Shown: positions 1 through 64,000 of the stretch, one piece after another
Layout: every line of letters starts with the position of its first letter
How positions within the stretch are numbered: position 1 is the first letter of the stretch
From: a virus
Taxonomy: Duplodnaviria > Caudoviricetes
Length of the DNA stretch: 64,000 nucleotides
Strand: one strand, 5' to 3'
IMG/VR virus record: IMGVR_UViG_3300043773_000356
Coordinates: 1,067-65,066 of that record
Notes under the pieces: generated by a model
Told to the model about the DNA's origin: nothing
The model's input: the letters and a program-made list of their open reading frames with translations, nothing else
Database searches by the model: none
Translations under genes and position numbers: made by a program

Positions 1-1
1 C

Positions 2-2038
2 GTCCGATGAAATCTTCATAATCATTTGCCGCCCACGGATGCGGGTGTAGACAATATTGGTGAACTGTTCAATCGTGATCGTGGATGTACGAGCAACTGC
101 TTTAGCTGCTTCGGTGTTAAACCCAGACCCTGATCCGTTCATGCCGTACATGGTCATCGTAACTTGTGGGGTACCTGCGGTTGATCCTTGGAATGTCAGA
201 TCCGGCACCATACGCCAGATAAACCCAAACTTCTCGCCATCGTCGATGTCAAATTCAGCCGACTCGATATAAGCCTCAATAGGCAACGTCGTACCGGTTT
301 CGTTGTCATCAATTCCTTGCTCATGGTTGACAAGGTTGTAGCTGTACGTAGCCGCAACAGGGTAATCTCTTAACCCAGAATCAATCCAAGCCGTACGCGC
401 TAATGAGCCGTAATACCAAATATCTTCGGCGTAGTTGTAAACAACATAAGAATCAACTGCCGTAGCGTCAGCCGAACAGTAAAACCACCAAACTTCATTA
501 AAACCTTCGTTAGTTCCAGCAAAAATTTGTTGGTTTTGATTAAAGTTAATGTTACTAAATACATGCCGACGAAGATCACAACGAAGTGTTTGCACTCGAC
601 CGTCGTAGCGATAGAATTTATCTACGCCCATCCAAAACACAATACCAGAAGCAATTGCCGCAGCATTTTGCCCTGCAATTGATATATTGTCCCCAAGCAA
701 TTGGGAAGTCCAAACAAGGGGCGCACCAACATACTGAAGCGAATAAAGCGAAGAATCAGTCCACACCACAACTTCTTGGCGAGCCTGTAAAGCAGTGACG
801 ATTTCCGAGCCGTGGGACAACCGTACAAACCCTGCTTGATTTAACGAAGACGGCACCCAATCAACAACCGATTCTTGGTTTGACCACCGAATAAGCATAG
901 GGTCAAGCGTTGTGCCGCCGTACTCTGTTGTACCAAATACCAGCACAAATCTAGAAGTGTCCGATACAAGAATATAGTTTTGCAAAGTGGGAACATCAAC
1001 AAGCTCAGAAATACTTTGAGTGCCCGACTGTGACCCTGATGTATTTATTAACGCCCCAGCTACCGTAGCTGAAAGATTAGCCGTAGCACCATCGACATTA
1101 CGTAAATAGTACGTCGTACCCGCAGTAAGCCCAGTAGGTAGTGCGCCCGTTGTGGCAAGTTTAATTGCCGTGCCTTCTGCCAAAATATTTGACAGCGTGA
1201 TAACACAGGGTGTTGCAATGGTTAGGGTTACAGTACCCCCTAGCGTATTGACATTAACGCCTCGTCCAACAGGATTAGTAGCAAGATTCCCTGCATCCCA
1301 GTAATACAGCCCACCACCACGAGGTCCAAAAATTAAATCCTCGCCCCAATTACTGGCAGACCATAAGCGCAAAGAGTCGGTTGCCCCGCTACCAAAACCC
1401 CAAGTTCCAAGCCCCCAACCTCCACCACCCCAACCCGTTAGCGGTAATTGATACGCAGGGCCAGTGTTGACTTGATATGCCGCAACAACTGAAGCTCCAC
1501 CACCGGGGGAAGCAGCTATAGCTGTAGCATTAGGCGTAACAGAAATAGTGATGGTGTAGGTGTTAGCGTCAACACGAGTAATTTGAAACTCTTGATTAAG
1601 CACCGACGCGGTAACGTTTGTACCAACTCCACCAATATCCACAGCGCCACTAAATGTAACAAAATCGCCTGTTATGGCTCCGTGTGCTGTGTCAGTAACT
1701 GTTACCGTAGTAGATGCAGTAAGTGCAAACGGATTGTTATTAATGGTTGAAGTTGCGCGAATTGGCGTGATGTCGTTGTAGTACCCCCCACGCTCCACAT
1801 AATATTTGAGGTTGGTCCCAACCCCCATAAGGTTTTCAAACCCTAGCGTGACCCAGTTCCATAAAGAACGACATACGCCTTGGAAAGTATAGGGGGATAT
1901 ACGTGACCATCCGCCAATCTTTTCAGGGGTGCCTTGGCGAAACCGCACTTTGTCAGATACATACCAACCGTTCTCGTTGGTATACCGAGTGTTTTCTTTA
2001 TTAACCCCCGGCTTTAATAATATCTTTTTGAGTGGCAT
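2..2038 (-). CDS. Tail tubular/stabilisation (nozzle-like) virion protein, runs off window start
   Basis: Absent from the ORF track because it has no stop in the window. ATG at 2038 gives MPLKKILLKPGVNKENTRYTNENGWYVSDKVRFRQGTPEKIGGW..., with a GWGGGGWGLGTWG motif, and it ends ...YTRIRGRQMIMKISSD at base 2. Typical podovirus tail protein. Confidence 0.75.
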   Translation of the reverse strand, partial: MPLKKILLKPGVNKENTRYTNENGWYVSDKVRFRQGTPEKIGGWSRISPYTFQGVCRSLWNWVTLGFENLMGVGTNLKYYVERGGYYNDITPIRATSTINNNPFALTASTTVTVTDTAHGAITGDFVTFSGAVDIGGVGTNVTASVLNQEFQITRVDANTYTITISVTPNATAIAASPGGGASVVAAYQVNTGPAYQLPLTGWGGGGWGLGTWGFGSGATDSLRLWSASNWGEDLIFGPRGGGLYYWDAGNLATNPVGRGVNVNTLGGTVTLTIATPCVITLSNILAEGTAIKLATTGALPTGLTAGTTYYLRNVDGATANLSATVAGALINTSGSQSGTQSISELVDVPTLQNYILVSDTSRFVLVFGTTEYGGTTLDPMLIRWSNQESVVDWVPSSLNQAGFVRLSHGSEIVTALQARQEVVVWTDSSLYSLQYVGAPLVWTSQLLGDNISIAGQNAAAIASGIVFWMGVDKFYRYDGRVQTLRCDLRRHVFSNINFNQNQQIFAGTNEGFNEVWWFYCSADATAVDSYVVYNYAEDIWYYGSLARTAWIDSGLRDYPVAATYSYNLVNHEQGIDDNETGTTLPIEAYIESAEFDIDDGEKFGFIWRMVPDLTFQGSTAGTPQVTMTMYGMNGSGSGFNTEAAKAVARTSTITIEQFTNIVYTRIRGRQMIMKISSD

Positions 2039-2041
2039 CGC

Positions 2042-2509
2042 TCACCTCATCAATGCAGCTTCAGCCGCACGTCGGCGTGTAAGGCCGGGGAGGACTCTAC
2101 CGGCAGCTTTATTCCACAATAAGCACTGATCGGCTGCACCATCCCAGTCCCCCGCATCAATACGTTTCTTGAACGTGGAAACCCGATAGTTTCCTAAGCC
2201 ACAATTGTAAGCCCAGCTTGTCACGGCGGCAATGCGTCTTGGTAAAGCAGTTTGAAGTTTGGGAGACATCTTAAAAAGCCCCCTGACAAAGTATTCAACG
2301 TGGTGGTCCAGCGCATCCTCGCACTGCTGCATTGTCCAGACGGTTCCTGGGTTGATGTCCGGCCCTGTGGCTCCCCAACCGATTGTCCAAGGGTGCCCAC
2401 GGGTTCCGGGGTCGGGATAAGCCGTTACACGTCCGTCAGGCAAACGCTTTGCCAAGCCTTCAAAAGGCTTGATCAGTACATCCTTGCAAAGCTTCTTAGC
2501 CTCATTCAC
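2042..2509 (-). CDS. Endolysin, GH24 phage lysozyme
   Basis: FEG...AYPDPGT...WTIGWG, AYNCG and W.KAAGRVLPGLTRRRAAE motifs. Likely GTG start at 2509 overlapping the upstream stop (GTGA); the ORF track starts at 2560. Confidence 0.92.
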   Translation of the reverse strand: MNEAKKLCKDVLIKPFEGLAKRLPDGRVTAYPDPGTRGHPWTIGWGATGPDINPGTVWTMQQCEDALDHHVEYFVRGLFKMSPKLQTALPRRIAAVTSWAYNCGLGNYRVSTFKKRIDAGDWDGAADQCLLWNKAAGRVLPGLTRRRAAEAALMR

Positions 2510-2991
2510 GATTTCTGATATTTCTCTACGCTGCGCCCAACGAACCAAAACGTGATACACATTGTAAATACACCAAAATCATCCTCATCCCAGCACTTGC
2601 TCACGACCTCGGTCCAATCTGCACCCGTTTTAAACGCGATAACAAGCGCAGCCGCCTTGACTGCCGCATACATAAAGAACAAAGCCCAAGTAATCCCCGG
2701 ACGAACCAACGCCGAGATAGCAGCCACAAACCAACCCGCTGCCTTAGCCGTTTCAGCTTGCTCTTGAAACGCAGCTTTGATGGTATCCATCTGCTGGATA
2801 GAGTAGTCAACATACTTCTCCTCCATCTTGAACTCGCCCCGCATCTTCTCCAGATCGGTCTGTAGTTGGAACATGCTGAGTTCATGCTGGCGTTCGTTCT
2901 TTTTGTCCAAGAACTTCAGGACTTCAGGAGCAAGCCGAAAGATGCCACCAAAGATGGAGCCTAAAAGACCGCCGCTAAGTAGCTCAAACAT
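2506..2991 (-). CDS. Putative holin (3TM/GTA-holin-like)
   Basis: Hydrophobic segments, SALVRPGITW and FWFVGRSVEK motifs, directly upstream of the lysozyme. Confidence 0.65.
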   Translation of the reverse strand: MFELLSGGLLGSIFGGIFRLAPEVLKFLDKKNERQHELSMFQLQTDLEKMRGEFKMEEKYVDYSIQQMDTIKAAFQEQAETAKAAGWFVAAISALVRPGITWALFFMYAAVKAAALVIAFKTGADWTEVVSKCWDEDDFGVFTMCITFWFVGRSVEKYQKS

Positions 2992-2993
2992 AA

Positions 2994-3410
2994 TTACCCC
3001 TTAGCAGTTACGATGTCGGCACCCTTCTTGACTGTTACCTTGCTGCCTTCAACATCAACCTGCATAGGTGGCTCGGCACGATCAAGCTTGTCCAACCGAG
3101 TGATGAGATCCTTGATGACTTCAAACTCAGGCTTCTCCTGCTTGGGCGCAGTACCTGCAATCCCATTCAGCATTTGAATAAGTGCAGTAAGTGAAGCACC
3201 AAGAAGACCCATAACAGCAGCAATTTTTTCGCCTTCAAGGAAAAGAGATGCACCGACACCCACGATCACGATCAGGAAGATATAAAGCAGCCCATCTTCG
3301 CCAATGGCTTTGCCTGCTACTTCTTTGGCCGAGTCTTGTGCTTTAAGCTCTTCAAGCCGAATCTTAGCCTGCGCTTTGAGTACGGCTAGCTCGTGGGTTT
3401 TGTCGTCCAT
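2994..3410 (-). CDS. Two-TM membrane protein in lysis module
   Basis: Two hydrophobic helices (LLYIFLIVIVGVGASLFL; IAAVMGLLGASLTALIQML). Confidence 0.6.
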   Translation of the reverse strand: MDDKTHELAVLKAQAKIRLEELKAQDSAKEVAGKAIGEDGLLYIFLIVIVGVGASLFLEGEKIAAVMGLLGASLTALIQMLNGIAGTAPKQEKPEFEVIKDLITRLDKLDRAEPPMQVDVEGSKVTVKKGADIVTAKG

Positions 3411-3572
3411 CTACTCTTCCGCTTTTACTTCAGGGGCTACTTGAAGTTGTGGCGCTACTTGCTCTTGAATGGCTTGTACGATCTGAAACACTTCACCATA
3501 AGGCCGTGTGCCTAGATACCCGATGATGTTGTTCATCAGGGAAAGTTTTACGGTTACGTCCTGGTCGTTCAT
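3411..3572 (-). CDS. Small hypothetical protein (53 aa)
   Basis: Read manually: MNDQDVTVKLSLMNNIIGYLGTRPYGEVFQIVQAIQEQVAPQLQVAPEVKAEE. Has an AGGA RBS and fills the gap exactly. Confidence 0.7.
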   Translation of the reverse strand: MNDQDVTVKLSLMNNIIGYLGTRPYGEVFQIVQAIQEQVAPQLQVAPEVKAEE

Positions 3573-3581
3573 GGTTTTCCT

Positions 3582-3839
3582 TTAGGCTTGATAAGCTTTA
3601 CCCGCAGCAATAGCTGCGTTTGTTGCCGTGAGATCACGATCATCGAACCATCCCTTTGCAATCATAAGCTCAAGATGCTCCACGTTGCGCTTGATGCAGT
3701 CTTGACGCTCTTGCGCTGGTTCGTTTTGCATCCGAGTACCGGCAACAATAGCGTTGATGAGATCCACCGAGTCACCCATTGCTGAGAAATGGCGGTCAAG
3801 TTCTGCTTGGCTGGGTACTTCTTGAATAACTTCAGACAT
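3582..3839 (-). CDS. Hypothetical protein
   Basis: ORF in operon with GGAG RBS. Confidence 0.65.
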   Translation of the reverse strand: MSEVIQEVPSQAELDRHFSAMGDSVDLINAIVAGTRMQNEPAQERQDCIKRNVEHLELMIAKGWFDDRDLTATNAAIAAGKAYQA

Positions 3840-3841
3840 GA

Positions 3842-4090
3842 TTAAGCTCCGATTTGATTTTGCTGCGCTGCTTCATAGGCTGCTACAACCTCTGGTGTCC
3901 ACGCTGCTTGAGCAATCGCTACCACCTTCTCTGGCTGGCCTGTGAGGTCTTGCCCCGGCGTTAGGGATGAGCGGTGGTAGGTCTTAGTAAGTTCAACACC
4001 ATCTTCAATGATCCTGGTGGCTTCTCGGTAAAGAACAATGCCGTTCTCAACAACAGTAATTTGGTCTACTACAGTTTGTTTGGTAATCAT
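3842..4090 (-). CDS. Tail-fibre-associated small protein (paralog of 4764-5000)
   Basis: MITKQTVVDQITVVENGIVLYREATRI...YHRSSLTPGQDL, near-identical to 4764-5000. Confidence 0.75.
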   Translation of the reverse strand: MITKQTVVDQITVVENGIVLYREATRIIEDGVELTKTYHRSSLTPGQDLTGQPEKVVAIAQAAWTPEVVAAYEAAQQNQIGA

Positions 4091-4132
4091 TTAAGTTCCT
4101 TTCGTTGGTCCGATCACACTAGTCCGGTGTGC

Positions 4133-4753
4133 TTAAACGTAGTATGTTAATGATGCACTTATACCCTGTGACGATGCTATTGCGGTGCTAAAATAAAATG
4201 TTGTAGAGGAACTAGACGGACCTTGTACAAAACCCCCAGCAGTTGTAGTTCCGTTAACAGCAACCCCAGGAGGACCGCCTGACGCGGCAGAACCATCATA
4301 GCCGCTGGCAAAAGGCAGTCCGCTTACATTTGTACTGTTTGCTATTGTTGCGTAGGTGGCAACACCGCCTGCTGTTGTTGAAAAAAACCAAACAGTAACT
4401 TGACTTCCAATTTTTCTATATCTACCAGAGTAAGCAGGGCTTCCAGTAGTAGTCATATTACTAACACTCGGTGTCCAAGTCCCCTCCTCATAATCATCCA
4501 GCGTATTAGCGTCTGAGGATGCAGATTGCGTGGCGGGGAAGGTGATGCCAACACCTGTAGCGGATGTAGAGCCACCTTGCAAAATTAGGGTGCCGGAGCT
4601 ATTGGCCGTCAACACATCAGCACTTGTAGCCCCGGAGTTGCCTACAGCAAGACGCACCGTACCATCCGGGGAGGATGGTTGATACAAGGTGAAATTATTA
4701 GTCGCTGTGCCGGATTGCCCGACTTGGACGTTGTTTGCTTTTACTGTAGACAC
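4133..4753 (-). CDS. Short tail fibre/receptor-binding protein (paralog of 5046-5702)
   Basis: GITFPATQSASSDANTLDDYEEGTWTP followed by a YRKIG beta-rich C-terminal domain. Confidence 0.7.
   Translation of the reverse strand: MSTVKANNVQVGQSGTATNNFTLYQPSSPDGTVRLAVGNSGATSADVLTANSSGTLILQGGSTSATGVGITFPATQSASSDANTLDDYEEGTWTPSVSNMTTTGSPAYSGRYRKIGSQVTVWFFSTTAGGVATYATIANSTNVSGLPFASGYDGSAASGGPPGVAVNGTTTAGGFVQGPSSSSTTFYFSTAIASSQGISASLTYYV
4470..4549. repeat. 80-bp direct repeat, copy 1 (copy 2 at 5395-5474)
   Basis: 79/80 identical by eye; encodes GITFPATQSASSDANTLDDYEEGTWTP. Confidence 0.9.
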
Positions 4754-4763
4754 AGTAGGCTCC

Positions 4764-5000
4764 TTATGTTGCTTGTGCTGCTTGGTAGGCTGCGATTACT
4801 TCAGGTGTCCATGCTGCTTGAGCGATTGATACAACTTTGCTGGGCTGACCCGATAAATCCTGCCCCGGTGTTAAGGATGAACGATGGTATGTTTGTGTCA
4901 GTAGGTTGCCATCTTCCATAATGCGAGTGGCTTCACGGTAAAGAACAATGCCGTTCTCAACGACAGTGATTTGGTCTACTACGGTTTCTTTGGTAATCAT
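4764..5000 (-). CDS. Tail-fibre-associated small protein (paralog of 3842-4090)
   Basis: Near-identical to 3842-4090, with the same AAAGGAACTTAAATG initiation region. Confidence 0.75.
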   Translation of the reverse strand: MITKETVVDQITVVENGIVLYREATRIMEDGNLLTQTYHRSSLTPGQDLSGQPSKVVSIAQAAWTPEVIAAYQAAQAT

Positions 5001-5045
5001 TTAAGTTCCTTTGTTGGTCCGTCTGCATCAGTCCAATGCAGATAA

Positions 5046-5702
5046 TTAAACTTTATAAGTTACGCTAAATTGAATTCGTGCAGAATTTCCTAAAACAGCT
5101 TGATTGATGTTATTAGTTCCTGATAATGATGTTTGTGTATGAAAGACTAGATTAGTTGTTCCAGGTTCTACTGCGGTAGTCATTGAATACACAGATTGCG
5201 CCAAATTAGCAAAATAACCGGTACTTCCTGGCTGTACATAAGACCCGTTGCTAGTAAAAGGTAGTCCATATACTCGTGTTGTGGAACCAGTACCAATTAA
5301 ATTTATTGTTATTTCACCCCACACAACTACAGTATTACCTATTTTTGTGTATGAAGCAGTTTGTGTTGTGTATGTTGCAGTTCCACCAACATTTGGTGTC
5401 CAAGTCCCTTCCTCATAATCATCCAGCGTATTAGCGTCTGAGGATGCAGATTGCGTGGCGGGGAAGGTGATGCCGTTGGATACTTGTATAACCCCTCCAG
5501 AAGCATTGTTGGTGGTTGTACCAACTAGCAAGTTACCACCGGAGGTGATACGCATCCGCTCGGAGCCACCCGTTGATAAAGCAACCGTATCAGCAGCAGG
5601 ATAAAACAGGCCCGTGTTTGCGTCAGTGCCTTGGAACGCTGGTGTTGATGCTGAACCGTCAGGACCAGCTATGCCGGTCGTACCATTGATAGTTACGGGC
5701 AT
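5046..5702 (-). CDS. Short tail fibre/receptor-binding protein
   Basis: GSASTPAF...NTGLFYPAAD, ERMRITSGGNLLVGTT and LDDYEEGTWTP...YTKIG motifs. Confidence 0.7.
   Translation of the reverse strand: MPVTINGTTGIAGPDGSASTPAFQGTDANTGLFYPAADTVALSTGGSERMRITSGGNLLVGTTTNNASGGVIQVSNGITFPATQSASSDANTLDDYEEGTWTPNVGGTATYTTQTASYTKIGNTVVVWGEITINLIGTGSTTRVYGLPFTSNGSYVQPGSTGYFANLAQSVYSMTTAVEPGTTNLVFHTQTSLSGTNNINQAVLGNSARIQFSVTYKV
5395..5474. repeat. 80-bp direct repeat, copy 2
   Basis: Matches 4470-4549 with one mismatch. Confidence 0.9.
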
Positions 5703-5704
5703 GA

Positions 5705-6961
5705 TTAGTTTCCTTTGAGGGTTGCGATTTCAGCCTCGGCTGCTTGGAGGCGAGTGTTGAGTTCTTTGATGGCGTTGACCATGTGCCAAAACACATTGTC
5801 GGAGTCTACCGATAACACACCGGTGGATTCTTCCTTGACGCAATCAGGGCAGACTTCTTGAAGTTCCTGAGCAATAACGCCGAGTTGGATACCGGTCTTT
5901 TGAATTGCGTCTTGCGGCTTGAGTTCAGCATCAACTTCTTCCGGCAAACGGTACTCAAAGTTGCGAACACGAATCTGGCTAATCTTGTCTAAGCCTTCGT
6001 TGTTATCAACGATGTTCTTCTTCAGACGCCGGTCAGAAGTCGTAGACCAAGACGATGAGTTGTTACCTTGGTAGACACCACCACCGCCTGGGCTAATAAA
6101 CCCGGTGGTTGATCCTTTTCCGGTAAGAGCGCTACCGCCCGCTGAACCGATTACAAGTTCATTTGAGTTGGTTGCTGCACTACCCCTAGTGTTATAACCT
6201 AAGAAAACATTATCATCGCCTGTTGTTGTAAGTAATCCCGCGCTTGCACCAATACAAATGTTTCTTGCGCCGGTTGTAATTGCAACGCCTGAATTATTCC
6301 CTACGCCTGTGTTTTCAGCGCCAGTAGCCGCGTATATTGATTTATAACCAACGGCGGTGCTGTTATTAGATGTAGTGTTGCTATATCCCGCCTGATAACC
6401 AACAGCAGTGTTGTTGGAGGCGGTGGTGTTGGTTAAGAGAGCTTGGAAACCAATAGCAACATTATAATTTGCGGTTGTGCTATCCCTCAAAGCGTCTTTA
6501 CCAACAACCGTGTTTTGCGCTCCAGTCGTTAAAGTAACCGAAGAGTTAGCCCCAACTGATACGTTGTCAGTTCCACTAGTATTTGCACCAAGTGCGTCAC
6601 GTCCTACAGCCGTATTTCTTATGCCAGTCGTATTCGCATCTAACGCCTGATAACCAACAGCGGTGTTGTCTGAGCCAGTGCTATTGCTATAGAGGGCTGA
6701 TGCCCCCACCGCAGTGTTGCTAACCCCCGTCGTACTCGGCGCAGCGTTATATCCAAGCGCAGTCAGATAAGGCGAAGCACCACCCGTTGTCATCGACCCA
6801 TACACCGGACCCAGTGTGGTAGGCGTGGCGGCAGAAGCTGTCGTTATGATGGTCCCTGCCGCAGCAGGTAAGGTCACGGTGTAAGTGCTATTCGTATTCG
6901 GTGCGGCTATAGTGACAATACCTGTCCCAGACGCATCACCCGATAATTTCAGTTGTGACAT
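5705..6961 (-). CDS. Tail fibre/spike with beta-helical repeats and C-terminal intramolecular chaperone (peptidase S74-like)
   Basis: NTAVGYQAL-type repeats, a TSDRRLKKNI autocleavage motif, GVIAQELQEV and a terminal coiled coil. Confidence 0.85.
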   Translation of the reverse strand: MSQLKLSGDASGTGIVTIAAPNTNSTYTVTLPAAAGTIITTASAATPTTLGPVYGSMTTGGASPYLTALGYNAAPSTTGVSNTAVGASALYSNSTGSDNTAVGYQALDANTTGIRNTAVGRDALGANTSGTDNVSVGANSSVTLTTGAQNTVVGKDALRDSTTANYNVAIGFQALLTNTTASNNTAVGYQAGYSNTTSNNSTAVGYKSIYAATGAENTGVGNNSGVAITTGARNICIGASAGLLTTTGDDNVFLGYNTRGSAATNSNELVIGSAGGSALTGKGSTTGFISPGGGGVYQGNNSSSWSTTSDRRLKKNIVDNNEGLDKISQIRVRNFEYRLPEEVDAELKPQDAIQKTGIQLGVIAQELQEVCPDCVKEESTGVLSVDSDNVFWHMVNAIKELNTRLQAAEAEIATLKGN

Positions 6962-6970
6962 GTTATTTCC

Positions 6971-7966
6971 TTAGACAATAGTCCATGTTGATCCAGACGG
7001 CACCGTGACCGTGATGCCAGAACCTACCGTAGTAGGGCCGGGAGACATAGCGTTGTAATTATTGGGGATCGTGTAATTCGTCGCTACCGTCGCAGCCCCA
7101 ACAAATAAACTATTGATCGCTACCATCGCTTGAGCCTGCAACTCGCCGGTGCTTGGCTTGTATAGTAAGTTGGCATTGCCGGTATAAATCGTAGCCGCCG
7201 TACCTGACGTAGCTGCTAAAAAGGCGGGATATACGTTGGAAGACGTTGACGTGTCATTACTAATCGTTACCGCTGCGGTTGAAAAGGACAACGTGCCTGA
7301 ACCATTAGTAACAAGTGCCTGACCGTTCGTGCCGTCAGCCGAGGGGAGTGTCCAAGTGACGTTAGAGGCAACCGTGCCGGGGGATTTAAACGCAACGTAA
7401 TTAGAAGAGTCTGTGTCGGCTAAACGTAAAGCACCTGCTGCACCAATCTGAACATTCGTGCCATCCCACGTTAAGTTAGCGGACCCACCAAAAACGCCTG
7501 CGTTATTGAACTGAATCTGCGTGGTAGAACCACCCGCTGCACCGCCAACTTTCACATAATCTGTACCATTAAAAGCTACTAGTGCTTTTTCACCGGGAAC
7601 CACGGTTACACCGGTTTGCCCAGACGCTTTAATTATTAAATTATAAGTAGCGTCAGCATTAATAATGACGTAACGCCGATTAGAACTTGGGGCCGTAATG
7701 GTTGAGTTTGTTGCTAGGCTTGAAACTTTAATCGCACCATACTGTGCAGAGCTTGCAGCAATATTGGTTGCCGAAGAGTCACCTGTGGAATTTGATAACG
7801 ATAACGCACCAGCCGTAAAGTCTGAACTTGTTAACGAAGTCATTCCCGCAACAGCAATGTCAATATATTGCGTCAGACCGTTGTTGGTCGTATCGCCCCA
7901 AGTACCAGATTCCGTACCCGTGACCGGGAGGGGAAGATTTAAGAGGGTAGTGCGATTAACAGTCAT
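6971..7966 (-). CDS. Tail/fibre structural protein
   Basis: SGTWGDTTN N-terminus, GGSTTQIQFNNAGVFGG, WTLPSADGTNGQAL and a TVTVPSGSTWTIV C-terminus. Confidence 0.7.
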   Translation of the reverse strand: MTVNRTTLLNLPLPVTGTESGTWGDTTNNGLTQYIDIAVAGMTSLTSSDFTAGALSLSNSTGDSSATNIAASSAQYGAIKVSSLATNSTITAPSSNRRYVIINADATYNLIIKASGQTGVTVVPGEKALVAFNGTDYVKVGGAAGGSTTQIQFNNAGVFGGSANLTWDGTNVQIGAAGALRLADTDSSNYVAFKSPGTVASNVTWTLPSADGTNGQALVTNGSGTLSFSTAAVTISNDTSTSSNVYPAFLAATSGTAATIYTGNANLLYKPSTGELQAQAMVAINSLFVGAATVATNYTIPNNYNAMSPGPTTVGSGITVTVPSGSTWTIV

Positions 7967-7975
7967 AGCATCACC

Positions 7976-9175
7976 TTAAGTCGTAATGGGTGTCCAGTTA
8001 GCTGTTTGAGAGTCATTGATCTGCGTCCAACCAGCACTTTGTGAATCATTAATATTTTGCCAATTAGCGGTCTGTGAGTCATCAATGAGTTCCCACAAAA
8101 GCCCACCTAGGATTGCATCAAGCGCAGTAGCCGCTTCAGACACCGCTACATTATAATTACCATTTACCTCGGTAGTATCAGCTATCGAAGCAGTTTCCGC
8201 AACAACACCGCTCAAGTCTACAGTAACCGATACGGCATCTGCACCGAGAGAAGTTTCGTCAACCGAGGCAAAAAGCGTAATCCCACTCAGAATGCTATCT
8301 ATGCCTGCGGCTGACTCTTGAATATCACTTGAAACAACGTTATTAGCAACAATAGCGTCAACAGCAGAAGCTGTTTCACTTATATCAAAAGGTATAGCCC
8401 CGCCCCAAACGCCACTGCCCCAAGGACCAGACCCCCAAGCCGCACCACTTAAAAATTCCGTATCGGTTGTGTCTTGCGCCGTTGATGTTTCTGATATGAC
8501 ATTATCAAAAGAAACACTTACCGAAATAGCATCAACGCCAAGAGCTGCCTCATCGACACTTGCCACAAGCGTATAAGTCGCCGTGATCTGATCTGCGCCT
8601 GTTGCCGCCTCAATAACCTGTGCAAGGAATGTCCCTGCTGATTCAACTGCATCTGCGCCGCTAGCCGATTCTGAGATCGTGCTTTGGTAGGCTAAGGATG
8701 CGTCAATAGAATCTGTTCCCGTCGCTGTTTCTGCAACATTCGGGTTGACTGTAAGACTTGCGTCAGTTGTATCTGCTCCCGCCGCTGTTTCTGCAATGTC
8801 CGTGCTTAAGGTTATGTTTGCAGAGGGTGCGTCAGTACCTGTGGCCGTTTCTTGAGTTTCGGCGTTTAATGTGGCATTTGACGTTATTTGATCCGCACCC
8901 GATGCCGTTTCCGCAGCAACAAGATTAAAAATATATTCAGACGTTACAGTCTCAGACGCCGTTGCTGTTTCTTCTGTGGTGGCGTTAAGTGTGGCAAGTG
9001 AGCTTATTACATCTGTACCCGTAGCCGTTTCAGCTACTACTGCTAGCGCAGTGAGGGTTGTATCTAGTAAATCGGTGCCGGTCGCTGTTTCATTGACCTG
9101 TCCGTCAAAACTAGGTGTTACTGCGCCTGCGGTACTCGCATACGGGGTTTGTGCATAGGCGCTGAAACCGAACAC
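7976..9175 (-). CDS. Acidic repeat-rich virion protein
   Basis: Many ~19-aa ETATGTD-like repeats, no Lys/Arg, and a WGSGPWGSGVWGG motif. Confidence 0.7.
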   Translation of the reverse strand: MFGFSAYAQTPYASTAGAVTPSFDGQVNETATGTDLLDTTLTALAVVAETATGTDVISSLATLNATTEETATASETVTSEYIFNLVAAETASGADQITSNATLNAETQETATGTDAPSANITLSTDIAETAAGADTTDASLTVNPNVAETATGTDSIDASLAYQSTISESASGADAVESAGTFLAQVIEAATGADQITATYTLVASVDEAALGVDAISVSVSFDNVISETSTAQDTTDTEFLSGAAWGSGPWGSGVWGGAIPFDISETASAVDAIVANNVVSSDIQESAAGIDSILSGITLFASVDETSLGADAVSVTVDLSGVVAETASIADTTEVNGNYNVAVSEAATALDAILGGLLWELIDDSQTANWQNINDSQSAGWTQINDSQTANWTPITT

Positions 9176-9184
9176 ATTTTTACC

Positions 9185-9331
9185 TTATAGCTGTGCAGTC
9201 GTGAGGTTGAAAAATTGATCTGACGTAAACGATTGTAGTGGTTGCTCTGCCTGTGTGTCAGTCGCTAACTCTACCCAACCTTCGTTCAAGAAATACGCCC
9301 ACTGATAGCCCTCACGATTAGTCCAGTGCAT
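9185..9331 (-). CDS. Small hypothetical protein (48 aa)
   Basis: Read manually: MHWTNREGYQWAYFLNEGWVELATDTQAEQPLQSFTSDQFFNLTTAQL. Fills the gap. Confidence 0.4.
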   Translation of the reverse strand: MHWTNREGYQWAYFLNEGWVELATDTQAEQPLQSFTSDQFFNLTTAQL

Positions 9332-9689
9332 ACGACACCCAATTAGTCATTGACTCATCCCATTGATACAGATTGCCGTCGGTAGGGTATGGCACTGGAG
9401 GCTCCCATAAACATGTTTGTTCGTTTAGGATCCAGCTAGGAAAAGGTTTTGGGGGAATAAAAGCATCACGCTGTGGATCGTATGTGTAGCCGATGCCTGC
9501 GTAGTTTTTTCTGAACGTGCCGTTGTAGCTCGTCTGCTTCCAAGCTAAATACCCGTTTGACCAGTTAATCAGAAAATCAACGCCTCGCTGCTCTTGCTCT
9601 ACGCCGTTCTCATCAAGCAGCTCGTTGTTATGCACAACGTGCACTTCAAGCACGACATTGTTTTGATCTAGTTTTGCAAAGTGAGCCAT
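9318..9689 (-). CDS. Conserved phage protein accompanying glycine-rich tail protein
   Basis: MAHFAKLD...WKQTSYN...RKNYAGIGYTYD...DAFIPPKPFPSW. ATG at 9689 with a GGGG RBS. Confidence 0.75.
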   Translation of the reverse strand: MAHFAKLDQNNVVLEVHVVHNNELLDENGVEQEQRGVDFLINWSNGYLAWKQTSYNGTFRKNYAGIGYTYDPQRDAFIPPKPFPSWILNEQTCLWEPPVPYPTDGNLYQWDESMTNWVSYALD

Positions 9690-9697
9690 CTGCACCC

Positions 9698-10591
9698 CTA
9701 GAATGTGATGGAGCCGTTGCCGGTCCATTGATAAATCCGATACCCGCCAGAGACCGTAATCGTTGGTGAGCCTGTGGTTGAGGTTGCTGCGGCATAGCTG
9801 TCTGCGTAACGGATGATGACTACACCGGAGCCGCCTGCGCCGCCGCTATACGACGGCGTTCCACCACTTCCTACTGCCCCCCCTCCACCTCCACCACCAG
9901 TGTTTGGCGATCCACCTGTTCCATCGCCTGATTTACTGCCAGCACCACCCCCGCCAGCACCACCAGAACCTGCCGCTGTCTTAGTGCTAATAATCCCACC
10001 GCCACCGCCGCCGGCATAAGTTACCGATGAACCCGTTATAGAAGATGCTGAACCAGCGCCGCCATTACCAGCCGTCCCTCCGCTGCCATTACTTCCAACG
10101 GCACTTGCACCACCGCCACCGCCAGCTCCGTTATCAGATGAAGCAGCATCACCCCCGTTATTTCCTTGAGATGGGCTAGTGCTTGGTGTATTCCCAGACC
10201 CAGGAGATCCTGGAGCCGATCCGCTGGAACCTTCACCGCCCCCCGATCCACCATTGTTTCCTGTTTCCGATGCAGCAGATCCTGTGGCACCAGCACCACC
10301 TCCACCGCCACCAGTTGCTGTAATCGTAGAAAAAACAGAGTCGGTTCCATTCCCGCCTTTAGCACCAAAACCAGCGCCAGAGGCAGCGCCAGCAGCACCT
10401 ACTGTTACCGTAATTGCTACCCCAGCAGAAACAGCAAACCCACTTGCCGTTCTATATCCACCAGCACCACCGCCACCACCAGCCCTTCCACCGCCCCCGC
10501 CACCGCCAGCAACAACCAAGTATTCAACGGAGGGAGGCGGGCCAGCCGTACCCGAAATTGCAGCCATCATCGCCGTAAGTGCACCAGCCAT
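9698..10591 (-). CDS. Glycine-rich domain tail protein
   Basis: VEYLVVAGGGGGG...GGGGAGG...YAGGGGG...GGSGVVIIRY. Confidence 0.8.
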   Translation of the reverse strand: MAGALTAMMAAISGTAGPPPSVEYLVVAGGGGGGGRAGGGGGAGGYRTASGFAVSAGVAITVTVGAAGAASGAGFGAKGGNGTDSVFSTITATGGGGGGAGATGSAASETGNNGGSGGGEGSSGSAPGSPGSGNTPSTSPSQGNNGGDAASSDNGAGGGGGASAVGSNGSGGTAGNGGAGSASSITGSSVTYAGGGGGGIISTKTAAGSGGAGGGGAGSKSGDGTGGSPNTGGGGGGGAVGSGGTPSYSGGAGGSGVVIIRYADSYAAATSTTGSPTITVSGGYRIYQWTGNGSITF

Positions 10592-10592
10592 A

Positions 10593-11516
10593 TCAGGTCA
10601 CTCCTGGCCCAGTTACCCACCAAGTGTCGGTCGCAACCTTAAGCAGCGAGGCCATGCCCTTTGTTGCCACGGTGCGATTGCCCGTGGTTCCGTTAGCGAG
10701 CTGGAACGTCACGCCTGCGCCAGAGATTGTCAGGTTGCCGCTGTTGTTGTTGACAACTAGGATTGTGGTTCCCGTTGGGAAAGCCACAGATGAATTAGTC
10801 GGTACTGTCAGTGTTGCAGTCGAACCACCAGTGAAATAAACGTGATCGCCTGCATCACCTAAAACAAGCGTGTAAGTCGATCCTGATTGGCTATTCTGCG
10901 GTGCGTTGATGTAACCCACCGAGCTAATCGCCATCGTGCTGTTTTTCAGCAGCTTGCCCGTCGTCCCGTCGTAAACCGCAAGGACGCTATCTGTTGAGCT
11001 AGCAGGGCCAACCACATCACCAGCACCCGCCAAAGCCATAAGGCTCCAGTAAGTTGTGTTCGTGGGTAGATTGCCCGTCGATGCCAGAATACAAATGTAG
11101 CTTGAGTTATTATAGCTGACTACATCATTAGCAACGTACGCTGTTGCGCCGTTGTAAGCCCCGCGCCAGATAAATGATGTGCCGTTTGTACCGTTTGTAC
11201 CGTTGGTTCCTGCAAGAGCTAAAAGTGACCAATAGGTTGTGTTGGTAGGCAGATTGCCGGTCGAGTTAAGTATGCAGATATAAGATGAATTGTTGTACGA
11301 AACAACGTCGTTTACTACATATGCAGTGCCAGCACTGTAAGCGCCCTGCCATTTTGCACTTGCAGCATAAGTAAGACTGTTCCAAGCCGTGGAGCCATTA
11401 CCAATCTTAAATCGCCCTGTGTCCGTTTCAGCACCGATTTCCCCCACCATCAAAGTAGGGTTAGCAGATGTCCACTGAGCAGCAGTGCCATTACGGGTTT
11501 GAATTTGAACGGCCAT
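10593..11516 (-). CDS. Tail fibre with Mtd-N-like domain and two carbohydrate-binding-like repeats
   Basis: QIQTRNGTAAQWTSANPTL...GEIGAETDTGRFKIGNG, plus two W.GAY...AY..NDVVSYNNSSYICIL.STGNLPTNTTYWSL repeats. Confidence 0.75.
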   Translation of the reverse strand: MAVQIQTRNGTAAQWTSANPTLMVGEIGAETDTGRFKIGNGSTAWNSLTYAASAKWQGAYSAGTAYVVNDVVSYNNSSYICILNSTGNLPTNTTYWSLLALAGTNGTNGTNGTSFIWRGAYNGATAYVANDVVSYNNSSYICILASTGNLPTNTTYWSLMALAGAGDVVGPASSTDSVLAVYDGTTGKLLKNSTMAISSVGYINAPQNSQSGSTYTLVLGDAGDHVYFTGGSTATLTVPTNSSVAFPTGTTILVVNNNSGNLTISGAGVTFQLANGTTGNRTVATKGMASLLKVATDTWWVTGPGVT

Positions 11517-11908
11517 TAGGGTGCTCCTCCGTTGATAGCCTGTGCGCCGCCATAGTTAGTTGAGGGTATGCCGCCATCTAGATTAGGCGAATTAGCCAGC
11601 GTTGCTTCCGCAGGAAGTGTTACGAATACGTTTTGGGTTCCAGAGCTAAAATTTATTCTGCTTGTGTTTCCGGCAGAATTTGACAGGACTGTATCCCTTG
11701 ACAGCGTTGTACCAGAAGATGTGTAAGTTCCAATTCCAACTTCCCAGTTAGAACCAGACTGATCAGCTATCGTGTAATAAGTGCTATTACCATTACCAAT
11801 GACTGCAAAGTCTTGGAACCCAGTTACCGCCGCGCCTAGGGTTATAGTTGTAGCCGACCCCGGCGCAGATACAGTAACTTGTACACGATCAGCAACTACA
11901 AAAGCCAT
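11516..11908 (-). CDS. Virion structural protein
   Basis: ADRV...WEVGIGTY...TLSRDTVLS...VFVTLPA; translationally coupled. Confidence 0.65.
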   Translation of the reverse strand: MAFVVADRVQVTVSAPGSATTITLGAAVTGFQDFAVIGNGNSTYYTIADQSGSNWEVGIGTYTSSGTTLSRDTVLSNSAGNTSRINFSSGTQNVFVTLPAEATLANSPNLDGGIPSTNYGGAQAINGGAP

Positions 11909-12486
11909 TATGCAGACAAGCTGAACTGATACGTTACTTGAAGAACGTCACCACTAACAACCGAACGATCCCCACCTGTGAAGTCAGAAGCAGAAAACAA
12001 CGTACCCGTTGTGCCACCTTTGGTGTTATCGCTTGTCAAGAACGCACCACCAATCGTAATTTGAGAAACAGAGTTGATGTTAAACGATGCTTTACTTGCT
12101 GTATTAGTAACAACCGAAGGATTAGCCGTTGTCGCCGCCGCAAATGTTGCAGCAGGGCGCGTTGCATTACTGTACGATGTGTCCTCAGTCCATCCGGCGT
12201 GAGAAGACATGGTATCGCCTGCGGCGGGTGTATTAGACGCTCCAGCCCCGTAAAGACCAATATACCAAGAAGTGATGCGCGATGTTGCCCCGTCAAGCGA
12301 CGTGCCAGCCATGTACTGAAGGCCCACGTTGACCACGAGGTTTTTAGATTCCGCTGTCCATTTGAGATTGCCGTCTTTGTCGTAGCACTCAAAGAAATAC
12401 TTGCCCATCGCACGGGCTGCTTCTCCAGAACCTGGGCGAGCAATTAATCCGCTAGATACAGCATCATTTGTCTTTGCGTGTTCCAT
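11908..12486 (-). CDS. Virion structural protein
   Basis: Beta-rich, NLVVNVG...GTLFSA; coupled to neighbours. Confidence 0.65.
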   Translation of the reverse strand: MEHAKTNDAVSSGLIARPGSGEAARAMGKYFFECYDKDGNLKWTAESKNLVVNVGLQYMAGTSLDGATSRITSWYIGLYGAGASNTPAAGDTMSSHAGWTEDTSYSNATRPAATFAAATTANPSVVTNTASKASFNINSVSQITIGGAFLTSDNTKGGTTGTLFSASDFTGGDRSVVSGDVLQVTYQFSLSA

Positions 12487-12920
12487 TATGAAATCCTCAA
12501 TATAGAATCAGTTGCGCCCATTGGCGGAAAAGTAATAACCAAATTTGAAGCTGTTTTAGTAATTGTGTTACCAAAACTTAAAACACAAACCGCACGATTG
12601 CCGTTTGTTGAATTGTAAATCAGCGCCCCTGCACATGAAAGGGTCACGTTGGTAAACGTTGCGTCATCAAACGACCAATATCCTGTAGTACCCGAAGAAA
12701 GAGGGGTAATGTTTGTAAGTGCAATTCCACCGGCGGTGTAATTGGTTCCACTCGACGATACTTCCCCAGAGGATGTGTATACAGTGGTGCTAGCACTGAG
12801 ATCGGCAGTTGCGACGTACAAGGCGAGTTTAAATACATCCCCCGTTGTCCTTGTAAAATTGTGCAAGGCTTGAGCAACCTCAGCTTTGAAGCTTGTGCAC
12901 ATTGTTTGGTAAATTGCCAT
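12486..12920 (-). CDS. Virion structural protein
   Basis: MCTSFKAE...FKLALY...YTAGG...GALIYN. Confidence 0.65.
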   Translation of the reverse strand: MAIYQTMCTSFKAEVAQALHNFTRTTGDVFKLALYVATADLSASTTVYTSSGEVSSSGTNYTAGGIALTNITPLSSGTTGYWSFDDATFTNVTLSCAGALIYNSTNGNRAVCVLSFGNTITKTASNLVITFPPMGATDSILRIS

Positions 12921-12921
12921 A

Positions 12922-13629
12922 CTACTTCACCGGATACCGTACTTGACCAGAACGATAAGCGTCCTGACGCTCCAGACCATCTGCCAAACGCTTTGCAAGT
13001 GCAAGAGCTTCTTTATATTGCGTGTCTATTCTGCCAAGCATGTCGGGTTCAGCTTTAATAAACGTATACCCTTCTTGCAGCGCTCCATAAAATAAAACTG
13101 AATCAAAATTGTCACCGAGCCAAGAAGTGCCAGCAGTCACAATTGATTCTGGGTAATAGTAATAGTGAAGCTCGACATTATAATTTGCATCAGGCGTTGG
13201 GCCTAACAAAAACGTCAGTTCATTAGTGATTGTGCCGCTGTTAACAGTAGGGCCAAAAATAGCGTAGTGGCGGGGGCGTCCTGTATTACCTGAACCAGTT
13301 GGTACAGGGTAAGCTTCACGAATAAAATTAACGTCTTTATTAAGCAAATAATGATACCGCCCATCAGCGTCAATAACTGCCATACTGTAGGGCGATAAAA
13401 AATCACTGGGGCACTCAAGGTATTTATTATTTGTCGTTGTCACACCCGTTACATTCTTGCGGATAGACGGAAACTGCATGGAGTTATAAATGCGCTGCTC
13501 AGCTTGTTGAACAAAAACAGCAAGCTGCTCGTCTGACGTAAACGTTGTAACCGAATCCGCAAACGTAATCGTTGGGAAGTCGTTCTCGACATATCCTCGG
13601 ATCGCCTTTTTTAACTCCGTATAATTCAC
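12922..13629 (-). CDS. Head-tail adaptor-like protein
   Basis: MNYTELKKAI...QAEQRIY...LGPTPDANYNVELHYYY...LFYGAL; GTG start. Confidence 0.65.
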   Translation of the reverse strand: MNYTELKKAIRGYVENDFPTITFADSVTTFTSDEQLAVFVQQAEQRIYNSMQFPSIRKNVTGVTTTNNKYLECPSDFLSPYSMAVIDADGRYHYLLNKDVNFIREAYPVPTGSGNTGRPRHYAIFGPTVNSGTITNELTFLLGPTPDANYNVELHYYYYPESIVTAGTSWLGDNFDSVLFYGALQEGYTFIKAEPDMLGRIDTQYKEALALAKRLADGLERQDAYRSGQVRYPVK

Positions 13630-13769
13630 GCCATCGGCCCCCTAGCCATTACGCCTTTGGTTGCACAACCTGTGCCACGAATCTTGATACCAGAAGTCTT
13701 AGGCTTTGCATCCGTAGACTTTGGAGTCGGTGCAGGTTTGGGTTGGTTGAAGGGTTTAACTTGTTTCAT
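13626..13769 (-). CDS. Small basic protein (47 aa)
   Basis: Read manually: MKQVKPFNQPKPAPTPKSTDAKPKTSGIKIRGTGCATKGVMARGPMA. Overlaps both neighbours. Confidence 0.7.
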   Translation of the reverse strand: MKQVKPFNQPKPAPTPKSTDAKPKTSGIKIRGTGCATKGVMARGPMA

Positions 13770-13960
13770 TATCGCCCCCGTACAGCATTCTTTTGGTTAG
13801 CAATCTTGGCAAGGTTACGCCCCATCTTCAGCATGTTTGCGTTAGTTTTGCCACCCTTGGCAAGTTTGGTCAGAGGCTGACCTTTGTGCTTGGCTTTCTC
13901 GTGCTTGTGCACTGCACCAGCAATCATCTTTTTGTCCTGCGCTAAGTCTTTCTTATCCAT
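13769..13960 (-). CDS. Small basic protein
   Basis: Lys-rich, LAKGG motif, AGGAG RBS. Confidence 0.7.
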   Translation of the reverse strand: MDKKDLAQDKKMIAGAVHKHEKAKHKGQPLTKLAKGGKTNANMLKMGRNLAKIANQKNAVRGR

Positions 13961-13969
13961 CGTTTGCTC

Positions 13970-14398
13970 CTACGATACGGTGACAGAATTAACCAAACCC
14001 TGCGCTACTAAATCGTTTGGGGTAAGCGCAGCATCAAAAGATCTTGAACCACCTACAGGGTTAAAACCCCACTGAATAATTCGACTACCCATTGTAATCG
14101 TACCTAGCTCATCAATGCTAGAGTCATCATTCACAGGTTCAACTCGCAGACCATTAAGTCCAGCTTGCCTATACGAATTAGAATCTACTCGTGGGTTTCG
14201 TATAGCTTGCGGGTCATACACAGGGTACATACCAAGTTGTAGCTGCGGCTGATCTGGTTCCCAACACTCAGGGCAAACAAGAATATTGACGTTCTTGGTT
14301 TTAATGACCAACGACTTTAACTGCTTCAGCTTAAATCTAAAGTTACACCTATCGCACTGCGCGATAGCATATTTACCAGAGGCAAACTGATTGGGCAT
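13970..14398 (-). CDS. Conserved phage protein with two CxxC motifs
   Basis: CDRC...VCPECWEPDQPQL. Confidence 0.7.
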   Translation of the reverse strand: MPNQFASGKYAIAQCDRCNFRFKLKQLKSLVIKTKNVNILVCPECWEPDQPQLQLGMYPVYDPQAIRNPRVDSNSYRQAGLNGLRVEPVNDDSSIDELGTITMGSRIIQWGFNPVGGSRSFDAALTPNDLVAQGLVNSVTVS

Positions 14399-15162
14399 TA
14401 GAAGCTCCCAGTATTGCCTAAATACATCCGACGTGGCACAAAACGAACCGCAGCTTTTTCACGGTCTTCACCAGCGGCAAAATTCCACTGTTCTTCATAA
14501 GAAGCTTTTAATATCTGAAGCCTTTCTAACCCTTCAGGAATCTTCTGCGCGATGTAATACGCCAACCCTGCTGTAATACAGGGAAGAAACCTAAACGGCA
14601 TATCAGGGGTTTGAATCCCGTCACCAGCATTCTGAATACGACGCATCCGCCAGTAGACTACTTGATAGTACGGCGAGGCTTCGGTACCTTGGTCAGGTAC
14701 GGGCCAAACTGTGAATTGGGGGTAGGCGGTTGCAGATGGAGAATAACTGCTGGTGGCGGGGTACGTGGCTCCAGAGTTCCTGCTGATGTAAATCTGTATC
14801 GGTCGTGCTTGAGAAAGTTTGTTTGGGATTGTGGCGTAGGTGGAGACACTAATCCGGGTAAGTGTGAGGTCAGCTTGCGTAGAGGCATTCCCGGCTCCCG
14901 TTCTTATAACGTGCTCAAGCAAGTCAATGGTGTCGTTCGGTAAATCGTACGTCGCAGTGCCCTGTACCAAATTCTTCGTGCCCTGCTCAATCGTCCACAT
15001 ATTGATGCCACGATTCGCCCACTCAATCGTCAGTAGGTTCATCGAACGACGTGCAGTACGCAAGTCGTAACCAGAGCGCATCTCCCGACCAGCCCTTTCA
15101 AAAGCTTCTTCGGCTATGTCAGTAAATTCAAGATTAAAGTCGGTTGAGCCGCTAGTGGTCAT
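14398..15162 (-). CDS. Tail tubular A/adaptor-like protein
   Basis: EEAFERAG...ARRSMNLL..EWANRG...WPVPD...PFRFLPCITAGLAYY. Confidence 0.65.
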   Translation of the reverse strand: MTTSGSTDFNLEFTDIAEEAFERAGREMRSGYDLRTARRSMNLLTIEWANRGINMWTIEQGTKNLVQGTATYDLPNDTIDLLEHVIRTGAGNASTQADLTLTRISVSTYATIPNKLSQARPIQIYISRNSGATYPATSSYSPSATAYPQFTVWPVPDQGTEASPYYQVVYWRMRRIQNAGDGIQTPDMPFRFLPCITAGLAYYIAQKIPEGLERLQILKASYEEQWNFAAGEDREKAAVRFVPRRMYLGNTGSF

Positions 15163-15392
15163 CTAAATCTCGCAGTCTTTGCGGCAATTTTTGCCGGTTG
15201 TTTGACAAACTGCTTTCCTGCGCTTTTTCCAGCTCGTTTTGCCTTTGTCGTTGCAGCGTATTCTGAAGGTGTAAGAGATTTAATTGCCGCCTCCGGGAGG
15301 TATCGTTCGCCAGTTTTGCTAGACGGTTTACCACTTTTTGTCCGCCATTTCTGGTCCCCCCAAGCCTTCAAACTCTGCTGCGGCGCTTTCAA
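15159..15392 (-). CDS. Small basic conserved phage protein
   Basis: QKWRTKSGKPSSKTGERYLP; overlaps neighbours by 4 nt. Confidence 0.65.
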   Translation of the reverse strand: MKAPQQSLKAWGDQKWRTKSGKPSSKTGERYLPEAAIKSLTPSEYAATTKAKRAGKSAGKQFVKQPAKIAAKTARFR

Positions 15393-15664
15393 TCTCGGTA
15401 GCCCCCACCTGCGGCTTTGTACTTCTTAGCTACAAGCTGTGCTTTTCTCGCGGACCATTGCCCTGCGCCTGTGCCATGAGTAGCTGCGGCTTTAACCTGA
15501 GCGACAATCTTCTTGCGAAGCCCCGGTTTGGTGTAATTACCTGCCGCATTCACCTTGCCACCTTCAGCGTACTGATCAAAATCAGTGTTATCCCGCCTAG
15601 CTTTACGCTTGGCAGTTGGCATTTTTGAGGGCGAAATCGCCCCCATCCCGCGAGAGGGCATCAT
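15389..15664 (-). CDS. Small basic conserved phage protein
   Basis: YAEGG, NYTKPGLR...GQWSARKAQL...YKAAGGGY. Confidence 0.7.
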   Translation of the reverse strand: MMPSRGMGAISPSKMPTAKRKARRDNTDFDQYAEGGKVNAAGNYTKPGLRKKIVAQVKAAATHGTGAGQWSARKAQLVAKKYKAAGGGYRD

Positions 15665-15665
15665 C

Positions 15666-15953
15666 TCAGCAAGCCTTACCGCCGTAAGCCATCTTCTTCA
15701 TCTTAGCCATACCACCTTTAGCCATCTTGATTTGTTTACCTTTGGTTTTACCCTTGGTAGCAACACCGTCACGGCTAGGAGCAGCAGTCTTAACAGCGCC
15801 CATTTTTGATGGGGCTACGCCACCACCCATATTCATCTTTTTCATCGTAAATTCCTTTCCTACAGATTGAGGGACACCAACTTTCTTCGCAAACTTGGGG
15901 TTATGTGCTACGGCTTGCATGAACTTCTCTTGCTTTGCGCTAACTGCTGGCAT
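15666..15953 (-). CDS. Small basic protein
   Basis: MPAVSAKQEKFM...VPQSVGKEF, with several xxGG motifs. Confidence 0.7.
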   Translation of the reverse strand: MPAVSAKQEKFMQAVAHNPKFAKKVGVPQSVGKEFTMKKMNMGGGVAPSKMGAVKTAAPSRDGVATKGKTKGKQIKMAKGGMAKMKKMAYGGKAC

Positions 15954-16318
15954 TAGACCATCTTCCCACGGGTTTTACCGCGCATTGCAATACCATCAGC
16001 ACGTTTAGAAGCTGAACCTACTTTGCCACCTTTTTTATAGGGCTCTTCGCTAGGGTCGGCAGCGTCAAACCGTTCTTTAAAGCGGCGCACTTTGTCTTCC
16101 CGTTCAGGCGTTGATTTTCTTTTAGTAATAATCTCGTCTTGTGCTTTATTTTGCTTTAAGTCTCTTGCTATGCCTACAGCCCTAGCAGTAGATCCTGCTA
16201 TTCCAGGGATGCCAACACCGTGACCGTACTCTTCAGCTACACCAGCAGCGCGTTCTGCAAGAGAAGGCTTTTTACCTCGCACTTCTACGCGACCACCTTC
16301 ATCGTATTTCTTTTTCAT
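15953..16318 (-). CDS. Small basic protein
   Basis: YDEGG, YKKGG and SKRADGIAMRGKTRG. Confidence 0.7.
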   Translation of the reverse strand: MKKKYDEGGRVEVRGKKPSLAERAAGVAEEYGHGVGIPGIAGSTARAVGIARDLKQNKAQDEIITKRKSTPEREDKVRRFKERFDAADPSEEPYKKGGKVGSASKRADGIAMRGKTRGKMV

Positions 16319-16323
16319 CTTGC

Positions 16324-16575
16324 TTATCCTTTTTTAGCAAGCGCATCAATCTTTGCTTCAAGCCGTTCAAAGCCTGTATCAAAGCGTTCCATAATCTTTT
16401 CAAGATCTGCACGAACCTCTGCACGAGTGATGTGATCACGAGCGATTTCCTCCCTCGTTTTGTTGAGCAGAATCTGAATACGTTTCTGCTCGTCGGATGC
16501 GTTTTTAAGCATCAACATGACCAAGGCCACGAAAAATGATGTAACCAGATTCCAAACCAAGACGCCAGTATCCAT
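16324..16575 (-). CDS. Membrane-anchored coiled-coil protein
   Basis: N-terminal TM helix followed by LLNKTREE...RLEAKID. Confidence 0.65.
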   Translation of the reverse strand: MDTGVLVWNLVTSFFVALVMLMLKNASDEQKRIQILLNKTREEIARDHITRAEVRADLEKIMERFDTGFERLEAKIDALAKKG

Positions 16576-16830
16576 TTAACATTTCCAAGCGCGTAGACTT
16601 TTATTGATACGACTGTTTGGGTCATTAGCAGTCTTGGCACTCGTAAGCTTCTTCTTCATGCCTTCCATCCTGGCACAGAATGACTTTTTACGAGGCCCGC
16701 CCTCTGGCTGAGGTGCTTTGAGTCCAGGCTTTCCCGGATTGGCAGCGTTGTACGATGCTCGACCCTTGGCGTTCAAACCACCTTTTGGGTTTTTACCTTC
16801 CTTGCGCTGCCAAGCTGGGGTTTTTGCCAT
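16576..16830 (-). CDS. Small basic conserved phage protein
   Basis: AWQRKEGKNPKGGLNAKGRAS...SFCARM...RAWKC. Confidence 0.7.
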   Translation of the reverse strand: MAKTPAWQRKEGKNPKGGLNAKGRASYNAANPGKPGLKAPQPEGGPRKKSFCARMEGMKKKLTSAKTANDPNSRINKSLRAWKC

Positions 16831-16834
16831 GACA

Positions 16835-17410
16835 TCACCCGCAGATTAGTGTAACCGCAGTGACATTCGTAACCGCCACGGTTGCAAGATCATTCGTTTT
16901 GTACGTTGTACGGATACCTTCTGCTGCCATATACAAGCTATTAACCTGCGTAGCTGAAGCTGGGGTATCAATCTCAAGCAGCAACGTTGAATCACTTGCA
17001 CGAGTAACAATCACCGTACCCGCAGAAGCACTTGCCAAGTAATATAAACCTTTGATCCGGGTCATTGGTAGAGCTAGATTGCCACCATACCCAACCGTGA
17101 TTGCCGCTGCGGTCGCTGCACTTACTGTGATACTTGAAACGGAAGCGAAGTAGTTAGTGCTGTAAACCGTATTGTTGTTTGGCCCAGCAACTACCTCAGT
17201 AACAACCACACCACCTACGGTTGTGCCTGTGATGGTAAAGTTTTTACCCGTTTCGTTACCCGTGCCGGTAATGGATACTTTGTAACCGTACCCATTAATT
17301 CCCGGCGTTGTAGCAGCAAGCGTAAGTGCACCAGCACCACTCGGTGTAACCGAAGTCACATAAAAGTTGGCACTCGACTTTATCTTGACCGACCATACAT
17401 CATATTGCAT
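16835..17410 (-). CDS. Virion structural protein
   Basis: Thr/Val/Gly-rich; GAGG RBS. Confidence 0.65.
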   Translation of the reverse strand: MQYDVWSVKIKSSANFYVTSVTPSGAGALTLAATTPGINGYGYKVSITGTGNETGKNFTITGTTVGGVVVTEVVAGPNNNTVYSTNYFASVSSITVSAATAAAITVGYGGNLALPMTRIKGLYYLASASAGTVIVTRASDSTLLLEIDTPASATQVNSLYMAAEGIRTTYKTNDLATVAVTNVTAVTLICG

Positions 17411-17423
17411 GGTGCACCTCTAA

Positions 17424-17963
17424 TTAAGACGTTGCAAACGGTGTAGCTACTGTACCTGAACCGTTTACTGTTCCAGTAACCATATACTTCAATGCGGCAA
17501 CTGCAACAATCTGCACCCAAGTGCCTGCAACACCACCTGTGGTTGTGCCATTAAAGTTAATGAAATCGTCGTTTGCGCCAGCAGTAAACCCAACAGCCGC
17601 ACCCGAAGTATCGGTGTCAATTGACAATACTGAACCGACAAAACGGTCTGTGCCATCAGTAGCAATCTTTAGCGATGACGTGGAGATGGTGGTTGGAACC
17701 CAAATGGTGTAAACCACACCTTCATTGTTCAAAGTGTTAGGGTCATTACCGGGGCCAGACGAAGAAGCGTTTGCCGAAGTATTGATGGTAGGTAGTGTTA
17801 ACTGCACATTAGCAGCAAGAGAACCACCAACAGAAATAATCCTGCCGCCGTGATCTACGGGGGTAAGCGTGGTGCTAGAAGTAATTTCTACGATGGTAGA
17901 CGGACCCTGCTGGTAGATACCGCCAAGAGAGCGGATCGGTCCTTGGAACGTGGTGCGAGCCAT
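17424..17963 (-). CDS. Capsid-associated/decoration protein
   Basis: MARTTFQGPIRS...; follows the major capsid gene; GAGGA RBS. Confidence 0.6.
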   Translation of the reverse strand: MARTTFQGPIRSLGGIYQQGPSTIVEITSSTTLTPVDHGGRIISVGGSLAANVQLTLPTINTSANASSSGPGNDPNTLNNEGVVYTIWVPTTISTSSLKIATDGTDRFVGSVLSIDTDTSGAAVGFTAGANDDFINFNGTTTGGVAGTWVQIVAVAALKYMVTGTVNGSGTVATPFATS

Positions 17964-18045
17964 ATTGTCCTCACATGCGATGTCGGTGTATTAGTCTGCA
18001 TGTCGTCAGCCGGGACTGTCTAATACACCGGGCTAACCCCGGAAT
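17964..18045 (-). promoter_or_regulatory. Structured 5' leader with predicted pseudoknot next to RBS
   Basis: 11-bp stem 17984-17994/18020-18030. Loop hexamer 17998-18003 is complementary to 17973-17978, which adjoins the GAGGA RBS. Confidence 0.5.
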
Positions 18046-18051
18046 ACACCT

Positions 18052-18079
18052 AGTATAAATAAAAAAGGGGGTTTTGCAA
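18052..18079 (-). promoter_or_regulatory. Sigma70-like promoter TTGCAA-N16-TATACT embedded in the capsid terminator
   Basis: -35 at 18079-18074, -10 at 18057-18052. Confidence 0.5.
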
Positions 18080-18089
18080 CCCCCTTTTT
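18061..18089 (-). terminator. Intrinsic terminator after major capsid gene
   Basis: AAAAAGGGGGTT-GCAA-AACCCCCTTTTTT hairpin with a U tract. Confidence 0.85.
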
Positions 18090-18100
18090 CCTGCGCCTTC

Positions 18101-19009
18101 TTAAGCTCCAGGCGAACCAAAGATACCTAAAGGATCGCTGACTCCAAACGAGTAACGTTCCCTTGCTTTGTAGCGAACGTTTCCGGTATCGAAATCGCCA
18201 TCCATTGAGTTCTGCATCGGTGTGCGAACAAAATGCTTCAGGCCGTTAGGCACATCAGTAGTCAGGAACCATGCGTTGGTATCGGTCAAATAGTGGTTGA
18301 CCGTATAACCTTCGGGGATGGAACCCATCATCTTCAGTGCGTTAACGTCGTTGTCAGCAGTCGCCACACGAAGCTCGGTTTGTAGCAAACGAGTTGCCGT
18401 AAACATGAGGTTCGGAGGAACAACCAACTTGCGGGGCTTTGCAGCGATCAGCAACCCACGTTCATCAGTCCACGCAGCGATTTGAATCACGGCGTTTTCC
18501 AACGAAGTTTCGTTTAAGTCTGCATTAGTAGCAGGGCGGTTGCTGTTAACACCACCAGAAACCAGCGGATGCGAAGTTGAGAACAAAGGCTGACCGTCAC
18601 CATAGGTAACGCTTGAACTAAAGCCGTTGTTCAGAACTGCTGCTGCCTTCACCTCTTTGGTGTAGTACATCGCACGAGCAAGTGCCTTGGTGTAACGAGC
18701 AGACAAGCTGTCGTACAGGTTATCCTCAATCGCTTCTTCAGTGATCGAGAACCCAAGTGCAATGGTTTCGTGCGTATAGCGAGCAGTCCAAGCCTCCTGC
18801 GCGTTGTCATAACTTATTGCAGAACCCTCGTTCTTCACAGGGGCTGCGCTAAATCCTGACAGCTTGGTTTCTTCCTCGAAAGAACGCTCGGAAGTCTCTG
18901 TTTCGTAGATTTCCTTGTGCTCTTCGCCATACTTCGCATACTCCAGGCCAAACAGGGCGTTAAGGCCGGGGAGCAGCTCTTTCAATAGTTGTGCGCGTGA
19001 AATAGCCAT
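18101..19009 (-). CDS. Major capsid protein (HK97 fold, Mu gpT-like family)
   Basis: MAISRAQLLKELLPGLNALFGLEY...GDFDTGNVRYKARERYSFG; lies after the scaffold gene and is followed by a terminator. Confidence 0.9.
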   Translation of the reverse strand: MAISRAQLLKELLPGLNALFGLEYAKYGEEHKEIYETETSERSFEEETKLSGFSAAPVKNEGSAISYDNAQEAWTARYTHETIALGFSITEEAIEDNLYDSLSARYTKALARAMYYTKEVKAAAVLNNGFSSSVTYGDGQPLFSTSHPLVSGGVNSNRPATNADLNETSLENAVIQIAAWTDERGLLIAAKPRKLVVPPNLMFTATRLLQTELRVATADNDVNALKMMGSIPEGYTVNHYLTDTNAWFLTTDVPNGLKHFVRTPMQNSMDGDFDTGNVRYKARERYSFGVSDPLGIFGSPGA

Positions 19010-19022
19010 TTAATTTCCCCTA

Positions 19023-19682
19023 TTACAGTCCGGTTGGGTTGTAGTAGGCATGACCACCATCCACGACAGATCCTGTTACGTTCGGTGCATTGAACTTAAC
19101 AATAGCTTCTGGGTAATAAGTCGTACCACTATAATCAAACGCCGTATCCGGCACCAAGTCAACAATTCGCAAAGGCAAAGTTGCCGTTACAGCAGCGGAA
19201 CTCAACAAAATAGCCTGTTGTGAATCGCCAGATGTGGTATTAAGTGTGTTAGCCACCAAAGCCACATTATTGTTGATATTGGTGTAGGTTAGGCCCGTGG
19301 TCGTTGAAACAACCGTTGTACCTGTCACTACAGCAACTTGGAACAACTGATCAGGATCTTCGCAGACATAAGCATAGATAAAGGTGTTTGCCTTTACCGA
19401 AGTGCCACTAGTCCACGATTGTGACCAAGTCGGTTGACCTGTAACAGAAGAAACAAACTGACAGCCCAAGAACACACCAGCAAAGCCAGTAGCGGGGCCA
19501 GTCGTTGTTTCCGTGGTTACTGCAATGGTGCCGTCGTTAACAAACTTGACAGGGTCACCGAAACCAATGCTAGAAGCACCGGATGCGATACGACGCTGAC
19601 GAGTTGCCCCGGCGAACACCTGACCACCGATCAAATTGATCGGCTTTAGCCCGTAGGGGGCTGAAACAGTCGGGTAAGCCAT
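19023..19682 (-). CDS. Capsid cement/decoration protein
   Basis: APYGLKP...GVFLGC...DPDQLF; directly upstream of the major capsid gene. Confidence 0.6.
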   Translation of the reverse strand: MAYPTVSAPYGLKPINLIGGQVFAGATRQRRIASGASSIGFGDPVKFVNDGTIAVTTETTTGPATGFAGVFLGCQFVSSVTGQPTWSQSWTSGTSVKANTFIYAYVCEDPDQLFQVAVVTGTTVVSTTTGLTYTNINNNVALVANTLNTTSGDSQQAILLSSAAVTATLPLRIVDLVPDTAFDYSGTTYYPEAIVKFNAPNVTGSVVDGGHAYYNPTGL

Positions 19683-19695
19683 TTTGGATTAACTC

Positions 19696-20172
19696 CTACG
19701 ATTGTTGATTACCGCGCCCAAATGAAACCGTGGTTTTGCGCTCTGAAAACAGAGGCATCCTTGGATCATTTTCACGCATGAAGTGATTGTCAACAGATCT
19801 GATTTGCGCTTCAGCTTGCTTTTGATAGAAGTCGTTACGCTGATTAACCATTTCTGTTGGCGTTTTGCACAGTAACAATCCACCCACCACAACATTATCT
19901 TTAAAACGAGCATTGTCATTATCAAGATACATCGAGATTTCGGGATGGTCTTCTGCGCGAACAGGCTCCCAACCTTCGCGGATTTTGGATGACACATTGC
20001 GTGGGTCAGCTTGACCCAGCGTACTGACACGAATCCAACGGTACGTATACCCTGCTTCAGGAGCAGGATCGGGCAGCAGCGTGGGCGGTGCCCAGCTACG
20101 AGGACGTTCATCGTTGGCGCGAGTTTGTTGCTCACGTCCTGTGCGAGTTTCAGCTAATTTATTCTCAGCCAT
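19696..20172 (-). CDS. Conserved head-module protein
   Basis: WAPPTLLP...YRWIR...REGWEPV...GGLLLCK. Likely ATG at 20172. Confidence 0.7.
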   Translation of the reverse strand: MAENKLAETRTGREQQTRANDERPRSWAPPTLLPDPAPEAGYTYRWIRVSTLGQADPRNVSSKIREGWEPVRAEDHPEISMYLDNDNARFKDNVVVGGLLLCKTPTEMVNQRNDFYQKQAEAQIRSVDNHFMRENDPRMPLFSERKTTVSFGRGNQQS

Positions 20173-21109
20173 TTTGTGCCATTCCTTCCGCCACTTTTCG
20201 GGCATAAGCATCTAGAGGGATACGTAACTTCTTAGCAAGCGCCACCTGCGTTTGTGTCAGCGTGATTTTCTTCGGGGCAACGCTGCGACTTGCCGGGGCT
20301 ACAACATTACTGCTCGTCCGTTTCGGTTTCTCCTCTGTCTTCTCTTGCTCATCAGAAAAGCTTTCGGGGAACTTGCTACGTACAGTCTTATTAATCTGCT
20401 CGTAATAATGCTCCGAGCTAGGATCAACGCCTTCTTCGACTAATTGTTCATGCAGCGCCAGAGTGAAGGCAGTCATAAGTCGGTTTGGCCCAAACCACCG
20501 ATTTTGCTTTCGCCACGCAAGTGCTTTGGGGTCCGGCTCATTATCTGGAGCGGATTGTGGTTGCATATTTACAGGAATTTCACGTTCCTGTAAAGGAGGT
20601 GCCCTAAAGTTTTCAACTTTATCAAGCCTAAGCTTGGCTTGTGTCATTTCTTCTTGAGCTGCAACAATCTGATCAGCGTCACCTGCGTCATATGCGGCTT
20701 TATATTTAGCTCGTGCTTGAGCTAACGCATATTCAGCATTTTGTTTTGCTGTACCTACAAGAAGTGTCGTGTTGTCACCAAGATTTTTCTTGAGGTTTTT
20801 ATTCTCTTCAATAATCTGTTGAGCAAACTTCAACGCCTCTTCACGTTCACGTAAAGCTGCTTCTTTAGCTCGACGCTCGTCGTGGTATCCATGCGACAAC
20901 TTTTTAATTCGCTTCTGAACACCCTCGTCGTATTTAGAAAGCTCGTCATCAGTTACTTCATTGACAGGCTCATCAAGCGGTTTACGTCCTTTATCAGGAT
21001 CAGGCGTGTCGTCAACAACTTCAATGTCAAACTCAACGTCGCCTTTAGCTTCTTTTTCAGGCTCACGTTCGTCTGGGAATTTATATTCCACCTTTTCAAA
21101 ATCTGCCAT
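20165..21109 (-). CDS. Capsid scaffolding protein
   Basis: Acidic N-terminus, coiled coil VQKRIKKL...RRAKEAALRE, W...N.WFG and a LTQTQVALAKKL C-terminus. Confidence 0.7.
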   Translation of the reverse strand: MADFEKVEYKFPDEREPEKEAKGDVEFDIEVVDDTPDPDKGRKPLDEPVNEVTDDELSKYDEGVQKRIKKLSHGYHDERRAKEAALREREEALKFAQQIIEENKNLKKNLGDNTTLLVGTAKQNAEYALAQARAKYKAAYDAGDADQIVAAQEEMTQAKLRLDKVENFRAPPLQEREIPVNMQPQSAPDNEPDPKALAWRKQNRWFGPNRLMTAFTLALHEQLVEEGVDPSSEHYYEQINKTVRSKFPESFSDEQEKTEEKPKRTSSNVVAPASRSVAPKKITLTQTQVALAKKLRIPLDAYARKVAEGMAQNG

Positions 21110-21117
21110 ATATCACC

Positions 21118-21495
21118 TCACGCACGTTGAATGCCACGGGGGTCTTCCACCACAGCTTCGACGGAATCATCGTTAATAATCCGAAACTCGCGGTCGTGAA
21201 TCTTGATGCGAGTGCCGGTGTTGGCACGGGTAATAATAAAATCCCCTGGTTTGCACCACGGCCCCGTGGGGAATCGGTTCTGATCGGCGTACGCCATATC
21301 ACCAAGTGCTACAACGAAGAGCACGTTACTTAGTAACTCTTCAAACTTAACGGTAGCGTCTGCCTTAATAATCCCACTATCAAACTTATTTTCGATGTTA
21401 GGTAAGGTGCAAAGAATCTTATACCCTTTAACAATCGGCAATTGCTTGGCTTTTAGCTGAACGTCTTCAATCACAGCTTGAGCTGCATCAGTCAT
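21118..21495 (-). CDS. groES: GroES-like co-chaperonin
   Basis: P..GYKIL...SGII...VVALGDMAY...WCKPGDFI...FRIINDDSVEAVV. Likely ATG at 21495. Confidence 0.75.
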   Translation of the reverse strand: MTDAAQAVIEDVQLKAKQLPIVKGYKILCTLPNIENKFDSGIIKADATVKFEELLSNVLFVVALGDMAYADQNRFPTGPWCKPGDFIITRANTGTRIKIHDREFRIINDDSVEAVVEDPRGIQRA

Positions 21496-21691
21496 TTTCA
21501 AATTCCTCATAACGTTGCACAAGGTCTTGTACTTCCATCCTTGCACGGCGTAGACCTTGGATTACGCCGCACAAATTCTTATATTCAGCAAAGTCTTTAC
21601 AACTTCCTTCAGCCATCGCATCACTTACTTCCCGCTCTCGTTCTTTGAGTTTGTTAAATAAGTGATCCAGCATTTGCCGCTCATGAGTCAT
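21488..21691 (-). CDS. Hypothetical protein
   Basis: Helical; YKNLCGVIQGL; coupled to the portal gene. Confidence 0.7.
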   Translation of the reverse strand: MTHERQMLDHLFNKLKEREREVSDAMAEGSCKDFAEYKNLCGVIQGLRRARMEVQDLVQRYEEFEND

Positions 21692-24078
21692 TCAGTGTTC
21701 CTTTTTGTCATCACAGATTTAAGTAAATCAGCCTGAATTTTTTTATCGGCCTGTCGGTTCTGGTTCATTAACCGCACGTTTTCCTTCTGCGCGTCAATCT
21801 GGATGCGCTTATCCTCGTTTTGCAATCGGGCAGTAGCGAGTGCGGTATCAGCTTGGTCTTTCTGGGCTTTGCGCTGCTGTTCCATCATCTTGATCTGAAG
21901 CTCTTGCTGCTGCATCTGAACTAGCGGGTCTTGCGCCATCTGTTGTGCTTGCTGTTGTGCAGCTTGAGCTTGATGGATCTGTAGAACTTGCTGGGCTGCT
22001 TCTGCTACATACTTAGCCATAGCCAGCTCTTCGGCTTCTGGGATTTCTTGCTCCGGCCCAGGCAACGGTGCACCAACACGCTGTTCGATTTCTTGACGGT
22101 ATCTAAACCCTAAGTGCTCGGCAACGTGAGCCATCATTGCAGCTTGCATGGTCTGTGCCATTGGATTCTGGCCTATGGTTTGCATGATGCTTGGGTCTTG
22201 CAAGAAGGTCATATGTGCTGTGATATGCGCTTGATGATCCTGATATATAAACGCTTTGACTGGCACACCTTTGAGCACATTCATGTTCTCGGTTATGGGA
22301 TCTTTGGGCTTCTGATCATCTGGCAGCGGTACAAGTTTGTCTGCGTTAGGAATACCCAGCACATCCAACATCTGCCTGTGAAGGCGGGGCATGTCGTATA
22401 ACTGAGGAGCACCTTGGGCTAGTTGTAAAGCGGCTTGATACTGCACAACCCGCTGAGCCATTGTCGAGGCGTTGGGATCAGACACAGGAATAACTTCTAC
22501 AATATCGTAGTCCTCAGCCTTAACCTGCGGTGTGCCATCTTGCGGCACATAGCTGTAATCAGGTGAGGTGTACTCCCTGATAATTTCTTTTAAGAGTTTG
22601 AACTCTTCTTTCATCGCCGCATGGATGCGAGCCTGCACAGCACCCATCGTTTTTAACTGCCGCTCAAGCAGAGCCAGCGTCGTACCTACCGGAGCCTGAC
22701 TCGACATATCGCTGATCTTCATATCAGCCATACCACTGAGCCTTCGCGCTTCTTCGGTGATCTGGTTTAGTAGGGCGAGGAGAACCTGACTTGGTTCTTT
22801 ATAAGGCAACGGCAGAATGTTGTCTCTGATCGCACCCCCCGGCACGTCCACATCTCGCCATTCACCCGGAGCGATAGGCGTGTCATCGCCTTTGATCCGC
22901 AGCCCACGAGCCTTTAACCCACCGGGAAGATTAGATAGCGACCCTGCGTCCACCAACTGACGGATCAGCATGGTGCCTGCCGTGGCGTAGCCACCGATAA
23001 TGTGAATTAACCCGAAGCCATAAGCCCCGAACCCAGGGATGTACATATAGTGCACAAAGTGCTGACGCGCACGTTTTTGAGGGTCGTCTTCTTTATAGTT
23101 ACGTCGTATAGCTAAAACTTTGTTGGTGTTTTTATCGATAGTGATGACGTAGGGCAGTGGCAGTTCTTCCTCATACCCCGGCAAGTCATACTCGATATGC
23201 ACCTCACATATCTGATACCGCTCATCTTTAGTCGGCTCTTGACCTTCCTTTTGCGCCTTGGCTTTCTCAATATCGGTCTGACTGGCGTAAGGCTCACCAA
23301 GATCAACATCCCGATAAAACCCACTTACCTGTAACTTCTTAACGTCATTCTTAGTCTTACGCATGATGTGCGTAAGGCGGTCTGTACGTCTAATGTTTGT
23401 TACACCGTAGGGAAGAATGACATCCTCGGCAGGGATATAAAACGAAACTTGGCGCTCTAACGATGGGTCGTAGTAGACCTTTTTAAATGACGAACCTGCA
23501 AGCGCCACACCCCATAATGCACGTTCGTGCTCTGACCGATACTCAGGCATCTTGTCAGTTAGCTGGTAATTCATATCAGCCTTAACACGCTTACCTGCTT
23601 CTTCAATATCAGGCGTAAACTGACCAATAATCTGTGTCTTTACGGGACCAGCAGCCGGGAATGTCTCCATGATGGACTCGCTTTGGAAGCGAATCGCTGC
23701 TTCAGTTAACAGCGTAGAGAACACCCCACACGCACCATCCCAAGGCTCAGTTACCTCGTCATAACGTAGGCCCAGCACATCCAAGCCCTTAACGTAGGTG
23801 TCGGCCCAATCCTTACGCGAAGTAATGTCCGCTTCAACCATCTCCATCACATCGCTAGCAACTTTCTGTAAGTCACCTTCTTTCATGAACTCGGCTAGAT
23901 TAGAGTCAAATTCTTCTTCCTCGTCTTCATCCCCCGGCTCAATCTCAAGCTCAACACCACCCATACCAATCGTTACGGATTCAGGGTCTTCGATCTCAAT
24001 CTCAATAGGAGCTTCTTCAAGCGCCAAGGCTTCAAGTCCTTCGGGCATCTCGTACAGTGCTTTATCAATAGCCATCAT
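21688..24078 (-). CDS. Portal protein
   Basis: 796 aa after the terminase; GSSFKKVYYD, PGFGAYGFGL, QLVDAG.LSNLP.G and a Gln-rich barrel C-terminus. Confidence 0.88.
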   Translation of the reverse strand: MMAIDKALYEMPEGLEALALEEAPIEIEIEDPESVTIGMGGVELEIEPGDEDEEEEFDSNLAEFMKEGDLQKVASDVMEMVEADITSRKDWADTYVKGLDVLGLRYDEVTEPWDGACGVFSTLLTEAAIRFQSESIMETFPAAGPVKTQIIGQFTPDIEEAGKRVKADMNYQLTDKMPEYRSEHERALWGVALAGSSFKKVYYDPSLERQVSFYIPAEDVILPYGVTNIRRTDRLTHIMRKTKNDVKKLQVSGFYRDVDLGEPYASQTDIEKAKAQKEGQEPTKDERYQICEVHIEYDLPGYEEELPLPYVITIDKNTNKVLAIRRNYKEDDPQKRARQHFVHYMYIPGFGAYGFGLIHIIGGYATAGTMLIRQLVDAGSLSNLPGGLKARGLRIKGDDTPIAPGEWRDVDVPGGAIRDNILPLPYKEPSQVLLALLNQITEEARRLSGMADMKISDMSSQAPVGTTLALLERQLKTMGAVQARIHAAMKEEFKLLKEIIREYTSPDYSYVPQDGTPQVKAEDYDIVEVIPVSDPNASTMAQRVVQYQAALQLAQGAPQLYDMPRLHRQMLDVLGIPNADKLVPLPDDQKPKDPITENMNVLKGVPVKAFIYQDHQAHITAHMTFLQDPSIMQTIGQNPMAQTMQAAMMAHVAEHLGFRYRQEIEQRVGAPLPGPEQEIPEAEELAMAKYVAEAAQQVLQIHQAQAAQQQAQQMAQDPLVQMQQQELQIKMMEQQRKAQKDQADTALATARLQNEDKRIQIDAQKENVRLMNQNRQADKKIQADLLKSVMTKRNTE

Positions 24079-24092
24079 TAACCCCTAACAAA

Positions 24093-25658
24093 TTACCCTA
24101 AATAATATCCACGCTTGTGCCCACGCGCCCCACGGAAATAACGAATGTCATCAGGCTCATCAGTGGGAAGGCGCAAAAACCCTCCCTCCCGAAACCGCAT
24201 CAGCGCCATTGTGGTCGTGTCCACCAAGTCATCATGACTCATGAACGGGAATCCAGCAACTTCCTCCACCACCTCTTCAGCCCAGCGTGTCTCGGGCACC
24301 CACACCAAACCCTGCCTGATGATGTCAGCTACCGAGTTAAGTCGGGCCAATTTATCACCTGTACCTCGGTGTGGGGTGTACTCATTAACTGAAATACCCA
24401 TGCGCCGGAACTCTTGGTAGAGCGCCGTACCAGAAACTTTCTTCTCAACAATGAACGCATCGGGTTCCCACTCCCGCCACTGCTCCATCGCCAGATCCTT
24501 AAGATCAGGAAATTCGACCCTTTTCTTGATCGCGTTGAGTAAGATGATGTGGTAACCCTTCTCCTCTTCATTATTCCAAACCCCCCACACAGTTATAGCG
24601 GTGAAGTCCGCACGGTTATGTGTTTCTGCTGCGGCATCTAATGTAAGGATGATGTAATCACAAACAGGTGGATCTTCTTTTTTCCAAACTTTCCACCACT
24701 CACGCTTCACTACCGACGCTTCTTCAGCCGTGGGGTTCTGCTGGTACTGTGCATTCCACTGGAATAACGGCATCGACGCTTTTGTGCGATGCAAGGCAGT
24801 AAGGTCAAAGAATTCGGGCCAAAGGGGTTTTTCTATTAATTTGTTTGGATCTGAGGGACTTGGCGTTTCTAATATGGCAGGGAACTCAACAACCCTAAAC
24901 TGATCTGCCAATTCAGAGTTCGCCATATCCTTAGTTACCCGACCTGTCAGGTCGTCCATATGCCAGCGGGTCTGCACAATAGCCACCCGACCTCCCGGCA
25001 TCAAGCGGGTTCTGGCACCAAACGTATACCACTCATAGGCTTTCTCGAAAACATCGAAATTGCCATTAATAATGTCTTGCTCGTTATGGGGGTCATCAAT
25101 TAAGAGCAGGTCAGCGCCACGGCCAGCAAGAGCAGAGCCAACACCACAGGCAAAATACTCACCGCCAGCATTAGTATTCCATCGGCCCGCAGATTTAGAA
25201 TCAGCCGCAAGATCAACCGTCGGAAAAATCTCCTTGTACGCATCACTTGCGATCAGGTTCCTGACCTTCCTCCCAAAATCAACGGCGAGATCTGTGGTGT
25301 GCGACACCATCAGGATTTTCTTACTGGGAAATTTTCCCAGAAACCATGCAGGGAAGTAAATAGAAACAAGCTGACTTTTGCCATGCCGAGGCGGGATATT
25401 CACGCACACCCGATCCTCTAAACCAAGCGCGGTTTTCATTAGCAAGTCAGCCAAAAGCCGATGGTGTTTCCCAACCTTGTAATCCGGCTGCATGTGTTTA
25501 CAGAATTCAATTAAATCGTTGCGGCATTTCGCCGCTTGCTTGCGTTTTGCCAACTCATCAGCAACTGCTTCGATTTCTGCCTGTTCTTCGGGGGTGAAGT
25601 TGTGCAGATTCTGCAAGAGAACAAGAATTTCCGCTTCAGTAAGCGTTGTCAGGCCCAT
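24093..25658 (-). CDS. terL: Terminase large subunit
   Basis: Walker A PPRHGKS, Walker B LLLIDDP, QTRWH, YQQNP, and RNase H-type nuclease LDAA...HDDLVD. Confidence 0.95.
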   Translation of the reverse strand: MGLTTLTEAEILVLLQNLHNFTPEEQAEIEAVADELAKRKQAAKCRNDLIEFCKHMQPDYKVGKHHRLLADLLMKTALGLEDRVCVNIPPRHGKSQLVSIYFPAWFLGKFPSKKILMVSHTTDLAVDFGRKVRNLIASDAYKEIFPTVDLAADSKSAGRWNTNAGGEYFACGVGSALAGRGADLLLIDDPHNEQDIINGNFDVFEKAYEWYTFGARTRLMPGGRVAIVQTRWHMDDLTGRVTKDMANSELADQFRVVEFPAILETPSPSDPNKLIEKPLWPEFFDLTALHRTKASMPLFQWNAQYQQNPTAEEASVVKREWWKVWKKEDPPVCDYIILTLDAAAETHNRADFTAITVWGVWNNEEEKGYHIILLNAIKKRVEFPDLKDLAMEQWREWEPDAFIVEKKVSGTALYQEFRRMGISVNEYTPHRGTGDKLARLNSVADIIRQGLVWVPETRWAEEVVEEVAGFPFMSHDDLVDTTTMALMRFREGGFLRLPTDEPDDIRYFRGARGHKRGYYLG

Positions 25659-25660
25659 GA

Positions 25661-26329
25661 TTACCCTTGCTCACCCACTTCTACCGCATCTTCCTCGTCT
25701 TTTACCCCTAAAACTTCTTTTACGTCGATCACATCCCCACCTAAATCGACTTTACTGTCGTTATCAAGCAGTTTCTGGAGCTTTTCACGCAACTTAGACT
25801 CTAAATCAGAGGTCGAACGGTGATTAATCGTCACTTCTGAGCGTTCTGTAAACAAACCAACGTCGGAAATCTTACCTAATAACTCTAATGCGCGAATCCG
25901 AACCTTGGCATCAGGGTGGACGCTCTCTTTGATAAGCCTGTTGGTCACTAAACGACGCAGTTCTAAGGCATTTGCCACTACCTGCTGACCCCAAACATCC
26001 AAAATACCCCGCAGCTCCAGCAATTCTTCGGGTTTATCAGGCAGTTGAGGCTGCACTTTGGCATCAGGTAACGTCTGAGCCAGCGCATTGAGGGTTGCAG
26101 AGGCGGCAGATTTTGCCGCTTTCTTCGTTTCCGGGTCTGTTTTTATGGGTAGCCCATGCTGGGCCAGCATATCTGCGGTATTACACGCAGCCTTTGCACG
26201 TTCCACGATGTCTTTGAACTGCACATCATCGTTCAGTTCAATAAACGGCACCCCAAGATCAGGGTGGCAAATAATATTAGGTGGTGTTTCTTGTGTTTGT
26301 AGGTTCATCGTTGTCGGGAAATAGGGCAC
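25661..26329 (-). CDS. Putative terminase small subunit
   Basis: Immediately upstream of terL; RIRALELLGKISDVGLFTERSE. The start may instead be the ATG at 26308. Confidence 0.6.
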   Translation of the reverse strand: MPYFPTTMNLQTQETPPNIICHPDLGVPFIELNDDVQFKDIVERAKAACNTADMLAQHGLPIKTDPETKKAAKSAASATLNALAQTLPDAKVQPQLPDKPEELLELRGILDVWGQQVVANALELRRLVTNRLIKESVHPDAKVRIRALELLGKISDVGLFTERSEVTINHRSTSDLESKLREKLQKLLDNDSKVDLGGDVIDVKEVLGVKDEEDAVEVGEQG

Positions 26330-26348
26330 CGAAACAGATTTTATGCAC

Positions 26349-26376
26349 TTTATACAGTAATTATTTATTTTTGCAA
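26349..26376 (-). promoter_or_regulatory. Late-operon promoter TTGCAA-N16-TATAAA
   Basis: -35 at 26376-26371, AT-rich spacer, -10 at 26354-26349. Same geometry as the 18052-18079 promoter. Confidence 0.55.
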
Positions 26377-26731
26377 GGAGGTTGGGACTCCTGACGGGGG
26401 GTGTTTCCTATAAGAGGGGGTGGGGGTCGGATTGGCGGGATTTGAAAAGTGAGGTAGTTATTCGTCTGGAATAGCAACACCTAGCCGCGCGATGGAACCA
26501 AGCTGGCCTTGGGGGGGTGCGGGTACGGTGGGGTCGCGGTCCTGACGTTTGCGCGGGTGCTGCTGGTCGATGCTTGCGTGATGCTGCTGGCCGGGTTTGA
26601 TGTTATACGATATAACGCGTGCCTGATAAAATAATCTAGTTAAATGTGGCAAAGTCTAGTAAATAGGCGTTCAATACGACTTATCGGATGTCGAGCAATC
26701 GCTCTGCCCGATACTTTGTGGAGTGACTATC

Positions 26732-27307
26732 ATGTCCAAGTCTACTGTTGTTTCTTTTTCCGCTAACACCAAAGCTCAATTTGCTAAGACGGTCCCACTA
26801 GCATTTTCCGCCTTAGATTTACTCGATAAGGCGAAAGCCAAGGTTGAGTCGGTTAGTTGGGTTGCTGTGGCTGATTCTCTCAGGGCTGACGGGTTCCACG
26901 CCGAGTCGTTCAAGCCTACTGGCGACAAAACCGAAAACCCTGCAAGGTCCGGGGTTCGCATTTTGATCGAAGGTAACTATCCAAAGGCTTCGCAGGAATT
27001 GATTGCGAAGGATACAAAAACCCTTAGCCAAAGCCAGAAGGATAAGCGCAGAGCCCTTACTCAACGCTGGACCGCATTACTCGCCAAGATTACCGATGCA
27101 ATGGCAAAAGCCGAGGGGAAAGAAGACGCTGCCAAAGAAGACGCAAAGTCTGACGATGAAAAGGCTTTGGACATGATCAAAGCTTTGTTATCGCACCTTC
27201 AGGCTGAAGGTAAGACATGGAAGGTTGTTCGCCGGGATGACGCAGTGCGAAGCCTGAAGATTGCTCAGGCAGCAATCGAGGGCGTGAAGCTTGCAACTAG
27301 CAAGTAA
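26732..27307 (+). CDS. Hypothetical early protein
   Basis: Ala/Lys-rich ORF with a GGAG RBS before the ATG at 26732. Confidence 0.7.
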   Translation: MSKSTVVSFSANTKAQFAKTVPLAFSALDLLDKAKAKVESVSWVAVADSLRADGFHAESFKPTGDKTENPARSGVRILIEGNYPKASQELIAKDTKTLSQSQKDKRRALTQRWTALLAKITDAMAKAEGKEDAAKEDAKSDDEKALDMIKALLSHLQAEGKTWKVVRRDDAVRSLKIAQAAIEGVKLATSK

Positions 27308-27314
27308 TTAACCT

Positions 27315-27342
27315 GAAGGCTGTTATACGTATAACAGCCTTC
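27315..27342. repeat. Perfect 28-bp palindrome containing operator variant
   Basis: GAAGGCTGTTATAC|GTATAACAGCCTTC. Confidence 0.9.
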
Positions 27343-27362
27343 GCCTTTTCTAGGGGATTGGA

Positions 27363-27449
27363 ATGGATAGGATGGATTGTTTTGTTATGGGTTACATGGT
27401 TGCCATGTTAATCGTCGTAATCATGCTTGCATGTTATGGGGTAATTTGA
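27363..27449 (+). CDS. 28-aa single-TM peptide
   Basis: MDRMDCFVMGYMVAMLIVVIMLACYGVI. AGGGGA RBS; stop 1 nt before the next ATG. Confidence 0.5.
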   Translation: MDRMDCFVMGYMVAMLIVVIMLACYGVI

Positions 27450-27450
27450 A

Positions 27451-27678
27451 ATGGACATCGAAACAATTAGCAAGGTTTGGCCGAGCATCAAAGCTCGGAT
27501 TGTGCACAATCAATATGGTTCGCTGATTGTGTTAACCGGAAAAAATTCTAAGGTAGTTGCTAATCATCTAGCACGCGAAAATTACCTGAACGGGTTTACT
27601 AACACCCGTTGGCGTGATGTACGTTATGGGCTCGGTTATGCTGTGCCCCTATACAATAACCCGTTAGATAGCATCTAA
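27451..27678 (+). CDS. Hypothetical protein
   Basis: ORF followed by a terminator. Confidence 0.6.
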   Translation: MDIETISKVWPSIKARIVHNQYGSLIVLTGKNSKVVANHLARENYLNGFTNTRWRDVRYGLGYAVPLYNNPLDSI

Positions 27679-27684
27679 CCAAGG

Positions 27685-27706
27685 CCCGCCTCGGCGGGTT
27701 TTTTTT
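27685..27706 (+). terminator. Intrinsic terminator
   Basis: CCCGCC-TC-GGCGGG followed by T8. Confidence 0.8.
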
Positions 27707-27723
27707 CGTCCTAATTTTTTGAG

Positions 27724-27754
27724 TGGCAAGCTGCTAGCAGCTTGCCATTTTTTT
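27724..27754 (+). terminator. Second terminator-like perfect 24-bp palindrome
   Basis: TGGCAAGCTGCT|AGCAGCTTGCCA followed by T7. Confidence 0.65.
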
Positions 27755-28083
27755 CGCCCATTGTCAACTGTTATATGTTCTAGAACTTATATGTTATACC
27801 GTATAACAAACCCCCTGATACCAGTGACAGGGGGCGGCGGCGAGCATCCCAGCAGCGGCGACGGCAGTGAATCCCCAAAACATAGCCACGCAATAAGATG
27901 TTATACCGTATAACATTTTGGGGTGAAACCAGTGACAGGGAGCAGCGGGGAGTATCGGCATGGGACCAAGCGAATGAGTCAAATGAAGTTTTGGTTCACA
28001 TACTATCAATACCTAGTACGCTTCACCACTAGCTACCATAATTAGCCACAATCTGTAGCCTTCAGATTCTATTAAATTTTATG

Positions 28084-28104
28084 TATATATATATATATAT
28101 ATAT
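28084..28104. repeat. (TA)10 microsatellite in long non-coding region
   Basis: TATATATATATATATATATAT. Confidence 0.9.
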
Positions 28105-28410
28105 TGAGTAATAAGTATGAGTTTTTAGAGGGTCTAAAAACATTTTTTCCCCGAGGTTCCCCCGAGAGGTGCCTTGACCCCCCAAAAACCGAAAAAATCC
28201 TGAGATACCTCAAAACCCGTACACATTGGTAATTCCCATACTTCAAGGACTTACGTCCATCGACCCCATGCACTATCACAACTCTACACCCCTACACACT
28301 CTTAACCACTTTCTACACCCCATTTTCCCCTCCATACCCACTGCAACTTCTACCACCCGATACCATCCCTTAACACCTTTTTGCATACTTTATGCAACGC
28401 TTCCAACCCC

Positions 28411-28439
28411 TTGACAAATGTTATAAATTGTGGTAAAAT
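28411..28439 (+). promoter_or_regulatory. Strong sigma70 early promoter
   Basis: TTGACA-N17-TAAAAT with extended TG. Confidence 0.85.
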
Positions 28440-28615
28440 GGGGGTGTTGTACAAGCAGTTGAGAAGCAGTAGTTGACGAGTAGTTGAGTGCCATAAATGG
28501 TTATACCGTATAACAAGCCGTTCCTTTAATTTTTCTCACCGTCTTTTCCGTTTTTGATTTTGTTATACCGTATAACAACTCTTTTTATTTAATCTTTCTG
28601 GGGGTCTACACCATC

Positions 28616-28837
28616 ATGCCTATTTTTATCCACTGCCGCGATTGCGGCGACAAACTCCGCAAAAAGAAGGACCGTGAGCACGGCACCTGTTGGGACTGCC
28701 GAGAGGTAGCGGCGATTAATGTGAGGAAGTCATGGTGTGTTGTGCAGGAATACGGCAAGGGTCCATATCAACTAGTCACCGCTGCCGCTGCACCCACCAC
28801 CCTGAAACAAACCAACCAAAAAAGCGTACGCACATGA
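28616..28837 (+). CDS. Small Zn-ribbon protein
   Basis: CRDC...CWDC. Confidence 0.65.
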   Translation: MPIFIHCRDCGDKLRKKKDREHGTCWDCREVAAINVRKSWCVVQEYGKGPYQLVTAAAAPTTLKQTNQKSVRT

Positions 28838-29052
28838 AAACCAAATACAAAGCATCAGCAAAGCTAATAACCCAAGACGGCAAAACAATTGTCCTGCGGT
28901 TTCACAGTCTCACCTTCGCACAAGCGAAGGCATTCCAAAAAACGTTCGATCAGTTCGACCACATACGCAGCGATGCAGATTTAGTTTTTCATGGTTGGTC
29001 AGAGGTCAAGCTGAAAGATGTTATTGATGCAGAGAAGGAGGGGTTGGTATGA
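28834..29052 (+). CDS. Hypothetical protein
   Basis: ATGA overlap at 28834 (MKTKYK...). Confidence 0.6.
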   Translation: MKTKYKASAKLITQDGKTIVLRFHSLTFAQAKAFQKTFDQFDHIRSDADLVFHGWSEVKLKDVIDAEKEGLV

Positions 29053-29237
29053 AGCAGATTGAAACGTGGGCACAGGTAAGCACCCGCAAGGTAGAGCCTA
29101 GATACGTATCACCAGACGAGCACCGTAGGCTTGAGCGCGTCGCTGTTGGGAGAATATGCAGGTGTAATGATTGCATTTGCTGTGCAGAGTTTAGAGCAGA
29201 TAAACAAATGCAAACTAGTAAACTATCAACCTATTGA
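29049..29237 (+). CDS. Small Cys-rich protein
   Basis: CRCNDCICC; ATGA overlap. Confidence 0.55.
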   Translation: MKQIETWAQVSTRKVEPRYVSPDEHRRLERVAVGRICRCNDCICCAEFRADKQMQTSKLSTY

Positions 29238-29272
29238 CAAATGTGGTAAATAGTGGTAAATAGTGGTAAACT
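29234..29272 (+). promoter_or_regulatory. Sigma70 promoter with 3x 10-bp tandem repeat
   Basis: TTGACA at 29234, then GTGGTAAA(TA) three times, ending TGG-TAAACT. Confidence 0.7.
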
Positions 29273-29393
29273 ATAGCTTGTTGTACAGTTTTGAAGTAGC
29301 AGGTTATCCGGTAAGTTGTTATACCGTATAACATTTTCGTAGGTGGTTTCGTTTTTACTTTTGATTTTTATTTTTACTCTTGGAGATTTCACA

Positions 29394-30383
29394 ATGGACT
29401 CAACACAAACAATCATCGGCACCCAACCATTCACATCTTCCCTTCCACCCTTCGACCCACCACTCACACCACCACTTACACCTCAACCCCTAACTGCGCC
29501 GACTGCTATATCCGTGCCGGATCTTGGGTTGTCTTGTGTGTACGTGTCATTCAGTGCAGGTTATCCCCCGTTCCGCAAGCTCGACAAGGACGTGAGCGAG
29601 GAGGTGGACGCAGCCAAGAACACACGCACTCGTGCGGGTAACTACCATAAGAAACTTTTGGGTGACTGCCCGACGTTTGATCGCATCGTCAAGTTCGTGG
29701 CTAACACACGTAACCGCATCCATTACAAACTCACAAAGCCGTGGGGTGATGGCGACTCGGGGCGTGGGTTGCGTGTGACAACCACGGAGATCTTCTTGAA
29801 TGAGTATGTGCCGAAGATGAGCGCAGCGGAGAGCGAGTATTGGCAGTTGGTTCAAGAGTTCCTCGACGAGTACGACACGTTCGTGAGTGCAGCTGCGTTT
29901 CAGCTGCAAGACTTGTTTAACCGTGACGACTACCCACCCAAGGATAAGGTCGCTAAGAAGTTTCATTGGTCATATGCACCGTGCCCTGTGCCTAACGAGG
30001 ACGACTTCCGTATTCAGGCAGGGCGGGATGCGGTTGCGCTGATTAAGTCTCAATACCAAACACATTATGAGGAGTGCATCAAGAACATTCAGAGTGACAA
30101 CTGGAAGCAGTTGCATGAGGTGCTCACGAACATGAGCGAGCGACTCGCGGTCAATGGGGAGACTAAAACAATCTTCAGGGATACGCTGATCAGTAACGCC
30201 GTGGCAGCTTGCAACATGCTGAAAGGTTTCAACGTGAACAATGACCCTGCACTTGAGGTAGCACGACTCAAGCTTGAGGAAACACTTTATGGTGTGTCAG
30301 CGGACGCACTGCGTGAGGACTTGGGCTTGCGTCACGATGTGAAAAGCAAGGTCGATTCAATCCTGAAAGATATGGATTGGTAA
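29394..30383 (+). CDS. DUF3150-like phage protein
   Basis: KKLL...LTKPWGD...FLDEY...LFNRDDYP...KF. ATG at 29394 after a TTGGAG RBS; usual partner of AAA/vWA genes. Confidence 0.6.
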   Translation: MDSTQTIIGTQPFTSSLPPFDPPLTPPLTPQPLTAPTAISVPDLGLSCVYVSFSAGYPPFRKLDKDVSEEVDAAKNTRTRAGNYHKKLLGDCPTFDRIVKFVANTRNRIHYKLTKPWGDGDSGRGLRVTTTEIFLNEYVPKMSAAESEYWQLVQEFLDEYDTFVSAAAFQLQDLFNRDDYPPKDKVAKKFHWSYAPCPVPNEDDFRIQAGRDAVALIKSQYQTHYEECIKNIQSDNWKQLHEVLTNMSERLAVNGETKTIFRDTLISNAVAACNMLKGFNVNNDPALEVARLKLEETLYGVSADALREDLGLRHDVKSKVDSILKDMDW

Positions 30384-30520
30384 TTTGGGCAGGATGGGCA
30401 GGTTTTTTGAAAACTTTTGCGGTAGGGGTGGCAAGTTGAAAACGATATTTCTGAAAACTTGTTATACCGTATAACAAACACCCCGACTTTCTTTATTTCT
30501 ATTTTTACTTGGAGAATCTC

Positions 30521-31630
30521 ATGACGACTACAGCAACATCCACAGCATCACAGCTTTACACACTCACCCTGCGTGAGGCGACCGAGATGGTTGGTTTCAA
30601 GGGTCACGATGTGACCTGTCTTGTGCGGGGTCCGATGGGTACGGGCAAGTCATCGATACTGAAAACCCTAGCCAAGCAGTATCCTGACTATGTGCCGTGT
30701 TATTTCGACGGCACCACAAAAGATCTTGGTGACATGATGTATCCGAAGATCGCTAACTTCGATCAGACGGGTAAAGACTATGCGACCTTCGTGCCCAACG
30801 AGGAGTTCGGGTTACACCTTGGCAAGCCTGTGATTCTGATGATCGACGAGATCGGTAAGATGTTTGCACCTGTGCGTAATGCTTGTATGCGTCTGATGTA
30901 CGAACGTGTTATGGCATCAACCCCTGTCCCCGGCATTATCTTCGCAACCACAAACAACTCATCAGAAAATCTTGGTGACGTGATCCTGCCTCACCAGAAT
31001 GATCGCATGACCGAGCTTGTTATTTCAGGACCGACTAACGAGGAGTGGGTGGAGGACTTCGCAATCCCTAACGGGTTAGAGGCAGTGCTGATTAAGTGGG
31101 CTATTGATAACCCACAGTTATTCCACAACCCTGAGATGTACAAGGACTACAAGGACAACGAGTACATCCCTCACCCAACGTCACCCCATAAACACTTCTG
31201 CACACCGAGGTCGATGCACCGTGCGAATCATTGGCTCACAATCAGAGACAAGATTTCATCTAAACAACTTATGGCTGCGTTGATCGGTACGCTTGGTCCC
31301 AAGGGTGCTGCCGACTTGCATACGCATATCGCCATATCAGATCAGATGCCGACGCAAGCGAGTATTAAAGTGGACCCGAGAAACGCAGTTATCCCACGCA
31401 GTGCAGCAGCGTGTCAGATGGTGGTGTACCGTGCGCTGACAAGCATGAAGCTCGACATGATCGACCCGTGGATGGACTACATGCTGAGACTTGAGCCCGA
31501 GCATCAGTCAGTGTTTGCTAATCAGGCGAGGCGTAACACGTACCCGCACCGCCAGATGGTGATGACTAATCCAAAGTTTGTTAAGTGGAGCGTGGCTAAC
31601 AACTTCGCATTCACGGCAGACAAGAACTGA
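30521..31630 (+). CDS. MoxR-type AAA+ ATPase
   Basis: Walker A GPMGTGKS, Walker B ILMIDE, ATTN sensor and TPRS. ATG at 30521 after CTTGGAGAA. Confidence 0.85.
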   Translation: MTTTATSTASQLYTLTLREATEMVGFKGHDVTCLVRGPMGTGKSSILKTLAKQYPDYVPCYFDGTTKDLGDMMYPKIANFDQTGKDYATFVPNEEFGLHLGKPVILMIDEIGKMFAPVRNACMRLMYERVMASTPVPGIIFATTNNSSENLGDVILPHQNDRMTELVISGPTNEEWVEDFAIPNGLEAVLIKWAIDNPQLFHNPEMYKDYKDNEYIPHPTSPHKHFCTPRSMHRANHWLTIRDKISSKQLMAALIGTLGPKGAADLHTHIAISDQMPTQASIKVDPRNAVIPRSAAACQMVVYRALTSMKLDMIDPWMDYMLRLEPEHQSVFANQARRNTYPHRQMVMTNPKFVKWSVANNFAFTADKN

Positions 31631-31832
31631 CCGGACCTAACCCTCATCACATGTAAGAGCAGAACTACTAGCATGGCAGATGTGAGCGTATTTTTGCGTG
31701 GCACCCTTGATGAGGGGCGTAGGGTAGGGTGCCGCACTCCTGACATGAGGTGGGCATGTAATCTGCCTTTCCCACCACACAACCCTGGCATTGAAAAGTT
31801 ATACCGTATAACAAATTACTTGGAGAAATAAG

Positions 31833-33068
31833 ATGGAACTAGCCATTGGTAAACAACTTACCGCAGAACAGCGTCTCATTAAAGCAGTCGGTAACATCAT
31901 GGCCCACGACGATTGGATTGCAATCAGCTCAGTGCTGATGGTCGGCAGTCGCAAGGTGGACGAGACAACGAAGACAGCCTCCACCGACGGACGCAATGAG
32001 AAGTATGGGCGTGAGTTCGTGGACAGCTTGAGTGATCCCGAGTTGCGCTTCCTCATTCTGCACGAGGCATACCATAAGATGTATATGCACCTCACGACGT
32101 GGAAGCACCTGCATGACGTGAACCACAAGATCGCTAACCATGCGACAGACTACGTGATCAACATTCAGTTGGTGGACGCTGACCCTAACGGGTTGTTTAT
32201 CAGGATGCCCAAGTGTGGCCTGATCGACCCACGATTCAGAAACATGTCAGCAGGTGAAGTGTTCAAGATCCTCATGAACGAGCGCAATGACGACGATGAC
32301 GATGACGACGATGGGGGTGGTGACGGTGAGGGTAGTCCGAGTGAGGGAGCGGGGCAGGGTGGCAACGAGAGCGATGGGTTCGATGAGCATGACTGGGATA
32401 ACGCTGCCGACATGCCCGAGGAGGAGCAAGCAGATCTTAAGCGTGAGATCGAGACAGCGGTACGTCAGGGTTTGTTATCAGCATCACGGCGTGGGTCGGG
32501 TGGGCTACGTGCACTGCGTGAGTTGGTCGAGCCGAAGATTGATTGGCGTGCTGTGCTGAGAGACTTTGTGAAATCGTTGATGGCAGGTAAAGAGTTTAGT
32601 ACGTGGGCTAAACCGAATCGCAGATACCTATCGCAAGGCATCTACATGCCGTCAGGTGTGACCGAGAAGGTGGGTGATCTGGTGATCGGCATCGACACGT
32701 CGGGCAGTATCTCGGATGAGTATATCCGTGTGTTTCTCTCGGAGGTTGCAGGGATATGTTCGATGGTTACACCTGCTAAGGTTCACCTGATGTATTGGGA
32801 TACTAAAGTAGCAGCCCATGAGATTTACTCAGGCGATAGAGTTAAAGATCTAGCGCGTAGTACGAAACCGGCGGGCGGTGGCGGCACAGCACCTGCATGT
32901 GTGGCTAGGTTATTGGATGAGAAGAAGATCAAAGCCGAGGCGGTGATTATGTTTACGGACGGTGAGGTGTTCGGTGATTGGGGCAAGTGGTCCGTGCCTA
33001 CGCTGTGGTGCATCACGTCGAAGAACATCACGTCTCCCGTGGGTAAATCTGTGTACGTGCAGATTTGA
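31833..33068 (+). CDS. Metallopeptidase (DUF2201-like) fused to vWA domain
   Basis: TASTDG, HEAYH zincin motif, acidic linker, MIDAS DTSGS, GGGGT and FTDG. Confidence 0.88.
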   Translation: MELAIGKQLTAEQRLIKAVGNIMAHDDWIAISSVLMVGSRKVDETTKTASTDGRNEKYGREFVDSLSDPELRFLILHEAYHKMYMHLTTWKHLHDVNHKIANHATDYVINIQLVDADPNGLFIRMPKCGLIDPRFRNMSAGEVFKILMNERNDDDDDDDDGGGDGEGSPSEGAGQGGNESDGFDEHDWDNAADMPEEEQADLKREIETAVRQGLLSASRRGSGGLRALRELVEPKIDWRAVLRDFVKSLMAGKEFSTWAKPNRRYLSQGIYMPSGVTEKVGDLVIGIDTSGSISDEYIRVFLSEVAGICSMVTPAKVHLMYWDTKVAAHEIYSGDRVKDLARSTKPAGGGGTAPACVARLLDEKKIKAEAVIMFTDGEVFGDWGKWSVPTLWCITSKNITSPVGKSVYVQI

Positions 33069-33117
33069 GTTTGAATGTTATACCGTATAACAAATTATAT
33101 TTTACTTGGAGAGAATC

Positions 33118-34098
33118 ATGTCTGGTGCAGTCATTACTTTAAACCCTGACAAAAACCCATTACTAAAATCTATCAGCACTTGCAACGCACATGTCTCTGT
33201 GCAAGATGAGTTAGCTGTGCTACACGATAACAAGTGGAACGGTGCGCTGAGTAACAGAGTCATCGACGGATTTATTTTTGGTTATGAGATTTCCAAACTC
33301 ATCAACTTCATCAAGTCTTACTACCCGAGCATCAAAGCTATGAATGCAGGTGATAAGAGGTGGCTCGATGAGGGTGGTTGGATGTACCACGGTGCCTATC
33401 TTTATTATGATGACTGCCCGATCACGGTCGGCAGGATTGCGTATTCACCGGGGGAGGGTAAAGCCTTCCATTTCCGTTCGGCTCGGGTTACCAACGAGCG
33501 ATATATAAAATCTAAATGGCGATCCGACTCACGGTATTACCAGATCGACAGCGATGACCCGTTCAAGTTGGCTAAACGTGTCAGTGCTTACTGTGTGCGC
33601 TTTACATTGGACGTGGTGGCGTTTAAGTATTATGAGGTAATCAGAAACTGTTCAAGGGATGCGATATATACGGCAGCTCGGGGGGCAGAGCAGTTGGTTA
33701 GTCCGTTACGTGACGCTGACGTGTTACAGCGTGAGATCGAGAACCTTGTCAGTCAGGGGGTGAAGTTCGTGACACCTGAGTTTAATAAGTTTGTCGAAGA
33801 GTTTCAGGAAGCCAAGCAAGCGAAGATCCACGAGGCGCACCGATCAGTGCCTGTCTATCTGGTACGTGTTACGACGTGGGGTGGTGTGCAACATGCAGAG
33901 TTGTTGAGTGTCCAAAATGTTCGTGAGCATGAACGTCCTGTGCCTGTAGCGACTGACCCGTTGGTTCGTCTACCCATGACAGACATACCAGAAGATATTG
34001 TAGGTAAGTTGTCTGTACTGATGGTCCTCGGTGTCGGAGAACACTTGAACACGGTAGGTATGCGGATCAGCGAAAACTATTTCTGGATCGAGCGATGA
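33118..34098 (+). CDS. Hypothetical early protein
   Basis: ATG at 33118 after CTTGGAGAG. The C-terminal domain is shared with the next gene. Confidence 0.7.
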   Translation: MSGAVITLNPDKNPLLKSISTCNAHVSVQDELAVLHDNKWNGALSNRVIDGFIFGYEISKLINFIKSYYPSIKAMNAGDKRWLDEGGWMYHGAYLYYDDCPITVGRIAYSPGEGKAFHFRSARVTNERYIKSKWRSDSRYYQIDSDDPFKLAKRVSAYCVRFTLDVVAFKYYEVIRNCSRDAIYTAARGAEQLVSPLRDADVLQREIENLVSQGVKFVTPEFNKFVEEFQEAKQAKIHEAHRSVPVYLVRVTTWGGVQHAELLSVQNVREHERPVPVATDPLVRLPMTDIPEDIVGKLSVLMVLGVGEHLNTVGMRISENYFWIER

Positions 34099-34457
34099 GC
34101 ACCTATGCCCCTGCAATACTTCGTTTCATGTTGTTTGACGATGGGCGTGTGGAGGATTGTTTCTTATTGGCAGATGTGGAGGAAAAACCAACGCCTACCC
34201 ACCGCCGGTCGCAAAAGTATCTGGAACATGTTACCCATGTGAGTCAGTTCCCCGCAGGAGTGTTGGAGAAGATTGCTGTGTTGATGGTGCTCGACCCTAA
34301 CGACCGTGGTTTGCGAGGCGGTGAAAGCAACCGCATCGAAGGGGTCGGGCGGCGGATTAGTCAGTACACCTATTGGATTGATTTAGGAGAAGAAGATGGC
34401 ATCTACGCCGGAAGCGAAAGTGAAGAAGAAAGTACGCGAGATCCTGAAAGCGGTTAA
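34095..34457 (+). CDS. Hypothetical protein, paralogous to C-terminus of upstream gene
   Basis: P....KIAVLMVL...VGRRISQYTYWI versus P....KLSVLMVL...VGMRISENYFWI. Confidence 0.65.
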   Translation: MSTYAPAILRFMLFDDGRVEDCFLLADVEEKPTPTHRRSQKYLEHVTHVSQFPAGVLEKIAVLMVLDPNDRGLRGGESNRIEGVGRRISQYTYWIDLGEEDGIYAGSESEEESTRDPESG

Positions 34458-34689
34458 TGCGTATTACGTTATGCCTGTCACAGGGGGCTACGGGAATTCG
34501 GGTGTACCGGATTTTATTGTGTGCATCCGAGGCAGGTTTGTCGGTATCGAATGCAAGGCCGGGAAGGGTGTGCCTACTGCCTTGCAGTTAAAAAATATAG
34601 ATCAGATCCACGACGCAGGTGGTGTTGCGTTTGTAGTAAACGAAACCAATGTAGACCAATTAGCAGCCGTATTGGAGAGTATGAAATGA
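34396..34689 (+). CDS. VRR-NUC / PD-(D/E)XK Holliday-junction resolvase-like nuclease
   Basis: TPEAKVK...GVPDF...FVGIECKAG...PTALQ...GG.AFVVNE. Confidence 0.85.
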   Translation: MASTPEAKVKKKVREILKAVNAYYVMPVTGGYGNSGVPDFIVCIRGRFVGIECKAGKGVPTALQLKNIDQIHDAGGVAFVVNETNVDQLAAVLESMK

Positions 34690-35165
34690 GTTTATCTGAA
34701 CCATATGGGCAGTATCGCCCACCGCTTGGTGTCGAGACTGCGATGAGCCAAGCACTAGTAAAAGCTTTACAGGAAGTACAACCCGAGGAGAATCACATGG
34801 AACCAAAGAAGCGTAGTAAACGTAGAGTCATCACCAAGGCAGAACTTAAGCGTATCGTCGCTATGCGTGAGGCAGGTGTGCCCGTGCATAAGATCGCCCA
34901 AGAGACAGGACGTGCAGTGTCCTCGGTGTGGCGCGTGCTGAGTATCGAGAAGGCGAAGAAAGAAACTCCATCGTTCCTAAAGACTGCACCCGCCCACACT
35001 GAAGTTGTCACACCACAAAATGTTATACCGTATAACATTCCGTCCATCCCGTCTTCTGTACTGAAACCAGTGACCCAAGAAAAAGAGGCGGGGTGGCTGC
35101 AACGCATGGCAATTTCTTTTTGCCGGTTCCTTGGCGTGACGGACAACATGTATGGAAAACACTAA
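34686..35165 (+). CDS. Helix-turn-helix DNA-binding protein
   Basis: IVAMREAGVPVHKIAQETGRAVSSVWRVL. The start is 34686 or 34797 (GAGGAG RBS). Contains an operator copy. Confidence 0.7.
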   Translation: MSLSEPYGQYRPPLGVETAMSQALVKALQEVQPEENHMEPKKRSKRRVITKAELKRIVAMREAGVPVHKIAQETGRAVSSVWRVLSIEKAKKETPSFLKTAPAHTEVVTPQNVIPYNIPSIPSSVLKPVTQEKEAGWLQRMAISFCRFLGVTDNMYGKH

Positions 35166-35499
35166 CCCTACCACCCCCGTCATTCAGCTTACCGATCACG
35201 AGGTCAAGGCGTTGAAGTACATAGAACAACGCAAGACTCCGGCGTCGATCAAAGAAGTGGCGCTCCAAGTTATGTTATCCAGACAGGCTGCACATCGGGT
35301 ACTCACGCAGCTTGTACGGAAGAGACAGATAAGAAGTTACTTGGAGTTTATTGCAGCAAAGAAACCGGAGCGACGTTACGTGTCGCTCCATTCGGAGATA
35401 GCAGCGACGCTACCCCCACCCAAGATCAGACGTAAACTAAAAGTAAATAATTTTTACAACGATCCCTTTAATCTGTTAGGAGCAAGAGATGCAAATTAA
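35152..35499 (+). CDS. Winged-helix DNA-binding protein
   Basis: LTDHEVKALKYI...PASIKEVALQVMLSRQAAHRVLTQLVRKRQI...RY. Confidence 0.7.
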   Translation: MENTNPTTPVIQLTDHEVKALKYIEQRKTPASIKEVALQVMLSRQAAHRVLTQLVRKRQIRSYLEFIAAKKPERRYVSLHSEIAATLPPPKIRRKLKVNNFYNDPFNLLGARDAN

Positions 35500-35665
35500 G
35501 ACTACATCGGAAAGCACGAACGTACTAAAAACTTTTATGCGGCAGTGGAAGTTACTGAAACAACCTTATCCTTGGAAAGACCCCAAGGTAGTTGCCGAAC
35601 GTCGGAGAATAGCTGCCCTTGATCGGGCAAGGATTGACCTGCGACTAAGCGGTGAGGTTGAATAG
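35489..35665 (+). CDS. Small hypothetical protein (58 aa)
   Basis: Read manually: MQIKTTSESTNVLKTFMRQW...SGEVE; AGGAG RBS. Confidence 0.6.
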   Translation: MQIKTTSESTNVLKTFMRQWKLLKQPYPWKDPKVVAERRRIAALDRARIDLRLSGEVE

Positions 35666-35711
35666 CAGGGTGTTGAGCAGTGATAACGATATATAAATTT
35701 ACTTGGAGAAA

Positions 35712-36653
35712 ATGATGGAAATGGAAAGTATTCAGCGGTTGACTAAAGATCTTAAGACCGCAGCAGTGAAGTTGACCGACCATGAGGCTCGGTTTCTGGT
35801 GGACTATTACTACATAGCGCAGGAGGACCGTAAGCGGTCCAACAATCAAGTCTTATCGCTTGAGAAAAACCAAGAACCTAACGCCGTGGTGAGTTGGCTT
35901 GCTAACCAAGCCGAAACCCTCGAAGGGCAGGTGAAGCGGGCGTTAGACGCTTACACCGACGGACATGTTATGGGTGCATGGATGCGACAAATCGTAGGTA
36001 TCGGCCCGGTTATCAGTGCGGGGTTGCTTGCACATATCGACATTACCAAGGCACCGACTGTCGGTCATATCTGGAGATACGCAGGGCTTGATCCCACGAG
36101 TAAGTGGGCGGGGAAGAAAGGTGCTGAGGACTTTGTGGCCGAGCACGGCATCAACTTTGAATTAGCAGCGCGGATGATCGGTATGAGCGAGGAAACATTG
36201 AGACGCATGGCGCTCAACGATAAAGGCAAAGTTACAGAAACAAGTTTTACCAACGCGCTCAAACGTCGTCCGTGGAATTCAAGTTTAAAGACACTGTGCT
36301 GGAAGGTCGGGCAATCATTCATGAAGTTTTCAGGACGTGATGATTGCTACTACGGCAAGATCTATAAAGAACGTAAGGCGTACGAGGTTGCCCGCAATGA
36401 GCGGGGTGATAACAAGGCATTGGCTGAAGAGTTGATAGGTAAATTTAAAAAGAGCACGGAGGCGTATGGGTATTTGAAGAGCGGTGTGCTGCCCCCTGCA
36501 CAGATTGACGCACGGGCTAGACGTTATGCAGTGAAGCTTTTCTTATCCCATCTGCATGGTGCGTGGTATGAGGCACACTATGGCACGAAACCCCCACTGC
36601 CTTACCCGATTGCACATATGGGTCACGCGCATTTTATCCCTGCACCTGTTTAA
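35712..36653 (+). CDS. tasA: TIGR-associated Nop/IS110-fold RNA-binding protein without RuvC or HNH (TasA-like)
   Basis: Coiled coil RFLVDYYYIAQEDRKRSNNQ, GIGPVISAGL, WRYAGLDP, PWNSSLKTLCW and RARRYAVKLFLSHL. No N-terminal DEDD RuvC. The array begins at its stop codon. ATG at 35712 after CTTGGAGAA. Confidence 0.85.
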   Translation: MMEMESIQRLTKDLKTAAVKLTDHEARFLVDYYYIAQEDRKRSNNQVLSLEKNQEPNAVVSWLANQAETLEGQVKRALDAYTDGHVMGAWMRQIVGIGPVISAGLLAHIDITKAPTVGHIWRYAGLDPTSKWAGKKGAEDFVAEHGINFELAARMIGMSEETLRRMALNDKGKVTETSFTNALKRRPWNSSLKTLCWKVGQSFMKFSGRDDCYYGKIYKERKAYEVARNERGDNKALAEELIGKFKKSTEAYGYLKSGVLPPAQIDARARRYAVKLFLSHLHGAWYEAHYGTKPPLPYPIAHMGHAHFIPAPV

Positions 36654-37552
36654 CCACTCACGATAAGAGCACCAAAGGAGTGAAGTGAGTCAGTATCCGC
36701 GAGAGAACCACGCAGATTGAACGAGTCAATGTTGCCGAGAGAACCAAGGCAAGTGAACGAGTCAGATGCCGCAAGAGAACCAAACTGCTGAAACGAGTCA
36801 GGTCGAATGAGAGAACCAATTGATCCGAACGAGTCATTGAACTTGAGAGCACCAAACGAGATAAACGAGTCAGGACTTATGAGAGAACCAGGGGCTTGAA
36901 ACGAGTCTATCGAGGCAAGAGAACCAGGGAGGTCAAACGAGTCAATCCGGAGAAGAGAACCAAGTTTTAAGAACGAGTCAATGACCAAGAAGAGAACCAA
37001 GGAATTAGAACGAGTCAGTGAGTACGAGAGAACCATTGAAAGTGAACGAGTCATGAGCAGCAAGAGAACCTTAAACGTAGAACGAGTCACGGCTTCGGAG
37101 AGAACCAGAGGAAGTAAACGAGTCACGACAGTTAATAGAAACAAGCGCGTCAAACGAGTCATTGTGAACAAGAGAACCAAGATAGGAAAACGAGTCATCA
37201 GTTAGGAGAGAACCACTTCGAAAGAACGAGTCAAAGCTTCCGAGAGAACCGATATATAAGAACGAGTCAGGCCAACCAAGAGAACCACATTACGCGAACG
37301 AGTCAAAGAGGTAGAGAGAACCACGAACGAAGAACGAGTCACTACCTTGAAGAGCACCAACCCATAACAACGAATCAAATATCGGAGTAGAACCAACTGG
37401 CAAGAATGAGTCCTTTGACCAGAGAGAGCCATAACTCATGAACGAATCAGGAAAATTGAGAGAGCCGTGTGTGCTGAATGAGTCAAAATGAGCAAGAGAA
37501 CCATTAGAGCTAAACGAGTCAGATCACGCAAGAGAACCACGTTACCAAAACG
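36651..37552 (+). ncRNA. TIGR array (tandem interspaced guide RNAs), ~25 units of 36 nt
   Basis: Alternating 9-nt repeats AGAGAACCA (25 copies, 36666 to 37531) and AACGAGTCA (24 copies, plus degenerate ends), separated by unique 9-nt spacers. One unit is 37 nt. Confidence 0.92.
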
Positions 37553-37573
37553 TTTTATAACAAGGAGTAAGAA

Positions 37574-37753
37574 ATGACTAGAGAAGAATTACGTGATGAG
37601 TTTGCTAAAGCTGCCATCACAGGAATACTCGCGGGAAAGTGGGGGCAGATGCCACAGTACAAACCAGAAGAAGCGTTTGCAGATTTTGCATACCGCGTAG
37701 CAGATGAAATGATTAAACGGAGAAGTAAACATGTCGATGATGAATCTAAATAA
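37574..37753 (+). CDS. Small phage protein (RDxFA...AYxxADxM family)
   Basis: Read manually: MTREELRDEFAKAAITG...AYRVADEMIKRR. AAGGAG RBS; paralog of 38495-38707. Confidence 0.7.
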   Translation: MTREELRDEFAKAAITGILAGKWGQMPQYKPEEAFADFAYRVADEMIKRRSKHVDDESK

Positions 37754-37970
37754 ACCCGCAGAAACGGAAACACAACCTATATTTGTTTTACACAACTTCC
37801 CTTACTACCCGCATTACAGCGACAAACATAAATGGGTTGGACCGGGACATTGGAAAAAGCGGGTGGAGTACACCACAACCGAGTTGGCTGCATTAGGTGC
37901 ACGTCTTACGACGATGCAGTTATGGAAACGATCATGGACGAATGAGGTGAAGGGATGGAAGATTTTATAG
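37731..37970 (+). CDS. Hypothetical protein
   Basis: GGAG RBS; overlaps neighbours. Confidence 0.55.
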   Translation: MSMMNLNKPAETETQPIFVLHNFPYYPHYSDKHKWVGPGHWKKRVEYTTTELAALGARLTTMQLWKRSWTNEVKGWKIL

Positions 37971-38098
37971 TTTGGATGGGTGGGTTCCTTGTTGGTTTCT
38001 TAGTCGGTGTCATCAGAGGGCGGCGCAGCATTGTGCGCGAGGCACAAGAATTGGTTGCTGAAGCTATTATGGAAATTAGAAAGGGGCACAAGGTATGA
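37955..38098 (+). CDS. Small membrane protein (47 aa)
   Basis: Read manually: MEDFIVWMGGFLVGFLVGVIRGRR...; ATGA overlap with the next gene. Confidence 0.55.
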   Translation: MEDFIVWMGGFLVGFLVGVIRGRRSIVREAQELVAEAIMEIRKGHKV

Positions 38099-38316
38099 AC
38101 GATCCCGTAAACCATCCTAAGCATTACACCGAGCACCCTAGCGGTGTGGAGTGCATCGAGATTACCGAGCACATGAATTTTTGTGTGGGTAACGCTATAA
38201 AATATTTGTGGCGAGCTGGCCTGAAAGGTGAGCAGGTTGAGGACTTGCGTAAAGCACGTTGGTATATCGACCGCGAGATTGCACGAATACTAAACAACGC
38301 AGGGGAAAAAGAATGA
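38095..38316 (+). CDS. DUF3310 (T7 gp1.7/SaV-like) protein
   Basis: DPVNHPKHY...ECIEI...GNAIKYLWRAGLKG...EDLRKARWY. Confidence 0.85.
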   Translation: MNDPVNHPKHYTEHPSGVECIEITEHMNFCVGNAIKYLWRAGLKGEQVEDLRKARWYIDREIARILNNAGEKE

Positions 38317-38498
38317 GCCCTGATTATAAGTTCGCCATGCTTGCCGCATGGCTTGAGGGTTACGCCGAAGGCTTGCCTGATTACTGTACTGCTGAGAAGT
38401 TCAAGATAAAGGAGGCAGCAGAACTGCTGATGGAAGTGTACGAGCAGCGTATGAAGGAGAAAGAAACATGGAAACAACATGCGGGGGATCGAGCATGA
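38313..38498 (+). CDS. Hypothetical protein
   Basis: ATGA-coupled (MSPDYK...). Confidence 0.55.
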   Translation: MSPDYKFAMLAAWLEGYAEGLPDYCTAEKFKIKEAAELLMEVYEQRMKEKETWKQHAGDRA

Positions 38499-38707
38499 GT
38501 GAAAACAAAACAGCAAAGACACCAACAGATGGTGGGGCAGCGTTTCCCGTCGCACATTCGTACCTAATCCAATCAGGCATGTCCCTGCGTGATTACTTTG
38601 CAGGGAAGGCGATGCAAGCACTGGCGCAGCCTGGGAATTATTTTGATGCAACCGCGAAGCAGGCTTACATGATTGCAGACGCGATGCTGAAAGCGAGGGA
38701 TCGATGA
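38495..38707 (+). CDS. Small phage protein
   Basis: GGAAFP...GMSLRDYFAGKAMQ...AYMIADAMLKAR. Confidence 0.75.
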   Translation: MSENKTAKTPTDGGAAFPVAHSYLIQSGMSLRDYFAGKAMQALAQPGNYFDATAKQAYMIADAMLKARDR

Positions 38708-38976
38708 GCAGAAAAGCTATGCAGGTGGCGCTTGAGGCGTTGGAGAGTGATCCAATAAGTCATGCTGGGCTTGTGACCGTATTATCGTCCGGTAAAGGTA
38801 CGGGTTGCGGGTACACAAACATTAATGAAAACTGGACACATCTTTACAACGCACCACAAAAGCGTGAATGGGTTGGGCTGACGGATGAGGACATGGAAGC
38901 ACTTTTCTTGAATGAGGACGGTGTGAGGTTTGCCCGATACATCGAAGCCAAGCTGCGGGAGAAGAATCATGGATAG
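38704..38976 (+). CDS. Hypothetical protein, family A copy 1
   Basis: MSRKAMQVALEALE...PQKREWVGLTDE...EKNHG. Confidence 0.7.
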   Translation: MSRKAMQVALEALESDPISHAGLVTVLSSGKGTGCGYTNINENWTHLYNAPQKREWVGLTDEDMEALFLNEDGVRFARYIEAKLREKNHG

Positions 38977-39196
38977 AGAAGACATCATCCGCATGGCGCG
39001 AGAGGCTGGGCTTGGTGACACCGGTGTGCGAGGAGCCTTCATTTTCTTTCAACCTGGAACAAATGGGCTTGAACGCTTCGCTACCCTTGTCGCCGCTGCC
39101 GAGCGTGAGGCGTGTGCTTCCATTTGTTTTCAAGAGGGGCCGTCAATAGACGGGGAGCTGATCGCGGAAGCCATACGAGCAAGGGGAAACACATGA
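38969..39196 (+). CDS. Hypothetical protein, family B copy 1
   Basis: MDREDIIRMAREAG...AAEREACA...AIRARG. Confidence 0.7.
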   Translation: MDREDIIRMAREAGLGDTGVRGAFIFFQPGTNGLERFATLVAAAEREACASICFQEGPSIDGELIAEAIRARGNT

Positions 39197-39573
39197 GCAG
39201 AAAAGCTATGCAGGTGGCGCTAGAAGCGCTGGAGTTGTACCAAAGCAAAAGCAGCGTTCAAATGTTTGACGATGCCGTTAAAGCCCTGCGCCAAGCACTG
39301 GAGACAGAGCAAGAACCGGTGTGTTGGACTGTTGCCGATGGATGGGTTTATGCCAACGACACGAGCCAAATTGGTACTTCAAAGGAAGTTAATTGGCAGA
39401 CCCTCTACACCGCCCCACAAAAGCGTGAATGGGTTGGGCTGACGGATGAGGAGATTGATGACTTGAGTTATCTATTCCAGAAAATCGACGAAAGTAATGA
39501 AACGTGGTTTGATCGTTTGGGTTTTGCCCGTGCCGTTGAGCAAGCCTTGAAGGAGAAGAATCATGGACATTGA
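39193..39573 (+). CDS. Hypothetical protein, family A copy 2
   Basis: MSRKAMQVALEALE...PQKREWVGLTDE...EKNHG; ATG at 39193. Confidence 0.7.
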   Translation: MSRKAMQVALEALELYQSKSSVQMFDDAVKALRQALETEQEPVCWTVADGWVYANDTSQIGTSKEVNWQTLYTAPQKREWVGLTDEEIDDLSYLFQKIDESNETWFDRLGFARAVEQALKEKNHGH

Positions 39574-39811
39574 GCAGATTAGAGTACGGATTATGTCCGA
39601 AGCCTACGACCTTGCGGACCGAGGCGATCACGAGGGGTACAACGCCATCAAGGTGATGTGCGGTGATGTGTTGGAATCAATAGCTGCTGTCGTCGCTGCT
39701 GAGCGTGAAGAGTGTGCGAAGGTGTGTGATGTGCTTGCTGTACATCCTGAATATGCGTCAGACATTACAAAGGTGGCCGCGCAAGCAATCCGAGCAAGGG
39801 GAGACAGATGA
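39563..39811 (+). CDS. Hypothetical protein, family B copy 2
   Basis: AAEREECA...AIRARG. Confidence 0.7.
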   Translation: MDIEQIRVRIMSEAYDLADRGDHEGYNAIKVMCGDVLESIAAVVAAEREECAKVCDVLAVHPEYASDITKVAAQAIRARGDR

Positions 39812-40077
39812 AATTCAGAAAAAAGCCCGTGGTCATCGAGGCCACACAATGGTTCAAACACGGCGACCATCCGATGGTGAAAAAACGCATGATTGGGGAC
39901 GGCATCAGCGACAAGTGGATTGAATCCGACACGGGCTGGATTGACACACTTGAAGGCGGTCACATCGTCACCCCCGGCGATTGGATCATCACAGGCGTGA
40001 AGGGCGAACACTACCCGTGCAAGCCCGACATCTTTGACATGACCTATGAAAGGGTGGAAGCAAGGGGGGAGAAATGA
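39808..40077 (+). CDS. Conserved phage protein (PGDYG-like)
   Basis: FRKKPVVIEA.QW...IDTLEG...PGDWIITGVKGEHYPCKPDIF..TYE. Confidence 0.8.
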   Translation: MKFRKKPVVIEATQWFKHGDHPMVKKRMIGDGISDKWIESDTGWIDTLEGGHIVTPGDWIITGVKGEHYPCKPDIFDMTYERVEARGEK

Positions 40078-40343
40078 GTGGCGATCACAACATGCACCAG
40101 AAAAATAAAGGCAGTAAGAAAGGACTGTTCGATGACGTACCCCTTGTTAACCCCGAACGAGACAAAGCGTGGGGGGCATTCATCAAGCGTAAAGATGTTA
40201 AAGCAATGATGAAACACAAAGAAGATTTCAAGTTTCCGCTCGATGGGTCATATGACCTGTGGTGTATCGCTTGGGAGAAGGCTTGGCATGAAGGTTTTGT
40301 TGAAGGTTGGAAAGCAGCAGGAGGAAAAACCCGTGAACCCTGA
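40074..40343 (+). CDS. Hypothetical protein
   Basis: ATGA-coupled. Confidence 0.6.
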   Translation: MSGDHNMHQKNKGSKKGLFDDVPLVNPERDKAWGAFIKRKDVKAMMKHKEDFKFPLDGSYDLWCIAWEKAWHEGFVEGWKAAGGKTREP

Positions 40344-40530
40344 TACAAAAGTTCTTATCAAAGACACGGGGGAGGTGGGATACTTTATTAAGGAAGATGG
40401 TGACTTTTACTACCTGCGGATACCCCAGACAGATTGGCCGTTCCCTGTATACGCATACGTTAATAAAAAACGAGTTAAACGGTTGAAGGTCAATAAAGAA
40501 CCAACCAATATAGAGGAAGCACCTTTTTAG
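40333..40530 (+). CDS. Hypothetical protein
   Basis: GTG at 40333 after GGAGG; ends EEAPF. Confidence 0.55.
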   Translation: MNPDTKVLIKDTGEVGYFIKEDGDFYYLRIPQTDWPFPVYAYVNKKRVKRLKVNKEPTNIEEAPF

Positions 40531-40541
40531 GAGAAGATGAA

Positions 40542-40880
40542 ATGAGTGACCACGAAGGTTTAGCTATTGGGCATTCAATGGCAGAAGTAGCCGCAGACAA
40601 TGCAGGGGAAGCATGGAGGGCTGAAGCTTATGCAGCGTTCAGAAAACATGCCATACATAACCTAATCTTTACTACCGAAGATGTCCGTAGGGCTAACGAA
40701 GACATGCCCCGCCCACCAGACACACGGGCTTGGGGGGCTATTGCACGTCGCGCTATTAGAGACAACATCATAGAATTTTTTACTTTAATGCACTCAACAA
40801 ACAGATCAACACACGGGCGATTAATTACAAAATGGCGCTCAACTATATACAGGGGCAAGGATGAATCTAATAACAATTGA
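40542..40880 (+). CDS. Hypothetical protein
   Basis: TAGGAG RBS; FTTEDVR...RAWGAI. Confidence 0.65.
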   Translation: MSDHEGLAIGHSMAEVAADNAGEAWRAEAYAAFRKHAIHNLIFTTEDVRRANEDMPRPPDTRAWGAIARRAIRDNIIEFFTLMHSTNRSTHGRLITKWRSTIYRGKDESNNN

Positions 40881-42690
40881 TTTTGAAACTTATTACAGTC
40901 GCGAATACTCACTATCCAAAATGACGACGGAGGAGTACATACGCAGTCCGTTCTTTGAAGTCATCGGTGTAGCGGTTAAGGTAAACGACAACCAGACGGA
41001 GTGGGCAAGTGGGACACACGAACAGCTCAAGGCTTGGCTTCATACATTCAACTGGCAGGACAGTCTTGGGCTTGCTCACAATGCTATGTTTGACGGTGCC
41101 ATTCTTAATTGGGTGTTTGATCTGCGTCCTAAGTTGTGGCTTGACACTTTATCTATGGCGAGGGCTCTGCACGGTGTCGAGGTGGGTGGCTCGCTGAAAG
41201 CTTTAGCCGAACGTCATAACGCCGGAGTCAAAGGCGATGAGGTCATCAACGCGATAGGTTTAAGAAGGATAGACTTTTCAGAAAGTCAGCTCGCTGCCTA
41301 CGGGGACTACTGTATCAACGATGTTGATATTACCCATACATTATTTAACCGGATGTGGGTGGGCAGAAGTTTTCCGAAGAAAGAAATCCAGCTTATTGAT
41401 CTGACCCTGCGTATGTTCACCGAGCCTACGCTACGCTTGGATAAAGATCTTTTACAGCAGCATCTTGATGACGTTCGCCTGCGAAAGGAAAAATTGTTAA
41501 CGGATGCGAACATCAACAAAGAAGATCTGATGAGCAACCCGAAGTTTGCAGAGGTGTTGCGGTCATTCGGTGTCGAGCCCCCGATGAAAGAGAGCCCTGC
41601 CACGGGGCAACCCACGTTTGCATTTGCGAAGAACGACGAAGATTTCAAGGCATTGATGGAACACCCTGACGAGCGAGTGCAAGCAGCGGTGGCTGCGAGA
41701 ATCGGGGCGAAGTCTACCTTGGAGGAGACGCGGACGGAGCGGTTTATCGGGATCGCTGAGCGTGGACTGATGCCAGTTCCCCTGAAATATTATGCTGCCC
41801 ACACGGGTCGGTGGGGCGGGTCGGACAACCTGAACCTGCAAAATTTACCGAGTCGAGGCGCAGACGCAGGGAAGCTTAAGAAAGCAATCCTCGCACCGGA
41901 AGGGTTCAAGATTATCGATGCCGATTCTTCACAGATTGAGGCAAGGGTGCTTGCATGGTTGGCTGAGCAGAACGATCTGGTGGAAGCTTTTGCCAAGAAG
42001 GAAGATGTTTATAAGAAGATGGCAAGTGCGATCTACGGGGTGCCTGAAGATCAAGTCACCAAAGAGCAGCGGTTTGTCGGCAAGACTACAATTCTCGGTG
42101 CCGGATACGGCATGGGTGCTATCAAGTTTCAGGCGCAGCTAAAGACGATGGGTGCTGAGGTGGAGCTTGATGAATGTCGTCGGATCATTCAGGTGTATCG
42201 GGACACCAACCCACAAATTGTTTATCTGTGGCAGCAAGCGCAGGTCATGCTCGCAAGTATGGTTAACAATGAAGTCGCACCGCTTGGACGTAAAGGTGTG
42301 TTAACGGTGGTGCCTAGACATAAGGCGATTAAACTGCCTAGTGGGTTGATGATGCGCTATGACGAGTTATCGTACAGTGAGACTGACAAGGGGTTGCAGT
42401 TCGCATATAAAACCCGCAAAGGCATCGTGAAGATTTACGGTGGTAAAGTAATCGAGAACGTCTGCCAAGCTATCGCTCGGTGCATCATTGGTGAACAGAT
42501 GCTGCGGATCTCCCGCAAGTACCGAGTGGTGATGACGGTGCATGATGCGATTGCATGTGTGGTGCCTGAAGCTGAGGTCGCAGAGGGCGTGGCGTTTGTT
42601 GAAGAGTGTATGCGGTGGACCCCTGAATGGGCTAACGGTTTACCGATTAATTGTGAATCAGGATATGGGGATAGTTATGGTGATTGCTGA
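40861..42690 (+). CDS. polA: DNA polymerase family A with 3'-5' exonuclease
   Basis: Exonuclease motifs IDFET, AHNAMFD and YCINDV; HTGRW; motif A DSSQIEARV; motif B RFVGKTTILGAGYG; motif C TVHDA. Confidence 0.95.
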   Translation: MNLITIDFETYYSREYSLSKMTTEEYIRSPFFEVIGVAVKVNDNQTEWASGTHEQLKAWLHTFNWQDSLGLAHNAMFDGAILNWVFDLRPKLWLDTLSMARALHGVEVGGSLKALAERHNAGVKGDEVINAIGLRRIDFSESQLAAYGDYCINDVDITHTLFNRMWVGRSFPKKEIQLIDLTLRMFTEPTLRLDKDLLQQHLDDVRLRKEKLLTDANINKEDLMSNPKFAEVLRSFGVEPPMKESPATGQPTFAFAKNDEDFKALMEHPDERVQAAVAARIGAKSTLEETRTERFIGIAERGLMPVPLKYYAAHTGRWGGSDNLNLQNLPSRGADAGKLKKAILAPEGFKIIDADSSQIEARVLAWLAEQNDLVEAFAKKEDVYKKMASAIYGVPEDQVTKEQRFVGKTTILGAGYGMGAIKFQAQLKTMGAEVELDECRRIIQVYRDTNPQIVYLWQQAQVMLASMVNNEVAPLGRKGVLTVVPRHKAIKLPSGLMMRYDELSYSETDKGLQFAYKTRKGIVKIYGGKVIENVCQAIARCIIGEQMLRISRKYRVVMTVHDAIACVVPEAEVAEGVAFVEECMRWTPEWANGLPINCESGYGDSYGDC

Positions 42691-42982
42691 TTTGAATGAT
42701 CATGTTGTACCGATGATAGAAGCTGAGAAAGAACTGAAGTTGGTGAAAGCCGAACTACTTGAAAACAATTATATAAAAGCGTATGGTCATATCCTCACAG
42801 CCTTGGTAGCCCTGCGTCATGCAAGAGATCTTATCGCAACAAAATCAAAAGATTCCTCCGTGGAGTTTCAGCAGCATCAAACTGTACGATCAGTGCCCGA
42901 GGAAATACTTTCATCTGAGGGTAGCCAAGGACATAACGGAGCCCTCAACGGAAGCTCTGCTTTACGGGTCAAGGTTTCATGA
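42677..42982 (+). CDS. Hypothetical protein (C-terminal half overlaps next gene)
   Basis: ATG at 42677 after GGGGA; the helical N-terminal half fills the polA-nuclease gap. Confidence 0.4.
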   Translation: MVIADLNDHVVPMIEAEKELKLVKAELLENNYIKAYGHILTALVALRHARDLIATKSKDSSVEFQQHQTVRSVPEEILSSEGSQGHNGALNGSSALRVKVS

Positions 42983-43517
42983 AGCGGCAGAGTTATACAT
43001 CCGTGACGGCACACCCATGCCGGAATACTTCATGTTTGCCAAAGATGCGTTAGATCGACTCAATGCCATCAAAGGTGAAAAGCTTTGCGAATATAAGATG
43101 GGTATCACGGCGGACCTGGAACCCTGTTCGTTTACCGATAAAAATGTTTGGTGGCGTGGGGTTGTGGATCTGGCGATCCTGGATCGAGAAAACGGGAAGG
43201 CGTATGTCGTTGACTACAAGACCGGGAAGTCTGCACGGTATGCTGACAAGGATCAGTTAGAACTTATGGCGCTTGCAATCTTTAAGCACTTCCCCGAGAT
43301 CACTAAGATCAATGCAGGGTTGCTGTTTGTGGTGTGTAACGCGCTTGTGAAAGAAAAATATAGCGTGGATCAGCAGGACACGGCATGGGAAAAATGGATG
43401 GGTGAGTACGACAAGCTGACCCAAAGTTACGCAGATAATGTGTGGAACCCGAAGCCAAGCGGACTGTGCAGGAACCACTGTGCTGTGCTAAGTTGCCCCC
43501 ACAACGGACGGAACTGA
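42819..43517 (+). CDS. Cas4/RecB-like PD-(D/E)XK exonuclease
   Basis: WSFSSIK...QCPRKY, GSRFHE, RGVVDL...VVDYKTGK, QLELMA and C-terminal C..HC....C (Fe-S-type cysteines). Confidence 0.85.
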   Translation: MQEILSQQNQKIPPWSFSSIKLYDQCPRKYFHLRVAKDITEPSTEALLYGSRFHEAAELYIRDGTPMPEYFMFAKDALDRLNAIKGEKLCEYKMGITADLEPCSFTDKNVWWRGVVDLAILDRENGKAYVVDYKTGKSARYADKDQLELMALAIFKHFPEITKINAGLLFVVCNALVKEKYSVDQQDTAWEKWMGEYDKLTQSYADNVWNPKPSGLCRNHCAVLSCPHNGRN

Positions 43518-43519
43518 CC

Positions 43520-43828
43520 ATGCCATACGTTAACAAATCACGACCTTATAAGAAAGAATACCAACAGCAGGTTGCCCGTGGCGAACTTGATGAGCGCATG
43601 GAACGGCAACGTGCACGTCGCGCCGTGGATAAGACCGGAGCTGACAACAACAAGAACGGCAAAGCCGACCGCCGTGAAGGTAAAGACATCGCGCACAAGG
43701 TTGCGTTGAGTAAAGGTGGCAGTAACAAAGACGGCTACAGTATCGCGCCGCCGTCCAAGAACCGATCATTCCGTAGGGATGCCAAGAGCAGACTTGTATC
43801 AGAAACAAGCAAACGCGAACGTAAGTAA
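43520..43828 (+). CDS. HNH-like basic protein
   Basis: GKDIAHKVALSKGGSN...SKNRS; ATG at 43520. Confidence 0.65.
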   Translation: MPYVNKSRPYKKEYQQQVARGELDERMERQRARRAVDKTGADNNKNGKADRREGKDIAHKVALSKGGSNKDGYSIAPPSKNRSFRRDAKSRLVSETSKRERK

Positions 43829-43915
43829 AGTAGTAAGCAGTAACAAGTTCTAGCTGTACATAACAAAGAGCATTGTGGACACCCACTTTGCTCGATAGTT
43901 TATTTGGAGAAACGA

Positions 43916-45472
43916 ATGCAGATCATCGAGAACAAAGCTTTACTGCTGAGCTTAAGCAAGCCGCAGCGGGTGTTGCAGGTCATACCAAAATCTAAGCTGT
44001 TAGATGATAACCGTGTCCTAGTGCGGTGGGGGTACGAGGAAGCCAAGGTACTGAAGAACCTGCGCATCCGAAACGTGCCATCACCCATTCTGCGGGACTA
44101 CGGCTGGCCCGGACGCTACCGACCCTTCGCACACCAGAAGACCACGGCATCATTCCTCACCCTCAATCAGAAGGCTTTCTGCTTTAACGAGCAGGGTACA
44201 GGCAAAACAGGCTCGGTCATCTGGGCAGCAGACTACTTGATGAAGCTTGGTGTGATTAGCCGAGTACTTGTTATCTGCCCACTATCCATTATGGATTCGG
44301 CGTGGCGAGGTGACTTGTTTAAGTTTGCTATGCACCGCAGCGTTGACATCGCTTACGGGTCATCGGATAAGCGCAGAAAAATTATTCAGAGTGATTCCGG
44401 ATTTATCATCATCAATTACGACGGCGTGGAGATCGTGGCCGACGCGATTGCACAGGGTGGCTTTGACCTGATTGTGGTGGACGAGGCTAACGCTTACAAG
44501 AATGCACAGACCAAACGGTGGAAGGTGCTCAACAAACTTGTTACCGCGAAGACGTGGCTTTGGATGCTGACAGGCACACCCGCAGCACAGTCTCCTACCG
44601 ATGCTTATGGGATCGCCAAGCTAGTCAACCCGGAGGGTGTACCTAAGTTTTTCACGAGCTTTAAAGATCGTGTGATGTACAAAGTTACCCAATTTAAATG
44701 GGTACCCAAACCTACGGCAACTGACATTGTTTTTAACGCGTTACAACCTGCAATACGTTATACGAAAGAGGAATGCCTAGATCTACCCGACATGATTTAT
44801 ACCGAGCGGGATGTAGAGCTTACCCCACAGCAGCGCAAGTATTACGACCTTATGCGTAAACAGTTCGTTGTTCAGGCGGCAGGGGAAGAGGTTACCGCAG
44901 TCAATGCAGCTATCAGCATCAACAAGCTGCTACAGATCTCATGTGGTGCGGTGTACTCAGACAGCGGGGAAGTCATTTCATTCGACATCAAGAACCGTTA
45001 CAAAGTTCTAACCGAGACCATTGACCAGACTAACAATAAGATTCTAGTGTTCGTACCCTTCAAACACACCATACGAATTTTAAAAGATGCACTGATAAAC
45101 GACGGACACAGTGTTGAAGTGATTGACGGTGACGTGCCCGCGCAGAAACGAGCCGATATTTTTCGTAAGTTTCAGACTGAGGATACACCCCGTATCCTGT
45201 TGATCCAACCGCAAGCCGCAGCGCATGGTGTAACGTTGACAGCCGCTGATACGATTGTGTGGTGGGGGCCGACCCCATCGTTGGAGATCTATGCACAGGC
45301 TAATGCACGAGCACACCGTGCAGGGCAGAAGCATCCGGTAACCGTTGTCAGGTTGCAGGGGAGCCGTGCAGAGAAACATCTGTATGACATGTTAGATAAA
45401 AGAATTGACAGTCACGAACAATTAGTTGATCTTTACAAAAATCTACTTGACATAGATAAAAAAGCGCAGTAA
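43916..45472 (+). CDS. SNF2-family helicase
   Basis: EQGTGKT, ICPLS, VVDEA, LTGTP, HGVTLTAA and QANARAHRAGQ. ATG at 43916. Confidence 0.92.
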   Translation: MQIIENKALLLSLSKPQRVLQVIPKSKLLDDNRVLVRWGYEEAKVLKNLRIRNVPSPILRDYGWPGRYRPFAHQKTTASFLTLNQKAFCFNEQGTGKTGSVIWAADYLMKLGVISRVLVICPLSIMDSAWRGDLFKFAMHRSVDIAYGSSDKRRKIIQSDSGFIIINYDGVEIVADAIAQGGFDLIVVDEANAYKNAQTKRWKVLNKLVTAKTWLWMLTGTPAAQSPTDAYGIAKLVNPEGVPKFFTSFKDRVMYKVTQFKWVPKPTATDIVFNALQPAIRYTKEECLDLPDMIYTERDVELTPQQRKYYDLMRKQFVVQAAGEEVTAVNAAISINKLLQISCGAVYSDSGEVISFDIKNRYKVLTETIDQTNNKILVFVPFKHTIRILKDALINDGHSVEVIDGDVPAQKRADIFRKFQTEDTPRILLIQPQAAAHGVTLTAADTIVWWGPTPSLEIYAQANARAHRAGQKHPVTVVRLQGSRAEKHLYDMLDKRIDSHEQLVDLYKNLLDIDKKAQ

Positions 45473-45475
45473 AGT
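45447..45475 (+). promoter_or_regulatory. Sigma70 promoter for replication genes
   Basis: TTGACA-N17-TAAAGT. Confidence 0.7.
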
Positions 45476-45509
45476 ACGCGCATAACTAGATTCTGTACTA
45501 CTTGGAGAA

Positions 45510-45920
45510 ATGAAAATGAGTAATGATGAGACTACTGTCCCCATCGATAAGCTAGTTCGCACCTACCGGCGTATCTACGAGAAGCGTCAAGAGCTTCGTA
45601 CCACATTTGAGGAAGAGGAAGGCAAGCTGAATTCCAAACTTGGCATGGTTAAATCGGCGCTGCTTCAGCACCTCAAAACAATTGGCGCAGACAGTGTGCG
45701 TACCCCCGAGGGTTTGATCTACCGCACATTGAAATCCACGTACTGGACAAACGATTGGGAGTCCATGAACGAGTTTATCCTTGAGCACCAAGCGCCGTGG
45801 CTGCTCGAAAAGCGCATCCACCAAGGGAACCTAAAAAAATTCTTGGAGGAAAACCCCGAAGTTCTGCCCCCCGGCTTGAACGTTGATAGTGAATACTCAG
45901 TCACCGTGAGGAAAAAATGA
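45510..45920 (+). CDS. Conserved phage protein
   Basis: Coiled coil, then SVRTPEG...DWES...LLEKRI...LPPGL. The start may be 45516. Confidence 0.7.
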   Translation: MKMSNDETTVPIDKLVRTYRRIYEKRQELRTTFEEEEGKLNSKLGMVKSALLQHLKTIGADSVRTPEGLIYRTLKSTYWTNDWESMNEFILEHQAPWLLEKRIHQGNLKKFLEENPEVLPPGLNVDSEYSVTVRKK

Positions 45921-46156
45921 CCGAAACAGCTTTAGAACCCTATGTTTCATTGGAAGATGTGGCAAAGTATTTTGCTGTGTCAGCATCCACAGTTCGCATT
46001 TGGACGAGAAAAAACAAAGTGCCACACATTCGTGCAGGAGGTGTATTTCGTTATAAGTTATCTGAAGTAGAGAAGTCGTTACGTGAGGCTGACAAGAAGC
46101 CTGAAGTAGATCCCCGTCAGATGTCGTTTAATTTCGACCCTGATTCTGATGTTTAA
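45917..46156 (+). CDS. Excisionase/MerR-like HTH protein
   Basis: VSLEDVAKYFAVSASTVRIW...VPHIRAGGVFRYKLSEV. Confidence 0.8.
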   Translation: MTETALEPYVSLEDVAKYFAVSASTVRIWTRKNKVPHIRAGGVFRYKLSEVEKSLREADKKPEVDPRQMSFNFDPDSDV

Positions 46157-46170
46157 CCTTGGAGAAACAG

Positions 46171-47025
46171 ATGAGTGAAGTAGCATTGTTCAAAGGCGGT
46201 TTGCCTTCTTATTTAAAGAACGTTCAAGACGATACAACAAAAGCCCTTGCCGGGAGCGATGGGGGTGGTGCAAAGCGCATCTCCATCAAAGGCAGCGTGT
46301 TCCGTATGATGTCAGGTGGTAAAGAGGTTGCGGTTAACGAAGACCGCGCCATGAATATCATCATCATTAAAGCTGCGCCGAACGTCGCACGTACCTACTA
46401 TGGTGGCGTGTACGTTGAAGGTGAGATCACCGCACCTAAATGCTGGTCATCGAATGGCTTGAAACCTGATGCAGATGCCAACGAGCGCCAATCTGAGAGC
46501 TGTGCAAATTGCCCGCAGAATGCTAAAGGTTCTGGGCAGGGCGAAAGCCGTGCTTGCCGTTACTCGCAAAACTTGGCGGTTCTGTTGGAGAACGATACGC
46601 AGGGTGACATCTTCAGGCTTACGCTTCCTGCCACATCAATCTTTGGTGAAGGCGAAACCAACAAGATGCCATTGCAGCGTTACGCAAAACATCTTCAGGC
46701 GCACGGCGTCCCCGTCAGTGGTGTTGTTACTGAAATGCGTTTTGATACGGCAAGCCCCACGCCCAAGCTGATCTTCAAACCTGTGCGCCACGTATCAGAG
46801 CAAGAGTTCGACGTTATTAATGAGCGCAAAGACTCACCGGAAGCTGAAGCCGCTATCAAGCTTTCGTTGGGCAAAGCAGATACAGCGAAGAAACCCGCGC
46901 TGATTGCTGCACCTGTAGTAGCTGCTCCCGCAGTTGAACCCGAGGAGCCAAAGAAAGTAACTAAGAAACCTGCTGAAAATGCAACGGACTTGGCAGCTTT
47001 GGTAAACGAGTTTGACGACGAGTAA
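46171..47025 (+). CDS. Putative ssDNA-binding/annealing protein
   Basis: RISIKG..FR, PKCWS, CANCPQN..GS...ACR and an acidic C-terminus EFDDE; lies next to the primase. Confidence 0.6.
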   Translation: MSEVALFKGGLPSYLKNVQDDTTKALAGSDGGGAKRISIKGSVFRMMSGGKEVAVNEDRAMNIIIIKAAPNVARTYYGGVYVEGEITAPKCWSSNGLKPDADANERQSESCANCPQNAKGSGQGESRACRYSQNLAVLLENDTQGDIFRLTLPATSIFGEGETNKMPLQRYAKHLQAHGVPVSGVVTEMRFDTASPTPKLIFKPVRHVSEQEFDVINERKDSPEAEAAIKLSLGKADTAKKPALIAAPVVAAPAVEPEEPKKVTKKPAENATDLAALVNEFDDE

Positions 47026-47037
47026 TTTGTAGTCTAC

Positions 47038-47120
47038 GGGCGACTAGATCGACGGATCGAAAAGGCTCCGCGCCGCAGGGAGTCCTGTCGCCCTATCTTT
47101 TTTCTGCGGGGGAAGCGGCT
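47038..47120 (+). promoter_or_regulatory. Structured leader (3-way junction plus pseudoknot to RBS) of primase-helicase
   Basis: P1 GGGCGAC/GTCGCCC, P2 GATC/GATC, P3 GGCTCC/GGAGTC. Loop CCGCAG (47073-78) is complementary to CTGCGG (47104-09). Confidence 0.5.
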
Positions 47121-49976
47121 ATGGACACAAAAACATTCTTGGAAACAGTCCTTGCACGGAGGGGTTTCTTTTGCAGCTTCTCAGCAAAAGGGATAAAGGC
47201 AAGGGATGGTAAAAAACAAACTTTCTTGGATACTGTTGATGAGCTTATAACTTATACAGCCAAACTCAGTGATGATGGATGGGATACTTACTTTGCATTA
47301 GGCCGGTTCCCCGACAAAGGCTCGCGTGAAGCAGATGCCCACCCTTGGATGCGTAGTCTGTTTATGGATGTTGACTGCGGACCCACTAAGCCATACCCTG
47401 ACCAACAGCAAGGTGCAGTAGCCCTAAGAAAATTTATAACAGATGCAGGTCTGCCTAAACCTATCCTAGTGAGTTCGGGCCGGGGCATCCATGCGTATTG
47501 GCCTTTTGCTGAGGAAGTTGAGCGGGATACTTGGCAACCTGTAGCCAATAAACTTCTTAGTCTAACCAGACTTCACGGGTTTAGCGTTGACCCATCGATC
47601 ACTGCCAATGCAGCGTCGGTGTTACGAGTTCCCGGCACCAACCATTACAAAGATGACCCACCGAAAACGGTAAAGATTTTTTATATTCCTGATTACGTCA
47701 CTGCCGGTAACCTGCCTCAGTTTGATGAGTTACGAGAGATGATCGGGGAAGAGCAGGTGCGCCCAAAGATGACGCGCACTGCGGTGATGGACCCTGTTAC
47801 TCAAGCCTTGATCGGTAACTACAGAAACAGCTTCAAAATAATTTTACAGAAGTCGGCACAAGGTAAAGGTTGTGCTCAGCTTGCTCACATCATTGAACAT
47901 CAAGAGACAATGAGTGAACCCAAATGGCGAGCCGCGTTATCAATTGCAGTACATACCATAGAAGCTGAGAAAGCAATTCATATGGTGTCACGTCGGCACC
48001 CTGAATATGACCCTATAGAAACTGAAGACAAGGCATACCGTATCAAGGGACCGTTTTTGTGTGAGACCTTCGAGAAAGAGAACCCCGGATTCTGCGAAGG
48101 GTGCATACACAAAGGTAAGATCAAGTCCCCCATCAGCATCGGGCGTATTGTGCAAGAAGCTACTGCCGAAGATAACGTTATCACTGTCCCGCCATCCACT
48201 GCATCGGTCTCGGTGTTGCCAACTACGTATCACATACCCCCATACCCTAAGCCTTACTTTAGGGGGAGAAGCGGTGGGGTGTTTAAGCGAGTAATAAAAG
48301 ATGGGGAGACACTTGAAGTCCCTGTCTATCATAACGATATATATGTCATACGCAGATTGCATGACAAGGATTCAGGAGACACATTGATTGTGCGTCTGCA
48401 TTTACCCCAAGATGGGGTTCGTGATTTTGCAATACCTACATCAAACGTTACTTCACGCGAGGAGCTACGCAAGACACTCGCGGCACGGGGCGTGTTGGTG
48501 CCAAAGATTAATGACCTTATGGATTACTTTATCAAGTGGTCCGATACGTTACAACTTTCAGAAAAGGCAGATAACGTGCGAAAACAATTTGGTTGGGTTG
48601 ATGACAAGCGCATGGATGCGTTTGTGGTTGGTACAAAAGTTATTTACGGTGATCGTGTGGAGTACAACCCACCGTCAACCAAGACAAACAAGATCATTGA
48701 CGAGTTTAGAGAAGAAGGTACGCTTGATGGTTGGATTGAAACCATGAAGTTTTACGAACAACCCAAGATGCAAATGCACCAATTCGTAATCGGTCTTGGC
48801 TTTGGTGGGTTTCTCTTCCCCTTCGTTAAACCTCTGTACGGTGCGGTGTTTCACATTTATAGCGAAGAGTCGGGGCTAGGTAAGACGACTAGTGCAATCG
48901 GCATGGCAAGTATCTGGGGCAACCCGGAAGAAATTGTGCTCAAAGAAAACGACACAATGGCAAGCCGTTACCTACGCATGGAAGTGCACAAAAACATCCC
49001 CATCGTGTTTGATGAAATTACAGACGCAAAACCGGAAGAGCTAGGGGCAATGGCTTACTCGGTCCCGATGGGTAAGCAGCGTAACCGCATGGGACCACAA
49101 GGTAATGTTGAGCGGGAGCGTGGTGATACATGGGGGTTGCCTGTCATTACAACAGGTAACGTCAGTTGGCATGAGCGGTTGAGTATTGCGAAGGCACGAC
49201 CCTCGGCAGAAGCACTGCGTGTGCTTGAAGTGCAAGCTGAAAGAGTTTTTGCAGAGAATGATGAAGCTAGCAAAGAGCTGACGGATAAACTGTCTCGCGA
49301 TCAGGTGAAAAACTTTGGTGTGGTTGCTGTACCGCTTGTGCAATACGCCATCAATAATATGGCTGCGCTACGTGAGTTGTTTACCCAAATTCAATTGCAG
49401 TTAGATAAGAGCGCGAAGCTTGCACAACCAGAGCGGTACTACTCAGTCTTGGGTGCCTTTGGAATCTTAGGTCTCATCATAGGACGAAAGTTGGGGTTCA
49501 TTAATTACAACGTAGAAGAAGTTTTTGAGTGGATCGTTGATAAAGTAAAAAATGCCAAGGGTTCTGTGCTGCGATATAAGACTGACCCTGAAGCTGTTAT
49601 CAATGACTACCTTGCTGCCAACTGGAACAACATCCTGCGTATCAAGAGCACTGAAGATGCGCGTAACCTTCCTGACTCTTTAGAGCATCTAGTCATACCA
49701 GACAGCACCCCCCGCATTTCGTTAATTGCACGGTATGAGTACGACAAGAAAGAGCTGTTCTTGATGATCGAGCCGTTTAAAGATTGGTGCGTCAAACGGC
49801 AAATAAACTTTGAAAACCTAATTAACAACTTGCGCCGAGGCAAGTCGAAGGCACAGTACGTATCAAAGCGCATGGGTAAAGGCACTCGCATGAACCTGCC
49901 ATCGATCAGGGTACTATACTTAGACGCGTCGGGGTGGATACATGAAGAAACCGAAACCCCTACAGCCGTATCATAG
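47121..49976 (+). CDS. Primase-helicase (AEP/RepB-like primase, DUF927-like and P-loop helicase)
   Basis: FMDVDCG, SSGRGIHAYW, LRVPGT, a Cys cluster, FGW, Walker A SGLGKTT and VFDE. Confidence 0.85.
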   Translation: MDTKTFLETVLARRGFFCSFSAKGIKARDGKKQTFLDTVDELITYTAKLSDDGWDTYFALGRFPDKGSREADAHPWMRSLFMDVDCGPTKPYPDQQQGAVALRKFITDAGLPKPILVSSGRGIHAYWPFAEEVERDTWQPVANKLLSLTRLHGFSVDPSITANAASVLRVPGTNHYKDDPPKTVKIFYIPDYVTAGNLPQFDELREMIGEEQVRPKMTRTAVMDPVTQALIGNYRNSFKIILQKSAQGKGCAQLAHIIEHQETMSEPKWRAALSIAVHTIEAEKAIHMVSRRHPEYDPIETEDKAYRIKGPFLCETFEKENPGFCEGCIHKGKIKSPISIGRIVQEATAEDNVITVPPSTASVSVLPTTYHIPPYPKPYFRGRSGGVFKRVIKDGETLEVPVYHNDIYVIRRLHDKDSGDTLIVRLHLPQDGVRDFAIPTSNVTSREELRKTLAARGVLVPKINDLMDYFIKWSDTLQLSEKADNVRKQFGWVDDKRMDAFVVGTKVIYGDRVEYNPPSTKTNKIIDEFREEGTLDGWIETMKFYEQPKMQMHQFVIGLGFGGFLFPFVKPLYGAVFHIYSEESGLGKTTSAIGMASIWGNPEEIVLKENDTMASRYLRMEVHKNIPIVFDEITDAKPEELGAMAYSVPMGKQRNRMGPQGNVERERGDTWGLPVITTGNVSWHERLSIAKARPSAEALRVLEVQAERVFAENDEASKELTDKLSRDQVKNFGVVAVPLVQYAINNMAALRELFTQIQLQLDKSAKLAQPERYYSVLGAFGILGLIIGRKLGFINYNVEEVFEWIVDKVKNAKGSVLRYKTDPEAVINDYLAANWNNILRIKSTEDARNLPDSLEHLVIPDSTPRISLIARYEYDKKELFLMIEPFKDWCVKRQINFENLINNLRRGKSKAQYVSKRMGKGTRMNLPSIRVLYLDASGWIHEETETPTAVS

Positions 49977-50196
49977 GACAGCCTATTACCTGAACACAAT
50001 TGATCCAGACGGGTTAATTATCTTTCTGGATCTGGACAACTTTGAAGTCGGCATGTCGATGTTCATTCCGGCACTGAACTTAGCCGAGGCAAAAAGACAG
50101 GTAAAGATGTTGGCGAAAGACAAGGATTGGAAGGTAGTCTTTGCCGACCGGATTGAGGGGAGTAGATTGGGGATACGCTTTTGGAGATTGCTGTGA
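49942..50196 (+). CDS. Hypothetical protein
   Basis: FEVGMSMFIP...GIRFWR; last gene of the + strand arm. Confidence 0.6.
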   Translation: MKKPKPLQPYHRTAYYLNTIDPDGLIIFLDLDNFEVGMSMFIPALNLAEAKRQVKMLAKDKDWKVVFADRIEGSRLGIRFWRLL

Positions 50197-50208
50197 TACT
50201 ATCCGCTG

Positions 50209-50271
50209 CGAGATGTCTCCTATCTCATTCTTCTCCAAGAATTTACCCCCGGCTGGTCCGGGGGATTTTTT
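50209..50271 (+). ncRNA. Candidate small RNA with two CUCC-loop hairpins and a terminator
   Basis: Extended -10 TG-A-TACTAT (50194-50202); GAGAT-gtctcct-ATCTC; ATTCTT-ctcc-AAGAAT; then the terminator. Confidence 0.5.
50246..50271 (+). terminator. Intrinsic terminator between convergent arms
   Basis: CCCCCGG-CTGGT-CCGGGGG-ATTTTTT. Confidence 0.85.
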
Positions 50272-53200
50272 CAGTCCTCTAGCTCCGCAGCATCTTTACG
50301 AAGCTCATCCTCAAGGGCACGACTGAACAGCACTCCGTGATACATACGCTCCGTTGACTTGGCGTGTTGCGCCAGCGAGCGTTGGATAGTTTTGTCCAAA
50401 CCATCCGGGAAAAGTCCCTTATGCTTATCACCTAATTTCTTTAGCTCTTCCTTGGCTTCTTGCATACCGTCGGCATCACCGACACGCGAAGCCACATAGT
50501 ATTTCCGCAGGTTGTTTGTTTTCTCTTCATTGACCCGACGGTCAATACCTTTCTCTCGTGCGTTTATTTCTAGTTGCTTGGTGAGATCGGCTGGTGCAAA
50601 CCCGAAGAATTGTCCGAGGACATTCCCTGCACTGACATCATCAACGATAGGATCACCCCGCACAGTTTTGGCAGTGCCTTCACTGAGGAATCGGGTGGCT
50701 TTCATCATATTGCCGAGCGACGTGGGTAGCATAGCTTCCACACCACGATACATCTCGCCCTCTTTCATCAGGTTGTAGCCACGCTCTAACTTACTTACGG
50801 AACCTACGACCGGACCGCCTAACATCTCAGCAGCGCGAACAAGTAACGTCTTATCCTGTTCGTTGAGTACATCCCGCACAATTAAATCATTGAAGCCCAT
50901 CCGTGCAGCGACATCGACGTTGAAGATATAGTTAAACGCACCTTTGTATGCAAGCTCGCCCATGTACTTGCGGGTCTGAATCTCAAGCGTGTCTTCCTTG
51001 TCGTCATCATCTGCAAGGGTAGCGGCATACACCATCGCAGCAAGACCAAAGAACGGTAGTCCCTGTACACCAGCAAAAAGTGCTGCCATACCATACAGAC
51101 CAGCGATCTGCATCTTTGCCTGATCTCGTACGTTCTTGTCTTGATGTCTTAATAATTCGTTCGCAGTTTTGAACAGCATGTAGTACATCGACACGCCGTA
51201 ACGCTTAAACATAAACACGACACGACCGATATTGCCTTGCGCGATACGAGGGGCAGCACCTGCGGAAGTACCACCGTTGGTAAGCTTGGTGGTATAGATT
51301 GCATAATTAGCAGCCTCTTCTTCTGCGGCTTTACCTGTACGTCCTTCTTTCTTTAGACGTGCAAGCTCCAACTCGTAGGCGGCTATCATCGAAACCTGAC
51401 GGTTCATCCGTTCGCCGTGGTGAAACATCGCACCTGTTACGGCGTTGACTTTGCCTGATACCGACGTGCCTTCGTTGGCCTCCAACGTATCGTAAAGCTG
51501 TGAACTGTTAAGCATCCCACGATCAGACGCCATCTCTGCAAGTGTCTTCAAATGCTTAAATTCTGCGGGGGTGTTGGGGTCATCAAAATTCAGGTTGCCC
51601 AAGTTAGGCATAGCCTTCATTTTGTACTTGGCTTTAACAGGTTTACCGTTCTCGTCAATGTAATCAACTTCACGCTCGGTGTTAAAACCTGTTTTAGCGT
51701 AAGTAGTGTAGGCACGCTGGATAGCTTGCCGTGCCTGATCGTATCCATATTTACCACCAAGAATAGGCAGTACAACCAACGGCACCTGGGATAAGTTAAT
51801 GATGGCTGACGAGAGGTTTAACCCCAAGGTCATGTTAAAGCCGAAACTTGTAAGCAGCCTAGACCAATCCGAAACTTGCGGGTCGGTAATCACTTTGACA
51901 CGCTTGCCAAGTTCTTCAAGGTACTCCTGCGCTAGTGCAGTCTTCTCAGGATCTTCTGCTTTCCCACGCTCGGACTTAACCGACTCAGCCATCTTCGCCA
52001 AAAGATCTTGCATCTTGGCACCGTAGCGCATGTTGGCAATCTGACGAGCAAGACTAAACGACTTCGTGCGTAACGCACCAATCGCATCTTCATCAAACCC
52101 AAGCCGATCTTCACGCGCTTGGAACGACTGAGCAAACGCAGTCTCAGGCAGTGAGTTTAAGAACAACCGCACGATTTCTTCTTCAGCATCCTTATAACGT
52201 TTGAGACTTTCGGCATCGCCTTTCGTGGGGCGGTTGATCTCAAGCGTTTTGATCACACCGTTAATAAACGATGTGCTTGGTGCACGGGAGAAAACTTTAA
52301 ACTGATCCAGATTTGAGAACTCCTCAAATTCCTTGAACCCTTTCTTACCTAACGCTTCTATAGCTTTGTTGCGCTCAAAGCGATTCTCATAGGCAGACAC
52401 ATAGTGCTCGCCTTTGGCATCAGCGTATGACAACCAGTAAGCACCTTTACGAGTGAGTGGGAAGTAAGGATCGATGCCACCCCGTGCTGTGATCTTCGCC
52501 CAGATGTCTTTCTTAATAGAGTCGGCACGAGCTTTATCGGGGATCAGCGTGTTGATGCGGTCCTCAATACTGTCGAGCAATTCTTTATACAACCGACCGT
52601 AGGTATCCCGCATCTGCATGTAAAGCTGCTTACCTTCAGGGTCAAGTTTGTTAAACGCTTTATTGAGTGTGTCCCAAGCTTTGAGGGCTTCTGCATCACC
52701 TTTATAAGTGTCCCTCGCTTTAGTCGGATCGACTCGTGCGAGTGTGCTGCCGTAGATGACTTTGTTAAACAGCTTGGTCATCACCTCACCGTTTTTCTTA
52801 GACCACTTCTCGGCTGCGGCAATCAGAGGCTCAGTGTTTTTGAGCATCTTAAATTCATAACCACTGCGCTGATCTAATAACAAGTCAAGCTTCTTCACAC
52901 CGGGAAGGTACTTCTCGGCAACCTCAACAAACGCTTCAAGCGGAAGCGAAGACAGGATGGTGGAGCGAGCAAACTTAGGCAGAGTGCCTGATAAAAACTC
53001 ATTAACGGCGATAGCGATTTTAGACAGCGTAGTGTTTGGCCCCCTAGCTACAGCCTTCTCGGTCAAGCTGTCCAGATACTTTATAAAGAAGTTGGGGTTC
53101 GTAGTAGCTTGCATCATCAACCGCGCACCGTCCCGACTTGCAGGAGCAGGGGAGATGATCTGCGAAATCAGCTCATCGGCAACATCCATCGCAGACTTAA

Positions 53201-56200
53201 CTTCAAACGGTCGGGCTTCCATGCCCATCAAGCGGCGAACAAAGTTTGTAATAGTATTTACAAACCGACTCCACGCAGACACGGGTCTGCCATCTTTGAC
53301 GTTAATACGAATAGCGGCAAGTTGTGCTTGGAAGTCCGGGTTGGAGAAAGCTTCGGCAACAAACTCATCCAATGACTGCGTACCGTAAGCATCACCAAGC
53401 TGATCCTTTACTGCGTCAAACAATGACTGAAGTTGTTTGGTAACAGGGTGTGACTTGTTAGCCAGTATGTGTGATGTGGCAGCGTGAACTGCTTCGTGCA
53501 GGGCAACGTGGTTGTTAAGCCCGATCTCGCTATCCAAATAAATCGTATCAGTTTTAGGATCGTAATAACCAGCAGCGGGCCGTCCGTTTTCTTTCAACCC
53601 ATCAACAACTTTTACCTTAGTCTTCAGGTTACCAGCAAGCAGTGCGTTGGCAATCTTGCCAATCATCTCACCCTGTACAGCCATAAGGCGTAGCGCAGTC
53701 GGCAGATCACCGGAACGAAGCGCACCTTCCATCGCAGGGTGCAGTGGCTTGGTGAGTGGGGAGACTGCATCAGAGTTAAGGAAGTAATTGGCGCTGTCAG
53801 AATCAGTGGGAGTAGCAACAAACCCACCCGAAACACCTAATGGCTTAAGCCCACTAACTTTAACTTTAGAAAGACTTTCAATACGATTCTTAGCCCGTTC
53901 CATTTGAGCCAATACATCGTCAATCTCGGCATTAGTTACGTCAGCTTTACCCTTAGCTTTTGATTGTGCAACACGCTCTGCATCCAACGCATCTGATAAT
54001 AACTTTACAAACTTATCGGAAGTAGCCGCAGCGCGTCTTGTCGAAAGCATTTGGTCGGCAAGCTTACGTCTAACTGTATCGCTTAAATTATTTCTAACCC
54101 ACTGCACAGCCAACTTAGCGTTCTCCGCGTTCATGCCTTTGAGGAACTCACTTTCAATCGGGTGCGTGTCTTCTACAGATCTAGCTCGTGGGGTGTTATT
54201 GGCAATATCCCACGCCATCATGTACAAACCATCAACAAGCCGTTTCATCTTGTTGAAGTAGATTCGCGCAGCCGTGCCTGTTTCGGTTGTGGCATTCCGG
54301 CGTATTAACCTAACTCGCTCCTGATCATTTTCAGTGCCAACTTCTTTAGGCTCATACGCTAAGAAACCATCTTCAATGGTTTTAAGAAATACACCAAGCT
54401 CTTTCTCTGCTTCAGTGCGTTTCTGCCCACGCTCAGTTTTTACCTTGCTGAGTTGACCTTGTAGGGTGCGATCTTCGGTGGGTTCTCCAGTGGCTGGCTC
54501 TGCCACTTTTTTTCTTTCAGTAGTCTTTGCTGCTCCCTCTTCTTTTGCTTGCTGGGTTTCGGTGGGCGTAACGGCACTGGGGGTTTCCTTTTTGGGTTTG
54601 GTTTTTTCCTCGGGTTGTTTCTCTTCAGTTTTTTCTGGTGCTTTTTGTTCTTCCTTCACTGCACCCTGTGCTGGCTTCTCTCCTCGTACAGGTTGGTCAG
54701 TAGCTGGCTCAGCGCGTTCCACTCTAGCGTCGACAGATGGCTCAGCTCTTCCGGTGGGTACTCCTCTGTCGGGTCGGCCAGAAACTGGAACGCTCTCTCC
54801 ACTTGTTGTAACGGTAGGTTCAGTAACATCTTGTGCCCCTTTCGTTGTTACTTTTGCTGCTTTTGAGGGTTTGCCAGTGGGAGTAAACATCTCCATCTGG
54901 CGTTTATCTTTTGTAGTAACAGGTTCTTCAGTTACAGTTTCTGACGGCTGTGCCTGCGAGCCTGGGGGCACCATTTCTAAATCAGGAATTGTTAACTGCC
55001 CCGTACGATCCCTAGCACGGCTTGGCTCAACAGCAAGCTCAACATCTCGTCTACCTTCAGGTTCTTTAGGTATACCCTCAAGCTCAACGTCACGCTTCTC
55101 GCCTTCTGCGGCTCTGCGCTTAAGCTCCTGTTTATAGGATCGCAAGAAAAACTGCTCAGCAGGAGTGACAGATTCACCTGCTTGCATACGGGCTTCAATA
55201 TCATCAGCACGTTGCTTGGCAAGTTGCGTAGTGAAGAACTCTTGCTGGAGGGGTGTAAGTTCACCTTCGGTGATCGGTGCCTGTTCACGCTGTCCGGTCC
55301 GTTCGGCTCGCTTCGGCTCCACAGGGGGTGTGCCCATCTCAATAGGCAGGTACAACGATTGTTGATCTGTGAGCGGCAAGCTCGACAACATAGCGTCTGC
55401 GGCTTTGGCTTTATCTTGTGCAGCTTGTGAACGACTTGGGTTTTCCGCACGTTCCCGCAAGAAAGCCCGAAACTCAGACATGGTGTCGGGGTCGGCAAGA
55501 TCTCTACCTACAAACTGCTTATACGGTGCCGAGCCTCTACCCACACCAGCTTCGGCTAAGAATGATTGGGTAATTGGGATCGAAGTAATTTCTGGGATGG
55601 GAGTTGCCTCTGTCCGACCTCCGGGGGTTTCCGGGAAAAGCTCACGTTGACCTAACCGCTGCGGTGCATACTTTTCTTGGAACTGTCGCTCTTCATCTGC
55701 GGCTGCGGTTTGTTTTTTGCTTAGTTCATAAAGCGCAACATCCCGTGGGGTAAACAGCACCGTACCATCTTCTGTAATGATAGGGCTAAACTGTTTGAAT
55801 TCGGGTTTAGGAAGTTGTAGTGGTGCTGCGGGTGTGGGCGGTTCTTCTTGTTCAACACGACCTTCAAATCTAGGAACGGGCAACGCCTCACCTAGTGCAC
55901 GGGGTTCTTCTTTACGCCTACCGTACTTTTCTTCAAGTTCTTGCTCTTCTAATCGTTTCCGATAATCGTCAACTTCCTGTTGGGTAAATGCAAGTGTGCC
56001 GTCAGGGAAAACAACGGGTTGGAATTCACCTTGTGCGTACGACTTCTTTACACTAGCGTCATACCCCAACATCAAAATCTGTTCACGCTCTTCAGGGGTC
56101 TTAGCTGCCTCAAGACGACGTGCAATCTCTGCATCAATCTGTGCCTGATCAGCGCGTTTACCCCGAGCGGCTTCAACTGCTGCACCGGGAGCGCCAAACA

Positions 56201-57224
56201 CACCACCTGCAATGCCACCTTTCAGGCCCGACGTGATCATCCGATCAACGTTCTCAGGATCAAAGAATTCTTTCTTACTACCCGCAATCTGCTCGGCTAA
56301 GATCGATATGCTTTCTTGTGCGGATTCAGTCAGACCTTCCTTAGCTGCAAGGCTAGGAATAGAAACAGCAAGACGGGATGCCATACTCTTAGCAGCGGGG
56401 AGCGTTGACTGTTCTAACATTTCCTTAGTCAGTAACGCCTTACCTGTTGACCCAAGCTGCTTGGCAATCTGTTCTGGCAAAAACGAATCCAGCGCAGCAA
56501 ACGGCACACCCAAGGTAAGTGCAAGAACCGGTTCAAGCTTGCCTGTCTCTTCTTCAACACTCTGGAAGATCTCACCCGATGCCAACCCATACGCCCCGCC
56601 GCGCACACCTGTTTTAAATCCTGTCTCAGCACCCTCACGAGCTGCCGTAGGTGCGAGGCGACGTGTGGCAGTTTCTGCTAACGCTCTAACATCTTGCGGA
56701 CCAGCAGCCATCGCAGCTTCACGAGAAGCCAAACGCTTGGCAATTTGTTCCCCCGCTTCAGCCGCACCACGCTGTGCGATACGCCTACCGACTACCGACC
56801 CAACACCACCGGGAACAAGCAAAGAAGCAAGATCAACAGCACCTTCACCCAGTGTTTCAGCAACAAATCCTGGAACATCGCCTACCCCACGAATATCTTT
56901 ATAGGATCGAAACGCTGTGGGGGATTCACGCTCAGCCGCTTCCCGCTTGGCTTTGGCTTCAGCCATCTGCTCACGGGCGTAGTCTTCAAACCCAAACGCA
57001 CTACCGAAAAGCGCAGGTGCAACATCGGTAACAAGACTGCCCAACCCAGAAAGCGTTCGCTTAGCACCCCCGGTAATTTTTTGAGTAGTGCTTAAGTCAC
57101 GAGGGTCAAATTCAATCTGAGGTGCTTGAGCTTCAGCATACTCAACCCTACGCCTAATTTCCGCTTCCGGCATGTTGTCGGGAAAGCGGATCGGACCATA
57201 ACCACGAACTTGTACGACAGGCAT
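50271..57224 (-). CDS. Giant internal virion/ejection (polyvalent) protein, 2317 aa
   Basis: Zincin motif AGYYDP...ALHEAVH...DEFVAEAF, PLxRFG-like YFPLTRKG, and a long charged linker. Confidence 0.8.
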   Translation of the reverse strand: MPVVQVRGYGPIRFPDNMPEAEIRRRVEYAEAQAPQIEFDPRDLSTTQKITGGAKRTLSGLGSLVTDVAPALFGSAFGFEDYAREQMAEAKAKREAAERESPTAFRSYKDIRGVGDVPGFVAETLGEGAVDLASLLVPGGVGSVVGRRIAQRGAAEAGEQIAKRLASREAAMAAGPQDVRALAETATRRLAPTAAREGAETGFKTGVRGGAYGLASGEIFQSVEEETGKLEPVLALTLGVPFAALDSFLPEQIAKQLGSTGKALLTKEMLEQSTLPAAKSMASRLAVSIPSLAAKEGLTESAQESISILAEQIAGSKKEFFDPENVDRMITSGLKGGIAGGVFGAPGAAVEAARGKRADQAQIDAEIARRLEAAKTPEEREQILMLGYDASVKKSYAQGEFQPVVFPDGTLAFTQQEVDDYRKRLEEQELEEKYGRRKEEPRALGEALPVPRFEGRVEQEEPPTPAAPLQLPKPEFKQFSPIITEDGTVLFTPRDVALYELSKKQTAAADEERQFQEKYAPQRLGQRELFPETPGGRTEATPIPEITSIPITQSFLAEAGVGRGSAPYKQFVGRDLADPDTMSEFRAFLRERAENPSRSQAAQDKAKAADAMLSSLPLTDQQSLYLPIEMGTPPVEPKRAERTGQREQAPITEGELTPLQQEFFTTQLAKQRADDIEARMQAGESVTPAEQFFLRSYKQELKRRAAEGEKRDVELEGIPKEPEGRRDVELAVEPSRARDRTGQLTIPDLEMVPPGSQAQPSETVTEEPVTTKDKRQMEMFTPTGKPSKAAKVTTKGAQDVTEPTVTTSGESVPVSGRPDRGVPTGRAEPSVDARVERAEPATDQPVRGEKPAQGAVKEEQKAPEKTEEKQPEEKTKPKKETPSAVTPTETQQAKEEGAAKTTERKKVAEPATGEPTEDRTLQGQLSKVKTERGQKRTEAEKELGVFLKTIEDGFLAYEPKEVGTENDQERVRLIRRNATTETGTAARIYFNKMKRLVDGLYMMAWDIANNTPRARSVEDTHPIESEFLKGMNAENAKLAVQWVRNNLSDTVRRKLADQMLSTRRAAATSDKFVKLLSDALDAERVAQSKAKGKADVTNAEIDDVLAQMERAKNRIESLSKVKVSGLKPLGVSGGFVATPTDSDSANYFLNSDAVSPLTKPLHPAMEGALRSGDLPTALRLMAVQGEMIGKIANALLAGNLKTKVKVVDGLKENGRPAAGYYDPKTDTIYLDSEIGLNNHVALHEAVHAATSHILANKSHPVTKQLQSLFDAVKDQLGDAYGTQSLDEFVAEAFSNPDFQAQLAAIRINVKDGRPVSAWSRFVNTITNFVRRLMGMEARPFEVKSAMDVADELISQIISPAPASRDGARLMMQATTNPNFFIKYLDSLTEKAVARGPNTTLSKIAIAVNEFLSGTLPKFARSTILSSLPLEAFVEVAEKYLPGVKKLDLLLDQRSGYEFKMLKNTEPLIAAAEKWSKKNGEVMTKLFNKVIYGSTLARVDPTKARDTYKGDAEALKAWDTLNKAFNKLDPEGKQLYMQMRDTYGRLYKELLDSIEDRINTLIPDKARADSIKKDIWAKITARGGIDPYFPLTRKGAYWLSYADAKGEHYVSAYENRFERNKAIEALGKKGFKEFEEFSNLDQFKVFSRAPSTSFINGVIKTLEINRPTKGDAESLKRYKDAEEEIVRLFLNSLPETAFAQSFQAREDRLGFDEDAIGALRTKSFSLARQIANMRYGAKMQDLLAKMAESVKSERGKAEDPEKTALAQEYLEELGKRVKVITDPQVSDWSRLLTSFGFNMTLGLNLSSAIINLSQVPLVVLPILGGKYGYDQARQAIQRAYTTYAKTGFNTEREVDYIDENGKPVKAKYKMKAMPNLGNLNFDDPNTPAEFKHLKTLAEMASDRGMLNSSQLYDTLEANEGTSVSGKVNAVTGAMFHHGERMNRQVSMIAAYELELARLKKEGRTGKAAEEEAANYAIYTTKLTNGGTSAGAAPRIAQGNIGRVVFMFKRYGVSMYYMLFKTANELLRHQDKNVRDQAKMQIAGLYGMAALFAGVQGLPFFGLAAMVYAATLADDDDKEDTLEIQTRKYMGELAYKGAFNYIFNVDVAARMGFNDLIVRDVLNEQDKTLLVRAAEMLGGPVVGSVSKLERGYNLMKEGEMYRGVEAMLPTSLGNMMKATRFLSEGTAKTVRGDPIVDDVSAGNVLGQFFGFAPADLTKQLEINAREKGIDRRVNEEKTNNLRKYYVASRVGDADGMQEAKEELKKLGDKHKGLFPDGLDKTIQRSLAQHAKSTERMYHGVLFSRALEDELRKDAAELED

Positions 57225-57233
57225 TTCGTACCT

Positions 57234-59144
57234 CTATCTAGAAGGCGGGGCGGGAAGTACACCATAGTTTAGTGGTTTATTTAGACGGCCTCGCAATTCT
57301 GCGTCCATTGCTTGTTCAACAACTGCCAAAGCTGCACCATGACCTCGTTGATTTTTAGCTTCTTTTTCCCCGAGTCTTAGTATTTTGGCAGCTTCAGGAT
57401 TAATTGCTTCTACCGCAGCAATCACCGCTGGGCTATAGGGATTTGAATATTTAGCAGCAACAGTGTCATAAATTTTAGCTTGGACCGCAGAAGGGAATGC
57501 TTCAGTATCTTTTGGTGGTTTGATTAACGCAAAAGCTTCACGAGGAGATACCCCCATCAACGTAGCTAATTCTTGTACGCTTTTCATTAGCTCAGAGGGT
57601 TTGTTTGCTTGCAGTGCTGCTTGGGCATCAGCCCTGTATTTCTCTATATCAAACTGATTTCTAGCTCTCACCGCTTCAAGTTCAGCTTGATTTCGCGCTC
57701 TGTTTTCCTCGCCCAGTAAATCAGTAGCTGCTTTTGCTCTACCTTTTTGTTCTTCCGTCGCTTGCTGTAACAGGGAAGCGATACCAGTAGATTGCGCTTC
57801 CAAACCCTTAGCCATAAGAGTAGCCCGATCTTTGGCACGGACATCAGCTTCTTTGCGAACCTTATCAGCCTCAGCCATCTGCCCCCGTTCTTCAAGCAGA
57901 TCAGCCTTGGCGTTGAGTTCTCGGATCTCAGCTCGTTTAACGTTAGCTTCACGCATACGCTTTCTGTGCTCAGCATCAGTTTCGGCAGCGCCCGCACCGA
58001 GTGCTCCAAATAACCCACCCAGACGTACACCTTTTAGATCAACAGGTAAACGTTTTAACCCCGCACTAAGTCGCTCTTGGAATGTAGGTTCTTCACCCTG
58101 CATGGCGGCTATCATTTCTTCTTGCCGTGTACCACGATCTTTTGTATACCTGCCATACTGCTCGGCCATTTCAGCTTTCCGGGCATCCATTAGCTCTTTA
58201 GCTTGTTTTTCAGAAAGAATCCCTTCTTTATAAGCATTAGCTATCTCTTGCATTTTTGCGTCGTACTTACCGGCGTACAGAGATTGCTCAGGGGAACGTG
58301 CAATATAAGGACTCAAGCGTTCCATATCGCTTTCTAAGCTAGAACGTACACCTAACGAAGCTACTCCGGGCAATGCAGGGGAACTAGGTGTTTTTCCGCC
58401 AGAAGGTTTTTTATCGTCTTTCTTCCCCCTATCAGACTCAACTCTGGTTGGAAGTTCTGTCACATCATCGCGTGTATCTACGGTACTAGACCTAGCTCCA
58501 GCCCCTTCCGCACGCCGTAAAAACTCCCCAAGCGAAATAGGTTCGCCTGTTATGGGGTCTATCTTTTTACCGCCACGGGAAAACGGTTTGGCGATTAACT
58601 CACTAAGAGAAGAAGCAGGTTCATCTGTAACTTCTGCTAATTCATCCCAAGATTTCCCACCTAGCTTTACAGCACTAGAACTAAGTCCGTTATAACCTTT
58701 GACCCCACCCCCACCGCTAAACACAATACCACCATCCATTGCAGTAAAAACATCTTGTGGAAGTGGTAGCGTACTCACCCCCATTGTGTCTCGCATCTGA
58801 GCATTTCTAGCTTGCTGCGCCATCTGATCTATAAGCGCAGCTTTAACCCCAAGCTGCTGCTCTTTTTGCTGCAAAGTTTGCAGGGCTTGTTGGATCTGCA
58901 TATCTTTCTGTTGAAAGATCGTTGAGTCGCTTACTTTGTTATTCATAGCTTGTTGGCGTTGATTAGCCGCACCCATAGCTCCGCGAGCATTTAAAGCTTC
59001 TGCGGCTGCACCCATTGGTCCCGGTGTGACTTGACCTGTAGGTTGTGGGGGACGACCCGCTGCGTAATTTTGTAGTTGGGATGTAGGCACTTTTTGAAGT
59101 GCCGCTTGAACTTGCGGTCCGTCGGGTGGAAATGGAATTGGCAT
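57234..59144 (-). CDS. Internal virion/ejection protein
   Basis: Helical Ala/Glu/Gln-rich, xxGG motifs; precedes the giant gene. Confidence 0.65.
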   Translation of the reverse strand: MPIPFPPDGPQVQAALQKVPTSQLQNYAAGRPPQPTGQVTPGPMGAAAEALNARGAMGAANQRQQAMNNKVSDSTIFQQKDMQIQQALQTLQQKEQQLGVKAALIDQMAQQARNAQMRDTMGVSTLPLPQDVFTAMDGGIVFSGGGGVKGYNGLSSSAVKLGGKSWDELAEVTDEPASSLSELIAKPFSRGGKKIDPITGEPISLGEFLRRAEGAGARSSTVDTRDDVTELPTRVESDRGKKDDKKPSGGKTPSSPALPGVASLGVRSSLESDMERLSPYIARSPEQSLYAGKYDAKMQEIANAYKEGILSEKQAKELMDARKAEMAEQYGRYTKDRGTRQEEMIAAMQGEEPTFQERLSAGLKRLPVDLKGVRLGGLFGALGAGAAETDAEHRKRMREANVKRAEIRELNAKADLLEERGQMAEADKVRKEADVRAKDRATLMAKGLEAQSTGIASLLQQATEEQKGRAKAATDLLGEENRARNQAELEAVRARNQFDIEKYRADAQAALQANKPSELMKSVQELATLMGVSPREAFALIKPPKDTEAFPSAVQAKIYDTVAAKYSNPYSPAVIAAVEAINPEAAKILRLGEKEAKNQRGHGAALAVVEQAMDAELRGRLNKPLNYGVLPAPPSR

Positions 59145-59158
59145 TTTTTACCCCCTAG

Positions 59159-61576
59159 CTACGGTTTAGTAGATGTTTTGGTTGTACCACCTACCCCCAT
59201 TACATTACTAAGGCCGAGCATAGAAATGATAGCTTCAGTTACAGGGCTAACCCCGGTATCCCCAGCTTTAATTGGCAGGCCAGAAAGAAGTTGACTCTGA
59301 TACATAAGTTCACGGTAAGGATCAAGGTAAGTATCTCGCCCTTGTTGATACTCAAATGTACGTTGTGCTTCAGCAGCACGTTGCGCTGAATCAAGTTCTC
59401 TAAGTGCCTGTTCCGCAGCAAACTGATCGCCTCTAGCTTGAGCTTCTTCTGCACGTTGTTGAAGTTCACGAGCGCGTTGGTCATATTCCGCAGTAGTTTT
59501 ACCAACATCAAGTCCGTATTGAGCGCCAAACTGTTTGGATTTCTCAGTCAATCCTTGAGCTTCCAGACCTAATTTTGCAGCAATTTCAGCAGAAGAAAGC
59601 GCTTGTTGCCCGCCAACTTGTCTAGCTTTTTCGGATTCAATACCTGCGGTAAGCTTTCTTTTCTGCTCCTCTTCAAAAGCTTTTTGGGCGTTTTCAAACG
59701 CGCTTGCTTGCCCTTTACTGTAAATATCGCCCACTTGCGTAGCCTGATTACGCAAACGTTCAGCTTCCATAAGTCCAAAACGAGCGCCACCAAACGCACC
59801 ACCCTGCGTAGCTTTTGCAGCGTTAGCTAGCCCAGCAATTTCAGATTGACGTTTAGCCTCGCGGACTGCGGGGTCAACTACCCCAGACATATAAGGATTC
59901 ATGTACTGCTGCTGCGCGGTAGCGTCAAAAGTTCCAGTACCGGCAGTAATAGGTGATGCCGTGTAAATGTTGCTAGGTGTGCTAAACCCAGACGAAAACT
60001 GAGTAGATTGATAATTTTCAGCAGGTGCAGTAAATGTAGAAGGAACAGTCTGGGCGGTATAAGTATTTCCAACCGCACCACCATCTACATACCTTTCAGG
60101 CATGAGTGACATCAACCCACCACGCGCAGCTTTTTTGTCTGAAGCAAACGAATAATTAAAAGGTGTAAAGGATTTAAGGGTGTCTTGGTTATCTCCAAGT
60201 CTTTTACCCCGCGTATAAGCTAAATCACTTAAAGCCCCTGCGGTTTCTTGCCCATAAGTATCCCCAAACTTCATAGGTCTGTAATTAGGATCTTCGCGTA
60301 GGGCATTAAGCGCCGACATGTTTTGCATCATCTGCTGTACATACGGACCATAAAACTCACGTAGCCCCGACTCACCTTGCACAGGCACACTTTTACCTGT
60401 GATGTCAGGCTCATCAACAAATGTACGGGTTATTGTTTTAGTTCCCCCAGTATCAATTAGGTTCCCAGTATTAGTTAAACCCCCAGTATCTACAACCCCT
60501 GCTTTATTCCCAGTATCTACGACCCCTGCATTACCTCCACCGGTAATATTTTCAATTGCATCTTCGTAGCTTAATTCTAGGTTAGTGTCTTTTCCTGTCA
60601 GATAATCAATAAGATCTTGATTTAATCCAATAGATTTACCATAGGCAGCTAACTCCGCAGCTTTTGAGCTTTCATCACCAGAGGCTACAAATCTTTGATC
60701 AGCAGTATTTAAAGCGAGCTGTCGTGCCAACGGGTCAGAAAATAAAAGCTGTTCCGTAGCAGATACGTTTCTATCACCAAGTTTATTAAGTAGCGCAGTT
60801 GTAGCTGCATCTAAACCTATATCTTTACGTAGCTCTTGCAAGTTATACGGAGAAAAAGCGGGAGCTTTTGCGTCATCCCCGCCAAGCGCATACTGAATAG
60901 CTTCAGGCGACAACCCTAAATTTCTACCGTAAGTTTCAAGTTGCTCTTTTGTAGCAGACCCTTTACCTAACTGCCCTCTTGCAGCAGTACGTAAATCATT
61001 TAGAAGCTTTGTATATTCAGCTTGCGCTCCTTGCTTATATTTCCCAATGCCAAGCTGTTCAGCCATATCAATTGTTTTTTGCTGTTCTGCGGCTGCGCGT
61101 ACGTCCGCAGCTTTAAAATCCGGGTCAGTAGCAAATATAGAAAGAGGAGATCGTTCTTTATAAGGAGCAGTCCAATCGTATGCGGAACCAAGCTCGCCTT
61201 TAGCAATAGCATTAAAATCAATCCCTTGATCTGATTTAGTGCCAGCGTAAAGCTGTCCGGGTTTATAGTTAACACCAGCGGCTTCAAGTTTTTGACCTAG
61301 CGAACCGATATTGCTCAGATCAATACCAAACTCACTAGCATTCTTGTAAAGGTCTTGAGCTGTAAAAACACTGCTACGTAATGGTCGGCCTTGCGCGTCA
61401 TAATACGTTAGGTTTTTAACTTTATTGTTTTCATCAAGCTCCACCCCTACACCAGCGCCGCTGGATGGGTCACGATAAACAAGATCGCCTAAACGATCAT
61501 ACCAATCATCGTCTGAAATTCTTCTAGCAGTGGGTATTGAGGCTCTAAGTGCTTTAGTGTAATCAGAATCAGCCAT
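59159..61576 (-). CDS. Internal virion/DNA-transfer protein
   Basis: YMNPYM..VV...GAFGGAR motif typical of podovirus pilot/ejection proteins. Confidence 0.65.
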   Translation of the reverse strand: MADSDYTKALRASIPTARRISDDDWYDRLGDLVYRDPSSGAGVGVELDENNKVKNLTYYDAQGRPLRSSVFTAQDLYKNASEFGIDLSNIGSLGQKLEAAGVNYKPGQLYAGTKSDQGIDFNAIAKGELGSAYDWTAPYKERSPLSIFATDPDFKAADVRAAAEQQKTIDMAEQLGIGKYKQGAQAEYTKLLNDLRTAARGQLGKGSATKEQLETYGRNLGLSPEAIQYALGGDDAKAPAFSPYNLQELRKDIGLDAATTALLNKLGDRNVSATEQLLFSDPLARQLALNTADQRFVASGDESSKAAELAAYGKSIGLNQDLIDYLTGKDTNLELSYEDAIENITGGGNAGVVDTGNKAGVVDTGGLTNTGNLIDTGGTKTITRTFVDEPDITGKSVPVQGESGLREFYGPYVQQMMQNMSALNALREDPNYRPMKFGDTYGQETAGALSDLAYTRGKRLGDNQDTLKSFTPFNYSFASDKKAARGGLMSLMPERYVDGGAVGNTYTAQTVPSTFTAPAENYQSTQFSSGFSTPSNIYTASPITAGTGTFDATAQQQYMNPYMSGVVDPAVREAKRQSEIAGLANAAKATQGGAFGGARFGLMEAERLRNQATQVGDIYSKGQASAFENAQKAFEEEQKRKLTAGIESEKARQVGGQQALSSAEIAAKLGLEAQGLTEKSKQFGAQYGLDVGKTTAEYDQRARELQQRAEEAQARGDQFAAEQALRELDSAQRAAEAQRTFEYQQGRDTYLDPYRELMYQSQLLSGLPIKAGDTGVSPVTEAIISMLGLSNVMGVGGTTKTSTKP

Positions 61577-61578
61577 AA

Positions 61579-62499
61579 TTACCTCGGCATAAATTTGTCA
61601 GGGTTAATCTGTTTACCCTGTTTGGGGTTGCCCGTTCGTGCAGCGCGGATACGATCCATCATTTCGTAAAGGCGTTTCGCACCAGCGTTAGAGTTACCAT
61701 TACCAAGATGACTAACAACATCAGCGGGAATAACAAACTCGCCATCACTGAGCGCAGCAGGTCGCTTACCGTCAATGTTTGCCGAGACTTTATCAGCCAT
61801 TCCGTCTGAGTGTCCATCGAGGTATCGTGGCGGTAGTGCACGTCCCCCCCGCGCCATATCCAGTGACCCAATGCCACCTCCTGTTGCTGCACGACGATAA
61901 GTTACCCCATCCGTTTTTCCACTACGATGTGCGGTTACAGTAGGAGAACTTTTAGGCGACCACCCCTTAGCTGCTTCTCTAGCTCTTTGGGCATCATCAT
62001 ATGCCATTTTTGCTATTGCGAGCATGGCTGCATATTTGGCTGCATCGCTAGCGGTAATGTCTGTTCCTAGTATCCCTTTTTTATCGGTAGTTTTAGTAGC
62101 GTCACTGCCAATTTTATTAAGGTCTTTTGTTGTGTACCCTGCCGTAGTAATATCACCTTCCCCAACGGGTATTTTATTTGCCGCTGCTGAAGCAGTATCC
62201 GACAAAGTTGTATCAGACCCTAATAAGTTTTTTAACAAACTCCCAGTTTCTGCATCCCCCGTTTCCGATACAAACGCATCAACAATAGAGTTAAGTTCCG
62301 CAGGGGTATATAGATTTTTAAATTCTAGTAGCGTAGAAGCAGAGACTTGAACATCGTCCGGGTCACCTACAAGACTACGTGACGCTACTTGAAAAGGATT
62401 TTCAATTGCTGGGTTGTTAAAATTAACAAAAACATCATCGGGCATTTCTACAGCCCCCGGTCCGGCATCAAGCGACCCGAAATCTTCAATACTCATCAT
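61579..62499 (-). CDS. Internal virion protein
   Basis: DGMADKV.A.ID...AALSDGEFVIPADVVSHLGNG...GAKRLY.MM. Confidence 0.7.
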   Translation of the reverse strand: MMSIEDFGSLDAGPGAVEMPDDVFVNFNNPAIENPFQVASRSLVGDPDDVQVSASTLLEFKNLYTPAELNSIVDAFVSETGDAETGSLLKNLLGSDTTLSDTASAAANKIPVGEGDITTAGYTTKDLNKIGSDATKTTDKKGILGTDITASDAAKYAAMLAIAKMAYDDAQRAREAAKGWSPKSSPTVTAHRSGKTDGVTYRRAATGGGIGSLDMARGGRALPPRYLDGHSDGMADKVSANIDGKRPAALSDGEFVIPADVVSHLGNGNSNAGAKRLYEMMDRIRAARTGNPKQGKQINPDKFMPR

Positions 62500-63581
62500 G
62501 GTCCTCCCGGCTTACGCCGCGCTGCAATTAGCGGGGCAGCAAAATTTAAAAACTTCATCATAGCGGCTTGCTGTTTAGGCTCGATTCCCGCAGCTTGCCC
62601 AGCTTGATTTAACCCATAGTTAATTGCAGCACCTTTTACTGCTTGTCCAACATCAAAAGGTCGACCCGTAGCAGCAGAAGTAAGTGCAGAAGTTGCTAAC
62701 GATTTAGCAGGTGTATATAGCGAACCAAGCCCTTTATCCAGTCCTGACATTGCGCCAAGCTCACCAACCCCTGCGCCTATACCGCCAGAGATTGCGCCAG
62801 ACTTAAAGCCTTTAGAGAAATCGCCGCCCATTGCCTTTGATAAGCCGCCCTGTAAAACCCCAGACGCTAGAGCATTAGCACCAATATTTGCAGCTACCTG
62901 CGGTATGCCAAGAGAAGCTATGCCACTTGCCACTCCTCCCGTGACGTTACCTAAAAGCGCACCTGCCCCACCAAAAGGCATAGCAAGTAAAGACCCAATT
63001 TTTAAGGCGGTAGCCACATTCGCAGCATCAGGATGCTCGCCTTTGTAATACTTCGGATCACCGACAGGAATAAGTTTGTCACCTTTGGGGATGTAGGCTT
63101 GCGCCATGCGCTCGCGGCTTTCGCCCCCCGTTTTACCGCCCATAAACAACACAACATTGCCAGAATTAAGTTCTTCTGGCGTAAGGGAATCTAGCTCTAC
63201 TTCAACAGGATTGCCTTTATCATCCTTTTTGTAAGCTTTGGTAAATGTAGATTTATGCTCTAACTGCTCACCAAACTTCTCCCGCATCAGATCGCTAGCG
63301 GTTTTTGCTCTTTCTTCCTGCCCTACTACGTTACTTAATTCTTCCCCAGTACCATAAATATCAACGTTCTTCTTACCAAAATCTTTTAACCCCGCAAATG
63401 GATTAACCAACGCTTCCCCCGCAGTCCAGCCCGTGTCAGACTTTGCACCCTTGGGTGTAGCACCGTATTGCGTAGCTCGGCCTGACAAATACTCATCAAG
63501 CGCTTTCTGCTGCTGAAAACTTTGCAGTTTAGCAAGGGCAGCTTGCTGCTCAGGAGTCAGGGTTTTAGTAGAAGTGCTCAT
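62496..63581 (-). CDS. Internal virion protein with Gly/Ala-rich membrane-active C-terminus
   Basis: Hydrophobic GA-rich helices; ATGA-coupled. Confidence 0.6.
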   Translation of the reverse strand: MSTSTKTLTPEQQAALAKLQSFQQQKALDEYLSGRATQYGATPKGAKSDTGWTAGEALVNPFAGLKDFGKKNVDIYGTGEELSNVVGQEERAKTASDLMREKFGEQLEHKSTFTKAYKKDDKGNPVEVELDSLTPEELNSGNVVLFMGGKTGGESRERMAQAYIPKGDKLIPVGDPKYYKGEHPDAANVATALKIGSLLAMPFGGAGALLGNVTGGVASGIASLGIPQVAANIGANALASGVLQGGLSKAMGGDFSKGFKSGAISGGIGAGVGELGAMSGLDKGLGSLYTPAKSLATSALTSAATGRPFDVGQAVKGAAINYGLNQAGQAAGIEPKQQAAMMKFLNFAAPLIAARRKPGGP

Positions 63582-64000
63582 TTAGTCAGGTAACGCAGAT
63601 ACGAAAGACATCGTAGCAATAACAGACGGTGTTGCAGGGCGAGTAGGCGAAGAGGCAGCAGGGAGGTGCTCAATCAACACATTAGTATCGTCAGTATGCC
63701 AGTAAAGTTCTACGTAGTCACTCGCTTGCATAGGCAGAAACAAATTTAACGCTGCAATAAGATGCCCGTCTGTACCACCATGACTGTTAGGAACCGAAAA
63801 CTTTGAATTGCTATTATCAAGGTTAGTGCCGTTAATCGCCGCCCAAACATCAACATCATGAATCTGAGTATCTGTATTAGCAAACTGAATACTAAATTGT
63901 AAGTTGTAAACCCCAGGATACGTAACAGTCATTCTAGACCCACTAACTAGATACACGCTGTCCACAATATCAGCAACATCAAACGTTATCGCATATGCTG
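63582..64000 (-). CDS. Tail-associated beta-sandwich (C1q-like) protein, 5' end outside window
   Basis: GVYNLQFSIQF...DYVELYW...PATPSVI; the frame is open to the window end. Confidence 0.65.
   Translation of the reverse strand, partial: AYAITFDVADIVDSVYLVSGSRMTVTYPGVYNLQFSIQFANTDTQIHDVDVWAAINGTNLDNSNSKFSVPNSHGGTDGHLIAALNLFLPMQASDYVELYWHTDDTNVLIEHLPAASSPTRPATPSVIATMSFVSALPD

What the first reader, a model, noticed from the sequence alone, without database searches (positions are those of the whole stretch)
50194..50271. Candidate anti-Shine-Dalgarno sRNA complementary to the shared RBS of early/replication genes
Seen: the 74-nt gap between the convergent arms holds an extended -10 (TG-A-TACTAT), two adjacent hairpins exposing CUCC, and a terminator. 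TTCTCCAAG (50231-39) is the exact reverse complement of CTTGGAGAA, the RBS at 30508 (AAA), 31819 (peptidase-vWA), 35702 (tas), 45501 and 46158 (SSB). It matches 8/9 at 29379, 33105 and 43903. Hairpin-1 TCTCCTA complements TAGGAGA at 34384 and 40528. Inference: a ~63-nt RNA, or the operon's 3' end, could shut off early translation, including Tas, as an early-to-late switch. Alternative: on the minus strand the same hairpins display GGA loops like CsrA/RsmA-sponging RNAs.
Basis: partly seen in the sequence, partly recalled or inferred. Interest (0 to 1): 0.72.

Follow-up and report, generated by a model that had tools for sequence, protein, structure and literature searches.

The report
Conserved phage anti-ribosome-site small RNA
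The short gap where this lake phage's two gene arms meet holds a small RNA gene, kept by dozens of distant relatives, whose exposed pyrimidine stretch mirrors the ribosome-binding sites of the phage's own early and replication genes and probably damps their translation, though the RNA has not been seen.

Summary

**What is there.** Window 50194-50271 holds, on the + strand:
- an extended -10 that uses the stop codon of the upstream gene;
- two small hairpins showing UCUCC and CUCC;
- a strong intrinsic terminator.

**Conservation.**
- The same layout sits at the same syntenic place in most relatives. These share only 30-50% protein identity in the flanking genes.
- A covariance model finds it in 55 of 79 sources, and stems co-vary.

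**Strand.** U-tract, -10 and G·U pairs all point to the + strand. This argues against the CsrA-sponge alternative.

**Targets in the window.** 13 of 41 early-arm start regions carry 8 or more bases complementary to the seed (50224-50240), against 1 of 53 late-arm ones.

**Co-variation across relatives.**
- Each phage's RNA fits its own upstream genes better than other phages' RNAs do.
- The fit is strongest at three orthologous replication-module genes.

**Limits.**
- No transcript was seen; the public RNA runs are contigs only.
- The early/late contrast was replicated in only 1 of 4 other whole genomes.
- The 'early-to-late switch' is inference.

**Closest known.** Rfam RF02278, the CU-rich double-hairpin sRNAs of Burkholderiales, matched below threshold only.

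**Earlier scan notes.** The scan has noted similar phage anti-SD RNAs on other DNA before (unchecked AI notes). I did not test whether they are the same family.

The parts
50194..50202 (+). Extended -10 promoter element (TGnTAnnnT). The TG comes from the TGA stop codon of the 84-aa gene.
   Evidence: 41 of 64 relatives have TGnTAnnnT at this exact place, and 8 more have TAnnnT after a non-TGA stop. Background is 0.09% and 1.6% per position. The 84-aa gene ends in TGA in 53 of 66 loci, against 45 of 200 other long + strand frames.
50209..50271 (+). Predicted small RNA, about 61-63 nt. The start is inferred at 7 nt after the -10 hexamer. The end is in the T-run.
   Evidence: Fold (-21.9 kcal/mol, z -2.18). 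Covariance models R1 and R2 place the window's copy at 50197-50271 (26.2 and 43.1 bits). The 5' end is inferred, not mapped.
50210..50226 (+). Hairpin 1, directly at the predicted 5' end. It has a 6-bp stem and the loop UCUCC.
   Evidence: A hairpin at this place in relatives has 53 distinct stem starts among 62 sequences. 58 of 62 fold better than their shuffles (median z -2.35). Both-sided changes are counted.
50224..50240 (+). Seed region: the loop of hairpin 2 (CUCC, 50233-50236) plus its weak A-U arms. All matches of 8 or more nt to start regions fall here.
50227..50242 (+). Hairpin 2: a 6-bp A-U-rich stem with loop CUCC. It contains TTCTCCAAG (50231-50239).
   Evidence: The strain variant A50241G keeps the pair as a G·U wobble on the + strand.
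50246..50271 (+). Intrinsic terminator: 7 G-C pairs, a 5-nt loop, then A + T6. The last T is also the first base of the complement of the 2317-aa gene's stop codon. It also ends the replication operon.
   Evidence: Terminator pairs are 98% paired, with both-sided changes in 5 of 7 pairs. G·U 15 against A·C 1.
49942..50196 (+). Upstream 84-aa gene, the last gene of the + arm. Its last codons and stop overlap the promoter.
   Evidence: tblastn hits in relatives, 33-51% identity.
46158..46166 (+). Predicted target: ribosome site of the 284-aa gene (46171-47025), 9-nt exact complement. This is the orthologous target with the strongest own-versus-foreign signal.
   Evidence: own 7.82 against 6.41 nt, n 34, p 1e-5.
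45501..45509 (+). Predicted target: ribosome site of the 134-aa gene (45516-45920).
   Evidence: own 8.02 against 6.26, n 55, p 0.00017.
43904..43911 (+). Predicted target: ribosome site of the SNF2-type helicase gene (43916-45472), 8-nt complement.
   Evidence: own 7.0 against 5.67, n 38, p 0.0016.
35702..35710 (+).
   Evidence: The gene's identity was not tested here.
31819..31827 (+). Predicted target: ribosome site of the 411-aa gene (31833-33068).
30508..30516 (+). Predicted target: ribosome site of the 369-aa gene (30521-31630).
38958..38967 (+). Predicted target: 10-nt complement (GGAGAAGAAT) at the ribosome site of the 75-aa gene (38969-39196). The same 10-mer lies at 39552-39561 before 39563-39811.

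Best explanation
The gap holds a gene for a small regulatory RNA of about 62 nt, on the + strand.

**How it is made (inferred)**
- Host RNA polymerase starts at an extended -10 that overlaps the stop codon of the last replication-arm gene.
- The RNA begins with a protective 5' hairpin.
- It shows a pyrimidine-rich stretch: the UCUCC loop, then CAUUCUUCUCCAAGA around a weak hairpin.
- It ends at the strong terminator that also ends the replication operon.
- The same sequence is therefore also the 3' end of the operon mRNA.

**What it does (inferred)**
- The exposed stretch pairs with the GGAGAA-type ribosome-binding sites of the phage's own early, middle and replication genes.
- This keeps 30S subunits off those sites and lowers their translation as the RNA builds up.
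- The late structural genes use AAGGAA-type or TAAGGT-type sites and escape.

**Shown by sequence comparison:** the unit, its strand, its conservation, its structure, and the fact that its complementarity follows each phage's own sites.

**Inferred:** transcription, repression and timing.
For: **1. Conserved unit**
- 68 of the 82 loci then held keep the order primase, 84-aa gene, gap, then the convergent giant gene.
- Nearly all gaps read: -10, hairpin, CU motif (often GTTCTCC), terminator.

**2. Promoter**
- 41 of 64 loci have TGnTAnnnT at the stop codon, and 8 more have TAnnnT. Background is 0.09% and 1.6% per position.
- TGA ends the 84-aa gene in 53 of 66 loci, against 45 of 200 other long frames.

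**3. Structure**
- Model R1 was built from one clade. It found 33 matches at E 0.9 or less in 798 kb, all at the syntenic place.
- Model R2 found the syntenic copy in 55 of 79 sources and in 8 of 17 more distant contigs binned into MAGs.
- On A6, 94.8% of cells pair, against 75.0% in shuffles and 41-59% when slid. 72 cells changed on both sides, against 16.9 ± 3.4. 0 of 500 shuffles reach either value.
- On A7, 92.4% against 67.9%, and 155 against 42.8.

**4. Strand**
- The T-run is on the + strand only.
- G·U 39 against A·C 10 in paired columns.
- There is no conserved minus-strand ORF: 8 of 63 loci have an SD-preceded ORF of 30 or more codons.

**5. Targets in the window**
- 13 of 41 + arm start regions have 8 or more nt of exact complement, against 1 of 53 on the - arms (Fisher p 5.6e-5).
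- Shuffled RNAs give a mean of 1.38, and 0 of 500 reach 13.
- Duplex energy is -14.8 against -10.1 kcal/mol, p 8e-7.

**6. Co-variation**
- Own against foreign RNA 8-mer complements: ratio 1.68, with 40 of 51 clusters above 0.5, p 2e-5. The same-sense control gives 0.0139 on the diagonal against 0.0131 over all pairs.
- With GC-matched controls and the 84-aa gene excluded: ratio 1.58, p 1.4e-4.
- Extension anchored on GGAG: 2.44 against 1.66 nt, 36 of 47 clusters, p 1.9e-5.
- The signal is specific to orthologous start regions. It is seen at the SNF2, 134-aa and 284-aa genes, not at the primase, 84-aa or 79-aa genes.
Against: - **No transcript, 5' end or 3' end was seen.** The four RNA-labelled runs are assembled contigs, and three are probably DNA.
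- **The early/late contrast is strong only here.** Of four other whole genomes, one shows it weakly (p 0.015) and three do not (p 0.29, 0.29, 0.69). Gene calls there were crude.
- **One clade does not fit.** The RNA of the L045/L054 clade lacks the TTCTCC core. It shows no match to that phage's commonest early site.
- **Some loci lack the promoter or the unit.** 15 of 64 loci lack a -10 at the expected place. Two loci, L049 and L066, have no room for the RNA.
- **Any CU-rich stretch fits Shine-Dalgarno sites to some degree.** The own-versus-foreign gain is only about 0.8-1.8 nt.
- **Clusters are not fully independent**, so the p-values are optimistic.
- **The pair counts lean on the model.** The alignments used for them were fitted to the model.
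- **The seed lies partly inside a (weak) hairpin.**
Confidence: 0.55

Rival explanations
1. There is no independent RNA. The conserved element is only the structured 3' untranslated end of the replication operon mRNA. Its CU stretch acts in cis. It either folds back on ribosome sites of the same polycistronic mRNA (SNF2, 134-aa and 284-aa genes), or it merely stabilises the 3' end.
For: - No terminator lies between the 84-aa gene and the element, so operon transcripts must carry it.
- The three orthologous genes with the clearest own-specific complementarity lie directly upstream on the same strand.
- 15 of 64 loci lack a recognisable -10 at the expected place.
Against: - The -10 at a fixed distance from the first hairpin, and the skew of the stop codon towards TGA, are hard to explain without a promoter.
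- In the window, many matching sites lie 10-20 kb upstream, probably in other transcription units.
- The two modes do not exclude each other.
Confidence: 0.2
2. The RNA is aimed at the host. It copies the design of the host's own CU-rich growth-damping small RNAs (the RF02278 type) and shuts down host mRNAs as part of takeover. The fit to phage sites is a by-product.
For: - Sub-threshold matches to RF02278: 30.3 bits in the window and up to 40.7 bits in relatives, in 22 of 50.
- RF02278 members are reported as CU-rich, complementary to ribosome sites, growth-attenuating when overexpressed and toxic in E. coli (PMC5688073 and PMC4603805, passages read).
- The phage lives in lakes.
Against: - The host is unknown. 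Relatives are binned into MAGs of many phyla.
- No match reaches the family cut-off.
- The phage model hits only 2 of 7 true RF02278 copies, weakly and without the first hairpin.
- A host-only target does not explain why each RNA fits its own phage's sites better than foreign ones.
Confidence: 0.15
3. The functional strand is the minus strand. The tail of the late operon carries GGA-bearing loops, acting as a CsrA/RsmA sponge, or a decoy ribosome site.
For: - On the minus strand the gap reads as the phage's typical ribosome site. In the window it is followed by ATG, one codon and a stop. In L024 it is a 16-nt copy of a real start region.
- The late operon has no other terminator here.
Against: - The T-run follows the stem only on the + strand.
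- The -10 is on the + strand.
- G·U 39 against A·C 10.
- There is no conserved ORF.
- There are only two GGA motifs.
Confidence: 0.05
4. It is a plain terminator region, and its match to the ribosome-site motif is chance.
For: A single 9-mer match in a 74-nt gap could arise by chance, given a CU-rich spacer.
Against: - Conservation of the -10, hairpin and CU motif across relatives with 30-50% protein identity in the flanks.
- Model hits almost only at the syntenic place.
- Co-variation with each phage's own sites.
Confidence: 0.05

Closest known systems
Rfam RF02278, Betaproteobacteria 'toxic small RNA' / 'double-hairpin RNAs' of Burkholderia (ncS03, ncS05, ncS27, ncS62)
   Same: [quoted passage not shown]
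- Predicted interactions centre on start regions. Overexpression of ncS27 attenuates growth (PMC5688073, passages read).
- Toxic when cloned in E. coli (PMC4603805, passage read, citing Kimelman 2012, which I could not read).
- The window matches the whole model, and its first 8 aligned bases are identical to the consensus.
   Different: - Scores are below the cut-off of 50 bits: 30.3 here, 40.7 at most in 50 relatives.
- The first hairpin does not align.
- The phage model finds 2 of 7 true copies, weakly.
- This one is encoded by a phage, single-copy, at a fixed syntenic site sharing the terminator of an operon.
- Its complementarity follows the phage's own genes.
CU/C-rich-loop sRNAs that block Shine-Dalgarno sites (Listeria LhrC, M. 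tuberculosis 6C, staphylococcal IsrR/RsaE, Neisseria NmsR)
   Same: - Several exposed pyrimidine motifs in loops or linkers.
- Many mRNA targets, hit at the ribosome site.
- Sources: search listing and abstracts; NmsR as described in PMC5688073.
   Different: - Those are chromosomal bacterial regulators of host regulons.
- There is no sequence relation: RsaE scored 14.8 bits against a cut-off of 79.
c4 antisense RNA of phages P1 and P7
   Same: A phage-encoded small RNA whose loop sequences pair around a ribosome-binding site of a phage mRNA and block translation (review PMC12197685, passage read).
   Different: - c4 controls one operon (the antirepressor) in temperate phages and underlies immunity.
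- Here a whole class of early and replication genes is predicted.
- No Rfam C4 match was listed at E 10 or less.
T4 RegA (translational repressor protein of early mRNAs)
   Same: By analogy only: a phage product that lowers translation of many of its own early mRNAs at their start regions. I saw review PMC3014915 in a search listing only; the function is recalled.
   Different: RegA is a protein. Here the proposed agent is an RNA that reads the sites by base pairing.
Lambda PreS (LPR1) and other phage trans-acting sRNAs
   Same: A phage-encoded base-pairing sRNA acting during the lytic cycle (bioRxiv 10.1101/2024.10.31.621285, abstract and outline read).
   Different: That RNA acts on host genes and enhances dnaN translation. 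It has no anti-SD design and is not reported to target the phage's own gene class.

Membership tests
Rfam RF02278 (Betaproteobacteria toxic sRNA) | Score at or above the curated gathering threshold (50 bits) | tested here: not met
   - Window: 30.3 bits.
- 22 of 50 relatives match at E 1 or less, best 40.7 and 39.6 bits, none over the cut-off.
- A search of the window's own genome with another tool returned no match at all. I could not resolve this discrepancy.
Rfam RF02278 (Betaproteobacteria toxic sRNA) | Short RNA with CU-rich unpaired stretches complementary to ribosome sites, plus a terminator hairpin | tested here: met
   Fold, complementarity, family description in PMC5688073. This is a likeness of design, not proof of common descent.
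Rfam RF02278 (Betaproteobacteria toxic sRNA) | Reciprocal recognition: a model of the phage RNAs should find true family members | tested here: not met
   - Three Burkholderiales genomes hold 7 copies over the cut-off.
- Model R2 hits 2 of them (23.7 and 17.5 bits), with the first hairpin unaligned.
- The 35-bit hit in L146 is a phage contig binned into that MAG.
Rfam RF02278 (Betaproteobacteria toxic sRNA) | Chromosomal, multi-copy, in Betaproteobacteria | tested here: not met
   - Phage-encoded, with one copy per genome at a fixed place.
- The host is unknown; relatives are binned into MAGs of many phyla.
Stand-alone trans-acting base-pairing sRNA gene | Own promoter | tested here: met
   At sequence level only: a conserved extended -10 at a fixed distance from the 5' hairpin, and a stop-codon skew to TGA. 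Promoter activity was not tested.
Stand-alone trans-acting base-pairing sRNA gene | Intrinsic terminator on the same strand | tested here: met
Stand-alone trans-acting base-pairing sRNA gene | A discrete transcript is observed | tested here: inconclusive
   The RNA-labelled runs are kept as contigs, which cannot show ends, strand or level. Three of the four are probably DNA.
Stand-alone trans-acting base-pairing sRNA gene | Seed-target pairing kept in evolution | tested here: met
   Own-versus-foreign tests. The effect is modest, and the clusters are not fully independent.
CsrA/RsmA-sponging RNAs (CsrB/RsmY type) | GGA motifs displayed in loops of the transcribed strand | tested here: not met
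   - GGA lies on the minus strand.
- The -10, the T-run and the G·U excess (39 against 10) indicate the + strand.
- No Csr/Rsm family is among the Rfam matches at E 10 or less.
P1/P7 c4 antisense RNA (Rfam C4) | Match to the family model | tested here: not met
   Not among the 14 matches at E 10 or less.

The most novel reading that the evidence does not exclude
A large family of uncultured aquatic phages times its own gene expression with one small RNA, an RNA counterpart of the T4 RegA protein.

- The RNA is made from a promoter fused to the stop codon of the last replication gene, and also forms the tail of that operon.
- It would read the special GGAGAA-type ribosome sites that mark early and replication genes and switch them down as a class.
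- Late genes carry a different site type and escape.
- RNA and sites co-evolve in each lineage.
- The design may have been borrowed from, or may converge on, the growth-damping CU-rich RNAs of Burkholderiales.
Probability: 0.35. Interest if true: 0.85.

Novelty: new variant of a known kind. Interest (0 to 1): 0.7.

Why it matters
- **Few such cases are known.** The review passages and listings I saw name few phage-encoded trans-acting RNAs. Those named act on host genes or on a single phage operon.
- **A new layer of timing.** A small RNA that reads a class-specific ribosome site would add a post-transcriptional layer to the timing of phage development. It would be done by RNA rather than by a protein such as RegA.
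- **A possible explanation for two site dialects.** It would explain why the early and late genes of this phage use different ribosome-site types.
- **Directly testable.**
  - The RNA is short, and the predicted sites are 8-16 nt.
  - Natural variation supplies ready-made compensatory pairs: for example, the window's CTTGGAGAA type against L024's 15-nt type that includes the start codon.
- **Uncatalogued.** The family is not in Rfam.
- **Possibly widespread.** At least 594 stretches in the IMG/VR viral contigs encode a relative of the neighbouring primase. I looked for the RNA in only 80 of them.

Tried and rejected
**Searches and tests that led nowhere**
- **DNA search of GenBank phages.** A search with 49000-51500 found nothing.
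- **Protein search.** It found only distant cultured relatives, the best being Pseudomonas phage Rollin at 29%. The Rollin stretch fetched around that match (L097, 9.5 kb) has no R2 match. No cultured model is in hand.
- **Rfam at gathering thresholds and tRNA scan.** Nothing in the window.
- **Expression.**
  - The one run search gave 20 holders, mostly lake DNA.
  - The four RNA-labelled runs laid are contigs of roughly 90-99% strains, and three are probably DNA.
  - A contig of the one true metatranscriptome spans 50166-50480, but this shows neither strand, nor ends, nor level. There is no verdict on transcription.
- **MAFFT alignments A2 and A3.** These mixed-clade alignments anchored on the -10 and on GTTCTCC but did not align the hairpins. 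I did not use them for structure. I used one clade (A4) and model-based alignments instead.
- **Early against late in other whole genomes.** G001 p 0.015; G002 0.29; G003 0.29; G004 0.69. Full-body duplex energies and crude gene calls make this a weak test, but it does not support a general early/late rule.
- **Minus-strand ORF from the gap.** Rejected.
- **Host.** A scan of bacterial genomes found relatives only as contigs binned into MAGs of Alpha-, Beta-, Actino-, Verruco- and other groups. There is no consistent host.
- **RF02278 membership.** Rejected on score and on the reciprocal test.
  - A second RF02278/R2 hit in G001 (44147-44229) is a gene-end terminator. Its stem-loop looks, by eye, nearly the same as that of this phage's small RNA terminator.
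  - This shows that hits of about 26 bits can rest on a terminator alone.
- **Second window hit.** The R1 hit at window 27637-27705 (E 0.92) is a gene-end hairpin plus terminator without a CU motif. It drops out with R2.
- **ncS35.** My recollection that it belongs to RF02278 was wrong. The paper reports no Rfam hit.
- **Earlier scan notes.** Look-ups by place and by sequence found nothing. Look-ups by words found similar notes on other genomes. I reached RF02278, before reading them.
- **Supplementary files.** They were not opened. Tables of phage ncRNAs (for example in PMC10914365 and PMC12197685) could list something similar that I could not see.

**Rows dropped before counts**
- L001-L003, which are the window's own stretch (L002) and a near-identical (98-99%) relative contig (L001, L003), and L014, which is identical to L012 in the gap, were dropped where stated.
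- L055 was dropped from the fold-based sets, because its T-run rule failed.
- Gaps outside 40-130 nt (L037, L049, L066) were left out of the fold and k-mer sets.
Full report
**Setting.** The window is 64,000 of the 65,066 bases of a virus record with direct terminal repeats. Runs that hold it are mostly lake and freshwater metagenomes.
- Genes run on the minus strand at 1-26,300 and 50,271-64,000.
- Genes run on the plus strand at 26,700-50,196.
- The plus arm ends with an SNF2-type helicase, a 134-aa protein, a 284-aa protein, a 951-aa DUF927 primase-helicase and an 84-aa protein.
- The minus arm that meets it starts, at its 3' end, with a 2317-aa protein.
- No close cultured relative exists in the GenBank phage set.

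- The gap is 50197-50270, 74 nt.
- TGATACTAT (50194-50202) is an extended -10 whose TG belongs to the TGA stop codon.
- The RNA 50209-50271 folds into three elements at -21.9 kcal/mol, z -2.18:
  - hairpin 1, 50210-50226, loop UCUCC;
  - hairpin 2, 50227-50242, loop CUCC;
  - a terminator with 7 G-C pairs (50246-50264) followed by T6.
- CTTGGAGAA occurs five times on the + strand, each 2-7 nt before an ATG, and once as its reverse complement at 50231-50239. Shuffles give 0.47 expected, and 0 of 100 reach 6.
- The TAGGAGA match of hairpin 1 is not above chance.

**The element is conserved far beyond what neutral DNA allows.**
- A profile of the primase found 594 stretches encoding relatives in IMG/VR. 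The best 80 were fetched.
- 68 of the 82 loci then held keep the order primase, 84-aa gene, gap, then convergent giant gene. Flanking protein identity is 26-53%.
- Nearly every gap shows the same order of parts: TAnnnT straight after the stop codon, a hairpin, a pyrimidine motif (most often GTTCTCC), and a G-C-rich hairpin with a T-run on the + strand.
- Exceptions:
  - L049 has a 19-nt gap.
  - L066 has overlapping genes.
  - L037 has the element, then an extra 0.9 kb.

**Promoter.**
- Of 64 loci, 41 have TGnTAnnnT built on the stop codon.
- 8 have TAnnnT after a TAA or TAG stop, mostly the better hexamer TATACT.
- 15 have neither at that exact place.
- The per-position background in the same loci is 0.09% for TGnTAnnnT and 1.6% for TAnnnT.
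- The 84-aa gene ends in TGA in 53 of 66 loci. Other long + strand frames upstream end in TGA in 45 of 200.
- A stop codon chosen to supply the TG of an extended -10 is the simplest reading.
- The first hairpin starts about 7 nt after the hexamer, where transcription would begin. That start is inferred, not mapped.

**Structure.**
- Without any alignment, the 5' part folds better than its dinucleotide shuffles in 58 of 62 sequences (median z -2.35). The stems begin with 53 different 5-mers.
- Model R1 was built from one clade with a hand-set structure. It found 33 matches at E 0.9 or less in 798 kb, all at the syntenic gap, including the window at 50197-50271.
- Model R2, rebuilt from those matches, gave 62 matches:
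  - the syntenic copy in 55 of 79 primary sources;
  - 3 duplicates from whole-genome pieces;
  - 4 rows elsewhere.
- R2 also found the syntenic copy in 8 of 17 more distant contigs binned into bacterial MAGs.
- Pair counts on A6:
  - 94.8% of cells paired, against 75.0% in shuffles and 41-59% when slid;
  - 72 cells changed on both sides, against 16.9;
  - covariation score 0.477 against 0.165.
- Pair counts on A7: 92.4% against 67.9%, 155 against 42.8, and 0.543 against 0.163.
- These alignments were fitted to the model, so the figures lean towards it.

**Strand.**
- The T-run follows the terminator only on the + strand.
- In paired columns, G·U or U·G occurs 39 times and A·C or C·A 10 times.
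- The strain variant A50241G turns an A-U pair into G·U.
- On the minus strand the gap looks like a ribosome site, but no ORF is kept. An SD-preceded ORF of 30 or more codons exists in 8 of 63 loci.
- This removes the CsrA-sponge reading as a serious rival.

**Targets in the window.**
- With crude gene calls, 13 of 41 + arm start regions hold 8 or more nt exactly complementary to the RNA body. On the minus arms it is 1 of 53 (Fisher p 5.6e-5).
- 500 shuffled RNAs give a mean of 1.38 and never reach 13.
- All such matches fall in 50224-50240.
- The sites are of two overlapping kinds, CTTGGAGAA and GGAGAAGAAT, which together mirror 13 nt of the RNA.
- Late genes mostly use AAGGAA-like or TAAGGT-like sites.
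- Duplex energies differ by 4.7 kcal/mol, p 8e-7.

**Co-variation with the phage's own sites.** For 62 RNAs in 51 clusters:

| Test | Own | Foreign | Clusters above 0.5 | p |
|---|---|---|---|---|
| 8-mer complements, ratio own/foreign | ratio 1.68 | | 40 of 51 | 2e-5 |
| 9-mer complements, ratio own/foreign | ratio 2.58 | | 34 of 51 | 1.4e-4 |
| 8-mers, GC-matched, 84-aa gene excluded | ratio 1.58 | | 33 of 42 | 1.4e-4 |
| 9-mers, GC-matched, 84-aa gene excluded | ratio 2.31 | | 26 of 42 | 6.5e-4 |
| Pairing extension beyond GGAG (nt) | 2.44 | 1.66 | 36 of 47 | 1.9e-5 |

- The same-sense control shows no excess.
- By orthologous gene (longest exact complement in nt):
  - SNF2 helicase, 7.0 against 5.67, p 0.0016;
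  - 134-aa gene, 8.02 against 6.26, p 0.00017;
  - 284-aa gene, 7.82 against 6.41, p 1e-5.
- There is no significant effect at the primase (p 0.059), the 79-aa gene (p 0.079) or the 84-aa gene (p 0.24).
- In L024 the RNA matches 15-16 nt of two start regions, including the ATG.
- The gain is small, and the clusters are not fully independent. The signal is nonetheless consistent across four differently built tests.

**What does not fit.**
- The early/late contrast is clear only here. In four other whole genomes it is weak once and absent three times.
- The clade of L045 and L054 has a different pyrimidine motif and no match to its commonest early site.
- No RNA evidence could be had.

**Mechanism.**
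- Shown by comparison: a conserved + strand unit with promoter-like and terminator elements, a co-varying 5' hairpin, an exposed CU stretch, and complementarity that tracks the phage's own ribosome sites.
- Inferred: it is transcribed both on its own and as the tail of the replication operon, it pairs with those sites, and it lowers their translation.
- Timing, meaning shut-off of early genes as the RNA accumulates, is a further inference.
- A cis action of the operon's 3' tail on its own upstream cistrons is a real alternative, and it may coexist with the trans action.

**Comparison with known families.**
- The only notable Rfam match is RF02278, whole model, 30.3 bits against a cut-off of 50.
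- 22 of 50 relatives match below the cut-off, best 40.7 bits. The three places I checked lie at the small-RNA locus.
- Papers describe that family as short Burkholderia RNAs with unpaired CU stretches complementary to ribosome sites. They are growth-attenuating and toxic in E. coli.
- True members in three Burkholderiales genomes score 50-69 bits. The phage model finds only two of the seven, weakly.
- I therefore file this RNA as working like that family, and like LhrC, 6C and c4, but not as a member.
- My four full-text searches listed no phage RNA of this kind. Supplements were closed, so lists of phage ncRNAs there were not seen.

**Earlier scan notes.**
- Notes on other genomes describe similar conserved phage anti-ribosome-site RNAs, with the same closest family.
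- They are unchecked AI notes on other DNA.
- Look-ups by place and sequence found no look-alike of this window. Whether they are one RNA family is open.

**Verdict.**
- This is a real, conserved, uncatalogued small-RNA unit (about 0.85).
- It probably acts through anti-Shine-Dalgarno pairing on the phage's own early and replication genes (about 0.55).
- The switch model is plausible but unproven.

Noticed in passing
window 26700-50196 (+ arm) versus 1-26300 and 50271-64000 (- arms): The two gene classes use different ribosome-site types. The + arm uses mostly (CTT)GGAGAA(GAAT). The minus arms use mostly AAGGAA, AAAGGA or TAAGGT (6-mer tallies, start regions listed).
   Followed up: partly
window 30461-30475, 31798-31812, 33077-33091 and neighbours: A palindrome, GTTATACCGTATAAC, lies 20-45 nt before several CTTGGAGAA sites. 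Some early leaders therefore share both an operator-like site and the ribosome-site motif (seen in the contexts).
   Followed up: no
window 45837-45848: The longest complement to the RNA outside start regions is a 12-nt stretch, AAATTCTTGGAG. It lies inside the 3' part of the 134-aa gene, about 70 nt before the next gene.
   Followed up: no
window 27637-27755: Two terminator-like hairpins with T-runs stand in tandem, at about 27683-27710 and 27726-27755, after the 75-aa early gene. The first is preceded by a small hairpin that gave a weak R1 match (E 0.92). There is no CU motif.
   Followed up: partly
window 50241 and 50245: Strain variants A>G and A>T occur in a near-identical viral contig and in contigs of four runs. 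The first keeps hairpin 2 paired as G·U, and the seed TTCTCCAAG is unchanged.
   Followed up: partly
L024:6465-6544 with L024:1412 and 1658: In this relative the RNA is complementary to 15-16 nt of two start regions, Shine-Dalgarno site through start codon. This is the longest natural RNA-site match seen.
   Followed up: partly
L085:4147-4229 (G001 44147-44229, minus strand): A gene-end terminator elsewhere in a relative's genome has a stem-loop that looks, by eye, nearly the same as that of this phage's small RNA terminator. For that reason it scores 26-28 bits with RF02278 and R2.
   Followed up: partly
L098-L121 (bacterial genome assemblies): Contigs of this phage family are binned into MAGs labelled Parvibaculum, Rhodobacteraceae, Nanopelagicales, Polaromonas, Verrucomicrobiales, Caulobacteraceae and others. 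These are probably binning artefacts. In the Polaromonas MAG, the sub-threshold RF02278 hit on contig 60 is the phage RNA.
   Followed up: partly
window, whole genome: Tool discrepancy. cmscan gives RF02278 at 30.3 bits at 50214-50272. The whole-genome family search of the same record reports no match at E 10 or less.
   Followed up: no
L005:401-421 and 3408-3428: In one relative, the ribosome-site motif GGAGAATG stands twice in tandem, 13 nt apart, before two genes.
   Followed up: no
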